A DNA stretch of 64,000 nt from an uncultured Thermoleophilia bacterium. Its GTDB lineage: Bacteria; Actinomycetota; Thermoleophilia; Miltoncostaeales; Miltoncostaeaceae. The stretch is taken from positions 6,857 to 70,856 of the forward strand of contig CAVSFF010000008.1 of NCBI GenBank assembly GCA_963727285.1. Direction: 5' to 3'. A program made the translations under genes and the position numbers. Positions 1 to 64,000 of this stretch are shown one piece after another. Positions within the stretch are counted from its first letter, which is position 1. The number at the start of each line of letters is the position of its first letter. The notes under the pieces were generated by a model. The model was not told the DNA's origin. It made no database searches and worked only from the letters and a program-made list of their open reading frames with translations.

Positions 1-41
1 TCACAATGGGCCCGATTCGGCGATCGTGGAGGGGCGAAGGG

Positions 42-1272
42 ATGGAACTCGGCGTCTACAGCTTCGGCGACACGCACAAGGACCCGCGGACAGGACGGAT
101 GGTCGGCGCTCACCAGCGCATCCGGGAGCTGATCGACGAAATCGCCCTTGCGGACCAGGTCGGGTTGGACGTCTTCGGGGTCGGCGAGCACCACCGTCCC
201 GATTTCTCGGTGTCGGCCCCGGCGATGGTGCTCGCCGCGGCGGCCGAGCGGACCGAGCGCATCCGCCTGACCAGCGCTGTCACGGTGCTGGGCTCCGAGG
301 ATCCCGTCCGTGTCTTTCAGCAGTACTCCACTTTGGATCTGCTGTCGGACGGACGGGCCGAGATCATGGCCGGCCGCGGTTCGTTCATCGAGTCGTTTCC
401 GTTGTTCGGATACGACCTGCAGGACTACGAGCCGCTGTTCGCCGAGAAGCTCGAGCTGCTGCTGGCCCTGCGCGAACACGAGACGATCACCTGGTCGGGA
501 CGCTATCGCGCCCCGCTCGATGCCCAAACCGTGTATCCGCGCCCCATTCAGACACCGCTGCCCGTCTGGATCGCCGTTGGCGGGACGCCGGCATCGGTCG
601 CCCGCGCCGGCCTGCTGGGGGTTCCCCTGGCGATCGCGATCATCGGCGGCATGCCGGCCCGATTCAAGCCGATGACCGACCTCTACCGCCAGGCGGCGGT
701 CGAGGGCGGGCACGACGTCGGGTCGCTCGAACTCGGAATCAATTCGTTCTGTTACATCGCGGACACGGCCGACCAGGCGGTCGCCGAGTTCTACCCGGGG
801 TACGCCGAGGTCATGGACCAGCTCGGGCGCGAGCGGGGATGGGGGCCGACCTCGCGCGGGCAATTCGACCAGTTGCGCAGCCCCCGGGGGTCGCTGCTGG
901 TCGGCAGCCCCGAGGAGATCGTGGACAAGATCCTCTACGAGCACGAGCTCTTCGGGCCATACCCGCTTCCTGGCGCAGATGGACGTCGGACGCCAGTCGC
1001 ATGACCGCGTCATGCGGTCGATCGAGCTGTTCGGAACGCGCGTCGCCCCGGCGGTGCGCCAGGCGATCGGCACTGGCGCGGCGGCCGCCGTGACGCCGGA
1101 CACGGTCACCTCAGGCGTAGGCCCGGCCGCTCGACGCCGTACCGAGACCCGGCACGTGAGCTCGGGCGCGGCGCGGCCGGAACGCCCCCATTCGCGGCCC
1201 GCGGGCGTCCTGACCGCGTCGCGGGGGTCCGTACCGCCGGGTGTCGCGGGAATCCTCACCCCGGCAGGTTGA
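42..1272 (+). pseudogene. LLM-class (luciferase-like) flavin-dependent oxidoreductase; frame broken near 955
   Basis: [10 protein letters not shown]...[11 protein letters not shown]...[11 protein letters not shown] is typical of the LLM family. After ...YEHELFG the conserved continuation [34 protein letters not shown] lies in the +1 frame (ORF 979..1272). The shift is at the gggcc run around 954-958. The C-terminal tail up to 1272 is uncertain. Confidence 0.7.
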
Positions 1273-2417
1273 GCCCGAGGGCGACGGCGGCAAGCCCGCA
1301 GAGGCCGCCCGCCACGATCACCACGACCGGGCGCTGGCGCAGCGCGATTGCCAGTCCGCCGCCGCCGAGGATCGCGACCTGCCACCAGGTCCCGAGCGCC
1401 AGCGTCAGCGGCACCGCGGCGCCGACGATCGCCCCGACGGCCGCCGGCCCGGCGCCGGCCAGGAACGCCTGCGCCCGGGCATTGGTGCGGAGGCGGACGA
1501 AATGACGCCCACCGATCAGCACGAAGGCGAACGACGGCGCAAATGCGATCGCACTCGCGAAGATGCCACCGGCGAGGCCGCCTGCCCCGTATCCGACGAC
1601 GGCGACGGTCTGGACGACCGGCCCGGGGGTCACCTGGCCGAGGGCGACGGCGCCGATGAACTCCGTGGAGGTCAGCCAGTGGTGTCCGACGGCGTCGGCC
1701 TGCATCAGCGGGATGATCACGAACCCCCCGCCATAGGACAGCGCGCCGACTTTGAGCGCCGTCCAGCCGAGTGCGAGCGCGGTGCCGGAGCCGACCCCCG
1801 CCGCACCGACACCGACGATCACCCCCCGGGCCGCCGGCCCGCTCTTCGGACCGAACCTCACGAGCGCGATCAGGCCACATCCGACGAGGGCCACGGCGAC
1901 CCATGCGCCCGTCAGGGCAGCCGTCCCGGCGCCGATCGCCAGGGCCGCGAGCCACCAGCGCAGGCCGGTCGTGCCCCGGGCGCGGTCCCGGCTGGCCGGG
2001 ATGAGCGCCCACGCCGCGGCGACGGCGACGGCGGGGACGACAGCCCCGGCGCCCGCTGCCGCACCGAGCACCCACCTCGACGGGTGCGGACCCAGGAGCA
2101 GGGCGCTCAGCGCGAGGATCACCACGAGGCCCGGCACGATGAACCCGAGCCCGCCCACGAGGGCCCCCCGCCACCCGCCCACACGGCGGGCGCAGTAGAT
2201 CGCCAACTGCGTCGAGGCGGGGCCCGGGAGCAGGTTGCAGGCGGCGATCGCGTCTTCGAACTCGGCCGGGTCGATCCACCCCGTCCGGTCCACGCACAGC
2301 GTGCGCAGCAACGTGATGTGCGCCGGGCGGCCCGCCGAAGCCGGTGATGCCGAGCCGTGCCCACTCACGGGCGATCCGGGACAGCGGTACGCGTTCCGCT
2401 GGCGGTGAGGCATCCAT
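1256..2417 (-). pseudogene. chrA: Chromate transporter ChrA (two CHR halves); frame broken near 2324
   Basis: AHITLLRTLCVDRTGWIDPAEFEDAIAACNLLPGPASTQLAIY and the second half ALSYGGGFVIIPLMQ...VALGQVTPGPVV match ChrA. The N-terminus MDASPPAERVPLSRIAREWARLGITGFGGPP is in another frame (ATG at 2417). One extra G sits in ccgcccGgcg. Confidence 0.75.
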
Positions 2418-2559
2418 CGATCGGCACCGTCGCAGATCGTGCTGTCTCCGGCGAGGGCGATGTGGCCGTCCGCAGCCGATGTGACATGGCGGCGCAGGGC
2501 AGGCGGGGCCGGTACGCTCCGCAGTCGAGTCAGAACGCGACCAGGAAGGGCAGGCGTCG

Positions 2560-2985
2560 TTGAGTACGCGCATCGATGACCCGCGGGTACAGATCGCCGT
2601 CGAGCTCCCGAGCGAGCCCGGCTCGCCGGGGTATGACGAGCTGTCGGGAATCGGGAGCGGCGAGAACCGTCCGAGCATGGATGTGATGTCCGGCTGGCCG
2701 TGGCTCGACCAGGACGTCCACAGGCGCGGCACCCGGCTGCTGACCGTCGGATTGCGGGTCTACGCGGCCCATCCCGAGGTCGAGCTGAACAATCTGCCGA
2801 CAATGTTCCTCGAGGCGGGAATGCGGCTGATGAAGGAGCTGGCCGGCTATGTCCTCGCCGGAGGCCAGCTCGAGCAGGATGACGTCATGCAGATGCGCGA
2901 CAGCCTCCCGTGCCTCGTGGGATTCCGACGGATTCCAGGGGAAACGCCGGACGACGAGATCGTTCGCGTGCTGCTGCTGTCCTGA
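2560..2985 (+). CDS. Hypothetical protein, possibly DUF4262-like
   Basis: Third-codon-position G/C bias clearly favours the plus strand over the overlapping minus ORF. TTG start with ggaaggg upstream. The pattern ...LLTVGLRVYAAHPEVELNNLP...LMKELAGYVLAGG resembles DUF4262 from memory only. Confidence 0.4.
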   Translation: MSTRIDDPRVQIAVELPSEPGSPGYDELSGIGSGENRPSMDVMSGWPWLDQDVHRRGTRLLTVGLRVYAAHPEVELNNLPTMFLEAGMRLMKELAGYVLAGGQLEQDDVMQMRDSLPCLVGFRRIPGETPDDEIVRVLLLS

Positions 2986-3176
2986 CTCAGACGTGGTCGG
3001 GTCGCTGCCCACACGCGACTATCAGCCCGGCGCCGACTCCGTGCTCCGGATGGGTCCGCTGGGGCTCCGGGGTACGACGTTTCACCGAAATGCCCCTATT
3101 TCACGGCTCTTTCGTCTGACGGTGCTGCTAGGTTCACCGCCGATGCGTCGTCATGTGCACCAGACCAGGAGTGACA

Positions 3177-3482
3177 ATGAACAAGACTGAATTTGTCGGG
3201 CTCGTAGCAAAGCGCGCCGAGGCCACCAACGCCGAGTCGCAGCGCTTTGTCCAGGCGGTCCTGGACGAGATCCTCGAGGCGCTGAAGCGGGGCGAGGATG
3301 TTGCTTTCGCTGGCTTTGGCAAGTTCTCGGTGTCTGAGCGCGCCGCCCGTACGGGCGTGAACCCGCAGGACCCGAGCAAGAAGGTCTCGATTCCCGCGCG
3401 TGTGGTTCCGCGCTTCACGCCCGGTGCCGTGCTCAAGGAGCAGGTCGCGACGGGGAACGCCAAGAAGGGCAAGAAGAAGTAG
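3177..3482 (+). CDS. hup: HU family nucleoid-associated DNA-binding protein with short lysine-rich tail
   Basis: MNKTEFVGLVA...FAGFGKFSVSERAARTGVNPQDPSKKVSIPARVVPRFTPG is the canonical HU fold signature. AGGAG lies 7-11 nt upstream of the ATG at 3177. Confidence 0.9.
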   Translation: MNKTEFVGLVAKRAEATNAESQRFVQAVLDEILEALKRGEDVAFAGFGKFSVSERAARTGVNPQDPSKKVSIPARVVPRFTPGAVLKEQVATGNAKKGKKK

Positions 3483-3516
3483 TTCGTCGCGCGGGCTACC
3501 GGCCCGCAGGTGGCTG

Positions 3517-3540
3517 GGCGGGGGCGGTTTGCCGCCCCCG
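3517..3540 (+). terminator. Putative intrinsic terminator hairpin after hup
   Basis: Perfect 10-bp G/C stem gcgggggcgg / ccgcccccgc with a tttg loop, 35 nt after the hup stop. There is no U-tract, which is common in high-GC genomes. Confidence 0.4.
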
Positions 3541-3767
3541 CACGCTGCCCCGCGGCCACGTCTCCGGTCGTGGTCCGTGTCGTCCGCCGGACGGCGGGCG
3601 ATTGCCGTGTCGCGGTGTGCCCTTGTCGCGCGGCCTGCTAATGTGTCGATCCGCCGCGGGAACGTGGCGTCACCGTTATGAGAAACCTCATCACCGCACA
3701 TATCGCCCACTCCCGCGTGGCCCCCAACGTCGTTCGAGGTGCTGTCGAAGCGTGCATCAGGTAGTGC

Positions 3768-4373
3768 TTGCCTCCTAGAAGAGGTCCAGATACGCGCCCC
3801 CCGGCCGGCCCGTCGACACGCATCAACGATGCGATCCGGGTTGAGTCGGTCCGTCTGATCGATCATCACGGCGAGAACGTCGGGATCGTTCCGATCGCGC
3901 GCGCCCAGCAGATCGCCAACGATGCCAACCTCGACCTGGTCGAGGTTGCCGCGGAGGCCCGTCCGCCGGTGGTCCGGATCATGGACTACGGCAAGTGGCG
4001 CTACGAGCAGGAGCAGAAGGCCAAGCAGGCCCGCAAGCACCAGAGCCAGATCGTCATCAAAGAGATCAAGTTCCGGCCGAAGATCGATCCGCACGACTAC
4101 GCCACCAAGAAGGGGCACGTCGAGCGCTTTCTGCGCCACAAGGACAAAGTCAAGATCACGATCATGTTCCGGGGCCGGGAGCTCTTGCATCCTGAGCGCG
4201 GAGAGGCCATTCTTCTTCGGCTCGCAGAAGAACTGAGCGACCTCGCCCTGATCGAGAGCCGTCCGAACCTGGACGGGCGCAACATGGTGATGATGCTGGC
4301 CCCGCTGCGGGACGTCTCCGCAGGCGCGCCTGTCGCGAGCACCGACAACTCCGCAACGTCTGAGACTGCCTGA
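3768..4373 (+). CDS. infC: Translation initiation factor IF-3
   Basis: RINDAIRVESVRLIDHHGENVGIVPI...DLVEVAAEARPPVVRIMDYGKWRYEQ...IKFRPKIDPHDY...MFRGRE. The true start codon is unresolved; the TTG at 3768 is only the ORF-track start, and infC is known for atypical start codons. Confidence 0.85.
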   Translation: MPPRRGPDTRPPAGPSTRINDAIRVESVRLIDHHGENVGIVPIARAQQIANDANLDLVEVAAEARPPVVRIMDYGKWRYEQEQKAKQARKHQSQIVIKEIKFRPKIDPHDYATKKGHVERFLRHKDKVKITIMFRGRELLHPERGEAILLRLAEELSDLALIESRPNLDGRNMVMMLAPLRDVSAGAPVASTDNSATSETA

Positions 4374-4374
4374 T

Positions 4375-4572
4375 ATGCCCAAGATGAAGACCAATAAGGC
4401 CGCAAGCAAGCGCTTTCGCGTGACGCCCAAGGGCAAGGTCCTGTTCGGCGCGGCCGGGTTGCGTCACAACATGGAAAACATGTCCGGAAAGAACAAGCGC
4501 CGCCAGGCACGCAACCACGAGCTCCCCAGCGAGCACGCCGCGACGGCTCTTCGACTGTTGGGGAAGCGTTAG
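4375..4572 (+). CDS. rpmI: 50S ribosomal protein L35
   Basis: [22 protein letters not shown]... 65 aa, starting 2 nt after the infC stop. Confidence 0.95.
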
Positions 4573-4574
4573 AG

Positions 4575-4943
4575 ATGGCTCGTGTGAAGCGTTCGGTCGC
4601 CGCCCGCAAGAAGCGGCGCAAGATCCTTGGCCAGGCCCGTGGCTACTGGGGCACCAAGAAGTCCAGCTACCGCCGCGCGAAGGAGCAGGTGCAGCGCTCG
4701 CTGCGGTACCAGTACCGCGATCGCCGGGTCCGCAAGCGTGAATTCCGTCGGCTGTGGATCGCGCGTATCAACGCTGCCGCCCGCGAGAACGGCCTGACCT
4801 ATGGTGAGTTCATCCACGGCCTGTCGCTGGCCGGTATCGAACTGAACCGGAAGGTGCTGGCGGACCTGGCGGTGCACGAGCCCGAGGCGTTCGCCGGTCT
4901 CTGCGTGCGGGCGCGCGATGCCCGCCAAGCCGCCTCCGTCTAG
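4575..4943 (+). CDS. rplT: 50S ribosomal protein L20
   Basis: [26 protein letters not shown]...[24 protein letters not shown]. Confidence 0.95.
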
Positions 4944-5787
4944 CCGCGGAGCACGCCGCGGGCCGCATCTGCGGCCCCTCACATCGGCGCGGAACCCGCA
5001 GCTGAAGCTGCTGCGGACCCTTGCCAACAAGCGCGCGCGCCGCGAGCAGCGCCTGATGGTTGCCGAGGGCGAAGATCTGATCGTCGCCGGGCTGGCGCAC
5101 GGGGTGCGCCCGGCGGTCCTGCTGGTCGATGCAGAACGGGTCGACGAAATCGCTCCGTTGCTGGCCCAGCTAGCGGACGTCCAGGAGGCCTACGCGGTCC
5201 CCCACCAACTGCTCGCCCAGGCGTCGCAGCTGGCAGCTCCGCCGCGCGTGCTGGGGATTCTGCCGCAGCCCGGGCCGTGGGCGTTTCGTGACGTCAGCTT
5301 TCCGCCGTCGCTTGCCCTGTGGCTCGCCGGCGTCGCAGATCCCGGCAATGTCGGCACGTTGGTCCGCAGCGCGGCTGCGCTTGGCGCCGACTGGGTCGCC
5401 CTTGGCCCCGGATCGGCCGACCCCTTCCATACCCGTGCCGTTCGTGCGGCGATGGGATCGACGTTCGCGATCCCGCTGTTGGAGGGCGTGCGCGGCGAGG
5501 ATCTGGCCTCGCGCTCCGGCTTCCGGGTGATCGCCGCGGTCGTCGGCGATGCGCGACCGCCGTGGGAGGTCGATCTGACCGGCCCGGTCGTGATCGCGCT
5601 CGGGGGAGAACGGGAAGGACTCGCGCCGGGGTTGGAGCAGCTGGGGGCCGGTGTGCCCGTCGACCGCGTGACGATTCCGCAGACGGCCGGCGCGGAATCG
5701 CTCAACGTCGCGGCCGCCGGGGCGATCCTGCTGGCCGAGGCGGTGCGGCAGCGCAGCGCGGGCTCGTCGCGGCAAGCGGTCCTGTAG
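4918..5787 (+). CDS. TrmH/SpoU family RNA 2'-O-methyltransferase
   Basis: [15 protein letters not shown]...VAEGEDLI, then SpoU motifs [30 protein letters not shown] and [13 protein letters not shown]. The only canonical start is the ATG at 4918, overlapping rplT by 26 nt. Confidence 0.8.
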
Positions 5788-5798
5788 CCTCAGACGCC

Positions 5799-6809
5799 GT
5801 GGCAACGGCTGACGACATCGCCCAGATCCGGGACCGCGCGCTGGCCGACACGGCCGGTGCGAACACGGTTGCCGCACTCGACGACGTGCGGGTTCACCAC
5901 ACCGGGCGCAAGAGCACGTTGTCCGAAATCCTGGCCTCGATCGGCACGCTGCCTCCCGACGAGCGGGGGAGCGTCGGCAAGGCCGCAAACATCGCCCGGC
6001 GGGACATCGAGGCGGCGCTGGCGGAGCGCAAGGCCGCCTTGGAGGCGTCGGAACTCGCCGCGCAGCTGACGGGCGACCGCACCGACGTCACGCTTCCCGG
6101 TGACCCGTATCCACGTGGGGCGTTGCACCTGCTCAGCCAGGTGCGGCTCGAGATCGAGGACATCTTCCTGGCACTTGGCTATGAGATCGCCGACGGCCCC
6201 GAGGTCGAGACCGAGCATTACAACTTCACCGCGCTCAATACGCCCGACGGACACCCGGCGCGCTCGTCGTCGGACACCTTCTACGTCGACGGGACACCGG
6301 GCACGATCCTGCGGACCCAGACCTCCTCGGTGCAGGTCCGGGTCATGGAGGCCCGCACGCCCCCGCTGTATGTCATCAGCCCGGGTGCGGTCTACCGCCG
6401 CGACGACGTCGACGCGACCCATAGCCCGATGTTTCACCAGCTCGAAGGGCTCGCGGTCGACGAGGGGCTGTCGTTGGCCCACCTGATCGGCACGCTCAAG
6501 CACGTCGCCGGGCAGCTGTTGGGCTCGACCGAGTACCGCATCATCCCGGATTTCTTTCCGTTCACCGAGCCGTCGATCCAGCTCTTGGTGCGCTGGACCG
6601 ATCGGTCCGGCAAGAGCTCCTGGATGGAGTTGCTCGGCGCCGGCATGGTCGACCCCAACGTGTTCACTTTTGCCGGATACGACAGCGAGCGCTGGACCGG
6701 GTTCGCCTTCGGCATGGGTCTCGACCGGATTGCCATGGTGCGTCACGGCGTGCCCGACCTGCGCATGCTCTTCGAGGGCGATTTGCGCTTTCTCGACCAG
6801 TTCTCCTGA
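5799..6809 (+). CDS. pheS: Phenylalanine--tRNA ligase alpha subunit
   Basis: HPLSQVRLEIEDIFLALGYEI..., FTALNTPDGHPARSSSDTFY, FHQLEGL, FPFTEPS and GFAFGMGLDRIAM. GTG start at 5799, just after the TrmH stop. Confidence 0.9.
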   Translation: MATADDIAQIRDRALADTAGANTVAALDDVRVHHTGRKSTLSEILASIGTLPPDERGSVGKAANIARRDIEAALAERKAALEASELAAQLTGDRTDVTLPGDPYPRGALHLLSQVRLEIEDIFLALGYEIADGPEVETEHYNFTALNTPDGHPARSSSDTFYVDGTPGTILRTQTSSVQVRVMEARTPPLYVISPGAVYRRDDVDATHSPMFHQLEGLAVDEGLSLAHLIGTLKHVAGQLLGSTEYRIIPDFFPFTEPSIQLLVRWTDRSGKSSWMELLGAGMVDPNVFTFAGYDSERWTGFAFGMGLDRIAMVRHGVPDLRMLFEGDLRFLDQFS

Positions 6810-6819
6810 TCCGAGCCCG

Positions 6820-9243
6820 ATGAAACTCCCACTTTCCTGGCTTCGCGAATACGTGCACCCCGCGCTGGACGATGCGGCCCTGGCCGACCACATCACCGAC
6901 GCCGGTCCCGCCGTCGAGGCGGTCCACCATTTGCGCGTGCCTCAGGCCGACGGAAATCTCGAGCACTTCCGCGTCGGTCGGGTCGTCTCTGCGGAGCAGC
7001 ACCCGAACGCCGACCGCCTGCGTGTCTGCCGGGTCGACCTGGGCGAACCCGAGCTGCGCCAGATCGTGTGCGGCGCCCCGAACGTCGGTGCGGGCCAAAA
7101 CGTCGCGGTCGCGCTGCCGGGCGCCGTCCTCGGGGACCATCCGCCGTTGGGCAAGGTCACGCTGCGCGGCGTCGAGAGCCGGGGCATGATCTGCTCAGAG
7201 TCCGAGTTGGAGCTGGCCACCGACTCGGCGGGGATCATGGTGCTCCCCGACGACATTCCCGCGGGGACGCCCGTCGCCGAGGTCCTGCCGATCTCCGACA
7301 CCGTGTTCGAGCTCGAGCTCACCTCGAACCGTCCCGATCTGATGGGCATCTACGGCATCGCCCGCGAGGTCCACGCGATCACCTCCGCCCCGCTGGCGGC
7401 GCTCGACGCCTCCGAGCCGGAGGCGACCGGTGTCGGGTCGGTGGGTGACTACGTGAGTCTGCGGGTCGAGGCACCGGACCTCTGCCCGCGGTACATGGCC
7501 CGCGTCATCACCGACGTGCAGGTCGGCCCGTCGCCGGTGTGGCTGCGCGCGCGGCTCGAGGCCGCCGGGATGCGGGCGATCTCGAATGTCGTGGACATCA
7601 CCAATTATGTGATGCTGCTGACCGGACAACCCCTCCACGCATTCGACCTCGACACGATGGCCGGTCCGGCCATCGTCGTGCGCCGCGCCCACGACGGCGA
7701 GCCGATTACGACCCTCGACGGCCAGGCCCGGACGATGGACGCCGACGTGCTGGCGATCTGTGACGCCGAACGCCCCGCCGTGATCGCGGGGATCATGGGC
7801 GCCGAAGACGTCGAGGTCTCTGCGTCGACGACCAGCGTGGTGCTCGAGGCGGCGACCTTCGACGGTCCCGCGGTCCTTCATGCCGCGCTGCGGCTGGGGC
7901 TCCGCAGCGAGTCGAGCGCCCGCTTTGAGAAGGGGCTCCCGGTCGAACTCCCGCCGGTGGCGATGGCGATCGCCAGCCGCTTGCTCGTCGAGCTCTGTGG
8001 GGGACGATTGGTCGCCGGAACCCTCGATGAGCAAGCACCCGCGCCGGCCGTGACCCCGGTCGCGCTCCGGCACGCCCGCTGCAACGCGGTCCTGGGACTC
8101 GACATCGCCCCCGACGAATCGGCAGCGATCTTGCGCCGCCTCGGGTGCGAGGTCGACGAGGGGCCGGACGCGCACGAGGTGATCGTGCCCTACACCCGGC
8201 GCCGCGACGTCAACCGTGAGATCGACCTGATCGAGGAGGTCGCGCGGATTCACGGATACGGACGGATCCCGGCCCAGCTGCCGCGGATGGTCGGCAACGG
8301 GACGCGGACCGCCGCCCAGCGCCGTGTCGAGCGCCTGCGTCGGTACATGGCCGACCAAGGATTCTCGGAAATCGTCAGCTATCGGTTTGTGCCGGCCGGT
8401 GACGTCGATCGACTGCGGCTGGACGACGACGATCCCCGGCGTCGCCTGGTGCGTCTGGCGAACCCGATCTCCGAGGAGATGGCGGTGATGCGCCGGTCGA
8501 TGATGCCGGGACTGTTGCGGGCGGCCGCCCACAACCAGCGCCACCAGTGCTCCCACGGCGCCCTGTTCGAGTTCGGGCGCACCTATGCACCGGCGCCCGA
8601 CGGCCGAGCCGAAGAGCGCGAGTTCCTGGCGGCGCTCGTGTTCGGCGCCCCGAGTCCCGACCACTGGCGCGCTCCGCTGGCGCACGTCGACGTCCATGCC
8701 GCAGTCGGGCTGGCACAGGCCCTGTGCTCTCTGACGGGGGTACGGCCCGGCGTCGACCGCAACGAGGCGCCGTATTTCCACCCGGTGCGGCAGGCCCGCC
8801 TGGTCGCCCACGACCGCATCGTCGCCTGGGCGGGAGAAGTCCACCCGCTGGTGCTGCGCAACTTTGACGTGACGGGGCCGACCGCCGTCGTCGTGGTCGA
8901 TCTCGACGCGCTCGGCGCCGTCGCGCCGAGCGGCGTGCCCCAGTTCGAGGATCTGCTGACCTACCCGGCCTCGACACGTGATCTGGCCTTTGTCGTCGGC
9001 GACGACATCGCGGCCTCGACGTTGGTCGCCACGGCGCGCCAGGCGGGCGGCGCGCTGGTGCGGGATGCCCGTGTCTTCGACCGCTACGCCGGGGAGCAGA
9101 TCGGCGCGCACCGGGTGAGCTTGGCCATCCGTCTCGTGATCGCCGACCCCACGCGGACGCTGACCGACGAGGAGATCACCGACGCCGTTGCCCGCGTACG
9201 GACGGCACTGGCCGATGAACACGGCGCGGAGTTGCGGGCATGA
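6820..9243 (+). CDS. pheT: Phenylalanine--tRNA ligase beta subunit
   Basis: MKLPLSWLREYV..., tRNA-binding domain HPNADRLRVCRVDLG, B3/4 and B5 regions, and the C-terminal anticodon-binding-like region. Confidence 0.9.
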   Translation: MKLPLSWLREYVHPALDDAALADHITDAGPAVEAVHHLRVPQADGNLEHFRVGRVVSAEQHPNADRLRVCRVDLGEPELRQIVCGAPNVGAGQNVAVALPGAVLGDHPPLGKVTLRGVESRGMICSESELELATDSAGIMVLPDDIPAGTPVAEVLPISDTVFELELTSNRPDLMGIYGIAREVHAITSAPLAALDASEPEATGVGSVGDYVSLRVEAPDLCPRYMARVITDVQVGPSPVWLRARLEAAGMRAISNVVDITNYVMLLTGQPLHAFDLDTMAGPAIVVRRAHDGEPITTLDGQARTMDADVLAICDAERPAVIAGIMGAEDVEVSASTTSVVLEAATFDGPAVLHAALRLGLRSESSARFEKGLPVELPPVAMAIASRLLVELCGGRLVAGTLDEQAPAPAVTPVALRHARCNAVLGLDIAPDESAAILRRLGCEVDEGPDAHEVIVPYTRRRDVNREIDLIEEVARIHGYGRIPAQLPRMVGNGTRTAAQRRVERLRRYMADQGFSEIVSYRFVPAGDVDRLRLDDDDPRRRLVRLANPISEEMAVMRRSMMPGLLRAAAHNQRHQCSHGALFEFGRTYAPAPDGRAEEREFLAALVFGAPSPDHWRAPLAHVDVHAAVGLAQALCSLTGVRPGVDRNEAPYFHPVRQARLVAHDRIVAWAGEVHPLVLRNFDVTGPTAVVVVDLDALGAVAPSGVPQFEDLLTYPASTRDLAFVVGDDIAASTLVATARQAGGALVRDARVFDRYAGEQIGAHRVSLAIRLVIADPTRTLTDEEITDAVARVRTALADEHGAELRA

Positions 9244-10226
9244 GCGGCGAAACGGTCCACGTTCTCGGGGCGGCGGGATTTGCCGGTGCGCAACTGGCGG
9301 CGCTCGTCGATGCCCACCCGTACTTCGCGCTCGGGACCGTGACCGCCCGCAGCGACGCCGGCCGCCGCCTGGTCGACATCTACCCCGAATACCGCGTCCC
9401 GGCGGTCCTGAGCGAGCTCGACATCGCGGCGATCGCGCCCGGCGACTTCGCCGCGGTCTGCTACCCGCACGCCGAGGCGTCCGAGCTCGTGGCGACGCTC
9501 GTCGACCGCGGTGTGCGCGTCGTCGACGTCTCGGCCGATCATCGGCTCCACAGCGCGGCGCTCTATCCCGAGGTCTACGGGTTTACGCACCCGCGCGAGG
9601 ACCTGCTGGCAGAGGCCGTCTACGGGCTGCCGGAGCTGCACCGCGATGCCATTCGCGGCGCCCGGTTGGTCGCGAACCCGGGGTGCTTCCCGACGGCGGC
9701 GCTGCTGGCGTTGCTGCCGGTTCGGGATCACGTCGTCCACGTCGTCGTCGACGCCAAGAGCGGCGTCTCCGGGGCGGGTCGGACGCCCACGGCGTCGGTG
9801 CACTTCTCCTCGGTGACCGAGAGCGTGATCCCGTACAAGGTGCTCACCCACCGGCACGCACCCGAGATCGCCCAGGAATTCGGGCAAGAGGTGCTGTTTA
9901 CCCCGCATCTGGTGCCGGCCGACCGCGGCCTGCTGGCCTCGTGCTACGGGCGATTTATCGGCGACACCCCGCATCCGGACGATCTTCGTGAGGCGTACCG
10001 GCGGTTCTACGAGCCGCATCCGTTTGTCGAGATCGTCGACGGGCCGCCCGGGATGCATGCGGTCCAGCGCAACAACTTCGCCCAGGTGTTCGTCACTACC
10101 GAGCCGCGGCGGGGGCTGTTTGTCGGATTCGGCGTGATCGACAATCTGGTCAAGGGTGCCGCGGGGCAGGCCGTGCAGAACCTGAACCTGATGGCAGGAC
10201 GCCCGGAGACCGAAGGCCTCGTGTGA
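9240..10226 (+). CDS. argC: N-acetyl-gamma-glutamyl-phosphate reductase
   Basis: VLGAAGFAGAQL..., active-site LVANPGCFPTAALLAL and DAKSGVSGAGR. ATGA overlap with the pheT stop. Confidence 0.9.
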   Translation: MSGETVHVLGAAGFAGAQLAALVDAHPYFALGTVTARSDAGRRLVDIYPEYRVPAVLSELDIAAIAPGDFAAVCYPHAEASELVATLVDRGVRVVDVSADHRLHSAALYPEVYGFTHPREDLLAEAVYGLPELHRDAIRGARLVANPGCFPTAALLALLPVRDHVVHVVVDAKSGVSGAGRTPTASVHFSSVTESVIPYKVLTHRHAPEIAQEFGQEVLFTPHLVPADRGLLASCYGRFIGDTPHPDDLREAYRRFYEPHPFVEIVDGPPGMHAVQRNNFAQVFVTTEPRRGLFVGFGVIDNLVKGAAGQAVQNLNLMAGRPETEGLV

Positions 10227-11446
10227 GCACGTTCGACCCGATCGCACGCGCAGACTGGCTGGAGGCGCCGGCGGGCCTGGAGCGGATCGCGGGCGGGTCG
10301 ATCACGAGCCCCGACGGATATGCCGCCGCGGGCGTGGCATGCGGGCTCAAGGCCTCGGGTCATCGCGACCTCGGTGTGCTCGTCGCCACCCGGCCGACCG
10401 TCAGCTGGCTGATGGATACCGTCAGCGCGTTGCCGTCGGCGCCGGTCCTGCTCAATCGGGCCCACGGGCGCGGCGACTATCGCGCCGTCGTGGTCAACTC
10501 CGGCGTGGCCAACGCCGCGACCGGCGAGCCCGGGCTGGATGACGCCCGTCGGATGGCGGCCCTGACCGCCGCCTCCTTCGGGCTTGCCCCCAACGAGGTC
10601 GCCGTATCGAGCACGGGGGTCATCGGCGAACGCCTCGACATGGACCGCATTCCGCCGGCGATCCCCGACGCCTGCGCCCGCGTCGCGCCGGACGGCGGGA
10701 TCGCCTTCAACGAGGCCATCTGTACGACCGATGCCTTCCTCAAAGGGGCCGCGTTCGCGCTGACGCTTGGCGGTCGCACGATCCGCATCGGAATCGCCGC
10801 CAAGGGCGCGGGGATGATCCGCCCGACGATGGCGACGATGCTCGCGTATGTCACGACCGACGCGACGCTGTCCAGGGACGATCTGCGGGCCGCGACTGAA
10901 CGCGCGTGTCGGGACAGTTTCAATCGGATCAGCGTCGACGGGCAGATGAGTCCGAGCGACACGCTGCTGGTACTTGCCGCGGCCGACGGCCCGCCGCTGG
11001 CGGGGGCGGATCGTGAGGCCTTCGCCGACGCCTTGCGGGCGGTGTGCCGCTGGGCGGCCATCCAGATGGTCAAGGACGGCGAGGGGGCAGACCATGTCGT
11101 ACGCCTCACCGTCAGTGGCGCCCGCGACGTCGCCGAAGCCGAGCGCGTGGCCCGCGCGATCGCCGAGTCGCCCCTGGTCAAGACCGCGATTGCCGGGCGC
11201 GATCCGAACTGGGGCCGGATCTCGCAGGCGGTTGGCCAGGCCTTGGCCGGCGCGCCCGGGAGCGCCCACGAGCCCGAGGTCTGGCTCGACGAGGTTGCGC
11301 TCGACGATCCGACTGCGGGCGCGGTGATGGATCGCGCCGAGTACGACGTGAACGTCGCCCTCGGCCGCGGCGACGGACGCGAGACGGTGTGGGTGTCGGA
11401 CCTGACCCACGCCTACGTGACCCTCAACGCCGAGTACCACACCTAA
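10223..11446 (+). CDS. argJ: Bifunctional glutamate N-acetyltransferase / amino-acid acetyltransferase
   Basis: GVACGLKASG, NSGVANAATG, STGVIGERL, and the self-cleavage region AKGAGMIRPTMATMLAYVTTDA. GTGA overlap with argC. Confidence 0.9.
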   Translation: MSTFDPIARADWLEAPAGLERIAGGSITSPDGYAAAGVACGLKASGHRDLGVLVATRPTVSWLMDTVSALPSAPVLLNRAHGRGDYRAVVVNSGVANAATGEPGLDDARRMAALTAASFGLAPNEVAVSSTGVIGERLDMDRIPPAIPDACARVAPDGGIAFNEAICTTDAFLKGAAFALTLGGRTIRIGIAAKGAGMIRPTMATMLAYVTTDATLSRDDLRAATERACRDSFNRISVDGQMSPSDTLLVLAAADGPPLAGADREAFADALRAVCRWAAIQMVKDGEGADHVVRLTVSGARDVAEAERVARAIAESPLVKTAIAGRDPNWGRISQAVGQALAGAPGSAHEPEVWLDEVALDDPTAGAVMDRAEYDVNVALGRGDGRETVWVSDLTHAYVTLNAEYHT

Positions 11447-11515
11447 GGCCGGTGGCCGGTGCCGGAGCCCGGGCCGCGACGCCGGGTTGCGGGGACCGAT
11501 AATCTTCGGCACCCA

Positions 11516-12406
11516 ATGGAGATCATGCATCCCGCATCCGCGTCGTCGGCATCCGGTGACAACACCTCGCGTGTCGCCGTCCTGCTCGAGGCGCTGCCGT
11601 ACATCCGTGACTTTGCCGGCGCCACCATCGTGATCAAGTACGGCGGTGCGGCAATGGTCGCGCCGGAGCTCAAGGCGTCATTCGCGCGTGACATCGCCCT
11701 GCTGAAGCTGGTGGGGATGAATCCGGTCGTCGTCCACGGGGGCGGTCCGGACATCTCGCGGTACTCGGACCTGCTGGGCATCGACGTGAGGTTCGTCGAC
11801 GGGCTGCGTGTCACCGACGCGCGTACGATGGAGCTCGCCAAGATGGTGCTGGTGGGCAAGGTCAACAAGGAGATCGTCGCGCAGCTGCACGTCGCCGGCG
11901 TGGCGGCGGTCGGACTGGCCGGCGACGACGGCCAGCTGATCCAGGCCTCCAAGCAGATGCCCAACGGTCACGACATCGGCTTCGTCGGCAAGGTTGACCA
12001 CGTGAACGCGACCGTGCTGGAACGCCTCTCGGACTTCGTGCCCGTGGTGGCGTCGGTCGGCGTCGACGACGACGGCCAGAGCTACAACATCAATGCCGAC
12101 ACCGTGGCCGCGAGCCTGGCCGGGGCCCTGCGGGCCCGGAAGGTGCTCTTTCTCACCGACGTCGTGGGCGTCCTGGCCGATCCCGAGGACGCCGGCTCGC
12201 TGATTTCCGAGTGCACCCTCGCGGAACTCCACGATCTGCTCGCCACCGGGACGATCGGCGGCGGCATGCTGCCGAAGCTCAACGCGGTCCGGGACGCCCT
12301 CGGGCAGGGTGTCACCGCGGCCCACATCGTGGACGGTCGCGTCGAGCACTCGGTACTGATCGAGTTGTTCTCCGAGGCCGGAATCGGCACCAAGATCACG
12401 CCGTGA
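11516..12406 (+). CDS. argB: Acetylglutamate kinase
   Basis: LLEALPYIRDFAGATIVIKYGGAAM...VVVHGGGPDI...YNINADTVA. The start could also be 11459 or 11525. Confidence 0.9.
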   Translation: MEIMHPASASSASGDNTSRVAVLLEALPYIRDFAGATIVIKYGGAAMVAPELKASFARDIALLKLVGMNPVVVHGGGPDISRYSDLLGIDVRFVDGLRVTDARTMELAKMVLVGKVNKEIVAQLHVAGVAAVGLAGDDGQLIQASKQMPNGHDIGFVGKVDHVNATVLERLSDFVPVVASVGVDDDGQSYNINADTVAASLAGALRARKVLFLTDVVGVLADPEDAGSLISECTLAELHDLLATGTIGGGMLPKLNAVRDALGQGVTAAHIVDGRVEHSVLIELFSEAGIGTKITP

Positions 12407-13577
12407 CCGCGCCGGCCTGGATCGCCCGCGAACAGGCCGCCCTGATGGCCAACTACCGGCGCCAGCCGGTGATGTTCACCTCCGGCTCCGGGGCGTCGCT
12501 GTACGACGCCGACGGCCGTCGCTACGTGGACTGCATGGCCGGGATTTCGATGATCAACGTCGGCCACTGTCACCCCGCCGTCGTCGCGGCGATCTGCGAG
12601 CAGGCCGAGCGGCTGATCAACGTGTCGAACCTCTACTACACCGAGCCGATGCTCGAGCTGGCGGAGTGGATCCGCGACCATTCGATGGGCGGTCGTGTGT
12701 TCTTCTGCAACTCGGGGGCCGAGGCCAACGAGGCCGCGCTCAAACTCGCGCGCAAGCACGGCGGTCCCCTGCGGCCGGAGGTCGTGGCCCTGGAGCACGG
12801 CTTCCACGGGCGGACCTACGGCGCCCTGACGTTGACCGGGCAGCCGGACAAGCAAAGTGCCTTCGTGCCGTTGGTCCCCGACATCCATCACGTCGGCCGC
12901 GACGACCTCGAGGCGCTCGAGGATACGGTCGGTCCGCGCACGTGCGCGATCTTCGTGGAAATCGTCCAAGGCGAAGTCGGCGTTCACCCGATCTCCCGCG
13001 AGATGCTGCAACTGGCGCGCAGGCTGGCCGACCGCCACGGGGCGCTGCTGATCATCGACGAGATCCAGACCGGGCTCTCGCGCACAGGGCCGCTGTTCGC
13101 CTACCAGGACGTCGGCGTCGAACCGGATGTCATGTCGCTGGCCAAGAGTCTGGGCGGCGGGGTGCCGATCGGTGCGATTACCGCACGGCCGGGCATCGAC
13201 ACGACGTTCGCGCCGGGGGACCACGGGTCCACGTTCGCCGGCAGCCCGCTCGCGTGCGCGGCCGGACTCGCGAGCTGCCGGGTGCTTGCCGACCCGGAGC
13301 TCCAGGGCGCGGTGCGGGCCAAGGGCGCCCGGCTGCTCGACGCCCTCCAGGCGCTGGTCGACGACGGCTGGCAACCGAGGCCCGCGGTCGCGGCCTGATG
13401 TGCGCGATCGATCTGCCGGACGAGCGTGCGGCCGCGGTCACCGCCGCGATGCTCGAGCACGGATATCTGGTCAACAACACCTCGGCCCGGACCTTGCGCT
13501 TCCTGCCGCCGCTGGTGATTGACGACGAGGATCTGGCCGGCCTCGCGACGACGCTGCGGGCGGTCCTCGCCGGCTGA
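12403..13577 (+). pseudogene. argD: Acetylornithine aminotransferase; frame broken near 13366
   Basis: GISMINVGHCHP, FFCNSGAEANEAALKLAR, IIDEIQTGLSRTG and MSLAKSLGGG. After ...ALVDDG the conserved end LATEARGRGLMCAIDL...LRFLPPLVI continues in the +1 frame (ORF 12666..13577). GTGA overlap with argB. Confidence 0.85.
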
Positions 13578-13690
13578 TCGCGCGCAGGTCCGGTTGCCGG
13601 GCGCCGGTGGCCTCGCGTACCATCCGCTGACGCGGAGCCGGCTCGTCCGCGGCATCCCCGACCCGACCCGAGCGCCAAAGGAGTTGCGCG

Positions 13691-14448
13691 ATGGCGACCA
13701 GTGAGGCACCCCCCTGGCGGCGGCCGCCCGGATCGAGGACGGCACCAAGGTCTACGGCACCGGCGATGCCGAGGTGCGTGCCCTCGACGGCGTGACACGC
13801 GCCTTTCCGGTCGGCCGCTTTACGGCGATCATGGGCCCGTCGGGTTCCGGAAAATCGACCTTGATGCACTGCATGGCCGGACTCGATCGGCTGACGACGG
13901 GCACGACGTGGATCGGCGACGTCGAACTGAGCGCGCTCGGTGAGAAGGACGTCACCACCGTCCGGCGCGACCGGATCGGGTTCATCTTCCAGGCCTTCAA
14001 CCTGTTGCCGATGCTGACGGCGGCGGAGAATATTCGCCTGCCGCTCGACATCGCGGGTCGGCGGGCCGACCCGGAATGGCTCGACCAGGTGATCGGTGCG
14101 CTCGAACTCGGCGACCGGCTCGACCACCGGCCGACGCAGCTCTCCGGCGGCCAGCAGCAGCGGGTCGCCGCGGCACGGGCGTTCGCGAGCCACCCGGAGA
14201 TCGTGTTCGCCGACGAGCCGACGGGCCAGCTGGACTCGCATTCCTCCGCTGAACTGCTCGGGTTCATGCGGCGCGCCGTCGACGAGTTCAGCCAGACGAT
14301 CGTGATGGTGACCCACGATCCGACCGCGGCCAGCTACGCCGACGAGGTCGTCTTTCTCGGCGACGGGCGGATCGTCGACGACCTGGCCGCGCCGAGCCCG
14401 ACCTCGATCCTCGACCGGATGAAGGCGCTTTCGGACCTGTCGCAATGA
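13691..14448 (+). pseudogene. ABC transporter ATP-binding protein (MacB/LolD-like); frame broken in C-run 13709-13714
   Basis: Walker A GPSGSGKST, signature LSGGQQQRVAAARA, Walker B IVFADEPTGQLD. The ATG at 13691 gives MATSEAPP, then one missing C in cacccccctgg shifts into ...LAAAARIEDGTKVYGTGDAEVRALDGV. Confidence 0.8.
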
Positions 14449-16964
14449 TCTGGCGGTTGGCCACACGCAATCTGCGCTCGAGCCCGCTGCGGCTCGTGCT
14501 CGTCTCGCTGGCGATCATCCTCGGCGTGGGCTTTGTCAGTGGCGCGTTCGTACTGGGCGACACGATCAACAAGGCCTTCGACGGCCTGTTCGCCAAGATC
14601 AATCAGGGTGTCGCCGTCCGCGTCCAGGGCGTGGCCTCGATCTCGAGCGACAGCCGCGAGCCGGTACCGGCGAGCGTGCTGCCCAAGGTCCTGGCGGTGG
14701 ATGGCGTCGCCACCGCGGCCGGCTCGGTCGGCGGCACCGCGACGATCGTCGGCAAGGACGGCAAGGCCATCGGCGGCTCGGGGCCGCCGACGCTCGGCTT
14801 CGGCTGGGTCGCAGATCCGGCGCTCAACACTCTGCGCCTGGTCTCCGGGCGCGCGCCGACGGGTCCGAACGACGTCGTCATCAATGTCCGCAGCGCGACG
14901 CTCGCCAAGGTCGTGCCCGGCGATCCGGTGCGGATCATCACGCCGGCCGGGTCGGCGGACTACCGCCTCGTCGGCCTGGTCAAGTTCGGCTCGACCGACA
15001 ATCTGCTCGGCGCCACCCTGACGGGCTTCTCCATGCCGACGGCCCAACGGGTGTTCGGTCTTGTCGGCCGCTACTCGGACATCGGCGTCACCGGCAAGCA
15101 GGGCGTCCTCGACGCGACGCTGGCCCATCGCGTCCAGGCGGTGCTCCCGCCCGGCTATGAGGCGATCACGGGCGCGCGGGCCACCCAGCAGGCGACCGAC
15201 CAGTTCAACTCGATCATCGGCATCCTGCGCGACGTGCTGCTGGTGTTCGCCGGCATCTCGCTGTTCGTCGGTGCCTTCATCATCTTCAACAGTTTCTCGA
15301 TCACCATCGCTCAACGGACCCGCCAGGTCGGCCTGCTCCGGGCCGTCGGGGCCTCACGCGGCAGTGTCGTGGGCGAGGTCGTGATCGAGGCGCTGATCAT
15401 CGGCGTGGTCGCGTCGTGATCGGGGTCGCATTCGGCGTCGTCGTCGCACTCGGGCTCGAGAAGCTGTTCGACGCGTTCGGGGCGAGCCTGCCCAAGGCAC
15501 CCATCCAGATTCAGCCGCGCACGGTGATCGTCGGCGCTCGACGGTCGGGATTCTCGTGACGCCGTGGCCGCGCTGCGGCCCGCGATCCGGGCCAGTCGCA
15601 TCCCACCGATTGCCGCGCTGCGGGAGGTGACGTGCACGAGGTGACCCATCCGTGCGGCGCCTGGTGGTCGCGGTCGTCGTCACCGGTCTCGGCGTGGGGC
15701 TCGTGTTGCTCGGGGTCTTCGGGAGCGTCGGCAACCCGTTTGTGTGGCTGGGCCTCGGGGCGCTGCTGCTGTTTATCGGCGCGGCGCTGCTGACCGCGCA
15801 GATTGCCCGCCCGCTGGCGCGCGTGATCGGGGCGCCGATGGTGCTGATCGGGCGCGTTCCTGCCCGCCTCGGCCGCGAAAACGCCATGCGCAATCCGGCC
15901 CGGACCGCCCAGACCGCGACCGCGCTGACGATCGGTGTGGCCCTCGTCACGGCGGCCACCATCTTTGCCTCGTCCCTGTACGCATCCTTCGCCGGTGAGC
16001 TCGACCAGCGCCTGCTGGCGCAGGTCATCGTGCAAACGGGCAGCCAGCAGCCGTTTACGCCGGCGGCGGCGACCGCCCTCGCGGCGGTCCCCGAACTCGC
16101 GACCGTGAGCGCGTGGCGGGAGGGCCAGTTCCGCGACGCCCACCGCGACGTCCAGACCGTCAGCGGGATCGACCCCGCGACGATTCTGGACCTCTACAAC
16201 GCCGGCCTGCTGAAGGGTGCGTTTACCGACCTGTCTCAGCCCGGCACCATTGCCGTGCAGAAGGATTACGCGAAGACCAACCATCTGACCGTCGGGTCGA
16301 CGATGCCGGTGTTCTTCGCCAAGACCGGCACGCGGCCCCTGCGGGTGGCGGCGATCTTCTCCGCCTCGACGTTCGGGCAGTTCTTCATCTCACTGCCCGA
16401 ATACGAGCGGAACTTCACGACCCAGCAGGACTCGCTCATCCTCGCCCGCGGCGCGCGGGTGTCTCGGCCGCCGACGCCAAGAAGGCCGCCATGGCGGTGC
16501 TGGCGCCGTATCCCAACCTGACCGTCTACACCAAGGCCGCCTACAAGGATCAGGTCAACGCGCAGATCAACCAGCTGCTGTACCTCGTCTACACCCTGCT
16601 CGGGCTGGCCGTGATCATTGCGATCTTCGGCATCGTCAACACGCTTGCGCTGTCGATCTTCGAGCGGACCAGGGAGATCGGCCTGCTGCGCGCAGTCGGG
16701 CTGACGCGGCGGGCGACGCGGGCGATGATTCGCTGGGAGGCGATCATCGTGGCGCTGATCGGCGGGGTGGTCGGCCTCGTGCTCGGGGCGTTCATCGGCA
16801 TCGTCATCGTGCAGCGGATCTCGCTGCTGACGACCCTGTCGGTGCCATGGGGGTCGCTGGTGGTGTTCCTGGTCCTGGCGGGCGTCGCGGGCGTGGTCGC
16901 CGCGATCTTCCCGGCCCGCCGCGCTGCCCGGCTAAACGTCCTGGACGCGATTCAGTCGGATTAG
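14445..16964 (+). pseudogene. ABC transporter permease, double FtsX-domain (MacB-like, about 840 aa); at least 3-4 frame breaks
   Basis: The N-terminal part is 14445..15419 (FTITIAQRTRQVGLLRAVGASR), the middle is 15652..16521, and the C-terminal FtsX domain is the tail of ORF 16113..16964 (LSIFERTREIGLLRAVGLTRR...ARRAARLNVLDAIQSD). Breaks are near 15415, within 15530-15650 and near 16455. Confidence 0.8.
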
Positions 16965-17515
16965 GTCGCCGGCCGCCCCGGCGGGGGCGGACGGTCCGGC
17001 CGCCTCGTCCGCGGCTCCGGGTGCGCCGTCGGGCTGGACCGCGAACCGCATGGCGATGCGCGTGCCCGCGCCGACGTGGCTGACATGGACATCGTCGGCC
17101 AGCGACTGCATGATCGGAAAGCCCCGGCCGCGCGGACTCGAGTCCGACGGCGGTCCGAGAGCGGGTCGATCGCCGGCGGGTCCGCGCCGCTGCCTTCGTC
17201 GGTCACGATCAGGGTCGCGCCGTCGCGTTGGACGATCACCTGGACTTCAATCTGGCCGCCGTCGACGGGCGAGCCGTGCTCGATCGCGTTGGACACCGCC
17301 TCGCTGGCCGCCAGCAGGAGGCGGCCCGAGTCTTCCGGGCTCCACGGCTCGCGATCGAGGACCAGGGCCAGGGCGCACCGTACGAAGGTCAGCGATCTGA
17401 GGGTCGCGGGGACCCGGAAGGCTGACTCGATAGCGTCGCTGGTCATTTCGTCAAAAAATTCGTCGCAGAGTGCTGCCAATCCTATCGGCATGGCCGAAAC
17501 GAAAGAAAGGGTCAT
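16932..17515 (-). pseudogene. Anti-sigma regulatory factor / HATPase_c serine kinase (RsbW-like); frame broken near 17130-17160
   Basis: LLAASEAVSNAIEHG...IEVQVIVQRDGATLIVTDEGSG. The expected G-box GRGFPIMQSLADDVHVSHVGAGTRIAMRF reads in another minus frame. The 3' end is uncertain (16932 or 16961). Confidence 0.6.
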
Positions 17516-17575
17516 GGTCGCGACGAATCCGGCGTGTCACATCTAGACTGCGGGCTGGCCCGTTGTCGTCCATGT

Positions 17576-18850
17576 ATGAGGTCATTTGTGTCTGACGCGC
17601 AAGTAGCTCCACAGCCCGCTTCGTATATCGCCCGGCCCGAAGACGTCCACCGTGTGGTCCTGCTCTACTCCGGCGGGCTCGACACGTCGGTGATGCTCAA
17701 GTGGATCCAGGACGAGTACCACGCCGAGGTCATCGCGCTGTGCATCGACCTCGGCCAGCCGGCCGACGACTTTGACGCCGCCCTCGACAAGGCCCGCAAT
17801 CTTGGCGCCGTCGAGGCGATTCTGGTCGACGCCAAGGATGAGTTCGCCCGCGACTACGTCGGGCCGTCGATCCTCGCCAACGCCCGCTACCAGGGCGGCT
17901 ACCCGCCGTTCACGAGCCTCGGTCGCCCGCTGCTGGCCAAGCTCGCCGTCGAGGCCGCACGCGCGTTCAACGCCGACACGATCGCCCACGGCTGCACGGG
18001 CAAGGGCAACGACCAGGTGCGGATCGAGGCGACCATCGCCACGATCGCGCCGGAGCTCAAGGTGATCGCGCCGGTCCGCGAGTGGCAGATGGGCCGCGAC
18101 GAGGAGATCGCCTACGCGGAGCGCCACGGAATCCCGGTGACCTCGTCGGTGGCGCGCCCGTATTCGATCGACGACAACCTGTGGGGACGCTCCAGCGAAG
18201 GCGGCATCATCGAGGAGCTCGATCAGGCCCCGCCGGACGATCTGTTCGAGCTGGTGACCCCGCCGATCGCCGCCCCGGACCGCGTCGAGGAGATCGTGGT
18301 GGGCTTTCGCGAGGGCCTGCCGGTCGCGATCGACGGAATCGAGTACGGATTGGTCGAGCTGATCCAGCGGGTTGCGGAGATCGCCTGCCGCAACGGTGTC
18401 GGGATCGTCGACCACATCGAGGACCGCGTCGTGGGGCTGAAGGTGCGGGACATCTACGAGGTCCCGGCCGCGGAGGTCCTGCTGACCGCACACCGTGAAC
18501 TCGAGAAGCTGGTCTGCACCGGGCGTCAGAACGCCCTCAAGCCCCAGCTGGACGGGCTGTGGGCCCAGCTGGTGTACGAGGGGCTGTGGTACGAGCCGCT
18601 GCTGGCGAACCTGAACGCGCTGATGCGCGACGTCAACCGCAAGGTCACCGGCGAGATCACGATGCGCCTCTACAAGGGCACCGCACGCGCGTGTCGCCGC
18701 GTGTCTCCGTACGCCATCTACGACAAGAGCCTGGCGACCTTCAACGCCGACGCCTCGTTCTCGCAGCATGCCTCGCCAGGATTCATCGAGTTGTTCTCGC
18801 TGCAGAGCCGGATGGCCTACCGCATCGCCGAGACGCTGGACAAGGGCTGA
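17576..18850 (+). CDS. argG: Argininosuccinate synthase
   Basis: VVLLYSGGLDTSVMLKWI, AHGCTGKGNDQVR, YSIDDNLWGRS and GIVDHIEDRVVGLKVR. Confidence 0.9.
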   Translation: MRSFVSDAQVAPQPASYIARPEDVHRVVLLYSGGLDTSVMLKWIQDEYHAEVIALCIDLGQPADDFDAALDKARNLGAVEAILVDAKDEFARDYVGPSILANARYQGGYPPFTSLGRPLLAKLAVEAARAFNADTIAHGCTGKGNDQVRIEATIATIAPELKVIAPVREWQMGRDEEIAYAERHGIPVTSSVARPYSIDDNLWGRSSEGGIIEELDQAPPDDLFELVTPPIAAPDRVEEIVVGFREGLPVAIDGIEYGLVELIQRVAEIACRNGVGIVDHIEDRVVGLKVRDIYEVPAAEVLLTAHRELEKLVCTGRQNALKPQLDGLWAQLVYEGLWYEPLLANLNALMRDVNRKVTGEITMRLYKGTARACRRVSPYAIYDKSLATFNADASFSQHASPGFIELFSLQSRMAYRIAETLDKG

Positions 18851-18854
18851 CACG

Positions 18855-19790
18855 ATGCGCCGCGTGATGCCGCCCCAGCGCCTGCGGATCCACCGCGGGG
18901 CGTGCGCCCCGTCGTGCGAGCTCGGACCCGGACCGGAGGGGTGGACGCTCGGTCCCGTGCCGCTTCCCGACGGGGCGTGGTCGGCACCATGGCCCCGGCT
19001 GGCCCTGTCGGTCGCCTCGCCCTATCCGACCGAGGGGCTGTCGGTCGCCGCCGGCGGCGGCATGGTGCTCAGCCGGCTTCCGGGTGTGGTCCAGGCCGTT
19101 GTCCTGCCCGATCTGTCCCAGGCATTCGATCGCCGGCCGCCGGGCCTGGTCGAGGCGCTCGGGGCCGGGCGCGCGAACGCGGCGGTCCTCCGTGCCGACG
19201 ACGGCTGGCGCGCGGTCGTCCTGCCGAGCCTCGGTGACCGCCTGCCGGACCTGGGTCCCGGACCGGTGGCGATCTCGGCCAGCGGCCGCCTCGTGGCCGT
19301 ATTCGACGTCGACCGCACCGTGGTCATGCCCCTCGGGGGCGGAGCGCCGGTGGCGGAGTATCCCGGCGCGGTCGACGCGCTGGCGTTTGCGGGCGAACGA
19401 CTGTGGCTGGCCGCCGGTGGCGTGGTCGGGCCGGCCGACGCCCACGCGCACGGTTGGGGGGCCCACGTACGGCGCCTTGCCGCCGCGGCCGCGGCCGACC
19501 GCGTCCTTGTGGTGCACGCCGACGGCCAGATCTCCCGCTTCGGTACCGACGAGGCGCAGTGCACCTGGACGCCCGTCCTCGACGACGTCCGCGAGATCTC
19601 ACTCTCGGACGACGGGGAATGGGCGACGCTCGCGACGCCCGACGCCGTCGCGGTGGTTCGCGCCGGCGACGGGGCGGTCGCCGTCTACGTCCGAGGCGCG
19701 TCGTCGATCGCCCTCGGCACCGATCAGCGCATTGTGGTCGGAGGCGCGTGGGGTATGGCGCTGATCGTTCCCGTAGAGGAGACCGTATGA
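18855..19790 (+). CDS. Hypothetical protein, repeat-rich (possibly beta-propeller-like)
   Basis: Good GC3 bias, starts 5 nt after argG. Recurring strand-like blocks (VAVFDVDRTVV, LAFAGERLWLAAGG, VLVVHADGQISRF, ISLSDDGEWATLA) end in IVVGGAWGMALIV. Confidence 0.6.
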   Translation: MRRVMPPQRLRIHRGACAPSCELGPGPEGWTLGPVPLPDGAWSAPWPRLALSVASPYPTEGLSVAAGGGMVLSRLPGVVQAVVLPDLSQAFDRRPPGLVEALGAGRANAAVLRADDGWRAVVLPSLGDRLPDLGPGPVAISASGRLVAVFDVDRTVVMPLGGGAPVAEYPGAVDALAFAGERLWLAAGGVVGPADAHAHGWGAHVRRLAAAAAADRVLVVHADGQISRFGTDEAQCTWTPVLDDVREISLSDDGEWATLATPDAVAVVRAGDGAVAVYVRGASSIALGTDQRIVVGGAWGMALIVPVEETV

Positions 19791-20431
19791 CGACACGACC
19801 GCTTCCGCCGCCGCCGGTGTACCCGGACGATCCGGGTCCGTGGGCCGGCATTCTCGAGGTGCTCCAGCGCCGCGGAGCCGGGCCCGGTCGCCGACGTGCC
19901 GAGCCGCCGAACGGCCTGATGCTGATGCCGCCGCCCAAGACCGCCGCCGATCTGGTCGGACTCGACGCGGGGCTCGGCATCGCCGGCGCCGGGCCGGTGC
20001 GGACCGTCGCCGCGGCGCGCGAGCCCGCCCTCGGGCTGCGTCTGCAGGAGGATGGGCGTATCGAGTCCGTCGCCACGGGCGTCCGCCGGGTGTGGGAAGT
20101 GCCCGGATTGACCCTGGCCGGCGTGGAGCGCCCCGAGATCAACCCGGCTCCGGCGGCATCGGTGCCCGTCCTGCTCGACGACCTTGCCGCCGTCGGGATT
20201 CCCGAGGCGGCGCTGTTGGCGCCCGGCGGCACGGTCGCCGCCGCCTACGTGGCCGAATCGGCCCGCGTCTTCTCGCTGGCGATCGTCCGCACATCGGACC
20301 TGGGCGTGTGCCGTCTGATCCGCTGGGTCCGCGCCGCGGCGTGGTCGGCCGACGGCCAAACCTTGGTGATCGGCGGGGACTGGGGCATGCTCGCCCTCGA
20401 GCACCGCGATCAGGCACCGTCCGCGTCGTGA
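19787..20431 (+). CDS. Hypothetical protein, paralogous C-terminus to the upstream gene
   Basis: ATGA overlap with the preceding gene. Its C-terminus AAWSADGQTLVIGGDWGMLALEH mirrors ...IVVGGAWGMALIV of the neighbour. Confidence 0.55.
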   Translation: MTTRPLPPPPVYPDDPGPWAGILEVLQRRGAGPGRRRAEPPNGLMLMPPPKTAADLVGLDAGLGIAGAGPVRTVAAAREPALGLRLQEDGRIESVATGVRRVWEVPGLTLAGVERPEINPAPAASVPVLLDDLAAVGIPEAALLAPGGTVAAAYVAESARVFSLAIVRTSDLGVCRLIRWVRAAAWSADGQTLVIGGDWGMLALEHRDQAPSAS

Positions 20432-20543
20432 TCGGAGGCGGCACCCGCGACGCCACCGATAGCGTCGTGGGTGCCGCTACGACCCCACATCTTGTGTCCG
20501 TGCGCCCTTGCCGCTGTCTGAGGCGGGGGCTAGCCTGACGGGG

Positions 20544-23500
20544 ATGGCTGCGGCTCCGGAGTTCGTTCACCTACACGTCCATTCGGACTATTCGATCCTG
20601 GACGGGGCCTGCAAGATTGCGCGCCTGCTCGACCGGGTCGAGGAGATGGGCCAGACCGCCACCGCGCTCACCGACCACGGCGTCATGAGCGGTGCGATCG
20701 AGCTCTACCGCACCGCCAAGAAGCGCGGCATCACGCCGATCGTCGGGCTCGAGGCCTACCTCGTACCGGACCGCCACGCACGCCCGGGGCGTGAGCGCCG
20801 TGCCCACATCACGCTCCTGGCAGAGAGCACCGCCGGCTACTACAACCTCATCAAGCTCTGCTCAAAGGGGTTCCTCGAGGGCTATCACCGCAAGCCGCGC
20901 GTCGACTACGAGCTGCTGGCCCAGCATGCGGACGGCGTCATCGCGCTGACCGGCTGTCTGTCGGGGACGATCTGCGGCCTGGTCGAGCAGGACGACCTGA
21001 CCGGAGCACGCGCGGAACTCGACCGGCTCGTGCAGATCTTCGGTCGCGACGACGTCTACGTCGAGCTTCAGGATTCCGGCATCCCCGTCCAGCACAAGAT
21101 CAACCTCGAGCTGGCGCGACTCGCGCGCGACGCGGGGCAGACGATGGTCGCGACCTGCGACGCCCACTACGTCTGCCAGCACGACGCCGACGCCCACGAG
21201 GCGCTTCTGGCGATCCAGACGCGCGATGTGCTGTCGAACCCGAACCGGTTCAAGTTCGACACAAAGGAGTTCTATCTGAAGACCGGCGCCGAGATGGCGA
21301 TCGCACTGCCGGACTTCCTCGAGGCGATCCCGGTGTCGCTGGAGATCGCCGGTCGCTGCTCGGGACTGGAGCTGCCGATCGGCGAGGTCAAGCTGCCCCG
21401 TTTCCCGGTGCCGGACGGGACCACGCCGACCGCATACCTCGAGCAGCTCTGCCGGGAGGGCATGGGCCGGCGCTACCAGGGCCGGCCCCCGTCGGGCGCC
21501 GAGGACCGCCTGCGGTTCGAACTCGATGTCATCGAGGAGATGGGATTCTCCTCCTACTTCCTGATCGTCTGGGACTACATCCGGTGGGCGCGCGAGAACG
21601 GCGTGGCCGTCGGTCCGGGCCGTGGATCGGCTGCAGGGTCGCTGGTGGCGTTCACGCTGCGCATCACCGACCTCGATCCGCTGGAGCACGGCCTGCTGTT
21701 CGAGCGCTTCCTGAACCCCGGCCGCAAGAGCCTTCCCGACATCGACACCGACTTCGCCCAGAACGGCCGCGACCGTGTCGTGCGGTACGTCACCGAACGC
21801 TACGGGCAGGGGTCGGTCGCCCGCATCGGGACGTTCGGCAAGCTGCTCGCGCGGGCGGTCGTACGCGACTCCGGGCGTGTGCTCGGCTACAGCTACGGCC
21901 AGGTCGACCGCATCGCCAAGCTCGTCCCGGAGCGCCCGATCGGGATCCGGCTCGAGGACGCCCTCAAGGAGGGCAGCGAGCTTGCCCAGGCCTACGAGAC
22001 CGACGAGGCCGCCAAGAAGATCATCGATACCGCCCGCCCGCTGGAGGGGTTGGTCCGCAACGAGGGCGTGCATGCGGCCGGCGTCGTGATCGCACCGAGC
22101 GACGTTACCGACTTCATCCCGGTCCGGATCGACGATGACGGCAATGTGGTCACCCAGGTCCCCGACCACGACGTCGAGGCCCTCGGCCTGCTGAAGATGG
22201 ACTTTCTCGGTCTCCGCAACCTGGACATCATCCAGAAATGCGTCGAGCTGATCGAGGAAACCCACGGGCATGTGCTCGACATCGACACGCTGCCGCTCGA
22301 CGATCTCCCGACGTACCAAATGCTCGCCCGCGGCGACGGCCTCGGGGTCTTCCAGTTCGAGTCCAGTGGGATGCGCGACGCCCTCCGGGAGGTCCGCCCG
22401 ACGGAGTTCGCCGACCTGATCGCGCTCGTGGCGCTCTACCGCCCGGGGCCGATGGCGTTCATCCCGGCCTACGCGCGCAACAAGCGCGACCCCGGAAAGG
22501 TCGAGCTCGCCGATCCGCGGCTGGCGCCGATCACCGGCCCCACCTACGGCGTCGCGATCTATCAGGAACAGCTGATGGCGATCTCGCGCGAGCTCGCCGG
22601 TTTCTCGCCGGCCCGCGCGGACGACTTGCGCAAGGCCGTGGGCAAGAAGGACAAGGACCTGATGGCGTCCCTCAAGGACGAGTTCATCGAGGGCTGTCTG
22701 GCCACGGGGACCGACAAGCGCGTCGCCGCCGACCTCTGGGCGCTGTGCGAGGCCGCCGGGGACTACTCGTTCAACAAGTCGCACGCGGCCTGTTACGGCC
22801 TGCTGGCCTACCGGACGGCGTACCTGAAGTGCACCTACCCGGCCGAATACATGGCCGCGCTGATGTCGTCGGTCATGGATACCAAGGACCGGGTGCCCTT
22901 CTATGTGGCCGCGTCCCAGGACATGGGCCTGTCGGTGCTTCCGCCCGACGTCAACGCCAGCCGCTCGGACTTCGCGGTGACGGGCGAGCGCGAGATCCGC
23001 TTCGGCCTGACCGCGGTCAAGGGCGTGGGCGAGAACGCCGTGGCCGCGATCCTCGATGCCCGCGAGGCCGGTGGCGGGTTCCCGTCGATCTGGGATTTCT
23101 GTCGCCGGGTCGACCAGGCGCAGGTCAACAAGCGCGCGCTTGAGAGCCTTGTCCGCGCCGGGGCCTTCGACTCGACCGGTGCGACGCGCCTGGGCATCCT
23201 CGAGGTGCTGCCGGCGGCGATGGGGTCGGCCTCACGCGCCCGCAGCGACGCCGCCGCCGGCCAGGCGTCGCTGTTTGCCGCACTCGACGCGGACACCGAC
23301 TCGTCTCAGCCGGTCGATCTGGATCCGGCCATTCCCACCGGCGAGTTCTCCCGCGAGGATCTGCTCGCCGCCGAGAAGGAAGCGCTCGGGCTCTATGTCT
23401 CGAGTCACCCCCTCCAGGATTGCCGCAACCAGCTGTCCCGGGCCGTCACATGCAGTCTCGGGCGGCTGGACGACCAATCCGACGGCACCTTCGTGACGGT

Positions 23501-23984
23501 TGGCGGCATCATCGGCGCCATCAAGTCGATTACGACACGACGCGGCGAGCCCATGATGTTCGTCCGACTCGACGACCTCGAAGGGTCCGTGGAGGTCGTG
23601 GTCGTGCCGGCCGTGCTCAACGAGGCGCGCGAGCAGCTCGTGGCCGACGCGATCGTGGTGATCCAGGGCCGTATCGACCAGAAGGGCGAGGGGGAGACGA
23701 AGATCGTCGCCCGGACGATCGATCGCTTTGCCGTCGATCCCGATCGTGAGGAGCACCGGCTGACCCTCCGCGTCCACGCGTCGCGTCTGGAGCCCGGACA
23801 GCTGCCCCAGCTGCGACAGCTGCTGGTCGACCACGTGGGCGAGGCGCCGGTCGTCATGGTGATGGAGACCGACGACGGGGCGTACCGCTACCGGTTCGGG
23901 GACCGCTACCGGGTCAACCCGCGCGACAACAGCCTGCAGGCGTCGCTGAAGACGCTGCTGGGCGCGGAGTGCGTCGTCGGATAG
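20544..23984 (+). CDS. dnaE: DNA polymerase III alpha subunit
   Basis: PHP domain FVHLHVHSDYSILDGA, GPGRGSAAGSLVAF, DIDTDF, LLKMDFLGLRNL, FQFES and YSFNKSHAACYGLLAY, plus the OB-fold C-terminus. Confidence 0.95.
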   Translation: MAAAPEFVHLHVHSDYSILDGACKIARLLDRVEEMGQTATALTDHGVMSGAIELYRTAKKRGITPIVGLEAYLVPDRHARPGRERRAHITLLAESTAGYYNLIKLCSKGFLEGYHRKPRVDYELLAQHADGVIALTGCLSGTICGLVEQDDLTGARAELDRLVQIFGRDDVYVELQDSGIPVQHKINLELARLARDAGQTMVATCDAHYVCQHDADAHEALLAIQTRDVLSNPNRFKFDTKEFYLKTGAEMAIALPDFLEAIPVSLEIAGRCSGLELPIGEVKLPRFPVPDGTTPTAYLEQLCREGMGRRYQGRPPSGAEDRLRFELDVIEEMGFSSYFLIVWDYIRWARENGVAVGPGRGSAAGSLVAFTLRITDLDPLEHGLLFERFLNPGRKSLPDIDTDFAQNGRDRVVRYVTERYGQGSVARIGTFGKLLARAVVRDSGRVLGYSYGQVDRIAKLVPERPIGIRLEDALKEGSELAQAYETDEAAKKIIDTARPLEGLVRNEGVHAAGVVIAPSDVTDFIPVRIDDDGNVVTQVPDHDVEALGLLKMDFLGLRNLDIIQKCVELIEETHGHVLDIDTLPLDDLPTYQMLARGDGLGVFQFESSGMRDALREVRPTEFADLIALVALYRPGPMAFIPAYARNKRDPGKVELADPRLAPITGPTYGVAIYQEQLMAISRELAGFSPARADDLRKAVGKKDKDLMASLKDEFIEGCLATGTDKRVAADLWALCEAAGDYSFNKSHAACYGLLAYRTAYLKCTYPAEYMAALMSSVMDTKDRVPFYVAASQDMGLSVLPPDVNASRSDFAVTGEREIRFGLTAVKGVGENAVAAILDAREAGGGFPSIWDFCRRVDQAQVNKRALESLVRAGAFDSTGATRLGILEVLPAAMGSASRARSDAAAGQASLFAALDADTDSSQPVDLDPAIPTGEFSREDLLAAEKEALGLYVSSHPLQDCRNQLSRAVTCSLGRLDDQSDGTFVTVGGIIGAIKSITTRRGEPMMFVRLDDLEGSVEVVVVPAVLNEAREQLVADAIVVIQGRIDQKGEGETKIVARTIDRFAVDPDREEHRLTLRVHASRLEPGQLPQLRQLLVDHVGEAPVVMVMETDDGAYRYRFGDRYRVNPRDNSLQASLKTLLGAECVVG

Positions 23985-24020
23985 ACGGTCGCGCGGTGGT
24001 GATGGCGCGCCACCGCGAGC

Positions 24021-24470
24021 ATGCGCTACGGTCGAAGCCGGATCACCCCGACCCGGAGTCCCGCGCTGACCGACCACCCCGCCATCCCGTCACGACGCCC
24101 CGGTGCGCGCGTCGGCACGCCGTACCCGGACACGGGTCCGGGCGCCTGTGGCCAGTGTCCGGTGCGATGCGAACGGGTCGTCTACCCGTCGGGATGCATC
24201 CAGTCCGGGTGTCCGCGCCTGTATTCCTACGTCCGCGACGGTCGTGAGGTTATGGGCTGCCTCGACCGGGTGTTCTGGGCGGAGATCGACGTCGAACGCT
24301 TTCGTGCACTGCAACGCACCCGGGCCGGCTTCGGGGGCCTGCGGGTCTGGCGTGAGCCGAGCGCGATCTGCCGGTGTGCGATCGAGCGGACGTTCGACCA
24401 TCGCCCCCATGGTCCGTGCGTCAACCCGGACTTCCTCGGTGCGGCTCCGATCGCCGCAGGCTTCGACTGA
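24021..24470 (+). CDS. Cysteine-rich hypothetical protein
   Basis: Coding-like GC3. Nine Cys residues, including CGQCPVRC, GCIQSGC, GC, CRC and GPC. The true start may be internal. No family recognised. Confidence 0.45.
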   Translation: MRYGRSRITPTRSPALTDHPAIPSRRPGARVGTPYPDTGPGACGQCPVRCERVVYPSGCIQSGCPRLYSYVRDGREVMGCLDRVFWAEIDVERFRALQRTRAGFGGLRVWREPSAICRCAIERTFDHRPHGPCVNPDFLGAAPIAAGFD

Positions 24471-24509
24471 CAGGCGCCGCCCGTTCGGCACGCCGCAGCG
24501 GGCGGCCGG

Positions 24510-25235
24510 TTACGACGTCGTGATGGTTGCCGAGTAGATCCAGACCGGCTGGTCGGGCTTGCCGGTCGTGGCGTCGGCGGGGACATTGGCGATCAGGTTG
24601 ACCACGTTCTGGCCCGTCGTGACATGGCCGAAGCGCGAGTACTGGTGCGGGAGTGACACCGCCTGGGACCCCTGGACGATGAAGAACTGGGACCCGTTGG
24701 TATTCGGGCCGGCGTTGGCCATCGCGACGTCGCCGAGGGTGTACGTGGTCTTCGGCAGCTCGTCCTTGAACTGGTAGCCCGGACCGCCGGTCCCGTCACC
24801 CTTCGGGTCGCCTCCCTGAATCACGAATCCCGGGATCACCCGGTGGAAGGTCAGGCCGTTGTAGAAGCCCTGGCCGGCGAGGAAGACGAAGTTGTTGACC
24901 GTGACCGGCGCCTGCTTGGGGAGCAGATTCATCACGATCGTGCCGCACGAGGTGTGGAGCGTGGCCGTGTACGTCTTGGTCGGGTTGATCGTCATCGCCG
25001 GCGCGGCGGCATACGTCTTCGGCTTGGCGGCCGTGGCGGGCACGGTGTGGATGCAGGTGCCGGCGGGCACCGCGGGCGCGGCGGCCGACGTCGAGGATGA
25101 TCCGGCCTGCGATCCGGTCGCGGTCGTGGCGCCCGTGGAACCGGACGAACTGCTGCCGGAGCCGCAGGCGGTGAGGGCGATCAGGCCGGCGGCCGCGAGG
25201 AGCGCGGCAGCGCTGCGTTGGGTGCATGTGGTCAT
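24510..25235 (-). CDS. Peptidyl-prolyl cis-trans isomerase (cyclophilin type), lipoprotein
   Basis: Signal plus lipobox ...GLIALTAC, an S/T/G-rich linker, then the cyclophilin core NNFVFLAGQGFYNGLTFHRVIPGFVIQGGDP...MANAGPNTNGSQFFI. Confidence 0.85.
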   Translation of the reverse strand: MTTCTQRSAAALLAAAGLIALTACGSGSSSSGSTGATTATGSQAGSSSTSAAAPAVPAGTCIHTVPATAAKPKTYAAAPAMTINPTKTYTATLHTSCGTIVMNLLPKQAPVTVNNFVFLAGQGFYNGLTFHRVIPGFVIQGGDPKGDGTGGPGYQFKDELPKTTYTLGDVAMANAGPNTNGSQFFIVQGSQAVSLPHQYSRFGHVTTGQNVVNLIANVPADATTGKPDQPVWIYSATITTS

Positions 25236-25384
25236 AGCGGGAGGGTAACGACCGCGCATGACGGCGGCGGGGATGCGGGGTGTGGCGGCCGGACGCCGGC
25301 AGACCCGCCCGAGGTGGACATGATCGCCCGATCGGTGGCGTGCGGGGTTTCGATGGCGGCGTGAACCTGCGAGCCTGTAGGGCG

Positions 25385-26521
25385 ATGACTGATCTCGGAC
25401 ACACCGCACTCGGTGCCTGGAGCGGCGGTCGCTTCATGCACTTCGGCCTCCCGCTCGACGAGGAGCGCTACCTGGCCCTGATCCGCCCCGACGACGCCAT
25501 CCGCACCGTCGTCACCGCCGACGTGTACGGCAGCGGCGAGGCCGATCGGATGGTCGGACGCGCGATCGCCGGGTTGCCCCGCGATTCGTACCGGCTGGTC
25601 GCCGCCATCGGACACGATTTCGTCCACGGTGAACGCGACGGCGCCAAGGGGTTTCCGCGCTTCACGGACCCGCGACTGCGCTCGTCCGATCGCTACGCCG
25701 ATTACCTCGCACGCGCCTGTGAGGACAGCCTGGAGCGGTGTGGGGTCGATCACTTCGACCTGCTCATGCTGCACAATCCGGACCGGATCGGCTACTCGAG
25801 CGCCGTCGTGTGGGAGACCGGAATGGCACGGCTCAAGGAGCAGGGGCTGACGCGCTCCCTGGGGCTCGCCCCGGGACCTGCCAACGGCTTCACACTCGAC
25901 ATCCTGCGCTGCCTGGAGCGGTTCGGCGAGCTGATCGAGTGGGCCATGATCATTCTCAACCCGTTTGAGCCGTGGCCCGGCCGCCTCGTGCTTCCGGCGA
26001 TGGTCGCGTCCGAGGTCAAAGTGCTCGCCCGCGTCGTCGATTACGGCGGTGTGTTTCACGATGACCTGCCGGACGAGGCCAACCTCGCCCCGATGGACCA
26101 CCGCGCGTTTCGGCCGGCCGGTTGGGTCGACCAGGGCCGCACCCGGCTGGAACGACTGCGCGGGATCGCCGACCGGCACGGGCTCACGCCGCTGCAGCTC
26201 GCCTGCCAGTGGACGCTCGCCCAGCCGTCGGTCGAGTGCGTGGTCCCGACACTGATCCAGGAGCCGGGTCCGCAGGCCAAGCCCGTCGAGACCAAGCGCG
26301 CCGAGCTGGCGGCGACGCCGACGACGACGCTGCTGACCGACGACGAGATCGCCGCCATCACCGAGGTCGGCGAGAACGCCGGGTGCATGCCGCTCAAGGG
26401 CGGATCGCCGCTGCACACCGGTGCCGAGGTCGCCGACGCGTGGCCCCTCGACGACGATCTGCGGCGCCTCGCCGGAGACTGGGACATCGTCCCCGACCGG
26501 GATCTGGTCGAGCTGCACTGA
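25385..26521 (+). CDS. Aldo/keto reductase family oxidoreductase
   Basis: VVTADVYGSGEADRMVGRAI, SLERCGVDHFDLLMLHNPD and LQLACQWTLAQPSV. Longer than a typical AKR. Confidence 0.75.
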   Translation: MTDLGHTALGAWSGGRFMHFGLPLDEERYLALIRPDDAIRTVVTADVYGSGEADRMVGRAIAGLPRDSYRLVAAIGHDFVHGERDGAKGFPRFTDPRLRSSDRYADYLARACEDSLERCGVDHFDLLMLHNPDRIGYSSAVVWETGMARLKEQGLTRSLGLAPGPANGFTLDILRCLERFGELIEWAMIILNPFEPWPGRLVLPAMVASEVKVLARVVDYGGVFHDDLPDEANLAPMDHRAFRPAGWVDQGRTRLERLRGIADRHGLTPLQLACQWTLAQPSVECVVPTLIQEPGPQAKPVETKRAELAATPTTTLLTDDEIAAITEVGENAGCMPLKGGSPLHTGAEVADAWPLDDDLRRLAGDWDIVPDRDLVELH

Positions 26522-26549
26522 GGGCCCGGCCCCCGGGGCCGGCTCCGGG

Positions 26550-26924
26550 TCAGCGCGTGATGGCGGGTGATCCGACGGCCACGACGGCGACCGCGACGAT
26601 GAGGTGGTCCTGGCCGGGGCCGTAGTCGGTGCCGTTGTGGGTGCGCATTCCGCCCGTCGTCGCGGTCACCACAACCTGTCCGTACGGGAAGACAGCCGCG
26701 ACGGCGGAGGTGTCCACCTCCTCCGGGCGGGGCACGGCGACCTCGACCCGGACTTGCATGTGGGCTCGGTCGCTGTCGGGCAGCAGCAGACCGACGCCCG
26801 GCAGGGACGTGCGGCCGATCGCCTCGCGCGCGGCACGACACGCCGCCTTGGTCATGTCTTCGCCGACCAGATCGACGCCGAGGCCCATCTCCAGAAACAG
26901 GGGGGTGAAGGGGCCCGTCGTCAT
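26550..26924 (-). CDS. Lin0512-family conserved hypothetical protein
   Basis: MTTGPFTPLFLEMGLGVDLVGEDMTKAACRAAREAI... matches my memory of the Lin0512/TIGR02058 N-terminus. Length 124 aa. Confidence 0.55.
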   Translation of the reverse strand: MTTGPFTPLFLEMGLGVDLVGEDMTKAACRAAREAIGRTSLPGVGLLLPDSDRAHMQVRVEVAVPRPEEVDTSAVAAVFPYGQVVVTATTGGMRTHNGTDYGPGQDHLIVAVAVVAVGSPAITR

Positions 26925-26946
26925 CGGCACGGCCAGGTGGGAGTGC

Positions 26947-27354
26947 TCACGTGTCGGACGGCGGCGGCTGTTCGTCGAACTCGAGCGCGGCGGAGTTGAT
27001 GCAGAACCGCAGGCCCGTCGGGTCGGGACCATCGGGGAAGACGTGGCCGAGGTGTGCGTCGCAGACGTGACACCGGACCTCGGTCCGGATCATTCCGTGC
27101 GAGCGGTCCTGGAGCTCGTCGACGGCGCCGTCGTCGGCAGGCCGGGTAAAGCTCGGCCAGCCGCTGCCCGACTCGAACTTGTCCTCGGAGGTAAACAGCT
27201 CGGCTCCGCAGCACACGCACCGATACATGCCGGACCCGTGGTGATCCCAATAGACGCCCGTGAACGCGCGCTCGGTCGCGCCCTCGCGTGTGACCGCGTA
27301 CTGCTCGGCGGTGAGTTTGTCGCGCCAGGCGGTGTCATCGGGCGGGGTGCTCAT
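26947..27354 (-). CDS. msrB: Peptide-methionine (R)-S-oxide reductase
   Basis: [11 protein letters not shown]...GWPSF...[21 protein letters not shown]...RFCINS. Both CxxC pairs and the catalytic Cys are present. Confidence 0.9.
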
Positions 27355-27376
27355 GACGGTCCTTCCGGATCGGGGA

Positions 27377-29353
27377 TCAGTCTTCGGAGTCGGCGCGCGC
27401 AGCGACCAGCTTGCGCAGCTCGCCCATGACGGCCGGGTCGCGCAGCGTGGTGACGTCACCGAGCTCGCGGCCGGCGGCGATGTCGCGCAGCAGGCGCCGC
27501 ATGATCTTTCCTGAGCGGGTCTTGGGCAGGTCCGCCGTCCAGATGATCCGCTTCGGCCGCGCGAACTTGCCGATGTGCTCGGCGACGTGATCCCGGATTG
27601 CCTGGTCGAGAAGGTCGGTATCGGTGCCCTCGACCGGGGTGACGAAGGCGACGATGGCCTGGCCCGTGATCTCGTCATCCTGCGCGACGACGGCGGATTC
27701 GGCGACCTTGGGGTGGCCGACGATCGCCGACTCCACCTCGGCGGTGGACAGGCGGTGGCCGGAGACGTTGATCACGTCGTCGATCCGCCCGAGGATCCAG
27801 ATGTCGCCGTCGGCGTCGAGCCGTGCCGCGTCGCCCACGAGGTAGGTGTCCGAGCCGAACCGCTCCCAGTACGTCCGGATAAAGCGTTCCGGATCCTTGA
27901 AGATGGTGCGCAGCATCCCGGGCCACGGACGGCGGAGCACCAGCAGCCCCTGGCCCTCGGAGATCGGGTTCCCGTCGTTGTCGACGACCTCGGCACTCAC
28001 ACCCGGCAGCGGACGCATCGCGCAGCCGGGCTTGGTCGCGGTCAGTCCCGGGATCGGGGAGATCATGATCTGCCCCGTTTCGGTCTGCCACCACGTGTCG
28101 ACGATCGGGCAGTTGCCGCCGCCGATGACTTCGCGGTACCAGAGCCAGGCCTTCGGATTGATCGGCTCGCCGACCGAACCCAGCAGGCGCAGGCTCGACA
28201 GGTCGAACTTGTTCGGCTCCTCGGCACCCCAGCTCATGCAGGCCCGGATCGCGGTCGGCGCCGTATAGAAGATGCTCGCCTTGTAGCGCTCAACCGTCTC
28301 CCACCAGATTCCCCGGTGGGGATAGTCGGGTGCGCCCTCGTACATCACGCTGGTGGCCCCGTTGAGCAGCGGTCCGTAGACGATGTAGCTGTGCCCGGTG
28401 ATCCATCCGACGTCGGCCGAACACCAAAAGACGTCGGATTCGGGCCGCAGGTCGAAGACGTACTTGGTGGTGTAGGCGGTGCCCACGAGGTAGCCACCGG
28501 TCGTGTGCAGAATGCCCTTCGGTTTCGCCGTCGAACCGGACGAGTACAGGATGAACAGGGGGTGTTCGGCATCGAACGGGGTTGCCGGTGCGATCGGGTC
28601 CGCCGCCGCCAGCGCGGTGTCCCAGTCGACGTCGCGCCCGGGCGCCATCGGGCAGTCCACCTCGGTGCGGCGGACGACCAGGACGTGGTCCATCGCCGGC
28701 AACGAGCCGAGCGTCGGATCGACCTCCTGCTTGACCGGAACCGTCTTGCCGCGGCGCCGGGCACCGTCGACGGTGATCAGCAGTTTGGCGTCCGACTCCT
28801 CCATGCGCTCGCGGACCGCTTCGACCGAGAACCCGCCGAACACGACGTTGTGCGGGGCGCCGACGCGGGCGCAGGCCAGCATCGCGACGACCACCTCGGG
28901 GATCATCGGCAGATAGATCCCCACGACGTCGCCGGCGCCCACGCCGAGTGCGGTCAGGGCATTGGCCGCGCGCTGGACGTGCTCATGGAGCCAGGCATAG
29001 GTGATCGTGCGCTCTTCGCCCTCTTCGCCCCGCCAATAGAACGCCACCCGGTCGCCGTTGCCCGCCTCGACGTGGCGATCGACGCAGTTGTAGGACGCGT
29101 TGATCTTGCCGCCGACGAACCACTTGGCAAATGGCTTGTCCGACCAATCGAGAACGGTGTCCCAGGGGGTGTCCCAATCGAGGGCACGGGCCTGGCGCTC
29201 CCACCACCCGTTCGGGTCGGCCTCGGCTTCGGCGTAGACCGCGGGGTCGTTCCACAGGGCCTTGGCCGCGAACGACGCCGGCGGCGGGAAGGATGTGACC
29301 TTGAGCAGTTCTTCGAGGCGCTGTTCGAGGGCGATGCCGGCAAGTTTTGTCAT
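27377..29353 (-). CDS. acs: Acetyl-CoA synthetase (AMP-forming)
   Basis: [75 protein letters not shown] and [13 protein letters not shown]. Confidence 0.9.
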
Positions 29354-29496
29354 GAACCGCACAATATCCGGCGACCGTCTGCGGTGCCACGCCCGTCGGG
29401 ACGGCGGTGTTCCGCGGCCGGACCCCCCCGGGCGGCGGGCCCCAGATGCCCGTATAGACTCACCTGGTGAGCCAGGCTGCGACACGCACTGCGCGG

Positions 29497-30772
29497 ATGG
29501 CGACCCGTCGCGCGTGCGCCATCTTCGTTGCTGCGGCGCTGCTCCTGGCGGCTGCCGCCGGGATCGCGCTCGCGTCCTCGACCGCATCGCGCACGGCCGC
29601 CTACCGTCAGGCGCTGGCGGGGGCGACCGCAGCCCGGATCCTCCACTCGGCATTTCCGGCCACCACCGTCAAGAAGTTGCCGGGCCATACGATTCGCGCG
29701 TTGGTCGCGGTCACGACCGGCACCGTGGTCATCGAGGGCCAGACGGCCATGACCGTCACCGATCAGGCGACGGGGGGGACCCACCTGACCGTTCCGGCCC
29801 ACCACCGCGTGCAGGTGACCGCCGTGGTGACGGGCGGGACCGTCACCGGCGTGTCCGTCGAGGATCTCGACGCGGCGACGCCGACGCCGCTGGCGATGAC
29901 GGGCCCCGTGCGGTTCGTGACCGCCACAAGCCTTCGGCTCGACCGGCCCGTCGCCCTGCGCTATCGCGGCGCCCTGCAGATCCGCGCCGGATTCCAGAAC
30001 CGCCTGATGGTCATCAATGACGTGTCCGCGGAGGCGTACACCTACGGCGTGCTCGCCGGTCAGATCCCGTCGACGTGGGGGCCGCGCGCGTTTCAGGCTG
30101 TCGTCGCGGGAGCGATCGCCGTCCGTTCGCGCGCCGTGGCGACGCTCGGCTCATCCCGCCGGCAGCCTCTACGACGTGACCTCGGACAACCCGCTGTATC
30201 TGGGCATCGACGGCGAGCGGAGCGTCACCACCAAGGCGACGGTCGCATCGGCGGGTAAGGTGCTCGTCCGCGGCGCGGCCGTGCAGAGCGTGTCCTTCAT
30301 CGGCGTCCAGCCCATCTTGTTCCTGCCGCGGCCGGGTCACCCGGATTTCGTCGCCAACGGACCCGCCAAGCCCATTCCCGGCGCGCGGCCCAACCTCGCC
30401 GCGACCGCGGTCGGCCTCGCGCACTCGATGCTCGGGCACCCGTATGTCTGGGGCGGCACGAGCCCCGGCGGATTCGACTGCTCGGGCCTGATGTACTGGA
30501 TCTGGTTCAAGCACCTCGGCCTCAAGATCCCGCGCGTCGCCAATGATCAGTCCAAGGTCGGGTACCCGGTCCAGCGCAACGATCTGCAGCCCGGGGACCT
30601 CGTCTTCTTCGCCGACAGCTCCGGGTACGTCACCCACGTCGGGATGTACCTCGGCGGCGGACGCTTTCTGCACGCGGCCAATCCCGGCTCCGGGGTCCGG
30701 ATCGACTCGCTGTTGGCGGGGTACTTTGCCCAGACCTACGCCGGCGCCCGCCGGTATTCGTTGCGCACCTAG
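29497..30772 (+). pseudogene. SpoIID/LytB-domain plus NlpC/P60 cell-wall hydrolase fusion; frame broken near 30150
   Basis: Signal peptide MATRRACAIFVAAALLLAAAAG. SpoIID-like RYRGALQI...VINDVSAEAYTYGVLAGQIP...AVVAGAIAVRS continues in the +1 frame as AGSLYDVTSDNPLYLG. Then NlpC/P60 GHPYVWGGTSPGGFDCSGLMYW...HVGMYLGGGRFLHA. Confidence 0.7.
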
Positions 30773-30801
30773 ATGCCCGACGTCGACGAGAGCGTAGTGC
30801 G

Positions 30802-32016
30802 ATGACCATCGATCCCCGGATCGCCTACGACGACCTCGACGCACATCCGCTGATCAGGGCGGTCTCGGACCTGTCCGCCCACCCCGCCGACGAGCATGCC
30901 GCGCACCGCCTGGCGGGGGAGCTGTTCGGCATCGAGACGACCGTGCCGGTGGCAATCGCCGAGCTGGTCCTGGGATCCCACGGGGCCTTCGCGGGTCTGG
31001 CGCGCGACGGGATCGCCCCGGGGGATCGTCGGCTTGCACGCGCCGCGTACGAGCTGGGCGCCCTCGGTGAACTGGCCCATGCGGATCTGGCGGGGATGCT
31101 GTTCCATCATGGCCTCGCCGACGCGGTGCCACCGGAGACTGCCGACGTCCGGGACGCGCGCCCGCCGGCGTTCGCCGAGTTGCGGGATGCGCTCGCGGCC
31201 GGGCCGGGCTGGGATGCCCACGTCGCCGCAGTCGCGGAGTTCCACTACCGCGAGGGGGTCGGAGCGCTGGCGGCCCACCGTGTGCTGCGGTACCGCCACG
31301 GGGCCCTGGTCGGGATCACCCGCCCCGATCCGATCACGCCGGCGGATCTCATCGGCAGCGACCACCAGCGCGCGCCGCTGGCGATTGCCCTCGACGCATT
31401 CGTCGCCGGCGGTCCCGCCAACGACGCACTGCTGTACGGGCCTCCGGGGACGGGCAAGTCGGCATCGGTGCGCGCGCTTGCGGCCGGATGCGCCGACCGG
31501 GGTCTGCGGCTGATCCAGGTGGACCGCTCCGACGCGGCGACCGTGACCGCGCTGTTCGACGAGCTCGAGGGTGCCGGCCCGCGATGCCTGGTGCTCCTCG
31601 ACGATCTCGTCTTCGACGACGCCGAGCGCACCGACCGTATCCTGCGGGCCGCGCTCGAGGGGGATGCCGCGATGCGCCCCACGAATGTGGTCGTCTGGGC
31701 GACATCGAATCGGCTCAAGCTCATCGCCGAAACCCGGTCCGAGCGCGACGACGATATGGAGACCGCCCTCGGGCGCGGTGAGAAGGCGGCGCTCGCAACC
31801 CGCTTCGGACTGCGGGTCGCGTTCACCCAATTGACCCAGGATCGCTACATCGAGATCGCGACCGGCCTCGTCGGGCGGCTTGGCGGACGCCAGAATGCGG
31901 CGCTCGTGCCCTCGGCCGTTCGCTTTGCGCGGGGCGGGCACGGACTGACCCCCCGGACCGCGCGGCAGTTCGCGGTGGCGTGGTGCGCGGGAACGGTCCC
32001 ACCGTTGCCCGAGTAG
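30802..32016 (+). CDS. DUF815-family AAA+ ATPase
   Basis: P-loop LLYGPPGTGKSASVRAL and Walker B CLVLLDDL, in the context I associate with DUF815. There is a long N-terminal extension of about 190 aa. Confidence 0.65.
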   Translation: MTIDPRIAYDDLDAHPLIRAVSDLSAHPADEHAAHRLAGELFGIETTVPVAIAELVLGSHGAFAGLARDGIAPGDRRLARAAYELGALGELAHADLAGMLFHHGLADAVPPETADVRDARPPAFAELRDALAAGPGWDAHVAAVAEFHYREGVGALAAHRVLRYRHGALVGITRPDPITPADLIGSDHQRAPLAIALDAFVAGGPANDALLYGPPGTGKSASVRALAAGCADRGLRLIQVDRSDAATVTALFDELEGAGPRCLVLLDDLVFDDAERTDRILRAALEGDAAMRPTNVVVWATSNRLKLIAETRSERDDDMETALGRGEKAALATRFGLRVAFTQLTQDRYIEIATGLVGRLGGRQNAALVPSAVRFARGGHGLTPRTARQFAVAWCAGTVPPLPE

Positions 32017-32017
32017 C

Positions 32018-33068
32018 CTAGGCCGGCCCGTCCGCCTCCGGAAGACGGATGCCAAGTTGACGGGCGAGCGTGCCCAGATGCGCGGTGCAGCACTCGCCGA
32101 GGGCCTCATCGATCCGCCCGCCGGCGGCATCCACCACCACCGCGCGCGCACCCCCGCGCTGATCGACGATGGCGAGATGGATCGGCCAGTCAATCCTCGT
32201 CGCCGCGTCGACGGTCAGGACCTCGGCGTCCGGGATGCCGAGCTCGGCACGGGCCAGCTGGTGGCGTTCGCGGGCGGCGTCCTGGACGAGTGTGTCCTGG
32301 CGGGCGATGGTGCGCTCGAGGCGCGGAGCGGACGGCCTCCGGGGTCGCGGATGCCGTCAGTGTCGGAGCGTCATCGTCGATCTCCGGGTCCGGGGCGCTG
32401 CGCGCGGGCATCGACCAGAGCGCCGTCCCGCCGAGCGGCTCGTACAGGACGAAGGCCGGGCGCACCCGCAGGCGCTTGCGCATTCCGGCGCGGTCGCCGC
32501 AACCGAAGCGCACCTCGACCAGCGGCAGCCACGCATCGGCGGATCCCAAGATGCGCCCACGGCCCATCCCGAGCACCCCGCGCGTCGCAGCCTGGATCAC
32601 CGCCCCGGCGTCCGCGGCCGTGGTCCGTCGGGCGACGCCGCTGCGCGTGCCGGCTGCGGGGGCCGCGCCGAGCGCCGCGACCGCGACCATTCCGAGGCGC
32701 TGCTCGAGTTCGGCACGGTCCCAAATCGCGATCCCGGCGCCCGCGGCGGTGGTCCGCGCCGCAGGCGTCGCGCCGGCCGGGCAGGCGACGATCATCTGGC
32801 CAAGACCGAGGTCGTCGCGCACCAGGCGCGCACGTGCCACCACGGCGGTGTCGATCGGCTGACTCCAGTTCTTGCACTCGACCGCGACGCGCGTTTCCAG
32901 CAGATCCTCCTGACGGGAGGCGAGGATGTCGATCTCGTGACGCGCCCCGGACCGTCCCACCACGATCGTGTTGGTTGCGGTCCGGTATCCGTGCGCGCGG
33001 AAGAGGGCGTCGATGACGTGCTCGAACATGCGCCCGCGCTCATGAGGGCGGAGTGGGGTGGTGCTCAT
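32018..33068 (-). pseudogene. Restriction-endonuclease (Mrr_cat-like) domain protein with uncharacterised C-terminal region; frame broken near 32335
   Basis: GRMFEHVIDALFRAHGYRT...GARHEIDILASR...VAVECKNWSQPID is a PD-(D/E)xK Mrr-like core. After ...ATPEAVRSAP the frame shifts to LERTIARQDTLVQDAARERHQLARAELGIPDAEVLTVDA..., ending at the TAG at 32018, with a single base between it and the DUF815 stop. Confidence 0.55.
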
Positions 33069-33187
33069 CCCGGCGACGGTAGCGCGGAGCGCGGACTGCA
33101 TCCGGCGCCCGCGCCTCGCCAAGTTCGCCGCAAATCGACATAGTGAGGGGCGTGGTGAGGCATGGTTGAGATGCGCCGGGGCGCGCG

Positions 33188-34436
33188 ATGACGTTTGCCG
33201 AGCTGGCGCTCATCGTGGCGTGCGGCCTCGTCGGCGTGATCCTTGCGGGGCTGCCCCGGTTCGCCCTTCCCGTCGTCGTCGGCGAGATCGCCGCCGGCGT
33301 GGTGATCGGGAGGACGGGATTCGGAATCATCGATCCGACCGAGCCGACCGTGGCGTTTCTCGCGGCGATCGGCTTCGCGCTGTTGATGTTCGCGGTCGGT
33401 ACCGCGCTCCCGCTGCGCGACCCGGGGCTGCGGCGGTCGGTGCGCGCCGGGGTGCGGGTCCTCGCCGTGTCGGCAGTGCTCGCGCTGGCGGGAGGGTTCG
33501 CGCTGGCGGCCGTCACTGCGGTCCATCACCCGCTGATGATTGCGATCCTGCTGGTGACGTCCTCGGCGGCCGTTGTCATGCCCGTGCTCGACGAAGCGGG
33601 CCTGACCCGGACGCACATCGGCCTGATTACCGCAGCTTGGGTGACCCTTGCCGACATCGGGAGCGTGGTCGCGCTGCCGTTCGCGCTCGTCCACGGGTCG
33701 TCGTTGAACGTCGTGCTGGGCGGCATCGTCGTCGCGGCGGCGACCGTCGGCATCTGGGCTGTCCTGCGGGCCGCCCGCACCCAGGCGTGGTTCCGGCGCT
33801 ACCGACGCATGTCCCACCACCGCGGGTGGGGACTCGACCTGCGCATCTCGCTGGTGTCGCTGTTCGTGCTCGCGTGGCTCGCGGTCCGCATCGGGACGAG
33901 CATTCTGGTGGCGGGGTTCTGTGCGGGCGCCGTCGTCGCGCTGGTCGGGGAACCCAAGCGCCTGGCGTGGCAGATCCTCGGGATCGGACAGGGATTCTTC
34001 ATCCCGCTGTTCTTCGTGGTCCTCGGTGCGCAGATCAATCTGCGCGCGCTCGTCACCAAGCCGGCGGACCTCATGTTCGCGGTGATCCTGGCGGCCGCCA
34101 TCGTTGTCGTGCATGCGGGTGCGGCCAAGCTGCACCCGACTTCCCCTGTCCAGCGGCCTGATCGCCACGGCGCAGATGGGGGTGCCCGCTGCAGTCGTCG
34201 CCGTCGGCCTCGCGACGAAGGTGCTCACGCCGGGTCAGGCCGCCGCGGTGCTGACGGCGACCCTGATCTCCATCGGTGTGATGACGCTCGGCGCGCGGAT
34301 GCTCGGCCGTGAGTCCCAGGTCTCCGGATCACCCGAGGTCGACGGCGGAACCATAAGGCGGCCGCCGCGATGCGCCGATGATCAGGCAAGACCCTGGCGG
34401 GGATTCCGGCGATCAGATGGTCCGCTGGTAACCTGA
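33188..34436 (+). pseudogene. Cation:proton antiporter (CPA family); frame broken near 34131
   Basis: LPVVVGEIAAGVVIGRTGFG...FLAAIGFALLMFAVGTAL. After ...HAGAAKL the text continues in the +1 frame as TRLPLSSGLIATAQMGVPAAVVAVGL. Confidence 0.7.
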
Positions 34437-34455
34437 AATCCTGGCCTGCACGCCG

Positions 34456-35412
34456 ATGGGATCCCGAATGACCGACGCACCCGCCCCGAAGATGCGCCGC
34501 CGTCCGCGGCGGATGCTGGTCATCGGCGGCGCAATCGTGGCGGCCGCGGCCGGCGTCGCCGTCGCCGTCGCCCAAGGGTCCGGGCACAAGGGTGGCCCGA
34601 CCACCGCCACCGCCGCGACCGCCAACGCGTCGCTCGGCGCAACGGCCGCAGCGACCGGCACCACGGCCACCTCCCCGCCGAAGAAGAAGACGCCCCCGCC
34701 GTCCGCCACCGCCGCAACCCAGCGCCAGATCCGGCGGATGATCGCCGCCAACGCAATCTTCGTGAAGGGCGGCGCCCGCGGTCGGCTGGTGGCCCTCACC
34801 TTCGATGACGGCCCCAGCATCTACACCCCGCATCTCGTGCGGGAACTGCGGCAGCTCAAGGCGCCGGCGACGTTCTTCGAAATCGGGAGCCAGATCCACC
34901 GCTACTCGGCCCTCGTGGCCAACATGACCAAGCTCGGCTTCGCGATCGAGGATCACACCTGGAACCATCCGGACCTCACCCGGGTGTCGTCGACGCAGCG
35001 TCAGGGTCAGCTGTTGTGGACCAAGAACGCGATCTTCAAAGCCACGCACGTCTACCCGCAGTTCTTCCGGCCGCCGTACGGCGCCCAGGACGCCCGCGTC
35101 CGCAGGGCGGCGGGCGGACTCGGAATGGTGACCACCGTGTGGAGCATCGACACCCGCGACTGGTCACGCCCCGGAACGGCGGCGATCATTCACGCGGCCG
35201 AGCAGGTTCGCCCGGGCGGGATCGTGCTGATGCACGACGGCGGCGGCAACCGCTCCGAGACCCTGGCCGCGGTCCCGGTCGTCGTCCGCTATCTGCGTGC
35301 CCGCGGCTACACCCTCGTCACGATTCCCCAGCTGCTCACCAAGGCGCCGCCAAGGCTGTCGACCAAGTGGCTGTCGACCAAGTGGCTGTCGGCCACACAC
35401 GGTGGCGGCTAG
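34456..35412 (+). CDS. Polysaccharide deacetylase (NodB homology domain), secreted/membrane-anchored
   Basis: N-terminal TM segment, then LTFDDGPS, HTWNHPDL, FRPPYG and IVLMHDGG. The C-terminus carries a duplicated LSTKW unit. Confidence 0.8.
   Translation: MGSRMTDAPAPKMRRRPRRMLVIGGAIVAAAAGVAVAVAQGSGHKGGPTTATAATANASLGATAAATGTTATSPPKKKTPPPSATAATQRQIRRMIAANAIFVKGGARGRLVALTFDDGPSIYTPHLVRELRQLKAPATFFEIGSQIHRYSALVANMTKLGFAIEDHTWNHPDLTRVSSTQRQGQLLWTKNAIFKATHVYPQFFRPPYGAQDARVRRAAGGLGMVTTVWSIDTRDWSRPGTAAIIHAAEQVRPGGIVLMHDGGGNRSETLAAVPVVVRYLRARGYTLVTIPQLLTKAPPRLSTKWLSTKWLSATHGGG
35356..35394 (+). repeat. 15-bp in-frame tandem duplication (2 full copies plus a partial third)
   Basis: ctgtcgaccaagtgg at 35356-35370 is repeated exactly at 35371-35385, followed by ctgtcgGcc. 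It encodes LSTKW-LSTKW-LSA. Confidence 0.85.
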
Positions 35413-35504
35413 GAACCATTGCGGCGGACCCGTACATGTGCGGGTTGTTACGATCTTCGGGCGGGACGACGGACACCCCGATTCCGACGCCGAAGGAGAA
35501 CCGA

Positions 35505-35951
35505 ATGGCCGATCTGCTCACCGAAGCCCCGATCGATCCTCAAGCGGGATGGGTCGCTGACCACGTACGCCTGTACGCCGACTCCAACGGCGCCGAGGGC
35601 CACCATTGGCGCCCGGGCGTGGCGACGCTGCTGCTGACGACGCGCGGCAAGAAGTCCGGGGCTGCTCGCCGTACCGCCCTGATCTACGCCACCGACGGCG
35701 ACCGGTACATCGTCACCGCCTCGTACGGGGGATCGCCGACGCACCCGGACTGGTACCTGAACATCGAGGCCGACCCCGAGGTCGTCGTCCAGGTCGGTGC
35801 GGACAAGTTTCGCGCCACGGCAGAGCGCGACACACCCGAGACCCGCGCACACCTGTGGGAGCTGGCGACTGCGGTGTGGCCCGACTACAACGACTACGCC
35901 ACGAAGACCACGCGCGAGATCCCGCTCGTCGTCCTCACCCCGCACGACTGA
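35505..35951 (+). CDS. Nitroreductase-family deazaflavin (F420)-dependent oxidoreductase (DUF385)
   Basis: LLLTTRGKKSGAARRTALIY...YIVTASYGGSPTHPDWYLNIEADPEV.V.VG. GAAGGAG lies 7 nt upstream of the ATG. Confidence 0.75.
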   Translation: MADLLTEAPIDPQAGWVADHVRLYADSNGAEGHHWRPGVATLLLTTRGKKSGAARRTALIYATDGDRYIVTASYGGSPTHPDWYLNIEADPEVVVQVGADKFRATAERDTPETRAHLWELATAVWPDYNDYATKTTREIPLVVLTPHD

Positions 35952-35986
35952 ATCCGGCCGTCGGGGGCGCCGTCCGGCCCCCCGGC

Positions 35987-36451
35987 CTAGGCCCGCGGCG
36001 CGGGGGGAGGAAACCCGTCGTCGCGACGGATCAGAAGCCACAGCATCGCCCCGACGATGATCAGGATCAGTGCGCTCGCCACGATGATGAAGACGCCGGC
36101 GACCAGCCCGATGCCGCCGCTCGGGAGAATCCAGACGCCCGTCACCAGAGCGATGATTCCCGCGACGATCACGAACGCGACCGCGATCGCAAACACAATG
36201 GCGGCGACGGCCGTGGCGAGCCGCACAAACCAGTTCGTGCGCTGGCCGGCCGCCTGAAACACGCCCATGCGATCCGTCCGGCCCGGGATCACGGCGCCCC
36301 CGGGCGGGGTCGCGACGTCGGCGCGCCCGCGTGTCGATGTCGTGCCCGAGAGCGAGGGGGGAGCCGAACCGGCTCCGCAATTCGGACACGCACCGTGCTC
36401 GTCGAGCGGCTGCCCACAGCGCAGGCAGGACATGGCGTAGGTGCCGGCCAT
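35987..36451 (-). CDS. Zinc-ribbon membrane protein, hypothetical
   Basis: N-terminal CLRCGQPL...CPNCG zinc ribbon, followed by three or four hydrophobic helices. It starts 2 nt after the stop of the upstream AIM24-family gene. Confidence 0.55.
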   Translation of the reverse strand: MAGTYAMSCLRCGQPLDEHGACPNCGAGSAPPSLSGTTSTRGRADVATPPGGAVIPGRTDRMGVFQAAGQRTNWFVRLATAVAAIVFAIAVAFVIVAGIIALVTGVWILPSGGIGLVAGVFIIVASALILIIVGAMLWLLIRRDDGFPPPAPRA

Positions 36452-36453
36452 CG

Positions 36454-37221
36454 TCAGTTCCCGAAGACCCCGCCGATGAATCCGTCCACCAGGCCGGAGG
36501 ACGACCCGCCGCTGCTGCCGCCACCGCTGTTGTCGGGCATGTATTCGGCGAGCTGGGCGGCGAGCATCTGAATGGACATCGACTGGAGCCAGACGCGTCC
36601 GGGGCCGGTCAGGTCCGCCAGGAAGAATCCGTTTCCGCCGAAGAACTTGTTCGCGAGTCCCGGGATCGTCGAGACCTTGAAGCTGACCGTCTCATCGAAT
36701 GCTCCGACGTGGCCGGGGTGAACGCGGACGGTCTCGCCGGCGGGCAGGTCGTAGGTGAACATCTCGCCCGAGAGCTCGAGCCAGGCGAGCCCCTCCCCGG
36801 TCAGGTGCTGTAAGAAGAAGCCCATGCCACCGAAGAAGCCGCCGGTCAGTGCCTTCTGCTGCAGGGCGACCGAGGCCTCGATGCCCTCGGTCCCGCACAG
36901 AAACCCGGAGCGGTGGACGTAGTAGCTCCGCTCCGGCGTCACCTCGACGCTAACGATGTTGCCCGGCAGCTTGGCCGCAAACACGACCGTGCCGGGCGTG
37001 GCCGCGACCGAGTAGCGGGTCAGGAACAGTCCGCCGCCGCCGACCACGCGCTTGGCGGCTTTCATGAAGCCTCGGCCGCCGGTTCCCATCTGGGTGGTCT
37101 GGGACAGGGAGACCGTCGGCGTCATCCATCCGAGGTCTCCGTGGGTCGAGACGACGGTCTCCCCGGGCGACAGCACAGCTTCCAGCACCGGCAGAACGGT
37201 GCCCTTGACTTCGAACTTCAT
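36454..37221 (-). CDS. TIGR00266/AIM24-family protein
   Basis: MKFEVKGTVLPVLEAVLSPGETVVSTHGDLGWM...GLFLTRY...VHRSGFLC...GFFLQHLTGEGLAWLELSG...GFFLADLTGPGRVWLQS, with a Gly/Ser-rich tail. Confidence 0.7.
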   Translation of the reverse strand: MKFEVKGTVLPVLEAVLSPGETVVSTHGDLGWMTPTVSLSQTTQMGTGGRGFMKAAKRVVGGGGLFLTRYSVAATPGTVVFAAKLPGNIVSVEVTPERSYYVHRSGFLCGTEGIEASVALQQKALTGGFFGGMGFFLQHLTGEGLAWLELSGEMFTYDLPAGETVRVHPGHVGAFDETVSFKVSTIPGLANKFFGGNGFFLADLTGPGRVWLQSMSIQMLAAQLAEYMPDNSGGGSSGGSSSGLVDGFIGGVFGN

Positions 37222-37497
37222 CGGTACCTCGCAATCGCACGGTAGGGAAACTCGATGCGTCGCCGTAGGGGGGGCCGGGCCCGATGGGGCCGGGCGTGGC
37301 GTCGCGGTGCTGAACGAACCATCGGCACGCATGCCCCGTGGACTTGATCATCCGGCACACCACCCATCGCGCGAGGATCGCACACCCCTCGGATGCCGGG
37401 TGCCAGGCCGGATCGGTGCAATGATGCCGACGGGGGCGTCGGCCAGGAGCCGCCGCCGGCACCGCACTGTGCAGGGCACACCATCAAGGAGTGAGAT

Positions 37498-37992
37498 ATG
37501 AGCACCGACACCGGCTTTGTCGTCGACCTCGGTATTGGCGACGGCGACCGCGCGGCGATTGCGCAGGGCCTGGAGCGACTGCTCGCCGACAGCTACACGC
37601 TCTACCTGAAGACCCAGAATTTCCACTGGAATGTCACCGGGCCGATGTTCGCGACGCTCCACGTGATGTTCGAGGAGCAGTACAGCGAGCTCGCCGTCGC
37701 CGTCGATCTCATCGCCGAGCGGATTCGTTCCCTGGGGGCGTTCGCGCCGGGGTCCTTCGTTGCATTCGCGCGTCTGTCGTCGGTCGAGGAGGCCACCGCG
37801 GTTCCCCCGGCAAAGGAGATGATCCGGCAACTGCTGGTGGGGCACGAGCAGGTCGCCCGCACCGCGCGCGCCGTGTTCTTGGCTGCCGACGCCGGAAACG
37901 ACCAGTCGACCGCGGATCTGCTGACGCAGCGCCTGCAGGTCCACGAGAAGACGGCGTGGATGCTGCGGAGCCTGATCGAGCCCGTCGTCTGA
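37498..37992 (+). CDS. dps: Dps family DNA starvation/stationary-phase protection protein
   Basis: LLADSYTLYLKTQNFHWNVTGPMFATLHVMFEEQY...DLIAERIRSLG...DLLTQRLQVHEKTAWML. Confidence 0.9.
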   Translation: MSTDTGFVVDLGIGDGDRAAIAQGLERLLADSYTLYLKTQNFHWNVTGPMFATLHVMFEEQYSELAVAVDLIAERIRSLGAFAPGSFVAFARLSSVEEATAVPPAKEMIRQLLVGHEQVARTARAVFLAADAGNDQSTADLLTQRLQVHEKTAWMLRSLIEPVV

Positions 37993-38048
37993 TCTCGCAG
38001 CAGCCGCGCGCGGCGGTAGGGTCACGGCATCGACGCAAGGAGGCGGAC

Positions 38049-38624
38049 ATGATCGGTGCGAAGTCCGTGGGGGCCGTGGTCGGCGTGGGCGCGCTGATGG
38101 CCCTGGTGGGCTGTGGGTCGGGGTCATCGGCGTCGACAACCGCCGCGACCTCGGCGGGCGGGACGACGGTCACCGTGACGGAAACCTCGACGGGTGGGAC
38201 CTCGCCGACGACCACCTCCGCGACGTCCACCGGGGGAACCTCGACCACCGCGGGCGCGCGGAACCTCGTGGTCACCAACTCACTGCGGGCCGACCTGCTT
38301 GCGGCGGGCGCGGCGAGCAACGGGATCCCCGCGTCCGACTACACCGGTCTGACGCGCGGACGCACGTTCTACGCATACGACCCGGCCACCAACACCTACT
38401 GGGCCGGCGCGCAGCTCGTTCCCAGCAGCTCATCGATGCGGGCACAGGTGTCGGTGCAGGACGACGGTGCGTACCTGCTGTTCAACAAGTCCGCCGGTGG
38501 GACATGGACGGTGCACTCGGTGGGAATGACCGGCGTCGGGGGAAGCCCGTGCCCGGTGACGGTGCCGAGTGGGGTACTGGCGGTGTGGGGATGGAAGGCC
38601 GGGACGTGTCGCCCCGGGGCATGA
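38049..38624 (+). CDS. Hypothetical lipoprotein
   Basis: Signal plus lipobox GALMALVGC, a T/S/G-rich linker, then a globular C-terminal domain with 2 Cys. AGGAGG lies upstream. Confidence 0.6.
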   Translation: MIGAKSVGAVVGVGALMALVGCGSGSSASTTAATSAGGTTVTVTETSTGGTSPTTTSATSTGGTSTTAGARNLVVTNSLRADLLAAGAASNGIPASDYTGLTRGRTFYAYDPATNTYWAGAQLVPSSSSMRAQVSVQDDGAYLLFNKSAGGTWTVHSVGMTGVGGSPCPVTVPSGVLAVWGWKAGTCRPGA

Positions 38625-38683
38625 CCCGCGCGGCGTCGAGTCGGCGGGCAACGTCGGTGTAAATCGACCCGCCGGGGGCGGCG

Positions 38684-38881
38684 GTGAAGGGGGCCGGCAT
38701 GGAGCCGCGGATCTCGCGTGACGGCTTGGCGTATGCCTTTGTCGTCATGTGTGCGCTGACGATCGCCAAGGTCTGGGACGGGTTGACGATGACCGACCTG
38801 TGGCGGTTCTCGATCATCGTGTTCGTCATCTTCTGTGTCATGTACGTCAGCGATCGGCGTCGCCACCCGCGCGGCGGCTAG
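38684..38881 (+). CDS. Small two-helix membrane protein, hypothetical
   Basis: Good GC3 bias. Two hydrophobic segments (LAYAFVVMCALTIA, FSIIVFVIFCVMYV). The start could be the internal ATG at 38699. Confidence 0.35.
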   Translation: MKGAGMEPRISRDGLAYAFVVMCALTIAKVWDGLTMTDLWRFSIIVFVIFCVMYVSDRRRHPRGG

Positions 38882-39057
38882 TCCCGCCTCGTCCGGCGCC
38901 GGCGGCCTGGGTCGGGCGGTGAGTGGCCTGGCCTGCCACGCGGCACTGCAGCCGCATCGTCCTCTACCCGCACGCTCCCGTGACGACGTCATGGCGGGAG
39001 CACCCGCAGCGACGCCCCGACACCGGCCGGCATCGGAGCGTCGCGGGTGTCGGCACG

Positions 39058-39282
39058 CTAGGCCGGGAACGGTTCCGGTGTACGGGCGCCCGGAACGAAC
39101 GCGCTCTCGGGCTCGAGCATCGCCCGGAGCTGTGCCCGGAATTCCGGCGAGTCGGTATGACCGTGGACGGCGACCGCGTGGCGGGCGGCGGCGTCGACGA
39201 CTTCGTCCTCTTCTCCGACGATCGTCAGCGTGCAGTGGCTGTCGCTCTCGAAGCGGCGACAGTCGGCCATCTTGCGAGCCAT
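39058..39282 (-). CDS. DUF1059 domain protein
   Basis: MARKMADCRRFESDSHCTLTIVGEEDEVVDAAARHAVAVHGHTDSPEFRAQLRAML matches the DUF1059 pattern (C..f....C...i.GeedEv......Ha...HGh). Confidence 0.7.
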   Translation of the reverse strand: MARKMADCRRFESDSHCTLTIVGEEDEVVDAAARHAVAVHGHTDSPEFRAQLRAMLEPESAFVPGARTPEPFPA

Positions 39283-39596
39283 TTGCGAACCCCCTGAGTT
39301 GATCCAATCGCGGCGCGACGTCGTGACGATGAATGTTCCGGATGTCCACCTCGATGGAGGCCCTGCTCGATCGGCACATCGTCCTGACGACGGTCGGCGC
39401 GTCGACGCCGCGCGCGCGGGCGTCAACCCTTGGACGGTGACGTGAATCAGCGTCGCACCGACATGTCTAGGAAATCGGATGCCTCCGGTCGTGCGTGCGG
39501 AATGTCCGGCGTGATGCCCCAAATATGTCGCGCAATGGGACGATTACGTAAGTTTACGCCGTCCCGTCGGGTGGGTCCGCAGGTGCGCGACCGGGG

Positions 39597-40745
39597 TCAT
39601 CCGGTGAGTGAAAGCACTCCCGACCACACGCCGGCGACCTGGCCGGGCGTCTGAGGCTGGCCGCCGAAATACCATGTGGCCGCGTACCAGTGCCACTGTC
39701 GGGCCTCGCGAAACATCAGCTGTTCACCGGCCGCCGACGTCCGTCCGTTGCCGGTGGACTCCCCGGCCTCGAGGATGCCCGGCCGCAGCAGGCCGTGGAT
39801 GTACGTGGCGGGGTTCGGGTTGCTGGCGGTGCCCTGTGTCGCATCGGCGTACGTCGAATAGGCGACGACCCGTCCGGTGGCCGGCAGCCGCCGCACGAGA
39901 TCCACCCAGTCAAGGCCCTGATTGATCTCGTCCGGGGACCGGGTCAGCAGCGCGCGCGCCGCGATCGCCGTGCTCCCCGGGCGTTGTCCCCATCCGGGCA
40001 ACAGCAGCTCGAGCTTGGTGCTGACCGGGAATGCTATGCCCGCCGTATGTTCGAGCCAGACCCCGTAGTTGGCCAAGGCGCCGTTGTAGGCCTGCAGGAA
40101 GGCGGTGGCCTGACGGGCCGTTCCGTGCCCCGGGCGCCAACCGCGAATCGCGATCGGCAGGGACGCCTGGGACGACGCGTCGTAGAACCAAAAGGCATTC
40201 GGCTTGGCACCGCGTGCGCCCGATGGGTACCGCAGCTCGCCGTCGGCGAGCCCGCCGAGCCGAACGGCCGCGAGCCCGCGCAGGTGCGTGCCGAGGAGGC
40301 GCACATAGGCCCCGAGCTGGGTGCGTACTCCCGCGTTGGTGACCCCGTTGGCGACGTTGTCGCCGGATCCCGCCGATCCCGTGAAAGCGCGGCCGTACTG
40401 GTCGACGAAGCGGGTCCCGCCACCGACGGCGAAGATCCACCGCGGCGGGTATTGGATGCCGGGATCGAGAACCGGCTGCATGCCGGCGGCGCGCGCGGCG
40501 TCGATCGCCAGCTGCAACCTCGTGATCGCCCGCGTCGAGAAGACACCCGGACCCGGCTCGATGGCGGCCCAGCTGGTCGGGATCACGACCTGGGAAAAGT
40601 GCGCCGAGGCCAGGACGTGGGTGTTTCCACGAAAGCCGAGCCCGTTCAGGGCCGGCGCACCGGAGGTCGACGTGGACCCGACGGCGGCGGAGGTCAGCGC
40701 GAGCGCCACCGCCGCACCGGTGAGAAGTTGTGTCCTGCGATTCAT
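39597..40745 (-). CDS. Secreted protein, possibly a TIM-barrel glycoside hydrolase
   Basis: Signal peptide MNRRTQLLTGAAVALALTSAAVG. WAAIEPGPGVFS...LQLAIDAARAAGMQPVLD...YPPRW resembles GH42/GH35-type N-termini. The family assignment is not secure. Confidence 0.5.
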   Translation of the reverse strand: MNRRTQLLTGAAVALALTSAAVGSTSTSGAPALNGLGFRGNTHVLASAHFSQVVIPTSWAAIEPGPGVFSTRAITRLQLAIDAARAAGMQPVLDPGIQYPPRWIFAVGGGTRFVDQYGRAFTGSAGSGDNVANGVTNAGVRTQLGAYVRLLGTHLRGLAAVRLGGLADGELRYPSGARGAKPNAFWFYDASSQASLPIAIRGWRPGHGTARQATAFLQAYNGALANYGVWLEHTAGIAFPVSTKLELLLPGWGQRPGSTAIAARALLTRSPDEINQGLDWVDLVRRLPATGRVVAYSTYADATQGTASNPNPATYIHGLLRPGILEAGESTGNGRTSAAGEQLMFREARQWHWYAATWYFGGQPQTPGQVAGVWSGVLSLTG

Positions 40746-40883
40746 CGCGTGCATTCGGTCGCCGGCCGGGGGGTGCACCGTCAGTGGTATCGACACTGCA
40801 GGCATCGACCGAGGTCCGCGGGGACTTGAACCGCGTGGCCGGCGCGGGATCGGTGGCACGGTGCGATCGGCCCATCGACCCGG

Positions 40884-41603
40884 TCAGCGGACGATCGCCG
40901 GCCCGGTTCCGGACTGACGGCCGCCGGTCCGTGCCGGTAGCGCCGAGGTGTCGGAGGCGTCCGCGCGGCCGGAGCCGGGGGAGGCGGGGTCGATCGGGGG
41001 TGCGATCCAGACCGAACCCGGGGACGCGCGCGGGGTGGCGAGGGCGACGGATCCCCGCCGGCCGTCCGGAAACGTACGGTCGGCGACGGTCACATGCCAC
41101 ACATCGTCGGCGACCGCGATCCGCGCACGTCCGTTGCGGAGAACCTCGGCGGCGTCGAGACGGTCGAACGGGAGCGTGAGCCCCCGTCCGTCGGCCTTCG
41201 CGACGGCCTCCTTTGCGGTCCACAGCCGTATGAGCGCGGCCGCGCGATCGGCGCCCGGCCGTGCCGCGAGTGCCGCGACCTCCGCCACCGACAGGATTGC
41301 GGTGCTCGACGGGATGGCGCCGCCGAACAGCTCAAGATCGATGCCCACCCGGCAGTCGGCACGCGCGATCAGGGCCCAGCGATCGGCCGAGGTCACGCTG
41401 ATGTCGTCATTGCCGGAGAGTTCCGGGCGCCCATGGTCCGTCCCACCGCAGACCGGGCAGCGGCGGGCGACGGTGGTCCCCGCTTGCTGGGCGACCTGCG
41501 CGAGCGCCGTCGCCCTGGCATGGCGCCGGTGGGCCACGATAGGGCCATCCAGGGCGGGGTTCGGCCGCCCGGCGTCGAGGTCGGCGGTCCAGACCCTGAC
41601 CAT
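40884..41603 (-). CDS. 4'-phosphopantetheinyl transferase (Sfp-type)
   Basis: GRPEL...ISVTSADRWALIARADCRVGIDLE...LWTAKEAVAKADGRGL. It starts 8 nt after the NRPS-like gene stop. Confidence 0.75.
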   Translation of the reverse strand: MVRVWTADLDAGRPNPALDGPIVAHRRHARATALAQVAQQAGTTVARRCPVCGGTDHGRPELSGNDDISVTSADRWALIARADCRVGIDLELFGGAIPSSTAILSVAEVAALAARPGADRAAALIRLWTAKEAVAKADGRGLTLPFDRLDAAEVLRNGRARIAVADDVWHVTVADRTFPDGRRGSVALATPRASPGSVWIAPPIDPASPGSGRADASDTSALPARTGGRQSGTGPAIVR

Positions 41604-41611
41604 GGGGCCGA

Positions 41612-44600
41612 TCACGTCCCGGCGGCGAGCGTTCGGCAGTTGTCGTCGAGCCATGCCGCAAGTTCGCCGGACCGCAGTTCCCAGAGGTCGAATCGCGGTT
41701 GCCGGGTTGCGGTCAGGAACGCATCCGCCTTGCGCTCGTAGGTGAGGCCGACGAGCGGCACGCCGCACGACCACGCAAATATCTGGGCGTGGAGCCGATG
41801 GGCGACGACGAGATCCATGTGACCGATCGCCGCTTTGATGACCGCAGGCGCATGATCCGGGCCGACGACATGGGTCCGATCGGCGTCGCCCGTTCTGGAG
41901 AGCACGTCATGCGACATCGAGACGTCGGAGGTCGTGGCCCCGAGGCCGTTGTCGCCGCGATCAGACATGCAGAACAAGACTGCGCTGCCGCCCGAGGTGC
42001 GATGCCACCAGTCGACGGCCTCCAGCGCGACCTCCACCTGATGGACGTCGCGGTCACGGTAGCCGCACGGCTTGAGGGAGATGCCGAGCAGCGGCACGTC
42101 GTCGCGGACGCCGGCGGCGGTCAGGACCGCGCGCCCGACGCCGGGGGGCGCCGGAGGAAGCTCGATCGCGGGATCGGGGACGATGCGCGCATGGGGTGCG
42201 GCGAGCACACTCGCGCTCTCCCCGTCGCGCACCGCGACCATCGTCGACCCGGCTGCGACCGCTTGGAGGGCCCGCTGGACGAACTTCGGGCTCGACGAGT
42301 AGGCGCCCGTGCCGAGGAACATGGTCTCCTTGCGCAGCAGCATCTGCGCCCCCCAAACGGCCGCGGGGAGAACCGCGGTGTTGAGCTTCATGCCGTTGCC
42401 GAACAGCCCACCGCCGCCGATCGCGATCACGTCACTGGCGAGCACTGCACGGATCACGCGCGGGCTTGTCAGGTCGATCGCCGGGACGCCGAACTCGCGC
42501 GCGATCCGTGCCGGGGCGCGGGAGACGACCGTGAGGTCGGCGTACGGGGCGACCAGGGCCACGATCGTGGTGAGGATGGCGTCATCGCCGAGGTTGCCGT
42601 TGGCATAGTTGCCGAACATCAGGATGCGCGGCCGGCCGCGTCCCTCGAGGGCACGCCGGAGCTCGGATGCGAGGTCGCTGTCTTCAAACGGGCGCCATGA
42701 GGATGCGCGCCGCTCGGGGCCACCGTCGGGGGTCCACGCGGCGACGAAGCGTGCGAGTTCCGCCGCGAGATGCGCAACGTGCGGCGCGTCGAAGACCGTG
42801 TTGTGGTCACCGGCGATCGGTCGGGCAACCAGCGGACCGTCGACGAGGCGGTCCCAACCCAGGGCCCGACGGCCGCGCGCCATCCGCAGGCCCTGACGCG
42901 TCCACAGCAGCGTCAGCGGGCCCGCGTAGCGCGCGGGGCGGTAGTCCTGGGTGGCGAGATTGGTCCGGCGCGTGGCGCGGGCAACCGCCGATGCCAGCGC
43001 CGGGTCCGTCGCCGTGGTCCGCGACGGGCGCAGGCGTCCGCGCACCACCGAGCGCGCCATTGCGAGACGGTCGCGCCCGCCCGCATCGCGGACGACCGGC
43101 CAGTTCATCACGGCCTCGGCCCAGAGATAGTCGGCGCGGGACCGCGTCGCGGGCGTGTCGATCACCAGCAGGCCGGCGATCGATTCCCCGGCGATCTCGA
43201 GGCGCTGGGCGACCTCGAGGGCGATCAGGCCGCCCGCCGAGTGCCCCCCGACGAGGTACGGACCGTGTGCCTGGATTCCGCGGATGCTGGCGGATCGCGC
43301 ATTCGGCGAGGTCACCGATCGACAGCGTCGGGACGTCCACGTCGGCGCCGGCGTCGTGGACGTCAACCGGGATCACCGGGCAATTCGGCGGCAGGTGCGG
43401 CAGCAGGCGTCGGTACCCCAGCGCCGAGCCGACGTAGGGGTTGATGAGAAACAGCGGGGTTCCCGGGCCGGAGGGCCGGGCGGGCCCGGGCCGACCGGCG
43501 CCCTGGCGATCGACGAGCGCGGCGAGGCCGCCGATGGTCGTGTCGTCGAGCGCCTGCCGGATCGGAAGGCGGCAGCAGAACGTGGTCTCCATGCGTGCCA
43601 GCAGACCGATCAGCGTGAGCGAGGTTCCCCCGAGGTCGTCGAGGAAGTCGTCCTGCGCCCGGATGGCGCCGCGCGTGCCGAGTACCTGGTGCGCGAGCGC
43701 CACGACGAGGAGTTCGGCTTCGCTGAGCGGGGCGTCGGCCGCGGCCGCCGCGCGGAAGGGCGCCGTCACCGGCTGCGCCGCAAGCGCAGTGAGCGCGGCG
43801 TCGTCATGCTTGCCGTGCCGGGTCAGCGGAATCGCATCGATCGTGATGAAGCGGGCGGGCACCAGGAAGTCCGGGAGCGTCCGCTTGAGCTCCGCGCGTG
43901 CGGCGGCGGCGTCGAACGCTCCGACCGGAACGACGAACGCCACCAGCGCGGCATCGACGCCGGCTCCGGCGACCCGGACGGTCGCCGTCTCGATCTCGTC
44001 GAGCTGCTCGAGGGCGGCCTCGACCTCCCCCGGCTCGATGCGAAAGCCGCGCACCTTGAGCTGGCGGTCAACGCGACCGCCGTAGTGGAACCGGCCGTCA
44101 ACGCCGACCGATCCGAGGTCGCCGGTGCGGTAGGCCTGTACGGGCCGCCCGTCGTCATCGGTGATCTCGACGAATCGTGCCCGCGTCAGGGCGCGGTCGC
44201 CGACGTAGCCCGTCGCGACCTGCGGCCCGAGGATGAGCAACTCCCCGGTCGTGCCCGCGCCGACGGGTTCGAGCCCGGCATCGACGACCCTCAGCCGCGT
44301 TCCCGGGACCGGCGTTCCGAGCGGGACGGGATCCGGAATCGGCAGGGCGACCTCGTAGGCACAGACGAACACCGTTGCTTCTGTCGGGCCGTAGGCGTTG
44401 ATCACGCGCAGCCCGCGATGTGCGCCGAGCAACCGGGCCGCAAGCGCCGGGGGCAGCACCTCGCCACCGACAACGAGCGTTGTCAGCGAGTCCGGGAGCT
44501 GACCGGACCTGAGCAATTCCCGGGCCACCGACGGCGTGGTCGCGCACATCGTGACACCGTCCCCGGCGGCCCCGAGCGCCGCCACGTCCGGGATGACGCG

Positions 44601-45296
44601 GACGCAGCCGCCGGAGGTCAGTGCGCCGAAGATCTCGATGATGTGCGGATCGAAGCTCAGCGAGGTGCTCGTGGCGGTGAGCGCGAAGTCCTCGGGTGCG
44701 CACCAGTCCGCGAGTGCCGCCGCGAAGGCGGCGAGGTTCGCACGGCTGACGCGGACCCCGTTGGGGACCCCGGTGGTCCCGGAGGTGAAGATGATGTAGG
44801 CGTCCGCTGCGGGATCCGCAGCCACGCCGGTGAGATCGCCGGCGGGCACCGCGTCGTCGGGAAGCGCGCCCTCGATGTGCGGTGCGGGCAGGTCCCGCCC
44901 GCATTCCCCCAGGCCGATGACCGCTGCGACATCGGCCGCCGTGCACATCGCCTCGCGCCGTGCGCGCGGCAGGTCGGGATCAAGCGGCACATACGCGCAG
45001 CCCGCAGCGAGTGTTCCCAGGATCGCGACAACGGCTTCGACGCACCGCGGCAGGCAGATGCCGACCGCCGCTCCCCGGGCGACGCCGGCGCCCCGAACGC
45101 GCGCGGCGAGGGCCATCGCCAGATTCCTCAACTCGCCGTAGGAGACCTGCCCGGTGTCGTCATCCAACGCCGGTGCGTCGGGATTGTTCGTGGCCCCGTG
45201 CCAGACGAGCTCGAGGACGTCGGGGCTCGTGAAGGGCGCCGGTCCGGACCTGGTCGCCGCCGATGAGGGGTCACTACGCGGGCGCTGATCGCTCAT
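41612..45296 (-). pseudogene. NRPS-like adenylation-PCP-thioesterase module fused to a polysaccharide pyruvyl-transferase domain; one frame break near 43290
   Basis: A-domain cores: IIFTSGTTGVPNGV (A3), SLSFDPHIIEIF (A4), NAYGPTEATV (A5), GELLILGPQVATGYVG (A6), YRTGDLG (A7), GRVDRQLKVRGFRIEPGEVE (A8), PLTRHGKHD (A10). PCP: DDLGGTSLTL. TE: PLFLINPYVGSALGY ... [shift] ... GPYLVGGHSAGGLIA ... GDHNTVF. The same frame then continues as ILMFGNYANGNLGDDAIL ... VAHRLHAQIFAWSCGVPLVGLTYERKADAF (PS_pyruv_trans-like). Confidence 0.8.
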
Positions 45297-47905
45297 TGCT
45301 GGGGTGCCTCCGAGAACGGTGCGGGGTGGGGAGTCGGTCCGCGATCCGGCTCCGTTCGCAGGCGGTCGGCGAACGGCAGCCCATGAAGCGTCGCGTCGTA
45401 CAGGTCGCCCTGGCGGGCCGCCAAGGCGTCCCATTCCAGCCCGGCGACCGCGCCGGGTCCGCAGCGGCCGAGCCGCCGCGCCAGTGCCTGGTCGAGCGCG
45501 ACGGAGCGAAGGGCCTGGGAGTAGCGGTCGAGGTCGAAGGCGGGCACCAGAACGCCCGCCCGCAGATCGACAACCCCGCGCAGGCACGGGATGTCGAACG
45601 CCACAACCGGCGTCGCGACCGACAGGGCCTCGGCGGCGACCATGCCGAAGGTCTCGTACCGGGACGGCATGGCCAGCAACGCGGCTCCGGCGAGCCATGC
45701 GAAGCGATCCTCGGGGGCGACACGCCCGACGAAATGCACGCGGTCCCCGACGCCCAGATCGGCGGCGAGCGCCTCGAGCACGTCACGGTCGGGCCCGTCG
45801 CCGCCGATGAGCACGTCGTGGTCGACGTCGCCGGCGATCGTCGCGTAGGAGGTCAGCAGCATGTCGATGCCCTTCTGCGCGATCTCGATCCGGCCGAGAT
45901 ACGCGATCCCGGTCCGGGGCTGATGCCGTGGGGTCATCCCGTGGGCATCGAGCCCGTTGGGGACGACGGCGACCTCGGCCCGTGGGTTGCGGGCGGCGAG
46001 CATCTGGCCGAATTCCTCCGAGACCGCGATGAGGCGCCGGTGGGAACGGACGCCGATCCGTTCGACCAGATGGAAGGGGACCCGGTATTCGTCGCGCTTC
46101 TGCTCGGCGAAGAGCCACTGGACGACGCCGATCGTCGGTCGATCCGTCAGCCACGGGACGGCGACCGACGAGAACGGGGCACCGAAGTCCTCGACCACCA
46201 GGTCGGACGGGTAGCGCCACAAGATGTAGGGGATCAGCGCGAAGTAGCTGAGGATCCCAAGACGGGAGCGGGTACGGAAACCCGCGTGCCTGTACCGCAC
46301 ACCGTCTTCGACCCGTGCGACGGCGCCCGGATACGCGGCGCAGACCACGGTGATCTCGTACCGGGCGGCGAGGCGACGGTTGATCGCGTGGGTCCGGACG
46401 GATCCGCCCCCGGATCCGGGTCGACGCGGGTCTTCGTACCCGAGATGCAGAACGCGCCGCGGCCTGCCCGGCATGTCGCGGTGACCGGCGCGGCGCAGGG
46501 CGTCGGCCACCGGGACGGCGGCGCACACCAGCACCGCGACGGCCCACGCCGGTCCCGAGCCCCGTGTCGCACACAGCGGGACGGCCAGGACGAGGCCGAC
46601 GGCGGCCGTCCGCACCACCGAGCGCAGGCATCCAGGCCAGATGCGGGCACAGTCCCTGAGCAGGCTGACCGCGATCAGAAGTGCGCCGGCGGCGACACCG
46701 GCGGCGAGTCCCCGCGGCCCGGCCAGCTGCAGGCCCGCAAGCTCCAGCGCGCCGCTGGCGACGATGCCGATGCCAAGTGTGATCGTCGTGCGGCGGATGC
46801 GCCCGGTCGCCTGAAAGTAGGTCGTCACCAGGTTGACGAGGCCAAGGGCGAGTCCGGCGGCCGCGGCCACCGGCAGGACCCTCGCGATGTTTCCGTAGCT
46901 CGCCGGGAACAGGTGGACGACGAGGACCGTCGGGGTGGTTGCGATCACCGCCGCGGTCGGGATCGCGATCCTCAGGTACAGACGCAGGCTGGCCCGGATG
47001 TCCGCCGGGCGGCTGCCGATCGCCGCGGCCACGCGGGGAAAGACGATGATCGACAGTGATGCGCCGACAAACAGCGCCGCCCTGCCGAGGACGTTTGCGG
47101 CCTGGTAGGTCGCCAACGTCGCGCTCGCTCCGAGCGCGAGACTCGCCACCACGACATCGAGGCTGGCGAGCACGGCCACGCCGCCCTGAATCGACAGCAG
47201 GCCGACCGTCGCGGACCAGAGCCGCCGGTCGAACACTGCGCCGCGGACCCGGCGCATGTCTGCGCGCATGCATGCGCCGCCGACCATGGCCACGATCAGG
47301 GCACCCGCGGCAAACCCTGCGATTGCGCCCTCGGCCCCGTTCCCGGCGAGGACCAGGACCGCGGCCGCGAGGATCTTCACCACCACCTCGGTGACCCGGA
47401 GGACCGCGATCAGCCGAAACCGCAATTGCCCCTGCAGGTAGCCGACCGTGGTCGACGCGGCGAAGATCACGATCACTGCGACGAATGCGGCGGTGAGGGT
47501 CGCCGGTGCCGCGTACCGCGCGGCGACCAGACAGGTGGCGATCGCCGCTCCGGTGGCCTGGATCAGGGTCGCCGCGACGGAAAAGCCCACGGCGCGCCGT
47601 CGGATCTCGGCGTCGTGCCCGGACGTGGCGACCTCGCGGGCCAAGACCCACGGCACCGAGGCGCCGGCCACCGTGCCGAAGATCAGAAGCAGCGCCGAGA
47701 TGGATCCGACCACCGCATACTGGGTCGGCGGAAGCAGCCAGATCATCAGCAGCGTGTAGGCGTAGTTGAGGGCCGCGACGGCGGCGGTGGCGGCGAGCAC
47801 CACCGCTTCGGCGCCACGTCGCGGCGTCCGGGCGGGTGCCACGGCGGCGGGTCCCGAGATCGACACGCCGCGGGGTTCCACGGACGCCGTGCCGACGACG
47901 CTCAC
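45293..47905 (-). CDS. Wzx-like (MOP superfamily) polysaccharide flippase fused to a GT4 glycosyltransferase
   Basis: The N-terminal 480 aa or so is polytopic with about 12-14 hydrophobic helices in flippase-like spacing. The C-terminal 380 aa or so is GT4: VLHLGYEDP...GGGSVRT, GDGPDR and SRYETFGMVAAEALSVATPVV. GTG start overlaps the upstream stop (GTGA) and the stop overlaps the NRPS-like start (ATGA). Confidence 0.7.
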   Translation of the reverse strand: MSVVGTASVEPRGVSISGPAAVAPARTPRRGAEAVVLAATAAVAALNYAYTLLMIWLLPPTQYAVVGSISALLLIFGTVAGASVPWVLAREVATSGHDAEIRRRAVGFSVAATLIQATGAAIATCLVAARYAAPATLTAAFVAVIVIFAASTTVGYLQGQLRFRLIAVLRVTEVVVKILAAAVLVLAGNGAEGAIAGFAAGALIVAMVGGACMRADMRRVRGAVFDRRLWSATVGLLSIQGGVAVLASLDVVVASLALGASATLATYQAANVLGRAALFVGASLSIIVFPRVAAAIGSRPADIRASLRLYLRIAIPTAAVIATTPTVLVVHLFPASYGNIARVLPVAAAAGLALGLVNLVTTYFQATGRIRRTTITLGIGIVASGALELAGLQLAGPRGLAAGVAAGALLIAVSLLRDCARIWPGCLRSVVRTAAVGLVLAVPLCATRGSGPAWAVAVLVCAAVPVADALRRAGHRDMPGRPRRVLHLGYEDPRRPGSGGGSVRTHAINRRLAARYEITVVCAAYPGAVARVEDGVRYRHAGFRTRSRLGILSYFALIPYILWRYPSDLVVEDFGAPFSSVAVPWLTDRPTIGVVQWLFAEQKRDEYRVPFHLVERIGVRSHRRLIAVSEEFGQMLAARNPRAEVAVVPNGLDAHGMTPRHQPRTGIAYLGRIEIAQKGIDMLLTSYATIAGDVDHDVLIGGDGPDRDVLEALAADLGVGDRVHFVGRVAPEDRFAWLAGAALLAMPSRYETFGMVAAEALSVATPVVAFDIPCLRGVVDLRAGVLVPAFDLDRYSQALRSVALDQALARRLGRCGPGAVAGLEWDALAARQGDLYDATLHGLPFADRLRTEPDRGPTPHPAPFSEAPQQ

Positions 47906-49539
47906 GGTGTGGGCGCCCCGGTCAGTGCGCTCACCTCGTACAGGCGCAGGCTTCCCTCACTCGGCCCGTCGGCCCGGAACATGAGTCGCCCGCGACGGTT
48001 GAGGGTCGCCAGGAACTCCTCCGAGGCCAGGCCGTACCCCTGATGGGTCAGCGTGGTTGCGACCAGCACGTACTGCACGTGGTGGGCCACGATCGCGGGC
48101 AGCGTGCTCCATTGGCCGATGACGCCGTGGCGGATGAGGAACTGGGAGGTGTAGTCGGTGACCGCAACTACCGAGTCCGGCGGAACGTGCGCAGACTCCC
48201 AGGCCAGCATCTGCTGGTACTCGTTGTCCGAGCGGGTATGGACCTGGAACCAGATCACCCCGTTGACCGCGAGCACCGCCACAATGCACGCCACCAGCGG
48301 CGATCGCCAGGTGGTCCCGCGATGCGCGGGCCGGCCTGAAAGCCAGGTTGTTGCGGCCGCGATCGCCGGTGCGAGCAGGATGTAGTACATCTGCTCTTCG
48401 ATCGATCCGAACAGCGTCGCGTAGACGAGATAGGCGGCCGCGACACCGGCCCAGACGGCGATCAGGATCGTCACGCGGTCCCGCGGGGTCCGGTCGGCGT
48501 CGGTGCGCCAGGGGCGAAGACGCACCACGAGCCCGACCGCGGCCAACGCACCGAGGCCCAGCAGAACGTACGTCGTGCCGTAGTCGGTCAGGTGGGCGAC
48601 GATGCGGGAGGTCAGCGACACGTGCACCGTCGGCGAATTGAATCCCGTCTCCTGCCGCACGCCGACCAGCCGCAGTGCGTCGTCGTACTTGGCGGTCCAC
48701 CACGCACCGAGCCCCGTCGAGGTCGCCACCGAGAGCACGATGATCAGATAACCGGCGAGCGTGATCCCGAGCACGGTCAATGCGTGGCGACGGGGGAGCA
48801 CCCATTCGGTGATCGCGAGCACGGCGAGGATCGCGATCACCACCATCCCGAACGTTTCTTTGCTGGTGATCGCCATCGTCCCGGCGACGCCGGCCAGGGC
48901 GACGCACCATCCGCGCGCCCGACCCGGTCCGAGGCACGTCGCCACCGCGATGAGCGCGCACATGCCGGCCACACCGGCCTGCGCGGGCGCCTCGAGCATG
49001 ACGCGGCTGTCGAACGTGATCGCGAACGGATCGGCAGCGGCGACAAGGGCCGCGGTGAACGCGATCGGACGGCGCGTCACCCGGTCCAGCAGCACGAACA
49101 GCGCGACTGGGATGAGGGCCCCGAAGGCGGCCGTCACGTGTCGGAGTTCAAAAATCGCCTGTTCGAGGCCGCCGTGGGCACCGAGGATCCAGAGTACGCC
49201 GCCGAAGATCATGAACGCCGACGGGGGGTGAATGTCGAATGCTCGTCCGTACAGGGTGACGCCTGCGCCGTGGGCGACGTTCATCGCGACCCGCGCGTAT
49301 GAGGTCTCGTCGATAAAGAGGTCGTAGGACCGAGTGATCGCGATCAGGCGCAGCGCAAGGGCGATCACGAACATGAGCGCCGCGCAGGCCGGCAGGCTGG
49401 TGAGCCAACCGACGAGCCGGGTACGTGCCGGGGCGACGGGCGCGAGGGCCGACGGGCCAATCGCCCCGGTGCGCCGGCGGGAAATGGCAACGCTGCGCCT
49501 GATGCGCCGGTCCGGCGCGTCGTGGGGGGTGGTGCTCAT
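47902..49539 (-). CDS. GT-C fold membrane glycosyltransferase (family 39/83-like, PMT/ArnT type)
   Basis: About 11-13 TM helices, the first-loop acidic motif YDLFIDETSYARVA, and a soluble C-terminal domain of about 130 aa. Confidence 0.6.
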   Translation of the reverse strand: MSTTPHDAPDRRIRRSVAISRRRTGAIGPSALAPVAPARTRLVGWLTSLPACAALMFVIALALRLIAITRSYDLFIDETSYARVAMNVAHGAGVTLYGRAFDIHPPSAFMIFGGVLWILGAHGGLEQAIFELRHVTAAFGALIPVALFVLLDRVTRRPIAFTAALVAAADPFAITFDSRVMLEAPAQAGVAGMCALIAVATCLGPGRARGWCVALAGVAGTMAITSKETFGMVVIAILAVLAITEWVLPRRHALTVLGITLAGYLIIVLSVATSTGLGAWWTAKYDDALRLVGVRQETGFNSPTVHVSLTSRIVAHLTDYGTTYVLLGLGALAAVGLVVRLRPWRTDADRTPRDRVTILIAVWAGVAAAYLVYATLFGSIEEQMYYILLAPAIAAATTWLSGRPAHRGTTWRSPLVACIVAVLAVNGVIWFQVHTRSDNEYQQMLAWESAHVPPDSVVAVTDYTSQFLIRHGVIGQWSTLPAIVAHHVQYVLVATTLTHQGYGLASEEFLATLNRRGRLMFRADGPSEGSLRLYEVSALTGAPTP

Positions 49540-49582
49540 TCGATGTCCGTTCCAGGGCGTCCGTGCCGCGGGGCGGGCGCCG

Positions 49583-51022
49583 TCAATCGAGTCCCGCCGA
49601 TGCGATCGGCGTGTGCTCGCGCGCTGCCTCGAGGCGGCCCGAGAGCCCACCGGGGACCATCAGGTCGGCGGGCCGGGCGACACTGCAGACGATGGCATCG
49701 TCGTATGCGATCGGCTCGGGAAGTCCGCTACGGATCAGCACGAGCCGTGCCGAGGCGGTGTCGGTTCCCGGCAGCACGAGTAGCCGTCCGGTGGCGTGGC
49801 CGATGACCTGGTCGGTCATGCGCAGCTTTGGGGACCACCATTCGGGGGCGACGCGGTCCGGGACATCGATGATCGTGACGGCGTCGTTCGCGGACCGCCG
49901 TTCGGAACTGTCGAGCGCAAGGCGCGCCTGTTCGGCCCGGATGGTGCGAAGGATCCGCTCGGCCATCTCCGGCCAGCTGAAGCAGCTCGCCCATGCCCGG
50001 GTGCGATTCGACCAGTCGGCGGCCTGGCTCGGGTCCATCAGGTCCTCAAGCGCGGTGACGGCGCCGTCGGCCAGTCGCGACTCGTCGTCGACCAGCCAGC
50101 CGGTCTCTCCGTCCCGTACCGAGTCCCGAAGTCCGGGGCGGTGGATCGCCAACACGGGGATGCCGAGTGCGTTCGCTTCGATCACCGACAGCCCCCAGCC
50201 CTCGGCCGCGGACGCGTTGATGCTCATCCACGCGCTGGCCAGGAGGCGATCGCGGTCGACCGCGGGGAGCGCGCCATGGAACGTGACGGCGTCGCCGAGC
50301 CCGAGCTCAACGGCGCGCGACTCGAGTGCCGGGCGTCGATTGCCCTCGCCGACGATATGGAGCTCGACGTCCGCAAAACGGCGTCGAAGGGCGGGCATGA
50401 CCTCGAGGATCAGCTCGGTGCGCTTATGGGCGGTGAGGCGTCCGACGCAGACGATGCGCGGATGCGCGGCGCGTGTGCGGTCCGTGGCCGGGGCCCGGTC
50501 CAGACCCGGGGGCGCGATCGTGATCGGGCCGCTCAGCTGCAGCGCCTGACGGATCTCCTGGCGGGTGGACGGGGAGACCGCGACGATTGCGCGGCGTCCG
50601 TAGGCCATCCGGCTGGCCGGCCCTTCCAGGAACACCCCCAACCGGGCCAGCGGCTTCGGCAGTCCGGCGGCCATCTGGTTCTGATGGACGTGGTGGAGCA
50701 ACAGCACGACGGGCGTGCGTCGGCCGACCGCGAGCGGCGTAAAGAACGGGATGCCGTTTTGGGAGTCGATGATTGCCTGGATGTTGCGGCGACGCATCAC
50801 GAGCCACACGAGCGCCCACCCGTAGACGGTGTAGCGGCTGCCGCGCCGGATGATCCGGAACCCGGATCGCGACTCCTCATGTGGCTTGCCCGCCACGGCG
50901 GCCGTCAGATACACCACGCGGTATCCCCATCGTGCGTAGCAGGCGGCAAGGTTCTCGCAGACGACCTCGGCACCGCCGGCATCCGGGTGATCGAGGTCGC
51001 GCCAGTTGGTGATGATGAGCAT
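49583..51022 (-). CDS. GT4 family glycosyltransferase with uncharacterised C-terminal extension of about 110 aa
   Basis: MLIITNWRDLDHPDAGGAEV..., VGRLTAHKR, and the E-x7-E region AAEGWGLSVIEANALGIPVLA. Confidence 0.75.
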   Translation of the reverse strand: MLIITNWRDLDHPDAGGAEVVCENLAACYARWGYRVVYLTAAVAGKPHEESRSGFRIIRRGSRYTVYGWALVWLVMRRRNIQAIIDSQNGIPFFTPLAVGRRTPVVLLLHHVHQNQMAAGLPKPLARLGVFLEGPASRMAYGRRAIVAVSPSTRQEIRQALQLSGPITIAPPGLDRAPATDRTRAAHPRIVCVGRLTAHKRTELILEVMPALRRRFADVELHIVGEGNRRPALESRAVELGLGDAVTFHGALPAVDRDRLLASAWMSINASAAEGWGLSVIEANALGIPVLAIHRPGLRDSVRDGETGWLVDDESRLADGAVTALEDLMDPSQAADWSNRTRAWASCFSWPEMAERILRTIRAEQARLALDSSERRSANDAVTIIDVPDRVAPEWWSPKLRMTDQVIGHATGRLLVLPGTDTASARLVLIRSGLPEPIAYDDAIVCSVARPADLMVPGGLSGRLEAAREHTPIASAGLD

Positions 51023-51096
51023 CCGCCGGGCGGGACTCTGCGGGGACGGCGCCTCGGCGCGGTGCGCAGCGGTCCGGGTGCGAAACGGCAGCCGGA

Positions 51097-52077
51097 TCAA
51101 TGCGCTGCCTCGGCCGGCTGCCACCCGTGGACGCTGCGCCGGACGCGGCGAAGGTCGAGAAACGACTGCACACCGTCTGAGACGCCCCGAAACGATGATC
51201 CATCCTGGTCGTGCCACGGCACCGGCATCTCGATCAATCGGACACCGTCGACCCGCATCGCGCGGGCAAGGATTTCGAGGTCGAAGCTGAAGCCGTCGAT
51301 CTGGGTGTCGCGGAAGACCCGTCGCGCCACGTCCGCCCGGAAGAACTTGAACCCGCACTGCGTGTCGGCGACGTTGCCGCGAAGGCGAGCGGATGCCGCG
51401 CGGAACGCGCCGCCGCCGACACGCCGCGCCAGCGGCTGGCGTCGTTCGTAACTGGCACCGGCGCAGCGCCGCGAGCCGACCACGACATCCCATCCGGACC
51501 CCAGCAGGCTCATCGCCCACGGGAGGGCATCGGCCGGGACAGGAAGGTCGGCGTCGCAATAACCGACGTACTCACCGGTCGCGTGGGCGACTCCGGATCG
51601 GACGGCCGCACCCTTGCCGCGGGCCGAGCAGCTGATCACCGTGGCGGTGACACCGCTGCCCGCAATTGCGACGTCGGCGGCGGAGGCCGTCCCATCGACG
51701 CTGTTGTTGTCGACGACGATCAGATGGACGGGGAGGTCTCGGACAGAGATCACCTCGGCGAGCTCGGTGAGGGTCCTGCCGATGCGGTGCTCTTCGTTGT
51801 ACGCCGGGATGATCAGATCGAGCCGTCCCGTGATGGCGTGCGTCGTCGTCGGGCCGCGGCCGTGGCTTGCACTGCGTCGTGTGGGGAAGTGCAGGAGTCC
51901 GGGAGTATCGGGGCCGTCGTGCCCGGAATCTTCAGTCGGGTGGGAGACATGACGACGGTCGGGACCGCTGTCGAAGGCAATGGGGGAGCTCATTCGCTTC
52001 TCCGAGTCGCAGGAGTCGATATGGGGTGTGAGCGGGGGTCGTGTGAGGTGCCGCGGCTCCGATCGGGCGGGGTTCAT
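51097..52077 (-). CDS. GT2 polyprenyl/dolichyl-phosphate glycosyltransferase-like enzyme
   Basis: [35 protein letters not shown] (DxD), QCGFKFF and GFSFDLEIL, the typical DPM/DPG-synthase-like pattern. The start could be 51993. Confidence 0.8.
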
Positions 52078-52281
52078 ACGGTGGCCTCAGCCTGCCAGCG
52101 CCTGACCGTCCTCCGCATCCGCCCGAGGGAGGAGATCGCCCGACGCGGTTTGTGCGCACGGCCAAGATTCGGCAGCCCGCCAACTGCTCCGCGCGCGGTC
52201 GTCCGCGTGGCCGTGTCGGAGCGGAACACGGGTGCGGATACACTTCCGGCGAGATCGCAGTCTCGACCCGGGGGTGGAGCG

Positions 52282-53040
52282 ATGGCGGGGCAGGCAATCG
52301 GAGTGGACATCGGCGGGACCGGCATCAAGGGGGCTCCGGTCGACCTCGCCTCCGGCGAGCTCATCGGGGACCGTGTCCGGATCGAGACGCCGCGACCCGC
52401 GACGCCCGCCGCCGTCGCAGAGGTCGTCAACCGCGTCATCGACCAGATCGGCTCCGACGGTCCCGTCGGTCTGACGCTGCCGGCGGTCATCCGCGGCAAC
52501 GTGGTGCACACCGCCGCCAACATCGACCCCGGGTGGATCGGGGTCGATGCCGTCGAGCTGTTCGGGAGGAGTACCGGCCGCCGCGTGGGCGCGGTCAACG
52601 ACGCGGACGCCGCCGGCCTGGCCGAGATGCGCTACGGCGCAGGAAAGGACAACGCGGGCGTGGTGATCATGATCACCCTCGGCACGGGAATCGGCAGCGC
52701 GGTCTTTGTCGGTGGCACCCTGGTTCCGAATTCAGAGCTCGGGCATCTCCCGCTGCGGGACGGCGACGCCGAGGAATGGGCCGCCGAGTCCGTGCGGGAG
52801 AGCGAGGATCTGTCGTGGAAGAAATGGTCCCACCGCCTCCAGACCTATCTGGAGCTCGTCGATCGGCTGTTCTGGCCCGACCTGATCATCATCGGGGGCG
52901 GGGTGAGTAAGAAGTCCGAGAAGTTCCTGCCGCACATCGACGTGGCCGCCGACATTGTCCCGGCGACGATGTTCAACAACGCCGGGATCGTCGGGGCCGC
53001 GCTGTTCGCGCCACACACCGACGACGGCGGGGCAGGCTGA
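52282..53040 (+). CDS. ppgK: Polyphosphate glucokinase (ROK family)
   Basis: [37 protein letters not shown]...[11 protein letters not shown]...[12 protein letters not shown]...ELGHL. Confidence 0.85.
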
Positions 53041-53099
53041 TCCAGACCCGGGTCGACGCCCCGGCCTCTGACCGCTCCCCTAAAGCGTAGGGTTGTCGA

Positions 53100-53609
53100 A
53101 TGCTCCTCAAGGCCCCCGGGCTTCCCCATCTCGCCGGCGCCCTGCTGCTGGCGGCAGTCATCGCCTCCGGCTGCGGCGGGTCGTCGTCAAGTTCTTCGGC
53201 CTCGTCCGCCGCCTCGCCGAGTTCGACCACCCTGACGGGTGGTACGACAACCGCGCCCGCCCATGCCATGTCGTCGCCGGCTGGTGTCGTGGCCGCCATC
53301 AACGGCGGCGGACTCGGCTGTGCCGCGACGCGGACGGAATCGCTCCCGAGCCCGGCGGGCCAGGCGAGTATCGCGATCTGCACCACGTTGGACGGGCAGA
53401 TTCGCGTTTACATGTTCAAGACCCAAGCCGGCGTGACGTACCTCAACGGCCTGTTCAAGTCGATCGCATGCACGAAATCGACCTCCGGCGCCAAGCGCAC
53501 CGTCTACTTCGTCGAGCACGGGCTCTGGGTTGCCCAGGTACCGTCGGCGGCCGATCAGGGCGCGGTCGCCAAAGCCACCGGCGGCGTGGCCCGGACCGAC
53601 CGCTGCTGA
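53100..53609 (+). CDS. Hypothetical lipoprotein
   Basis: Signal plus lipobox [11 protein letters not shown], a Ser-rich linker, then a Cys-containing globular part. Confidence 0.55.
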
Positions 53610-53720
53610 CCGACTGACCCCCGGGGCCGCTGCACCGGGATGTGGTGATGCGGTCCGCGGAACGTCAATGGGGGTCTCGGCGACGTCCCCGTCGGCCCGG
53701 ACCGCCCGCCCCGCACCCCG

Positions 53721-54413
53721 CTACTCGTGGTCGAGGATCGTGTCGTGGCCGGCGGGCCCCGAGCGGGCCGCCATGTCGGCGAGCCGGACCGCATGCCGGA
53801 CCAACTCGTCGTGATCCAGGGCCATCGTGAACTCGCACCCCTCGGTGAACGGGTCTTCGGGGGTGAAGTCGACGAGCCTCGCGCCGAGCGCCGCGCACCC
53901 TCCGGAGGTCAGGGCCCGGTGTAGCCCGCAAACGATGTGTCCATTCCGGGTCCGCACCACGTCATGGACCGGGCACGCCGTCAGCCGCACGCGAGTGAGC
54001 CCCTCGCGCACGTCGGCGTTGGTCGTGCATTCCCGTGGGGCAAACCCCACCGACGCGGCCCGTGCCAACATCGCTTCCGGATACCGTCCTTGCGTCCGCG
54101 CCGCGCCAGTCTCGAATGCCACCCGCATGAGCCTGGCGGTGCTCTCCTCGTCGATCGTGGCGAAGTCGAGCAGCATGTCGATCAATTCAAACAGCGCCGA
54201 CGTGCGACCGTCGGTGAGTACGTATCGGTAATGGGGGCGTCCCGGACCCGGTCCGCGGACGAGTCCCGCCTGGACAGTCCCCGCGGCCGCGAGCACCCTC
54301 AGCCCGTCTCGGACCATCCCCTTGGAGAGCCCCGTCGCGTCGACGAGGTCGGCCACCGAGAGGCCGCTCTCGGAGTCACCGAGTGCCTTGATGATCTGGT
54401 ATTCGCGATCCAC
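53721..54413 (-). CDS. Winged-helix transcriptional regulator (ArsR-like) with Cys-containing C-terminal domain
   Basis: IIKALGDSESGLSVADLVDATGLSKGMVRDGLRVLAAAG (HTH), then LTACPVHDVV...IVCGLHRAL. The rest of the 654-aa ORF upstream is antisense to xfp and was discarded. The GTG start at 54413 is tentative. Confidence 0.6.
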   Translation of the reverse strand: MDREYQIIKALGDSESGLSVADLVDATGLSKGMVRDGLRVLAAAGTVQAGLVRGPGPGRPHYRYVLTDGRTSALFELIDMLLDFATIDEESTARLMRVAFETGAARTQGRYPEAMLARAASVGFAPRECTTNADVREGLTRVRLTACPVHDVVRTRNGHIVCGLHRALTSGGCAALGARLVDFTPEDPFTEGCEFTMALDHDELVRHAVRLADMAARSGPAGHDTILDHE

Positions 54414-54863
54414 GGACCGGCCTTCCAAGGCGGCACTGCGGCGGTTCTCCGACGGTACGCCCGGCCGCTGCCGTGGGTAACCATTGGTCCGGAACAACGG
54501 ACGTCGCCCTCGCGGCGTCGGGCACCCGTGACGCGGGTGGCGTTGCGCGCCGCGGGTGTGGTGTTGATGTCGTGACGGTGCGGGTAGGACACGGCCGTGA
54601 GCGGCGACCGCACCGTTGGGGGATCGCACGGGCGTCCGATGGCGGATCGCCGTCGGTTCACCGGGGCCCTGTCTTCGTGCGGCGGGCTGCCGTGACACAT
54701 CCGTGCAACGACGTGTATGGCGCCGCCGGTCGAGGCGTATCGTCAATCCGTCGATCGGGGCGCCGGACGCGTCGTCGTCCTTCGGGGCGAGGCGCACCGG
54801 CACAGTCAACGACGACGGAGCCGCCGAGTCGGCGCATCCGTCGGCAAGTTGGGAGCCGCTGCG

Positions 54864-57276
54864 ATGACCGATGAGTCGCGCATGCAAGACGCACGGCACC
54901 GGGATCCGGGCGCGACGCTCAGCCCAGTGGACCTCGGGCGGATCGATGCATACTGGCGCGCGGCGAACTATCTGTCGGTCGGACAGATCTACCTCATGGA
55001 CAACCCGCTGCTGCGCGAGCCGCTGCGACCGGCCGACGTCAAACCGCGACTGCTCGGGCATTGGGGGACGACTCCGGGAATCAACTTCATCTACGCCCAC
55101 GTCAACCGGGTAATCCGGAATCGCGGTGTGAACGCGATCTACGTCATGGGTCCCGGACACGGAGGACCCGCGGCGGTCGCCAACGCCTATCTCGAGGGCA
55201 CGTATTCCGAGACGTATCCGCACGTCGGGCGCGACGAGGCGGGCCTGCGCGCGTTGTTTCGGCAATTCTCGTTTCCGGGCGGGATCCCATCCCACGTGGC
55301 GCCCCAAACCCCCGGGTCGATTCACGAGGGGGGAGAGCTCGGCTATTCCCTGGCCCACGCCTACGGCGCGGTCTTCGACAATCCCGATCTGATCGCCTGC
55401 TGCATCGTCGGTGACGGCGAAGCGGAGACGGGGCCCCTTGCCACGGGCTGGCACTCGAACAAGTTCCTGGACCCGGTCGGCGACGGGGCCGTACTGCCGA
55501 TCCTGCACCTCAACGGGTACAAGATCGCCAGCCCCGCGGTGCTGGCCCGGATCGGCGACGAGGAGCTCACCGCGCTCTTGGAGGGGTACGGCCACACGGT
55601 GTATTGGGTCGACGGGGACGACTCCGCCGTCATGCACGAGCAGATGGCAGCGCGTTCTTGATCGGGCGATCACCGATATCGTCACGTTTCAGCACGCCGC
55701 CCGCGTGGACGGGTGCCGCGAGCGACCGCGATGGCCAATGATCGTGCTGCGCTCACCGAAAGGATGGACGGGGCCCAAGGTCGTCGATGGCATGCCGTCC
55801 GAGGGCACGTGGCGCGCACACCAGGTACCCCTGGCCGAGGTGCGAACGAATCCGTCCCATCTGGCTCAGCTCGAGGACTGGCTCCGCAGCTACCGTCCCG
55901 AGGAACTCTTCGACGCGCACGGCACCGTGCGTCCCGAACTCGCGGCACTCGCCCCGGAGGGGCACCGCCGGATGAGCGCGAACCCGCACGCCAACGGGGG
56001 CCTTCTGCTCAAGGACCTCGAGCTTCCCGACTTCCGCGGATTTGCGGTCGACGTGCCGGCGCCGGCGACGACGTTCGACGAGGCGACGCGCGTTCTCGGA
56101 GCATTCCTGTCCGAGGTCATCGTGCGCAACCGCGACCGGTTCCGCCTGTTCGGACCCGACGAGACCGCCTCAAACCGGCTGGGGCGCGTCTTCGACGTGA
56201 CGGACCGGGCGTGGGACGCGGATACCCGCGCAGGCGACGACCACCTCTCACCCGGTGGCCATGTGATGGAGATGCTCTCGGAGCACCAGTGCCAAGGATG
56301 GCTCGAGGGGTATCTGCTGACCGGCAGGCACGGTCTGTTCAACTGTTACGAGGCATTCGTCCACATCATCGACTCGATGTTCAATCAGCACGCGAAATGG
56401 CTGAAGGTCACGCGCGACATTCCGTGGCGGAGGGAGATCGCGTCGCTGAACTATCTGCTCAGCTCGCACGTATGGCGCCAGGACCACAATGGCTTCTCGC
56501 ACCAGGATCCGGGATTCATCGACCACGTCGTCAACAAGAAGGCGGAGATCATCCGGGCCTACTTGCCGCCGGATGCGAACTGCCTGCTGTCCGTGGCAGA
56601 CCATTGCCTGCGGAGCCGCAACTACGTGAACGTGATCGTGGCCGGGAAGCAGCCGGCCCTGAACTACCTGTCGATGGACGAGGCGGTGCTGCACTGTACG
56701 CGGGGGCTGGGGATTTGGGATTGGGCATCCAACGACGACGGCGATCCCGACGTCGTCATGGCGTGCTGCGGCGACGTCCCCACGCTGGAAACGCTTGCCG
56801 CGGTGGACGTCCTCCGGCGGGAGCTGCCGCAACTCAAGGTGCGGGTGGTCAATGTCGTCGACCTGATGCGGCTGGAGCCCGACAGCGAGCATCCCCACGG
56901 GCTGTCGCACGGCGACTTTGACACGGTCTTCACGACCGATCGTCCGGTCGTGTTCGCCTTCCACGGCTACCCGTGGCTGATCCACCGACTGACCTACCGC
57001 CGCACCAACCATCACAACATCCACGTGCGCGGGTTCAAAGAGGAGGGGACGACGACGACGCCGTTCGACATGGTCATGCTCAATGATCTCGACCGGTTTC
57101 ACCTCGTCATCGATGTCATCGATCGCGTTCCGGACCTCGGATCGCACGCCGCCGACCTCCGTCAGCGGATGGTCGACGAGCGCGTCCGATGCCGCGCCCA
57201 CACGCGCGCCGAAGGCGACGATCCACCGGACGTGCGCGAATGGACGTGGCCGCATCCACCGGGAGCTGCATGCTGA
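54864..57276 (+). pseudogene. xfp: Xylulose-5-phosphate/fructose-6-phosphate phosphoketolase; frame broken near 55645
   Basis: [55 protein letters not shown], then in the +1 frame [40 protein letters not shown] and [15 protein letters not shown]. Confidence 0.9.
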
Positions 57277-58379
57277 TTCTGGTGGTCAATGCGGGTTCCA
57301 GCAGTCTGAAGCTCGCACTCCTCGACGATCGCGACGATCTGCTGCGCACGATCAGCCTGCCGTCGCGCCACGGCCGCATCGAGGAGGGCGAGCTTCGGGC
57401 CGCGCTTGACGGTGCCGGACGGATCGACGCCGTCGGGCATCGCATCGTTCACGGCGGCAGCGAGTTCGTCGCACCCGTCGTGATCGACGATCGCGTCGTG
57501 TCCCGCCTTGCCGATCTGGTCGATCTCGCCCCCCTCCATCAGCCGAAATCGCTGCACGCGGTGGAGACGGCACGGCGGCTGATGCCCGATGTCCCGCACA
57601 TCGGATGTTTCGATACCGCATTTCACGCGCATCTCCCCGCCGCTGCGGCGACCTATGCCCTGCCGCGCGAGTGGCGCGAACGATGGGACATCCGTCGCTT
57701 CGGGTTCCACGGACTGTCCCATGCCTACGTCTCGCGCCGCGCCGCGGATCTGATGGGCCGACCGGTCGACGCGCTGAAGATCGTCACTTGTCATCTCGGC
57801 GCCGGTGCCTCGCTCGCAGCGGTCGACCGGGGGGTGTCCGTCGACACGACCATGGGATTCACCCCGCTGGAGGGGCTGGTCATGGCCACCCGTGCCGGGT
57901 CGGTCGATCCGGGCTTGATCCTGTGGCTCGAAGAGCATGTCGGCATGCCGCCATCGGAGTTGGCCGCCACGCTCGAGGACCGGTCGGGTCTGCTGGGACT
58001 CGCCGGCAGCGCCGACATGCAGGAGATCCTGGTGGCCGCCGGAGACGGCGGCGCCGATGCCCTGCTCGCCGTCGGCGTCTACGTGCATCGGCTTCGTGCC
58101 GGAATTGCCGCGATGGCGGCCGCGATGGATGGCCTCGACGCGCTGGTGTTCACCGGCGGCGTCGGCGAGAACGCTCCGGAAATTCGCGCCCGCGCCGCCG
58201 CCGGCCTGCGCTTCCTGGGGGTCGGGATCGACGCGGTGCGGAACAGCGGCACGGAGCTTGACGCCGAGATCGGCGCGTCCGGGGTTGGGGTTCGGTCGTT
58301 TGCCATCCGCACCCGCGAAGACCTCCAGATCGCCCGCGACGTGCGCCGCGCGCTCTCGGACGCCGACGGGCGGGCCTAG
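57270..58379 (+). CDS. ackA: Acetate kinase
   Basis: [49 protein letters not shown] and FTGGVGEN. It overlaps the xfp stop by 7 nt. Confidence 0.9.
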
Positions 58380-58616
58380 CCGGCGATCCCCGCGGCGGGC
58401 CCCCGCAACGATCGTCCGGACCGAGCATCGCGGGCGGGGGTGGCCGTCCTTTGGACCGTCAGAGGCGGTGGTCGTCCCCCCGCGGCAACCGCGCTCCCTG
58501 CGGTTGCCGCGGGCCCGACACCCGATAACAGGCTGATCGAGCGTCGGCCGGGACAGTTGGCGGTGCACTGCGGCGTGGGCCGCAGATATGCGCCGGCGAT
58601 GTTGGTGGGGGCGGCG

Positions 58617-60347
58617 TCATTCGAAGGCACCCAGGTGGCCAAGCCCTTGGATGAACGCTCCGGATTCCCAGAGGTCGACGAGGGTGAGGACGACGAGCGG
58701 ACAGAACTGGGTCCCGGCGAGGGCCGTGCACTGCGAGAGGGCGTCCGCGGCCGGAAGCGGATCGCGGTACGGGCGACCCGCGGTCATCGAATCCCACGAG
58801 TCGGCCAGGCCGAGAATGCGCGCGCCGTCGGGAATCAGGTCCCCGGACAGGCCATCGGGGTACCCCTGCCCGTCGAGACGCTCCTGGTGGTGACGCACCC
58901 ACAGCACCTGCTCGTCATCCAGGATTCCGGCAATGATCTGCGCACCGATCTCCGCGTGAGTCCGCGCGATGCGGTACTCGTCGGGCGTGAGCGCTGTCGT
59001 CTTCAACAGGATCTCGTCGGGAACCCCGACCTTGCCGACGTCGTGCAGTAGCGCCGCTTCGCGGAGACGCACCTCGCTCGAGGTCGACCACCCCAGTCGC
59101 CGCGCCAGGTGCCCGGCCAGGTCGGCGACCCGGCGCGAGTGTTCGAACATGCTGGGATCTCTGGCATCGACGGCGCGCGACATGGCATAGACGGTGCCGA
59201 TGTCGTCGGAGCGCCCGGACGGTCGAGGCTCTGGGGCAGCCGGTCTCCCATGCGGCCGCGGGTCCACGTACTCGCCGGTGGCATTGCCCGGGAGCGATCG
59301 GGCACGGCCGAGGGCATCGGCTGCCGCCGCCATGAGTGCGTCCCCGTCGCGGACGTGTCCGGCGTCGCAGATCCCAATCGAGACACTGACGCCCTCCGGC
59401 AATTGCTCCCGGGCGATCTCGGCGCGCAGGCGGTCCGTCGCAACGCGTCCACCCTCCAACTCGCAGTACGGCAACAGCCACCCGAACACGTCACCATCGA
59501 GTCGTCCGAGGATGTCACCGCCACGCGCTGCGCGGCCAAGCCGTCGCGAGACGCGTCGGAGCACACGGTCGAAATCGTCGCCGTCGGGCGCCCCGTCGGT
59601 CGATGTCCGCCCGTTGACCGACACTTCGACCAACGTCAGCGCGTGGCTGTGGCGTCGGGACCGCACGGCCTCTTGGGTCACGCGCTCGCGGAAGAGGACC
59701 TCCGTCGGGAGTCCGGTCAGCACGTCGCGGGCATCACCGGTGAGCCGGGCGAGATCGACCGCGTTGATGACGACGGCGCCCACCAGCTCAGCGATGCCCG
59801 AGAGCAGGTCCGACGCGATTCCGTCGACCGTGCACGGTTCCTGCCAGGACACCGCGATGGCCCCCCAGATCCCGCAGGCGGTGGAGAGCGGGGCGGCAGC
59901 GGTCGCGGTGGCCATTCGCCGTGGTGCGGCGGGTGGTCCGTCGCGGTCGGGTGCCGAGTAGGTGGCCGACCAGCTTTCGCGTCCGCCGCGGGTCATCTGG
60001 GCGGGCGCACTCGCCCGACCGCGCGGCGCGCGCCCCCACTCACCGACGAGACGGGCATCGTCGCCGTCGAAGCGCCAGATGGCCGCCGACGCTCCGCCGA
60101 GCTCGGCGGCGACGATGCGCGTGGCTTCGCACGCGATCGCATGTGGATCGGATTCCGACAGCGCGAACGTCACCAATTGACGTACGACCCGATACTCATT
60201 GCACTCGGCGGGCACCACCGAGCGATCCCGCCCTGCAGATGCGGGGAGGTCGGCGAGGACCGTCGCGCCCAGGGCCCGAGGTCGGTCGCGGGGCTCGGCA
60301 ACAGCACGGGCGCCTGCGACATCCGATGTCTGACCAGACTCATGCAT
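58617..60347 (-). CDS. GAF - degenerate GGDEF - HD-GYP signalling protein (likely c-di-GMP phosphodiesterase)
   Basis: N-terminal GAF-like region. DVLTGLP...LGRLDGDVFGWLL has the GGDEF site replaced by DGDVF. HD-GYP: HSRRVADL, LLHDVGKVGVP and HHQERLDGQGYPDGL. Confidence 0.8.
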   Translation of the reverse strand: MHESGQTSDVAGARAVAEPRDRPRALGATVLADLPASAGRDRSVVPAECNEYRVVRQLVTFALSESDPHAIACEATRIVAAELGGASAAIWRFDGDDARLVGEWGRAPRGRASAPAQMTRGGRESWSATYSAPDRDGPPAAPRRMATATAAAPLSTACGIWGAIAVSWQEPCTVDGIASDLLSGIAELVGAVVINAVDLARLTGDARDVLTGLPTEVLFRERVTQEAVRSRRHSHALTLVEVSVNGRTSTDGAPDGDDFDRVLRRVSRRLGRAARGGDILGRLDGDVFGWLLPYCELEGGRVATDRLRAEIAREQLPEGVSVSIGICDAGHVRDGDALMAAAADALGRARSLPGNATGEYVDPRPHGRPAAPEPRPSGRSDDIGTVYAMSRAVDARDPSMFEHSRRVADLAGHLARRLGWSTSSEVRLREAALLHDVGKVGVPDEILLKTTALTPDEYRIARTHAEIGAQIIAGILDDEQVLWVRHHQERLDGQGYPDGLSGDLIPDGARILGLADSWDSMTAGRPYRDPLPAADALSQCTALAGTQFCPLVVLTLVDLWESGAFIQGLGHLGAFE

Positions 60348-60448
60348 CCCAGACGTCCCCGCGGTGTGGTTGTCCTTGCGTCTACAGATCAATGTCCGGA
60401 TCGACGCCAAACGTTTCCGGACCGCGCACCCCGGCGGGCTGGCGGTGA

Positions 60449-61061
60449 CTACCGGTGTCCGTTGACGGTCGGGCGCGCGTCCTCGTCGCGCAGCCGGCGA
60501 CGCATCCGGAGCATGTGTGTCTTGACCGTGTTCGGCGAGATGACGAGACGTTCGGCGATCTCGCGCGGTCGAACGCCGTCGTTCAGCAGGTCGAGGATCT
60601 CGCGCTGACGCGACGTCAGGCCCTCGCGGGAGTCCGCGACGGCGAGCGCACGGACGGCCGCCGCGCTCACGGCTGCCCTGCCGCCACGTACAAGTTCCAA
60701 CGCAGCCAGAAACTCGTCGCGCGCACAGCACACGTCGAGCACTCCGGATGCGCCGCGCCGCATGAACGAGACCTCGTCACGCACCTCGCAACGACTTGTC
60801 AGCACGAAGAATCCGGGCGTCGCGGGCCTCCTGGTTGAGCACGGTCAGCAGCGACGGGACCTTCGTGTCGCCGACGAGCACCACCACGTCGGGGCGGGTG
60901 TCCCTCCAGGCCGTGCGGATCTGCCACGCCGTGGAGGCGACGCCCGCGACGGCGACGGTGGACGGCGCGGCGTGGATCCAGGCGTGGATGCCGGCGGTGA
61001 CGAGGGGTGCACGCGATACGACAAGCACCGCGCACCGCCGCGGACCACCGACGTCGGGCAC
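60449..61061 (-). pseudogene. LuxR/NarL-family response regulator with atypical receiver; frame broken near 60795
   Basis: The receiver-like N-terminus AVLVVSRAPL... lacks the usual acidic DD pair; PDVVVLVGD follows. After ...ARDARIL the text continues in another frame as VLTSRCEVRDEVSFMRRGASGVLD, then the LuxR HTH LTSRQREILDLLNDGVRPREIAERLVISPNTVKTHM. Confidence 0.7.
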
Positions 61062-61123
61062 GCTAGATCCGTGCCGATGCGGTGTTGCGGGCCGCAGCGG
61101 CGCTCACGACGGGGTTCCCGGGA

Positions 61124-61863
61124 TCACGGGGATGGTGGCGAGCACGCGTCCGTCTTCGGCACGGGCGACGACACGCGCAGACCGCCAGCGCGACGTCCCG
61201 CCGTCGCCGGAACGAGAAAGACGCCCGCGTGTGCCACGCCGGGATACGTCTGCGTCGTCGTCTCCAACGTGACGCTGCGCACGTCCGGCCCGATCCGTCC
61301 GGCGACGAAGCCGTCACCCGGGGCTCCTCGGGTTAGGCACAGCGACACCGCGGTTGTCGGCGGCTGCAGTGGGCACATGCCGACCGATTCGGTGCGATGA
61401 CCCGAGCGCGCCAATCGGTCGGTTGCATCGTGACGTCGATGAGGTATCGATCCGTCGTCGTGCGGCCGGTCCACAGTCCCCAGGCGGTGCCGTCCACGTC
61501 CAACTGGATCGGGTGAGCGAGCGTTGACGGGATCACCGCGAGGGCGGTCGGGAGGCCTCCCCGGGAGGTCGGGACCGTGCCGCCGAGCAGATCCGGAATT
61601 GAGCCCGTGAGAGCCGCGACTGCCGTCCCGCCGCCCAGCGCGAGCACGCCTGCGACGATAATCGCCGGGCGCCACGAGAGCCGCCGGGCGGCGGGATGTG
61701 CAGAGGTGACGGCGTCCGGCGCGTCCGCGGACCGATCGTGTGCAGTGATCCGCGCGAGCACATCCTCCGCCCAGGGGGCACGAGCGAGCTCGCTGATCCG
61801 GGCGAGATCGACGGGATCGCTCGCCCTGAGGCGCGCACGGGTGTCGTTGTCGGCCCGGCTCAC
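61124..61863 (-). pseudogene. Putative anti-sigma factor (single-pass membrane protein); frame broken near 61380
   Basis: GTGA overlap with the ECF sigma stop. One TM segment (RPAIIVAGVLALGGGTAVAAL). An extracytoplasmic part continues in another frame (...GFVAGRIGPDVRSVTLETTTQTYPGVAHAGVFLVPA). Assignment is by position only. Confidence 0.5.
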
Positions 61864-62523
61864 GGCGTGCGCTCCTCGACTGGAGGCGCGCCGCCGGTCG
61901 GTCGCAGCGCTGCGAGCTCGGCATCAAGGCGACGACGCGCGCGGAACCAGACGCACCCGGAGAGTGGCCATCGAGCAGCCCGCAGCGTCGGCGAGCTGTC
62001 GCCGGGTAAGACCATCCCAGGCGTCAAGACACAGCAACTCGCGATCGTCGACCGGAAGCCGATTCAAGGCGACGATGAGATCGGGGTCGCCTCCAAACGC
62101 GTCCGCGACGACGTTCCGGCGGCGCACGTCGTCGGTGATGCGATCGGTCAGTGCCGCCTGGCGTGATGCACTGCGACGCTGGTTGAACACGACGTTCCGC
62201 GCGACAACCAGCAGCCACGGAAGCGGATCCGCCGGAATGTCGGCACGCCGCCGCCACGCAATCAGGAATGTCTCGGCCGCGACATCCGACGCCGCGGAGG
62301 GGTCTGTCCGTCGCGCCGCGTACGCCAGGACCGCGGGGAGGTACTCGCGGTAGATCTGCTCGAAGCGCCGCGTGGCGGTATCGGATGCCATCAGGCGACG
62401 CACTTCCGAGAGCAGCCCGTCGGTGGGATCGACAATGTCGCCGTGGCAACTCGCGCCCGCGGACCCGGACCGCCCGGGCCCCTGGTGCATGTTGCTGCCG
62501 CTGTCCGGACCATTATTCGTCAT
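61860..62523 (-). pseudogene. ECF-type RNA polymerase sigma-70 factor; frame broken near 61912
   Basis: RFEQIYREYLPAVLAYAARR...DVAAETFLIAWRR (region 2) and LPVDDRELLCLDAWDGLTRRQLADAAGCSMATLRVRL (region 4). The expected end FRARRRLDAELAAL... is in the +1 frame after an extra G. The true start may be M45 at 62391. Confidence 0.75.
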
Positions 62524-62539
62524 CGACTATCGCACACCC

Positions 62540-62564
62540 GTCGGAGCCCGCCCGCTCCCGTTCC
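62540..62564 (-). promoter_or_regulatory. Candidate ECF-type promoter (GGAAC-N16-CGAC) upstream of the sigma gene
   Basis: The minus strand reads GGAAC gggagcgggcgggctc CGAC, about 17 nt upstream of the longest-ORF start. This is a by-eye match to the AAC/CGT ECF consensus only. Confidence 0.25.
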
Positions 62565-62867
62565 GTGCCGACCGGCGGCTGCTCCGGTGCCACCACCCGA
62601 CGACGCATGCCGTCGCGCGTCCGGCGCACGCATGGGCGCGGATCCGAGGCGCCTGGACGGCGACGCTCCGCGAGAACCCGTGTGTCCGCGGGACGGCGGT
62701 CGGAGCTCCGTGCGGTCGAGCAGAGCGGCGGTGCGGATCATGCGGCGTGCAGACATGGTGATCTGGATATGTCCGGCGGGCGGCTGGGCGTTACCGCCTG
62801 CCGCGTCGGCACCCCCTCCGGCGCGACGGCATGAGAGGAGGTGCCGCCTGGCGAGGTGCGACGGGCG

Positions 62868-63509
62868 CTATCCGGCTGCCGCGTTGTGGTCGGCGACGAG
62901 GCTCGGGACGCCCAGGTTCGACGTGCCGATGGCGGCGCCCGATGCCGCGTAGGTCGTGAATGACCGCGGCGCGTCGGCGACGATGCCCGCGGCATCGCTC
63001 CCGGGCAACTGCATGATCCAGGTGCGGTTTGCCACGGGTCCGCTGACCGTGGTGCCGTCCGCGAGCGATGCGACCACGCTCGATGCGTTGGCGCTCGCCG
63101 TGCCGGCGATGATCAATGGGGAGCCCGGGCCGCCGATCTCGGCGATACAAAACGCCGCCGACCCCGTGCTCGGGCATTGCCCAAACGCGATCGGATGGTC
63201 GGGGAGACTCAGCATGACTTCGGTTCCCGGTCCACCTCCTGCGACCTGGTACGTCCAGAGGCTGACGTGGCCGACGTCCGTCGCCGCCGCGTTTGCCTCT
63301 GCGAGCGTCCCCGCCACCAGTGGACGCTGGGCCGCGGTGATGAACGCCGACGCCGCCGAGCTCGACAGCCCGGGAGCGGCAGCGCCGCCGGTTGCTCCCG
63401 ATGCCACGATAGGCACGGCTACCCCGAGTGTCACGACCGTGGCTCCCGTTGCGGCCCAACGGGCAAGCGCTCGGTGTCGGCGAAGCGACACCCGAATGGA
63501 TCGGCTCAT
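62868..63509 (-). CDS. Secreted hypothetical protein
   Basis: AAGGAGG lies 6 nt upstream of the ATG. Signal-like MSRSIRVSLRRHRALARWAATGATVVTLGVAVPIVASG. Ala/Gly/Ser-rich, with two Cys (GQCPSTGSAAFC). Confidence 0.6.
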   Translation of the reverse strand: MSRSIRVSLRRHRALARWAATGATVVTLGVAVPIVASGATGGAAAPGLSSSAASAFITAAQRPLVAGTLAEANAAATDVGHVSLWTYQVAGGGPGTEVMLSLPDHPIAFGQCPSTGSAAFCIAEIGGPGSPLIIAGTASANASSVVASLADGTTVSGPVANRTWIMQLPGSDAAGIVADAPRSFTTYAASGAAIGTSNLGVPSLVADHNAAAG

Positions 63510-63540
63510 ATGGCCTCCTTGCGGACGGTCCGCAGTTGAT

Positions 63541-63888
63541 TCAGTTGTACCAAGCGCAGTAGCCGCTCTCGGTGTAGCTGACGTCGTTCAGGCACCAGGC
63601 GCGCGTCGCGATTCCGAGCGGTGAGCCGTTCTGCACGAACTGATACGACCAGGTCTCGCCCTGGATGACGCCGGCGGTGTTTTCGAACCTGATATGGACG
63701 ATGTCCGAGGGGTTTTGTGTCGACATGCGGTCGTAGTTCATGACCACGTTGCCTTTGACCGGATTGAGCCAGCTACCGCCCGATCCGAGACTTCCATTGG
63801 CGTACACATGGGTCGCGGCCATGGCGGGAACTGCAGCCAGTCCGGCGACCAGAAGCCCATACAACACAGGGCGCCGCCATCGCTTCAT
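63541..63888 (-). CDS. Small secreted protein (about 90 aa mature), hypothetical
   Basis: AAGGAG RBS, signal peptide MKRWRRPVLYGLLVAGLAAVPAMAA, aromatic/Asn-rich mature part with a C-terminal Cys pair (WCLND...GYCAWYN). G+C is visibly lower than in the neighbours. Confidence 0.55.
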   Translation of the reverse strand: MKRWRRPVLYGLLVAGLAAVPAMAATHVYANGSLGSGGSWLNPVKGNVVMNYDRMSTQNPSDIVHIRFENTAGVIQGETWSYQFVQNGSPLGIATRAWCLNDVSYTESGYCAWYN

Positions 63889-64000
63889 GCGCGCTCCTTA
63901 CCGATCGTGGATGTCGTCGCGTCGCCGGGTCCCTGACGCCCCCGGGCACGCCGCATCACCGTAGGAACGGGAGTTAGATGCCGTCAATCACCTCAGGGGG

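What the first reader, a model, noticed from the sequence alone, without database searches (positions are those of the whole stretch)
39597..52077. 12.5-kb operon-like cluster joining lipid-linked glycan assembly with carrier-protein (NRPS-type) chemistry
Seven co-directional minus-strand genes are tightly packed. There is a GTGA overlap at 47902-47905, an ATGA overlap at 45293-45296 and an 8-nt gap at 41604-41611. In order they are:
- a GT2 polyprenyl-phosphate sugar synthase-like gene;
- a GT4;
- a GT-C (PMT/ArnT-like) membrane transferase;
- a Wzx-like flippase fused to GT4;
- an A-PCP-TE module fused to a pyruvyl-transferase domain;
- an Sfp-type PPTase;
- a secreted hydrolase-like protein.

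GT2 plus GT-C implies extracytoplasmic glycosylation from a polyprenyl-phosphate sugar. Wzx implies flipping of a lipid-linked oligosaccharide. The dedicated PPTase implies that the carrier domain is used.

My inference is an envelope glycopolymer or glycolipid that is aminoacyl- or acyl-esterified and possibly pyruvylated. The logic resembles Dlt D-alanylation (DltA/DltC), but the architecture is entirely different. I do not recognise this organisation as a characterised system.
Basis: partly seen in the sequence, partly recalled or inferred. Interest (0 to 1): 0.8.

Follow-up and report, generated by a model that had tools for sequence, protein, structure and literature searches.

The report
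Envelope-glycan gene island with NRPS-type module
This is a real, rare and uncharacterised actinobacterial gene island that builds a lipid-linked surface sugar chain and, in one lineage, has gained a single amino-acid-activating (NRPS-type) module that probably attaches an amino acid to that sugar chain before export.

Summary
Seven co-directional minus-strand genes (39597-52077) have the stated overlaps, and every domain call was confirmed.

- **Conserved core.** GT2, GT4, a PMT-like GT-C and a flippase-GT4 fusion keep the same order in 28 GTDB species genomes plus metagenome loci. Flanking genes differ, and a secreted TIM-barrel glycosidase-like protein is nearly always nearby.
- **Accessory module.** A-PCP-TE directly follows the flippase-GT4 gene in about half of the loci, which form one clade of the GT-C tree. 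A PPTase was found in 12 of 14 loci with the module and in 0 of 9 without it.
- **Fusions tie the parts together.** Single proteins combine flippase-GT4-A-PCP-TE, flippase-GT4-pyruvyltransferase, flippase-GT4-GT-C, or TE-pyruvyltransferase.
- **Module looks functional.** The A domain scores as an amino-acid adenylation domain with a family-conserved specificity code (DPIAVGAVxK). The PCP serine and the TE Ser/Asp/His are conserved.
- **Frameshift.** The NRPS-like gene is broken by one base at 43286. Phosphoketolase and an ABC permease gene in the window are broken the same way, so an assembly error is the more likely cause.
- **No known match.** No curated family, defence-system model or paper describes this system.

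Best reading: cytoplasmic aminoacylation and pyruvylation of a polyprenyl-linked glycan before flipping. The product chemistry is untested.

The parts
51097..52077 (-). GT2 glycosyltransferase, polyprenyl-phosphate sugar synthase-like. The catalytic domain starts at about residue 88; the true start codon is uncertain because homologues are 272-300 aa. No TM segment predicted.
   Evidence: Pfam PF00535, 85 bits. Best NCBIfam matches are Dol-P-hexose transferase, AglJ, PgfS, PpgS and ArnC, all far below their cutoffs. Nearest PDB sequences are Pyrococcus Dol-P-Man synthase 5MLZ (E 1.9e-11), ArnC and GtrB. No hydrophobic segment found.
49583..51025 (-). GT4a, a cytoplasmic retaining GT-B glycosyltransferase (480 aa from the ATG at 51025; the ORF stays open up to 51559).
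   Evidence: Pfam PF13439 plus PF00534, 106.6 bits. Syntenic between GT2 and GT-C in nearly all loci.
47902..49650 (-). GT-C membrane glycosyltransferase, PMT-like (probable start at the ATG at 49542). It carries a conserved RSYD(I/L)FIDE motif and a C-terminal extracytoplasmic domain.
   Evidence: PMT_2, 30.4 bits against a cutoff of 26.1. Homologues hit PF02366 PMT. A family profile hits only PMT4 (9E61) in the PDB, E 2.4e-5. At least 8 TM segments. Invariant motifs. Small family: 215 representative clusters at E<=1e-30 out of 1.84 billion.
45293..47905 (-). MOP-superfamily (Wzx/MurJ-like) flippase domain (residues ~30-475, 14 helices) fused to GT4b (residues ~480-850).
   Evidence: Pfam. 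Of 32 family members, 24 hit Polysacc_synt (best E 1.7e-10), 5 hit MurJ and 2 hit Polysacc_synt_3. 14 hydrophobic segments or helices. In the fold search the GT4b domain matches MshA, BshA, PimA, PimB', WaaG and PglA.
43287..45296 (-). First reading frame of the NRPS-like gene: adenylation domain (~45200-43809), PCP (~43706-43512) and the N-terminal part of the TE domain.
   Evidence: AMP-binding 221.6 bits, AMP-binding_C, PP-binding 36.6 bits. TIGR01733 amino-acid adenylation domain, 344 bits against a cutoff of 317. Specificity code DPIAVGAVFK with D235 and K517. PCP motif LGGTSL conserved.
43285..43288 (-). Single-base frameshift inside the TE domain. Removing one base restores ...LAECAIRQ-IRGIQAHGPYLVGGHSAGG....
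   Evidence: tblastn of P0004, P0002 and P0003 switches frame here with no homologue residue missing; sequence. The same break is in the public gene call P0001 (829 aa). Other broken genes in the window: xfp and an FtsX-type permease.
42773..43463 (-). Type-I thioesterase domain (spans the frameshift). GHSAGG serine, LLVIDTP aspartate, GDHNT histidine.
   Evidence: PF00975, 57 bits. Triad conserved in the family alignment. Nearest PDB sequences: NocB TE, AB3403 TE, EntF TE, Vlm2 TE, and weakly Pks13 TE.
41612..42595 (-). CsaB-like polysaccharide pyruvyltransferase domain, fused here to the C-terminus of the TE.
   Evidence: PF04230, 69.4 bits. TIGR03609 CsaB, 118 bits against a cutoff of 213. 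It is a stand-alone gene in L007, L012, L020, L022, L024, L027 and L033, and is fused to the TE in P0003 and L011.
40884..41603 (-). Sfp-type 4'-phosphopantetheinyl transferase (239 aa).
   Evidence: PF01648, 50.5 bits. Found in 12 of 14 loci that have A-PCP-TE and in 0 of 9 loci that lack it.
39597..40745 (-). Secreted TIM-barrel glycoside-hydrolase-like protein with no Pfam family. Has a Tat-like signal (MNRRTQLL...); alternative starts at 40805 and 40859.
   Evidence: AlphaFold pLDDT 89.2. Foldseek matches beta-amylase GH14 (TMq 0.66), GH42, GH1 and GH5. Invariant E170 and E329 at the ends of two barrel strands. Weak GH1 sequence hits. Found near the core in most loci.

Best explanation
The region is a self-contained, horizontally mobile island for making a cell-envelope glycoconjugate on a polyprenyl-phosphate or other lipid carrier.

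**Core (shown by homology and conservation).**
- A soluble DPM1/ArnC/GtrB-like GT2 makes a polyprenyl-phosphate sugar.
- Two cytoplasmic retaining GT4 enzymes build a short lipid-linked glycan.
- The MOP (Wzx/MurJ-type) domain fused to the second GT4 flips that glycan.
- A PMT-like GT-C uses the polyprenyl-phosphate sugar on the outer face of the membrane.
- A secreted clan-A-like TIM-barrel glycosidase trims or remodels the product.

**Accessory decoration (inferred).**
- A CsaB-like pyruvyltransferase adds a pyruvate ketal to the lipid-linked intermediate.
- The A domain activates one alpha-amino acid and loads it on the PCP, which the adjacent Sfp-type PPTase has converted to the holo form.
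- The Ser-Asp-His TE transfers the aminoacyl group to a hydroxyl or amino group of the same lipid-linked glycan, on the cytoplasmic face, before flipping.

The frameshift at 43286 is most likely an assembly error, so the module is probably intact in the organism.
For: **Conserved unit.** The order GT2-GT4a-GT-C-MOP/GT4b is identical in 28 GTDB genomes and in loci L001-L004 and the P0003 contig. Flanks are unrelated. No further gene family is co-conserved within +-10 kb.

**Fusions seen as single proteins.**
- MOP-GT4-A-PCP-TE: P0009, P0014, P0133.
- GT4-A-PCP-TE: P0223.
- MOP-GT4-PyrT: P0221.
- MOP-GT4-PyrT-SIS: P0208.
- MOP-GT4-GT-C: P0230.
- A-PCP-TE-PyrT: the window, P0003 and L011.

A fusion to the C-terminus of a 14-helix MOP domain places the GT4, A, PCP and TE domains in the cytoplasm.

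**Dedicated activation.** A PPTase was found in 12 of 14 loci with the module and 0 of 9 without it.

**The A domain is an amino-acid type.** TIGR01733 scores 344 bits against a cutoff of 317. D235 and K517 are retained, and the code DP[ILM]A[VM]GAVxK is conserved across the family.

**Catalytic residues are conserved.** The PCP serine and the TE triad are kept in the family alignment.

**Individual enzyme resemblances.**
- GT2 is nearest to Dol-P-Man synthase, ArnC and GtrB.
- GT-C is nearest to PMT.
- CsaB is documented to pyruvylate a lipid-PP-linked disaccharide in the cytoplasm (PMC6801904).

**The frameshift looks like an artefact.**
- Both halves keep coding statistics (GC3 0.86) and catalytic motifs.
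- xfp and an ABC permease gene are broken in the same way.
- All three breaks lie 3-7 nt from a GATC.
- Related long-read MAG loci show similar fragmentation.
Against: - No experiment or chemical data exist for any member.
- The sugar, the amino acid, the acceptor and the final polymer are unknown.
- The cluster has no initiating phosphoglycosyltransferase, Wzy polymerase or ligase, so the nature of the lipid-linked substrate is open. It could be a polyprenyl-P-oligosaccharide, a polyprenyl-PP-glycan primed by a housekeeping enzyme, or a glycolipid.
- TE-catalysed transfer to a sugar is assumed by analogy. Hydrolysis or self-condensation would be equally compatible with the domain content.
- About half of the loci work without the NRPS module.
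- The frameshift could be real, in which case this genome makes only the undecorated glycan.
- The MOP assignment for the window protein itself is just below Pfam's threshold. It rests on family-wide hits.
Confidence: 0.55

Rival explanations
1. The island makes a small exported glycolipid or glyco-amino-acid natural product rather than a wall-anchored polymer. The TE would release the amino acid onto a lipid or sugar that the GT4 enzymes glycosylate, and the MOP domain would export the product.
For: - One A-PCP-TE module plus a PPTase is a typical minimal NRPS-like biosynthetic unit.
- The cluster has no polymerase, ligase or chain-length regulator.
- The distribution is rare and patchy, like secondary-metabolite clusters.
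Against: - The conserved core exists without any NRPS module in about half of the loci.
- The GT2 plus PMT-like GT-C pair is the signature of extracytoplasmic glycosylation from polyprenyl-P-sugars.
- The transporter domain matches Polysacc_synt and MurJ; no MatE match was returned.
- A secreted glycosidase-like protein is co-conserved, which fits a polymeric or surface glycan.
Confidence: 0.2
2. In this particular genome the NRPS-like gene is a genuine pseudogene. The island makes only the core glycan. Because the pyruvyltransferase domain lies downstream of the frameshift, the glycan would probably not be pyruvylated either.
For: - The frameshift is present in the sequence and in the public gene call P0001.
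- A decayed remnant of the island exists elsewhere: L005, with the GT2-A-PCP-TE fusion P0127 next to a TrwC relaxase.
- At least one nested locus lacks the module: L010 inside the NRPS clade.
Against: - There is only one lesion in 3.7 kb.
- Downstream, 584 codons stay open with GC3 0.86 and intact catalytic motifs.
- xfp and an FtsX-type ABC permease gene in the same window carry the same kind of break.
- Each break lies 3-7 nt from a GATC, which is the pattern expected from basecalling errors.
Confidence: 0.25
3. The island is a protein O-glycosylation system. The PMT-like GT-C would transfer a sugar from the GT2-made polyprenyl-P-sugar to secreted proteins, and the remaining genes would serve a separate glycan.
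For: - The only PDB sequence match of the GT-C family is the protein O-mannosyltransferase PMT4, and homologues hit PF02366 PMT.
- Actinobacterial Pmt/Ppm1 is an established GT-C/GT2 pair (established knowledge; PMC8698208 listed).
Against: - The GT-C family is small and distinct. A phmmer search over 1.84 billion representatives returned only 498 clusters at E<=1e-3.
- It is fused to MOP-GT4 in P0230 and always sits between GT4a and MOP-GT4b, which argues for one shared pathway.
Confidence: 0.12
4. The seven genes are neighbours by chance, and the NRPS-like gene is unrelated to the glycosyltransferases.
For: None beyond the general frequency of GT genes in high-GC genomes.
Against: Same order in more than 30 independent loci, translational-coupling overlaps, and single-polypeptide fusions across every junction.
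Confidence: 0.01

Closest known systems
Dlt D-alanylation of teichoic acids (DltA/DltC/DltB/DltD)
   Same: An adenylation enzyme loads an amino acid on a phosphopantetheinyl carrier, and the aminoacyl group ends up as a decoration on an envelope glycopolymer. The A domain gives a partial DltA score (TIGR01734, 232 bits).
   Different: - The DltA score is far below the cutoff of 560.
- The carrier is fused rather than a free DltC.
- There is no MBOAT (DltB) and no DltD.
- Transfer is proposed to be by a type-I TE on the cytoplasmic face, before flipping.
- The module is fused to a flippase-GT4 in some genomes.
Vibrio cholerae AlmEFG (glycine addition to lipid A)
   Same: Carrier-protein chemistry is used to aminoacylate a lipid-linked envelope glycoconjugate in the cytoplasm before export (own knowledge).
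   Different: AlmG is an LpxL-type acyltransferase, not a TE. The substrate is lipid A. There is no GT2/GT-C/GT4 context. No sequence test was made here beyond the generic A-domain match.
Pks13 thioesterase (mycolate transfer to trehalose)
   Same: A type-I TE in Actinobacteria that hands a carrier-bound acyl group to a sugar hydroxyl instead of water (own knowledge). There is a weak sequence match (E about 3e-4).
   Different: Pks13 is a PKS and the acyl group is a mycolate. The TE here is closer to NRPS TEs (NocB, AB3403, EntF, Vlm2).
Three-component glycosylation systems (GtrA/GtrB/GtrC; CsbB/GtcA/YfhO; PpgS/Rv3779; ArnC/ArnT)
   Same: A GT2 polyprenyl-phosphate sugar synthase is paired with a GT-C that transfers the sugar outside the membrane. 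The GT2 is nearest to DPMS, ArnC and GtrB.
   Different: There is no GtrA-type small flippase. The island adds two GT4 enzymes, a MOP flippase, a pyruvyltransferase, an NRPS module and a glycosidase-like protein.
Mycobacterial/corynebacterial lipomannan-type assembly (PimA/PimB' GT4, Ppm1 GT2, MptA/MptB GT-C)
   Same: The same enzyme logic applies: cytoplasmic GT4 steps on a lipid, then flipping, then extracytoplasmic GT-C steps fed by polyprenyl-P-sugar. The GT4b model matches PimA and PimB'.
   Different: All genes sit in one compact island. The GT-C belongs to a different small family. No PI-related genes are present. The decoration modules are unknown in LM/LAM.
CsaB pyruvylation of secondary cell-wall polymers
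   Same: A CsaB-like domain is present (TIGR03609, 118 bits). CsaB acts on a lipid-PP-linked disaccharide in the cytoplasm within a Wzx-type pathway (PMC6801904).
   Different: The score is below the equivalog cutoff of 213. No TagO, TagA or Wzy gene is in the island. SLH-domain partners were not looked for. The domain is fused to a TE here.
Haloferax Agl N-glycosylation (AglJ GT2 on Dol-P, soluble GTs, AglR Wzx-like flippase, AglS GT-C)
   Same: Glycan assembly on a polyprenyl monophosphate primed by a DPM1-like GT2, extension in the cytoplasm, a Wzx-like flippase, and a final sugar added outside from Dol-P-sugar. There are weak AglJ and Agl16 matches.
   Different: All scores are far below cutoff. 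There is no STT3/AglB oligosaccharyltransferase. The host is bacterial.

Membership tests
Non-ribosomal peptide synthetase module | Amino-acid adenylation domain | tested here: met
   TIGR01733, 344 bits against a cutoff of 317. PF00501, 221.6 bits. D235 and K517 present.
Non-ribosomal peptide synthetase module | Carrier domain with the phosphopantetheine-attachment serine | tested here: met
   PF00550, 36.6 bits. The LGGTSL motif is invariant in the family.
Non-ribosomal peptide synthetase module | Condensation domain (peptide-bond formation) | tested here: not met
   No PF00668 match in the window protein or in its closest relatives P0002-P0010. The generic NRPS hits further down the list do have it.
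Non-ribosomal peptide synthetase module | Type-I thioesterase with a Ser-Asp-His triad | tested here: met
   PF00975, 57 bits. GHSAGG, IDTP and DHN motifs conserved.
Dlt D-alanylation system | DltA equivalog | tested here: not met
   TIGR01734, 232 bits against a cutoff of 559.85.
Dlt D-alanylation system | DltB (MBOAT) and DltD partners in the locus | tested here: not met
   None of the seven proteins gives such a Pfam or NCBIfam match. No further co-conserved gene family was found in the loci.
Polyprenyl-phosphate sugar synthase / GT-C pair (GtrB-GtrC, ArnC-ArnT, Ppm1-Pmt type) | DPM1-like GT2 | tested here: inconclusive
   The best NCBIfam and PDB matches are all polyprenyl-P glycosyltransferases (Dol-P-hexose transferase, AglJ, PpgS, ArnC, DPMS 5MLZ, GtrB). 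Every equivalog score is far below its cutoff.
Polyprenyl-phosphate sugar synthase / GT-C pair (GtrB-GtrC, ArnC-ArnT, Ppm1-Pmt type) | GT-C membrane transferase with an acidic motif in the first outer loop | tested here: met
   PMT_2, 30.4 bits against a cutoff of 26.1. Homologues hit PF02366. Profile hit to PMT4. Invariant YD(I/L)FIDE motif after TM1.
Polyprenyl-phosphate sugar synthase / GT-C pair (GtrB-GtrC, ArnC-ArnT, Ppm1-Pmt type) | GtrA-type small flippase | tested here: not met
   No such gene is present. The only transporter-like domain is the MOP domain.
Wzx/Wzy-dependent polysaccharide pathway | MOP/PST flippase | tested here: met
   The window protein scores 26.6 bits against a cutoff of 28.2. 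However, 24 of 32 family members hit Polysacc_synt (best E 1.7e-10), 5 hit MurJ and 2 hit Polysacc_synt_3. 14 helices are predicted.
Wzx/Wzy-dependent polysaccharide pathway | Initiating phosphoglycosyltransferase, Wzy polymerase and chain-length regulator in the locus | tested here: not met
   They are absent from the seven genes and from the co-conserved set. They could be encoded elsewhere in the genome, which cannot be tested here.
CsaB-type pyruvyltransferase | PS_pyruv_trans domain / CsaB equivalog | tested here: inconclusive
   PF04230, 69.4 bits against a cutoff of 25.3: met. TIGR03609, 118 bits against a cutoff of 213: not met.
CsaB-type pyruvyltransferase | Coupling to SLH-domain surface proteins | not tested
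   The genome beyond the window is unavailable, and no SLH scan was made.
Sfp-type PPTase | ACPS-superfamily domain in a protein of ~230 aa | tested here: met
   PF01648, 50.5 bits, in a 239-aa protein. NCBIfam gives only weak AcpT and pantethn_trn matches.
Glycoside hydrolase clan A (TIM barrel) | (beta/alpha)8 fold with glutamates at the ends of strands 4 and 7 | tested here: inconclusive
   The fold criterion is met: Foldseek probability 1.0 to GH14, GH42, GH1 and GH5, TMq up to 0.66. E170 and E329 are invariant at strand ends. There is no Pfam or CAZy family assignment, and activity is untested.
Anti-phage defence systems (raised by the GT4-conflict Pfam hit) | Match to any PADLOC model | tested here: not met
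   0 families for all eight query proteins at E<=1e-5. The GT4-conflict scores are lower than the generic GT4 scores.

The most novel reading that the evidence does not exclude
A single NRPS-type module, in some genomes covalently fused to a flippase-glycosyltransferase, forms a membrane-bound assembly line. It would aminoacylate a polyprenyl-linked glycan in the cytoplasm just before export. This would be a Dlt-independent, TE-catalysed route for putting free amino groups on an envelope glycan. Together with the pyruvate ketal it would give a zwitterionic surface polymer or lipoglycan in Acidimicrobiia and related Actinomycetota.
Probability: 0.4. Interest if true: 0.8.

Novelty: new variant of a known kind. 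Interest (0 to 1): 0.62.

Why it matters
Aminoacylation of envelope polymers controls surface charge, resistance to cationic peptides and autolysin activity. The known routes use dedicated membrane transferases: Dlt, AlmEFG and tRNA-dependent MprF.

A thioesterase-terminated NRPS module wired directly into a polyprenyl-phosphate glycan pathway would be a new enzymatic solution. It would also be a rare case of NRPS machinery acting on a primary cell-envelope structure.

The island defines two unannotated families: a small GT-C family and a TIM-barrel glycosidase-like family. It offers cultured entry points for the core pathway in Kineosporia, Nocardioides kribbensis, Streptomyces silvisoli and Kineococcus. 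The envelope of the mostly uncultured Acidimicrobiia is essentially unknown, so this is a concrete, testable hypothesis about it.

Tried and rejected
- **Programmed frameshift at 43286.** Rejected. There is no slippery heptamer or stop/hungry-codon context in CGCCAGCATCCGCGG, and other genes in the window are broken in the same way.
- **Defence-system reading prompted by the GT4-conflict Pfam hit.** Rejected. There is no PADLOC match.
- **Identifying the source organism.** The look-up of encoding contigs on the window's own gene products P0137 and P0001 returned nothing. The genome scan contains no identical locus; the nearest is an uncultured Actinomycetota MAG at 59-71% amino-acid identity.
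- **Structural confirmation of the MOP domain.** The Foldseek list and the PDB profile search for the full MOP-GT4b protein were filled by GT4 matches. I used family-wide Pfam hits instead.
- **Promoter and terminator scan.** No more sites than in shuffled sequence.
- **Rfam scan of the window.** Nothing found.
- **Five literature searches** combining adenylation/NRPS-like, flippase, pyruvyltransferase, GT-C, polyprenol, Acidimicrobiia and Actinobacteria terms. No paper describes this organisation.
- **Assigning the amino acid.** The code DPIAVGAVFK has no exact counterpart among the codes I can recall. The xGAVxK half resembles codes for large hydrophobic or aromatic residues. That comparison is from memory and is not a test.
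- **Extra cluster members among flanking ORFs** (38396-39379, 37491-38624, ppgK and others). None is conserved in related loci.

Full report
**1. Observation**

The window is about 70% G+C throughout. It is chromosomal: it carries pheS, pheT, argC, argJ, argB, argD, argG, dnaE, acs, a ROK-family glucokinase-like gene (ppgK-like), xfp and ackA.

On the minus strand between 39597 and 52077 the ORF list gives seven consecutive genes.
- The GT-C stop and the next gene's GTG start share GTGA at 47902-47905.
- That gene's stop and the NRPS-like ATG share ATGA at 45293-45296.
- The NRPS-like stop (41612-41614) is 8 nt from the PPTase start at 41603.

Every domain label was confirmed by Pfam:

| Gene | Pfam result |
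|---|---|
| GT2 | PF00535, 85 bits |
| GT4a | PF13439 plus PF00534 |
| GT-C | PMT_2, 30.4 bits (cutoff 26.1) |
| Flippase-GT4b | Polysacc_synt 26.6 bits (cutoff 28.2) plus GT4 |
| NRPS-like gene | AMP-binding 221.6, PP-binding 36.6, Thioesterase 57, PS_pyruv_trans 69.4 bits |
| PPTase | ACPS, 50.5 bits |
| Last gene | no match |

The NRPS-like gene is not one ORF. Frame A (from 45296) carries the A domain, the PCP and the first part of the TE. Frame B (41612-43366) carries the rest of the TE and the pyruvyltransferase domain. tblastn of three homologues switches frame at 43287/43288 without losing a residue. The lesion is therefore a single-base indel inside ...LAECAIRQ|IRGIQAHGPYLVGGHSAGG.... 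The same break is in the public gene call P0001 (829 aa, contig of 78,666 bp).

**2. Is the frameshift real?**

It cannot be decided from the sequence alone, but an artefact is more likely.
- It is the only lesion in 3.7 kb. The 584 downstream codons stay open with GC3 0.86, and the catalytic motifs are intact.
- The window has other broken genes. Phosphoketolase is split: ORF 54717-55661 holds XFP_N profile positions 3-246, and ORF 55411-57276 holds positions 240-363 plus XFP and XFP_C.
- An FtsX-type ABC permease is also broken. ORF 14445-15419 ends in the middle of the FtsX domain, which continues in another frame from 15416.
- All three breaks lie 3-7 nt from a GATC. Only 18% of window positions are within 7 nt of a GATC, so three out of three has p of about 0.006. 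That pattern suggests systematic basecalling errors.
- Related loci from long-read MAGs show similar fragmentation, for example L027.
- A programmed frameshift is unlikely because there is no slippery site.

**3. Comparative genomics**

*The NRPS-like family.* A search with the repaired 1227-aa protein found a tight family, distinct from generic C-A-T-TE synthetases:
- A-PCP-TE proteins of 816-911 aa at 44-56% identity (P0002, P0004-P0008, P0010).
- A 1201-aa A-PCP-TE-pyruvyltransferase (P0003; 45% identity over 96% of the query).
- 1726-aa proteins that combine Polysacc_synt, GT4, A, PCP and TE (P0009, P0014).

*Their contexts.* The contexts repeat the window's gene order:
- L001: GT2, GT4, PMT_2, MurJ/Polysacc_synt-GT4, A-PCP-TE, ACPS, unknown 439 aa.
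- The P0003 contig: the same order with the fused pyruvyltransferase.
- L002-L004: unknown 400 aa, GT2, GT4, PMT, one 1726-aa fusion protein, ACPS.

*Genome scan.* An alignment of the GT-C was scanned against one genome per GTDB species and gave 28 loci. Most are Acidimicrobiales MAGs. The rest include:
- Nocardioides kribbensis
- Kineosporia aurantiaca (two copies) and K. rhizophila
- Streptantibioticus silvisoli and Streptomyces silvisoli
- Marisediminicola senii
- Nakamurella and Jatrophihabitans MAGs

tblastn with the window's domains shows that GT2, GT4a, GT-C, MOP and GT4b keep the same order in essentially all loci. The unknown protein is nearby in most.

*Where the NRPS module occurs.* A-PCP-TE follows GT4b directly in L006, L007, L011, L012, L013, L014, L016, L020, L022, L026 and L027, plus L001 and L002. 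It is absent from nine loci that have enough downstream sequence to judge: L010, L017, L018, L019, L023, L025, L029, L031 and L033.

*PPTase.* A PPTase was found in 12 of 14 NRPS-bearing loci and in none of the nine NRPS-less ones.

*Pyruvyltransferase.* It is a separate gene upstream of GT2 (L007, L012, L020, L022, L027) or after GT4b (L024, L030, L033). It is fused to the TE only in the window, P0003 and L011.

*Boundaries.* The window's flanking genes have no homologues in any locus. No other gene family is co-conserved within +-10 kb. The island is therefore bounded by GT2 and the unknown protein.

*History of the module.* In a neighbour-joining tree of the GT-C, the NRPS-bearing loci fall in one clade together with the window. 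The cultured genera branch outside it. This suggests a single gain followed by occasional loss (L010).

*Family size.* The GT-C family is small. phmmer against 1.84 billion representative proteins finds 498 clusters at E<=1e-3 and 215 at E<=1e-30.

**4. Fusions**

The flippase-GT4b family has 45 clusters. Pfam scans confirmed these single-protein architectures:
- MOP-GT4-A-PCP-TE (P0009)
- GT4-A-PCP-TE (P0223)
- MOP-GT4-pyruvyltransferase (P0221, Kineococcus)
- MOP-GT4-pyruvyltransferase-SIS (P0208)
- MOP-GT4-PMT (P0230)
- MOP-PIG-L deacetylase (P0231)
- a partial-GT2-A-PCP-TE protein (P0127)

P0127 comes from a decayed island next to a TrwC relaxase (L005). Several long GT-C hits (1008-1366 aa) carry the GT-C at their C-terminus. 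Every junction of the island is therefore seen somewhere as one polypeptide. This is the strongest available evidence for a single pathway.

**5. The individual parts**

*GT2.* It has no predicted TM segment. Its best NCBIfam matches are Dol-P-hexose transferase, AglJ, PgfS, PpgS and ArnC. Its nearest PDB sequences are Pyrococcus Dol-P-Man synthase, ArnC and GtrB. All are polyprenyl-phosphate glycosyltransferases, but every score is below its equivalog cutoff.

*GT-C.* It has at least 8 TM segments and an invariant YD(I/L)FIDE motif after the first one. The family profile's only PDB hit is protein O-mannosyltransferase PMT4.

*MOP domain.* It has 14 helices. Of 32 family members, 24 hit Polysacc_synt, 5 hit MurJ and 2 hit Polysacc_synt_3.

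*GT4b.* The AlphaFold model (pLDDT 88) matches retaining GT-B enzymes that act on small or lipid acceptors: MshA, BshA, PimA, PimB', WaaG and PglA.

*A domain.*
- It passes the curated amino-acid adenylation model (TIGR01733, 344 bits, cutoff 317).
- It fails DltA (232 bits, cutoff 560).
- Mapping onto GrsA positions gives the code DPIAVGAVFK.
- The family code is DP[ILM][AGS][VMLC]G[AVLTCF]Vx-K, with Asp235 and Lys517 always present.
- This argues for one conserved alpha-amino acid substrate. Which one is not determined.

*PCP and TE.* The PCP LGGTSL motif and the TE GHSAGG, (I/L)D(T/S)P and (D/E/G)H(N/I) motifs are conserved. The TE is nearest in sequence to NocB, AB3403, EntF and Vlm2 TEs. 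It has a weak match to the Pks13 TE.

*Condensation domain.* None was detected in the window protein.

*Pyruvyltransferase.* It passes PF04230. It scores 118 bits on the CsaB model, whose cutoff is 213.

*Last protein.*
- It has a Tat-like signal (MNRRTQLL).
- It has about 50 homologue clusters, all unannotated. Some carry Big_2 or dockerin domains.
- Its confident AlphaFold model (pLDDT 89.2) is a (beta/alpha)8 barrel closest to GH14 beta-amylase (TMq 0.66), GH42, GH1 and GH5.
- Invariant glutamates sit at the ends of two barrel strands: E170 in an (N/G)ELRYP motif and E329 in GGESTG.

**6. Mechanism**

*Shown.* The genes form one conserved unit. The A-PCP-TE module is cytoplasmic and physically coupled to the flippase-GT4. 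It has its own PPTase. Its catalytic residues are conserved.

*Inferred.*
- GT4a and GT4b assemble a short lipid-linked glycan.
- The CsaB-like enzyme pyruvylates it. CsaB requires a lipid-PP-linked acceptor in the cytoplasm (PMC6801904).
- The TE transfers the PCP-bound aminoacyl group to the same intermediate.
- The MOP domain flips it.
- The GT-C adds sugar outside the membrane from the GT2-made polyprenyl-P-sugar.
- The secreted glycosidase-like protein trims or releases the product.

*Open.* The island has no initiating phosphoglycosyltransferase, polymerase or ligase. The carrier could therefore be polyprenyl-P, polyprenyl-PP primed by a housekeeping enzyme, or a glycolipid as in lipomannan synthesis. 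The acceptor could be a lipoglycan, a wall polymer or a protein.

**7. Comparison with known systems**

The island works like a combination of three known ideas:
- GT2/GT-C glycosylation, as in GtrB-GtrC, ArnC-ArnT, PpgS-Rv3779 and Ppm1-Pmt/Mpt.
- Wzx-type export with cytoplasmic pyruvylation, as for CsaB and secondary cell-wall polymers.
- Carrier-protein aminoacylation of envelope polymers, as in Dlt and AlmEFG.

It is not a member of any of them:
- The DltA equivalog test fails, and DltB and DltD are absent.
- There is no GtrA-type flippase.
- There is no PGT or Wzy.
- The CsaB equivalog cutoff is not met.
- There is no PADLOC match.

Five full-text literature searches found no description of this organisation. 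Named homologues in cultured strains are annotated only as "glycosyltransferase".

**8. Verdict**

- The NRPS and pyruvyl modules are lineage-specific accessories of a conserved glycan core.
- The TE-pyruvyltransferase fusion is found in only three loci (the window, P0003 and L011).
- The gene is frameshifted in this assembly, probably as an artefact.

I rate it a new variant of known kinds of envelope-glycan assembly and decoration, with interest 0.62. The product chemistry remains to be shown.

Noticed in passing
window 54717-57276 (+), break at about 55653-55656: The phosphoketolase gene (xfp) is split into two overlapping ORFs in different frames. XFP_N profile positions 3-246 are in 54717-55661. 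Positions 240-363 plus XFP and XFP_C are in 55411-57276. It looks like a one-base indel, 4-7 nt from a GATC.
   Followed up: yes
window 14445-16521 (+), break at about 15413-15416 and possibly another between 15559 and 15652: A MacB/FtsX-type ABC permease gene is interrupted. ORF 14445-15419 ends in mid FtsX domain (profile 2-59 of 120). The domain continues in another frame from 15416, and a further ORF starts at 15652.
   Followed up: partly
whole window: GATC occurs 679 times in 64 kb, or once per 94 nt. From base composition I estimate about 176 would be expected. The excess is probably due to codon usage. All three frameshifts found lie 3-7 nt from a GATC, which would fit methylation-related long-read basecalling errors.
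   Followed up: partly
window 34636-34716 (-): ARAGORN calls an 81-nt tRNA-Arg(TCG) inside the polysaccharide deacetylase ORF (34432-35412, + strand). The Rfam scan of the window found no tRNA at gathering threshold. It is probably a false positive.
   Followed up: partly
window 38625-39596: About 1 kb lies between a probable lipoprotein gene (C-terminal half of ORF 37491-38624, + strand) and the glycosidase-like gene. It has no convincing coding signal. The 327-aa minus-strand ORF 38396-39379 is Arg-rich and has no Pfam match or homologue in related loci.
   Followed up: partly
L005 (ena ERZ25039522 contig_12949), 9351-14209: This is a decayed copy of the island: partial GT2 joined to a GT4b remnant, then A-PCP-TE, a PPTase and a fragment of the glycosidase-like gene. 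Across an intervening SLT/NlpC_P60 hydrolase gene it neighbours a TrwC relaxase, which hints at transfer on a conjugative element. P0127 (1153 aa) is the corresponding GT2-A-PCP-TE fusion.
   Followed up: partly
L013 and L020 (MAG MFD04780.bin.2.99); L018 and L025 (Kineosporia aurantiaca): Two genomes carry two copies of the island on different contigs.
   Followed up: no
proteins P0208-P0210 and P0231: Other decoration domains are fused to the same flippase(-GT4) scaffold. One is a pyruvyltransferase followed by a SIS (sugar-phosphate isomerase) domain. Another is a PIG-L/LmbE-type GlcNAc de-N-acetylase. The latter suggests that some variants expose a free amino sugar.
   Followed up: partly
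window 53721-54450 (-): The 654-aa minus-strand ORF 53721-55685 overlaps xfp antisense. Only its C-terminal part, with an IclR-type HTH at residues 424-472, looks real. It is probably a short IclR-family regulator gene between ppgK and xfp.
   Followed up: no

Follow-up and report, generated by a model that had tools for sequence, protein, structure and literature searches.

A predicted fusion of an A-PCP-TE module with a CsaB-like pyruvyltransferase hints at an undescribed decoration route for bacterial surface sugars

To our knowledge, two carrier-protein systems, Dlt and Alm, place amino acids on bacterial surface glycans; elsewhere this is the work of tRNA- or ATP-grasp-dependent enzymes. 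In the Dlt system, the adenylation enzyme DltA and the phosphopantetheinyl carrier DltC, which is a free protein, provide the amino acid that esterifies an envelope glycopolymer, and off-loading is carried out by DltB (an MBOAT protein) and DltD. The AlmE/AlmF/AlmG system, which places glycine on Vibrio cholerae lipid A, follows the same ligase, carrier and transferase logic, with delivery of the aminoacyl group to a glycolipid and no peptide bond (PMC4278540); its three parts are separate, and AlmG is a membrane acyltransferase. Ketal pyruvylation belongs to enzymes of another family (PF04230), among them CsaB, WcaK and Pvg1p. CsaB acts on a lipid-PP-linked disaccharide, and its residues R148, R306, H308 and K328 are critical for PEP binding by mutagenesis (PMC10435577). 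Pyruvyltransferases (PvTs) of this family can also use non-sugar diols or make esters in PKS/NRPS pathways (PMC13291983), and such ketal or ester tailoring has been proposed for chitinimines, megapolipeptins and carenaemins (PMC13291983, PMC8313283). For a carrier-linked thioesterase (TE) that off-loads to a sugar and not to water, the mechanistic precedent is the TE of mycobacterial Pks13, which releases its product onto trehalose (PMC9210659).

The gene described here would bring aminoacyl transfer and ketal pyruvylation together in one predicted chain. It lies on the minus strand of the window (the whole 64,000-nucleotide stretch that was analyzed), at the coordinates given in an earlier note (Table 1), which had read it as an adenylation, carrier and thioesterase (A-PCP-TE) module running on into a polysaccharide pyruvyltransferase. 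The motifs quoted for that reading are all found (TSGTTGVPNG, FDPH, LGGTSL, GHSAG, GDHNTVF, GNYANGNLGDDAIL and AHRLHAQIFAWSCGVPLVGLTYERK). The domain order is borne out by Pfam, as AMP-binding, AMP-binding_C, PP-binding, Thioesterase and PS_pyruv_trans each score above the gathering cut-off in the frame-corrected 1,227-aa protein, and the AlphaFold2 model of the full-length protein has a mean pLDDT of 85.8. We favor the reading that these 1,227 residues form a single four-domain fusion, in which two tailoring enzymes, one for aminoacyl transfer and one for ketal pyruvylation, probably act on one lipid-linked glycan.

Table 1. Positions of the fusion gene, its domains and the surrounding cassette in the window
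Feature	Position	Strand	Basis or remark
Whole gene, A-PCP-TE-pyruvyltransferase	41612-45296	minus	1,227 codons with base 43286 skipped; ATG at 45296 shares ATGA with the stop of the preceding gene; TGA at 41614-41612 is shared with the GTG of the following gene
Adenylation domain (AMP-binding and AMP-binding_C), aa 33-496	43809-45200	minus	Pfam
Peptidyl carrier domain, aa 531-595	43512-43706	minus	PF00550
Type I thioesterase domain, aa 614-840	42776-43457	minus	PF00975
Single extra base, breaks the frame	43286-43286	minus	between ...AECAIRQ and IRGIQAHGPY..., upstream of the GHSAG elbow
TE-to-pyruvyltransferase linker, flexible, about aa 859-871	42683-42721	minus	three-frame reading
Predicted CsaB-like ketal-pyruvyltransferase domain	41615-42673 (Pfam match 42595-41735)	minus	PF04230
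Sfp-type 4'-phosphopantetheinyl transferase	40884-41615	minus	PF01648, 3.8e-13; GTG shared with the stop of the fusion gene (GTGA)
Secreted protein, about 380-420 aa	39597-40754	minus	translation; N-terminal MNRRTQLL...AVG signal
MOP-family flippase (Polysacc_synt) fused to GT4, 870 aa	45293-47905	minus	stop in ATGA with the ATG of the fusion gene
GT-C membrane glycosyltransferase (PMT_2)	47902-49650	minus	orthologues match PF02366 PMT
GT4 glycosyltransferase	49583-51100	minus	TTGA overlap with GT2
GT2 glycosyltransferase	51097-52077	minus	best matches polyprenyl/dolichyl-phosphate hexose synthases, all below cut-offs
Accessory island, about 12.5 kb, seven-gene cassette	39740-52230		blastn and tblastn against the syntenic relative L022

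The adenylation domain matches AMP-binding (PF00501; 7.3e-65, 219.7 bits) and AMP-binding_C (PF13193; 5.3e-06, 27.7 bits), and its core motifs FDPH, NAYGPTE and GK are legible. Its assignment to the amino-acid type, which had been suggested from the Asp in FDPH, is supported by a score of 344.2 bits on the amino-acid adenylation model TIGR01733 (cut-off 317.4) and by retention of both the Asp235-equivalent (44651-44649) and the Lys517-equivalent of A10 (43811-43809). The aryl-alpha-keto-acid dimerizing synthetases (for example, those for atromentin or ralfuranone) are likewise A-T-TE enzymes devoid of a condensation domain, with a non-hydrolytic TE. They activate alpha-keto acids and are not known to have Asp235, whereas the present family keeps this residue, passes the amino-acid adenylation model and resides in a glycan cassette. 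The specificity code taken from the alignment, DPIAVGAVFK, is the one that had been threaded by eye; the family code is DP[ILM]A.G.V.K. Small residues in the pocket (Ala, Gly and Ala at positions 278, 301 and 322) weakly suggest a substrate with a fairly large side chain. The A3 motif TSGTTGVPNG does carry Asn in place of the usual Lys (PNG for PKG), as had been pointed out; this Asn179 (codon AAC, 44762-44760) is seen in this copy alone among 15 family members and may itself be a base error, because the assembly is error-prone.

The carrier domain scores 35.9 bits (9.2e-09; cut-off 20.8) and presents Ser559 of LGGTSL (43622-43620) as the putative phosphopantetheine site. In agreement with the earlier note, the condensation domain (PF00668) has no match in the protein, nor has it one in any cassette gene; it does occur in more distant homologues (35-39% identical). 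Comparison with the Dlt system extends over the entire adenylation domain, which the DltA models span with 232 bits, far below their cut-off of 559.85. The carrier is fused here and free in Dlt, the predicted off-loading enzyme is a fused type I TE in place of DltB and DltD, and the modification is predicted to take place on a cytoplasmic lipid-linked intermediate. The MBOAT (DltB) and DltD families are absent among the cassette proteins. A Dlt-type D-alanylation system was rejected on the DltA score and the missing partners. Compared with Alm, whose logic is predicted to apply here, a TE domain stands in for the membrane acyltransferase, and all parts are in one chain joined to a pyruvyltransferase.

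The C-terminal part is a predicted CsaB-like ketal-pyruvyltransferase. Its match to PS_pyruv_trans is significant (4.6e-18, 66.5 bits against a cut-off of 25.3) and spans model positions 1-279 of 280, so that the domain identity proposed from two signatures holds. The domain shares with CsaB, WcaK and Pvg1p the N-terminal G-x-Y-x-x-G-N-x-G-D, the Arg, the Arg-x-His, the Lys and the GT-B-like fold; unlike them, it sits C-terminal to an NRPS-like module, and it is just 22-26% identical to CsaB-labeled relatives in the domain alignment. The CsaB equivalog model TIGR03609 gives 118.4 bits, under its cut-off of 213.1, by which a CsaB orthologue was rejected while the relation to CsaB stands. An alignment of 26 sequences shows no variation at the predicted PEP-site residues Arg1023, Arg1167, His1169 and Lys1189 (domain numbering R163, R307, H309 and K329). 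The Arg-x-His and Lys reproduce the 306-308-328 spacing of CsaB, in a mapping made by motif and spacing with P. alvei CsaB itself outside the alignment. The AlphaFold2 model of the domain (pLDDT 92.4, pTM 0.91) has a GT-B-like fold of two Rossmann units and finds GT-B enzymes as its best structural matches in the PDB (E about 1e-8); a search of the PDB by sequence gave no match.

A stop between the TE and the pyruvyltransferase was one of the findings that the earlier note had named as refuting its reading. Three-frame reading places both in the same frame, with neither a stop nor a start codon in the linker, which is modeled with pLDDT below 50 (model residues 832-844). Stand-alone pyruvyltransferases have N-termini homologous to the stretch encoded by the 27 codons 5' of the sole Met. 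Judged from the coding sequence, and from a second protein of like architecture (P0003, below), the TE-PvT fusion is real.

The fusion gene is the fifth of a seven-gene cassette in the order GT2, GT4, GT-C, flippase-GT4, fusion gene, Sfp-type PPTase and secreted GH-like protein. The gene junctions are ATGA, GTGA or TTGA overlaps, and the cassette is translationally coupled. The pairing of such a gene with the PPTase is found also in L001, L002, L003, L004 and L012. The secreted protein bears a weak likeness to GH-A (TIM-barrel) glycoside hydrolases (Glyco_hydro_42, E=0.051); its L002 homologue scores 6.5e-05 and 22.9 bits on the same model (cut-off 21). Against the preferred reading, no obvious initiating phosphoglycosyltransferase is seen in the cassette. 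By blastn and tblastn, the island is missing at the syntenic region of GCA_017882545.1 (L022); a tRNA, an integrase and flanking repeats were looked for at its borders, and none was found. Conserved versions of the cassette occur in L002, L003/L004, L007, L009, L012, L013 and the context of P0003, and we regard it as a mobile, conserved and probably actinobacterial-type glycan cassette.

This gene content bears on the nature of the product. The cassette might instead make a diffusible glycosylated small molecule or glycolipid, with the pyruvyltransferase tailoring a diol of the aglycone or forming an ester. Secondary-metabolite clusters typically include a dedicated Sfp-type PPTase, and stand-alone genes of the PvT family are conserved in PKS/NRPS clusters with proposed ketal or ester chemistry (PMC13291983, PMC8313283). 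ChtnH, the megapolipeptin enzyme and CplI are PF04230 enzymes that likewise lie beside carrier machinery, a TE and a PPTase (PMC13291983, PMC8313283). These are, however, separate genes of large Burkholderiales assembly lines with condensation and KS domains, whereas here one gene joins the PvT to a single module without a condensation domain, with glycosyltransferases and a flippase as neighbors. The GT2, GT-C/PMT, MOP flippase and secreted GH-like protein constitute a toolkit for lipid-linked extracytoplasmic glycosylation; the nearest relatives of the PvT domain are fused to flippase-GT4 proteins in cassettes without a carrier protein; and condensation, KS or other chain-building domains are absent. 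We consider a small-molecule product unlikely.

The fusion as a single polypeptide holds once one base is dropped. As assembled, the gene is two open reading frames, and the break falls within the thioesterase domain. ORF A (45296 to 42807) departs from the true frame past ...AECAIRQ, and ORF B (43366 to 41612) resumes it at IRGIQAHGPYLVGGHSAGG; the source gene calls split the gene accordingly into P0001 (829 aa) and P0162 (335 aa). The frame trouble that had been flagged in 43250-43330 is thus located to one extra base, 43286. Skipping it yields an alignment with 14 homologues without gaps, and in the full-length model the corrected junction lies within a helix at pLDDT of about 94. The window has at least nine frame breaks in all, the others being in xfp, argD, ftsX (twice), a Na/H exchanger, Mrr, SpoIID/NlpC and u176. 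Of 18 genes found intact in a relative (about 82% identical), five are broken in the window; base-by-base comparison was made for four of the breaks, and each proved to be a single-base insertion in the window. Sibling assemblies of the gene family have breaks at unrelated positions. Because of the number of breaks in these 64 kb and the broken counterparts of intact genes, the extra base is most likely a spurious insertion of the assembly, and such indels would explain why the source annotation split and mis-called the gene.

A genuine break would make the gene a recent pseudogene, or leave it in pieces, an A-PCP protein whose truncated TE is dead and a PvT started from an internal Met. The sequence as given and the source calls agree with this, the Lys179Asn change in A3 is confined to this copy, and the cassette is accessory, so that its loss would be tolerable. 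Against it, the eight or more further breaks hit conserved genes, argD and phosphoketolase among them, in addition to the broken syntenic genes. Substitutions at invariant sites are not in excess (five deviations at family-invariant positions; other copies range from 0 to 10), and coding-type GC3 runs on past both sides of the break. A PvT started at the internal Met would lack the N-terminal helix, which is conserved, and some of strand beta-1 of its fold. A genuine break therefore seems rather improbable, and we proceed with the intact fusion.

A database search returned just one other full A-PCP-TE-PvT fusion, P0003 (1,201 aa), from an independent metagenome and in the same cassette. The architecture is rare, whereas a common one would have refuted the earlier reading. 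In relatives, the halves are found as separate adjoining genes (L009, L007), and each is also met alone in cassettes that are otherwise identical (L002, L010). Each half has further partners: flippase-GT4-A-PCP-TE (P0133, P0009, P0014), GT2-A-PCP-TE (P0127), flippase-GT4-PvT (P0196, P0199, P0215) and GT4-PvT (P0190). Since the halves adjoin as separate genes or occur singly, the fusion looks like two neighboring tailoring enzymes joined. The NRPS-like module is indeed tied to a glycan enzyme, as had been claimed, but the tie is not mechanistically obligatory; cassettes with one tailoring part only (L002, L010) make the fusion no proof of coupling.

The thioesterase matches PF00975 at 5.6e-24 in the frame-corrected protein, with NocB and AB3403 as the nearest solved thioesterases. 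Its triad is formed by Ser686 of GHSAG (43240-43238), Asp713 (43159-43157), 27 residues past the serine, and His831 of GDH (42805-42803). A reaction sequence can be proposed. The adjoining PPTase would prime Ser559, and the adenylation domain would adenylate a neutral alpha-amino acid and load it on the carrier. Ser686 would accept the aminoacyl group, the TE would deliver it to a lipid-linked sugar, at either a hydroxyl or an amino group, and the C-terminal domain would add a PEP-derived pyruvate ketal to the same intermediate. Both modifications would occur at the cytoplasmic face, ahead of export by the flippase-GT4 protein, and the GT-C enzyme would then move the exported glycan to its final acceptor. 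With no condensation domain and a TE predicted to hand the aminoacyl group to a sugar, we infer that the TE acts as an acyltransferase and not as a hydrolase. It resembles the Pks13 TE weakly, in a local match (E about 1e-4) that carries no functional inference from sequence, and Pks13 is a PKS for mycolic acids, unlike the amino-acid module here.

By default, TE domains are hydrolases or cyclases, and this one might merely edit or hydrolyze mis-loaded carrier, with the aminoacyl group moved by another cassette protein or a free compound released by the TE. The YbaK-type deacylase and DUF6875 that accompany the L003 and L007 cassettes link these to editing functions. No MBOAT, DltD, AlmG-like or condensation-type transferase is found, however, in the seven-gene island; the TE is fused to the PCP without exception in the family and has conserved, family-specific lid motifs, such as Y[LI]W[AG]E.V[ML]NWP; and mere hydrolysis would be a futile cycle that wastes ATP. 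An editing role is thus improbable, and the acyltransferase remains our preferred reading of the TE. A programmed +1 ribosomal frameshift within the TE, to which the break in the distant relative L007 at 2-4 codons from the homologous position might point, is highly implausible: slippery or stop-codon context is absent, the zero frame stays open about 160 codons further, the remaining family copies are intact there or broken elsewhere, and the L007 gene has additional breaks, as has this indel-rich window.

The fusion hints at an undescribed decoration route. It is conceivable, if rather speculative, that the A-PCP-TE module, with its conserved code and dedicated PPTase, is the core of a third, undescribed way to aminoacylate envelope glycans by means of a carrier protein. 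The TE, in place of an MBOAT/DltD pair or an AlmG-type enzyme, would then form the sugar-amino-acid bond on a lipid-linked intermediate, and the recurrent fusions to flippase-GT4, GT2 and pyruvyltransferase proteins would be the sign of a membrane-associated tailoring complex. If so, an NRPS module without a condensation domain that off-loads onto a glycan through its TE would be a different solution to amino-acid decoration, and the known roles of TE domains would widen. One glycan would receive two opposite charges from the fused enzyme, positive from the free alpha-amine and negative from the carboxylate of the pyruvate, which would bear on surface charge, on interactions with phage and antimicrobial peptides, and on the biology of zwitterionic polysaccharides. 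The cassette is also present in the sequenced organism Kineococcus sp. NUM-3379, taken from its strain-style name to be a cultured isolate; this, with a compact and mobile cassette, makes direct testing feasible. In this organism, two tandem A-PCP-TE genes have differing codes and one TE apiece, an arrangement that fits independent decoration and not peptide assembly.

The target gene lies on the minus strand. The earlier note had described its product as a single polypeptide carrying adenylation (A), carrier (PCP), thioesterase (TE) and polysaccharide pyruvyltransferase (PvT; PS_pyruv_trans, PF04230) domains. As assembled, the gene consists of two ORFs in neighboring frames; the single polypeptide holds once base 43286 is skipped, which gives one frame of 1,227 aa. 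ORF A starts at ATG 45296 and covers all of the A and carrier domains plus the initial third of the TE; past ...DLAECAIRQ it continues as out-of-frame Arg/Pro/Gly-rich text as far as 42807. ORF B (IRGIQAHGPYLVGGHSAGG...) supplies the remaining TE and runs into the PvT domain without any stop, as had been claimed, to its end at 41612. The two frames join at CAG-c-ATC. Codon-position GC indicates minus-strand coding over the entire gene, with a phase change near 43.3 kb; mechanical ORF lists are crowded, because the window has a G+C content of ~70%. The source annotation gives a protein of 829 aa whose tail is nonsense (database protein P0001) and a separate 335-aa PvT starting from an internal Met (P0162), both on a common 78,666-bp contig. 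Pfam, run on the frame-corrected protein, places all five domains above their own gathering scores (Table), the PvT signature recognized by eye among them, and finds no condensation domain, which agrees with the first reading. Every motif quoted in that reading is found in its place.

Table. Coordinates of the target gene, its domains, the frame breaks, the cassette and neighboring or comparison features
Feature	Position	Remark
Target gene	45296-41612 (-)	A-PCP-TE-PvT
AMP-binding	residues 33-364	Pfam, E 7.3e-65
AMP-binding_C	residues 424-496	Pfam, E 5.3e-06
PP-binding	residues 531-595	Pfam, E 9.2e-09
Thioesterase	residues 614-840	Pfam, E 5.6e-24
PS_pyruv_trans	residues 901-1187	Pfam, E 4.6e-18
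argD	13385-13395 (~13,390)	frame break
FtsX/MacB permease	~15415 and ~15540	two frame breaks
SpoIID/NlpC gene	30160	frame break
Mrr gene	32322	frame break
Na/H exchanger gene	34130	frame break
Gene of 176-aa protein	39435	frame break
Phosphoketolase (xfp)	~55,650	frame break
Island	~39740-52230 (39.7-52.2 kb)	versus L022 (GCA_017882545.1) 7106-7558
Cassette gene 1		GT2; best matches, sub-threshold, are polyprenyl/dolichyl-phosphate hexose synthases
Cassette gene 2		GT4
Cassette gene 3		GT-C/PMT_2 membrane glycosyltransferase
Cassette gene 4		MOP flippase fused to GT4, 870 aa
Cassette gene 5		target gene
Cassette gene 6		Sfp-type PPTase
Cassette gene 7		secreted protein; RR-containing signal, weak GH42-like (TIM-barrel hydrolase) similarity
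GGDEF/HD_5 gene	58617-60731 (-)	704 aa
tRNA-Arg(TCG) call	34636-34716 (-)	ARAGORN
DUF6875, YbaK-type and He_PIG genes	L003 4847-6066; L007 12446-13123; L003 2234-4537; L013 12659-14866	comparison loci
Tandem A-PCP-TE genes	L012 7386-12661	Kineococcus sp. NUM-3379

The break at 43286 is very probably an assembly artefact. What decides the matter is the abundance of such breaks in the window, at least nine within 64 kb, the target's included. Of 18 syntenic genes judged against the intact gene calls of the related genome GCA_017882545.1 (~82% identical), five carry frame breaks in the window (xfp, Na/H exchanger, Mrr, SpoIID/NlpC and the 176-aa protein). Base-by-base comparison of four breaks with the related genome shows a one-base insertion in the window each time, and the break in the target is likewise one surplus base. 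Same-family copies in sibling assemblies are also fragmented, at unrelated positions; gene calls from an assembly this rich in indels are unreliable. With the one base removed, the target aligns with 14 homologues without a gap at the junction (DLAECAIRQIRGIQAHGPYLVGGHSAGG in the target versus, for example, DLAEHALNQIRAVQPHGPYLLGGHSAGG in a homologue). AlphaFold2, applied to the full-length protein (mean pLDDT 85.8), puts the junction in a helix (pLDDT ~94) that runs into the nucleophile elbow. A genuine pseudogene is an unlikely alternative. Of the positions at which the other 14 sequences all agree, the target departs from five; the same count for each of those sequences runs from 0 to 10, and the target therefore gives no sign of decay. 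A programmed frameshift at 43286 was rejected, as the site has no frameshift-prone context; in the distant relative L007 the TE is frame-broken (9330-9345) 2-4 codons from the homologous site, a proximity that is probably coincidental because that gene contains other breaks and the sequence context is not frameshift-prone.

We also asked whether one indel, given the error rate of the assembly, could have produced a false TE-PvT fusion. The linker (~13 disordered residues in the AlphaFold2 model) holds a C5 run, which precedes the internal Met by ~40 codons, and deletion of one C from this run would stop the TE at a TGA overlapping the Met of ...ILMFGNY. This two-gene model by homopolymer error was rejected on three counts. 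The frame-0 text 5' of the internal Met, EDSDLASELRRALEGRGRPRIL, lines up with the N-termini of both P0003 and stand-alone PvTs; in the model of the PvT domain it makes up a confident helix and beta-strand 1; and frame 0 of the linker contains no ATG, GTG or TTG. P0003, an independent metagenome protein of 1,201 aa with 45% identity and 96% coverage, shows the four domains in the same order within one unbroken gene call.

The A domain passes the NCBI amino-acid adenylation model TIGR01733 (344 bits, cut-off 317), and its nearest solved relatives are ordinary NRPS A domains. Retention of Asp235 and Lys517 points to an alpha-amino acid as the likely substrate, which accords with the amino-acid type proposed earlier from the conserved Asp. 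The specificity code DPIAVGAVFK, first threaded by eye, is returned identically by motif anchors and family alignment at the GrsA positions; the family consensus, DP[ILM]A[VML]G[ACTV]V.K, leaves the ninth position free. The pocket has no charged residue, and its small residues at 278, 301 and 322 suggest that the side chain would be neutral and fairly large. We know of no code that matches with confidence; the nearest likeness is presumably to aromatic or large neutral codes and is too weak for use. Motif A3 reads PNG in the target versus PK[GA] in all 14 relatives. This Lys-to-Asn change (AAC, 44760-44762), found in this copy only among the 15 family members, may be genuine variation, or the poor assembly may have a wrong base here. 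The carrier serine is present (LGGTSL), and in the TE Ser686, Asp713 (+27) and His831 are in place, as are lid motifs specific to the family.

The PvT domain spans the entire Pfam model. Its alignment to the CsaB model TIGR03609 is likewise full-length, but at 118 bits, under the equivalog cut-off of 213. Arg163, Arg307-x-His309 and Lys329 do not vary across an alignment of 26 sequences and match the spacing of R148, R306, H308 and K328 in CsaB, of which R148, H308 and K328 matter for PEP binding according to mutagenesis (PMC10435577). The domain model is confident (pLDDT 92.4, pTM 0.91) and adopts a GT-B-type fold. A PDB sequence search with this domain gave no meaningful match, and the best 50 Foldseek matches are generic GT-B enzymes alone, with no entry named pyruvyltransferase.

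The target gene occupies the fifth place in a glycan cassette of seven genes, all on the minus strand. The first six lie head to tail, with ATGA, GTGA or TTGA overlaps or short gaps, and ~130 nt precede the seventh; a promoter and terminator scan of the operon found no more sites than expected by chance. At the syntenic site of GCA_017882545.1, the stretch from ROK kinase to AIM24 takes ~3 kb and the block is missing, so that the cassette is an accessory island of ~12.5 kb between flanks of ~82% identity. A search of the island borders found no tRNA, integrase or convincing direct repeats, and no mobility signature. On the far side of ppgK, phosphoketolase and acetate kinase, ~6.5 kb away from the cassette, lies a gene whose protein combines GGDEF and HD-GYP-type (HD_5) domains of c-di-GMP turnover. 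The tRNA-Arg(TCG) call lies within a conserved polysaccharide deacetylase gene, on its antisense strand; it is probably false, since Rfam at gathering score has no tRNA there.

Many contigs and MAGs from soil metagenomes carry the cassette, as do Acidimicrobiales MAGs and Kineococcus sp. NUM-3379. Its parts appear in numerous combinations, and the tailoring parts (A-PCP-TE and PvT) each occur without the other. Locus L002 has A-PCP-TE alone, then the PPTase and the GH-like gene. In L009, A-PCP-TE is followed after 24 nt by a separate PvT, 54% identical to the window's domain, and L007 is similar. Other fusions are flippase-GT4-A-PCP-TE in one protein of 1,726-1,748 aa (P0009, P0014 and P0133), GT2-A-PCP-TE (P0127), and flippase-GT4-PvT and GT4-PvT (P0190, P0196, P0199 and P0215), in L010 within a cassette that has no carrier protein. 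Beside the cassette, some relatives encode a protein of the DUF6875 family and a homologue of YbaK-type aminoacyl-tRNA deacylases, and others have large He_PIG (Ig-like) surface proteins; the former are possible proofreading partners and the latter possible glycosylation targets. The window's island contains none of these genes.

The full A-PCP-TE-PvT architecture is rare: the searches made here found it in the target and P0003 only. A scan of GTDB species representatives with the fused protein gave no true relative. A word-indexed search with TE+PvT gave no further full fusion, and a search with PvT alone returned only stand-alone PvTs. An exhaustive HMMER search yielded 11 long proteins, and none of the nine scanned carries A-PCP-TE (three show the PvT domain only, and six have other cassette domains, namely GT4 and/or Polysacc_synt, in some cases plus GT2). 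A JGI metagenome scan gave eight loci, none with PvT in the DNA covered, which for two of them ends at or just past the TE. The closest relatives of either half of the target protein are unfused and P0003 is more distant than those, a pattern of similarity that suggests more than one origin of the full fusion.

The target locus has a loading module without a condensation domain, its catalytic residues intact, a dedicated PPTase and an intact CsaB-like domain; this module and this domain are tightly linked, genetically and by fusion, to glycosyltransferases and a flippase. We propose that aminoacylation and pyruvylation would both tailor one lipid-linked glycan. The cytoplasmic face is the likely site, because the ATP required by the A domain and the PEP required by the PvT are both cytoplasmic; CsaB acts on a lipid-PP-disaccharide (PMC10435577). 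The TE is the sole candidate for aminoacyl hand-over, as the island has no condensation domain or other acyltransferase, and it would acylate a sugar hydroxyl or amine. Acyl release onto a sugar would resemble the Pks13 TE, which releases mycolate onto trehalose (PMC9210659). The overall logic is also like that of DltA/DltC and of AlmE/AlmF/AlmG (PMC4278540), but the off-loading catalyst of the target differs. One less likely alternative is a small-molecule product; PvT-family tailoring genes occur in PKS/NRPS clusters (PMC13291983, PMC8313283), and the genes linked here are those of glycan assembly and export. Another is a purely editing TE, which would leave the island with no other candidate for the hand-over. 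For tailoring of one glycan, the fusion is probably co-localization on one substrate and not PCP-to-PvT channelling, because either tailoring part can stand without the other.

All four domains come from known families, and nothing is categorically new. What is new is the arrangement, a TE-terminated NRPS module without a condensation domain as a standing part of a glycan cassette, here joined to a ketal-pyruvyltransferase; a literature search found no paper on this architecture or cassette. The function is a testable reading proposed from sequence, and the exact sequence of the target gene is provisional. Kineococcus sp. NUM-3379 (GCA_054590795.1), whose strain-style name marks a possible experimental system, carries within this cassette a tandem pair of A-PCP-TE genes (872 and 886 aa) whose codes differ, DPLFMGVVWK and DPLMAGSVLK, which suggests two distinct decorations.
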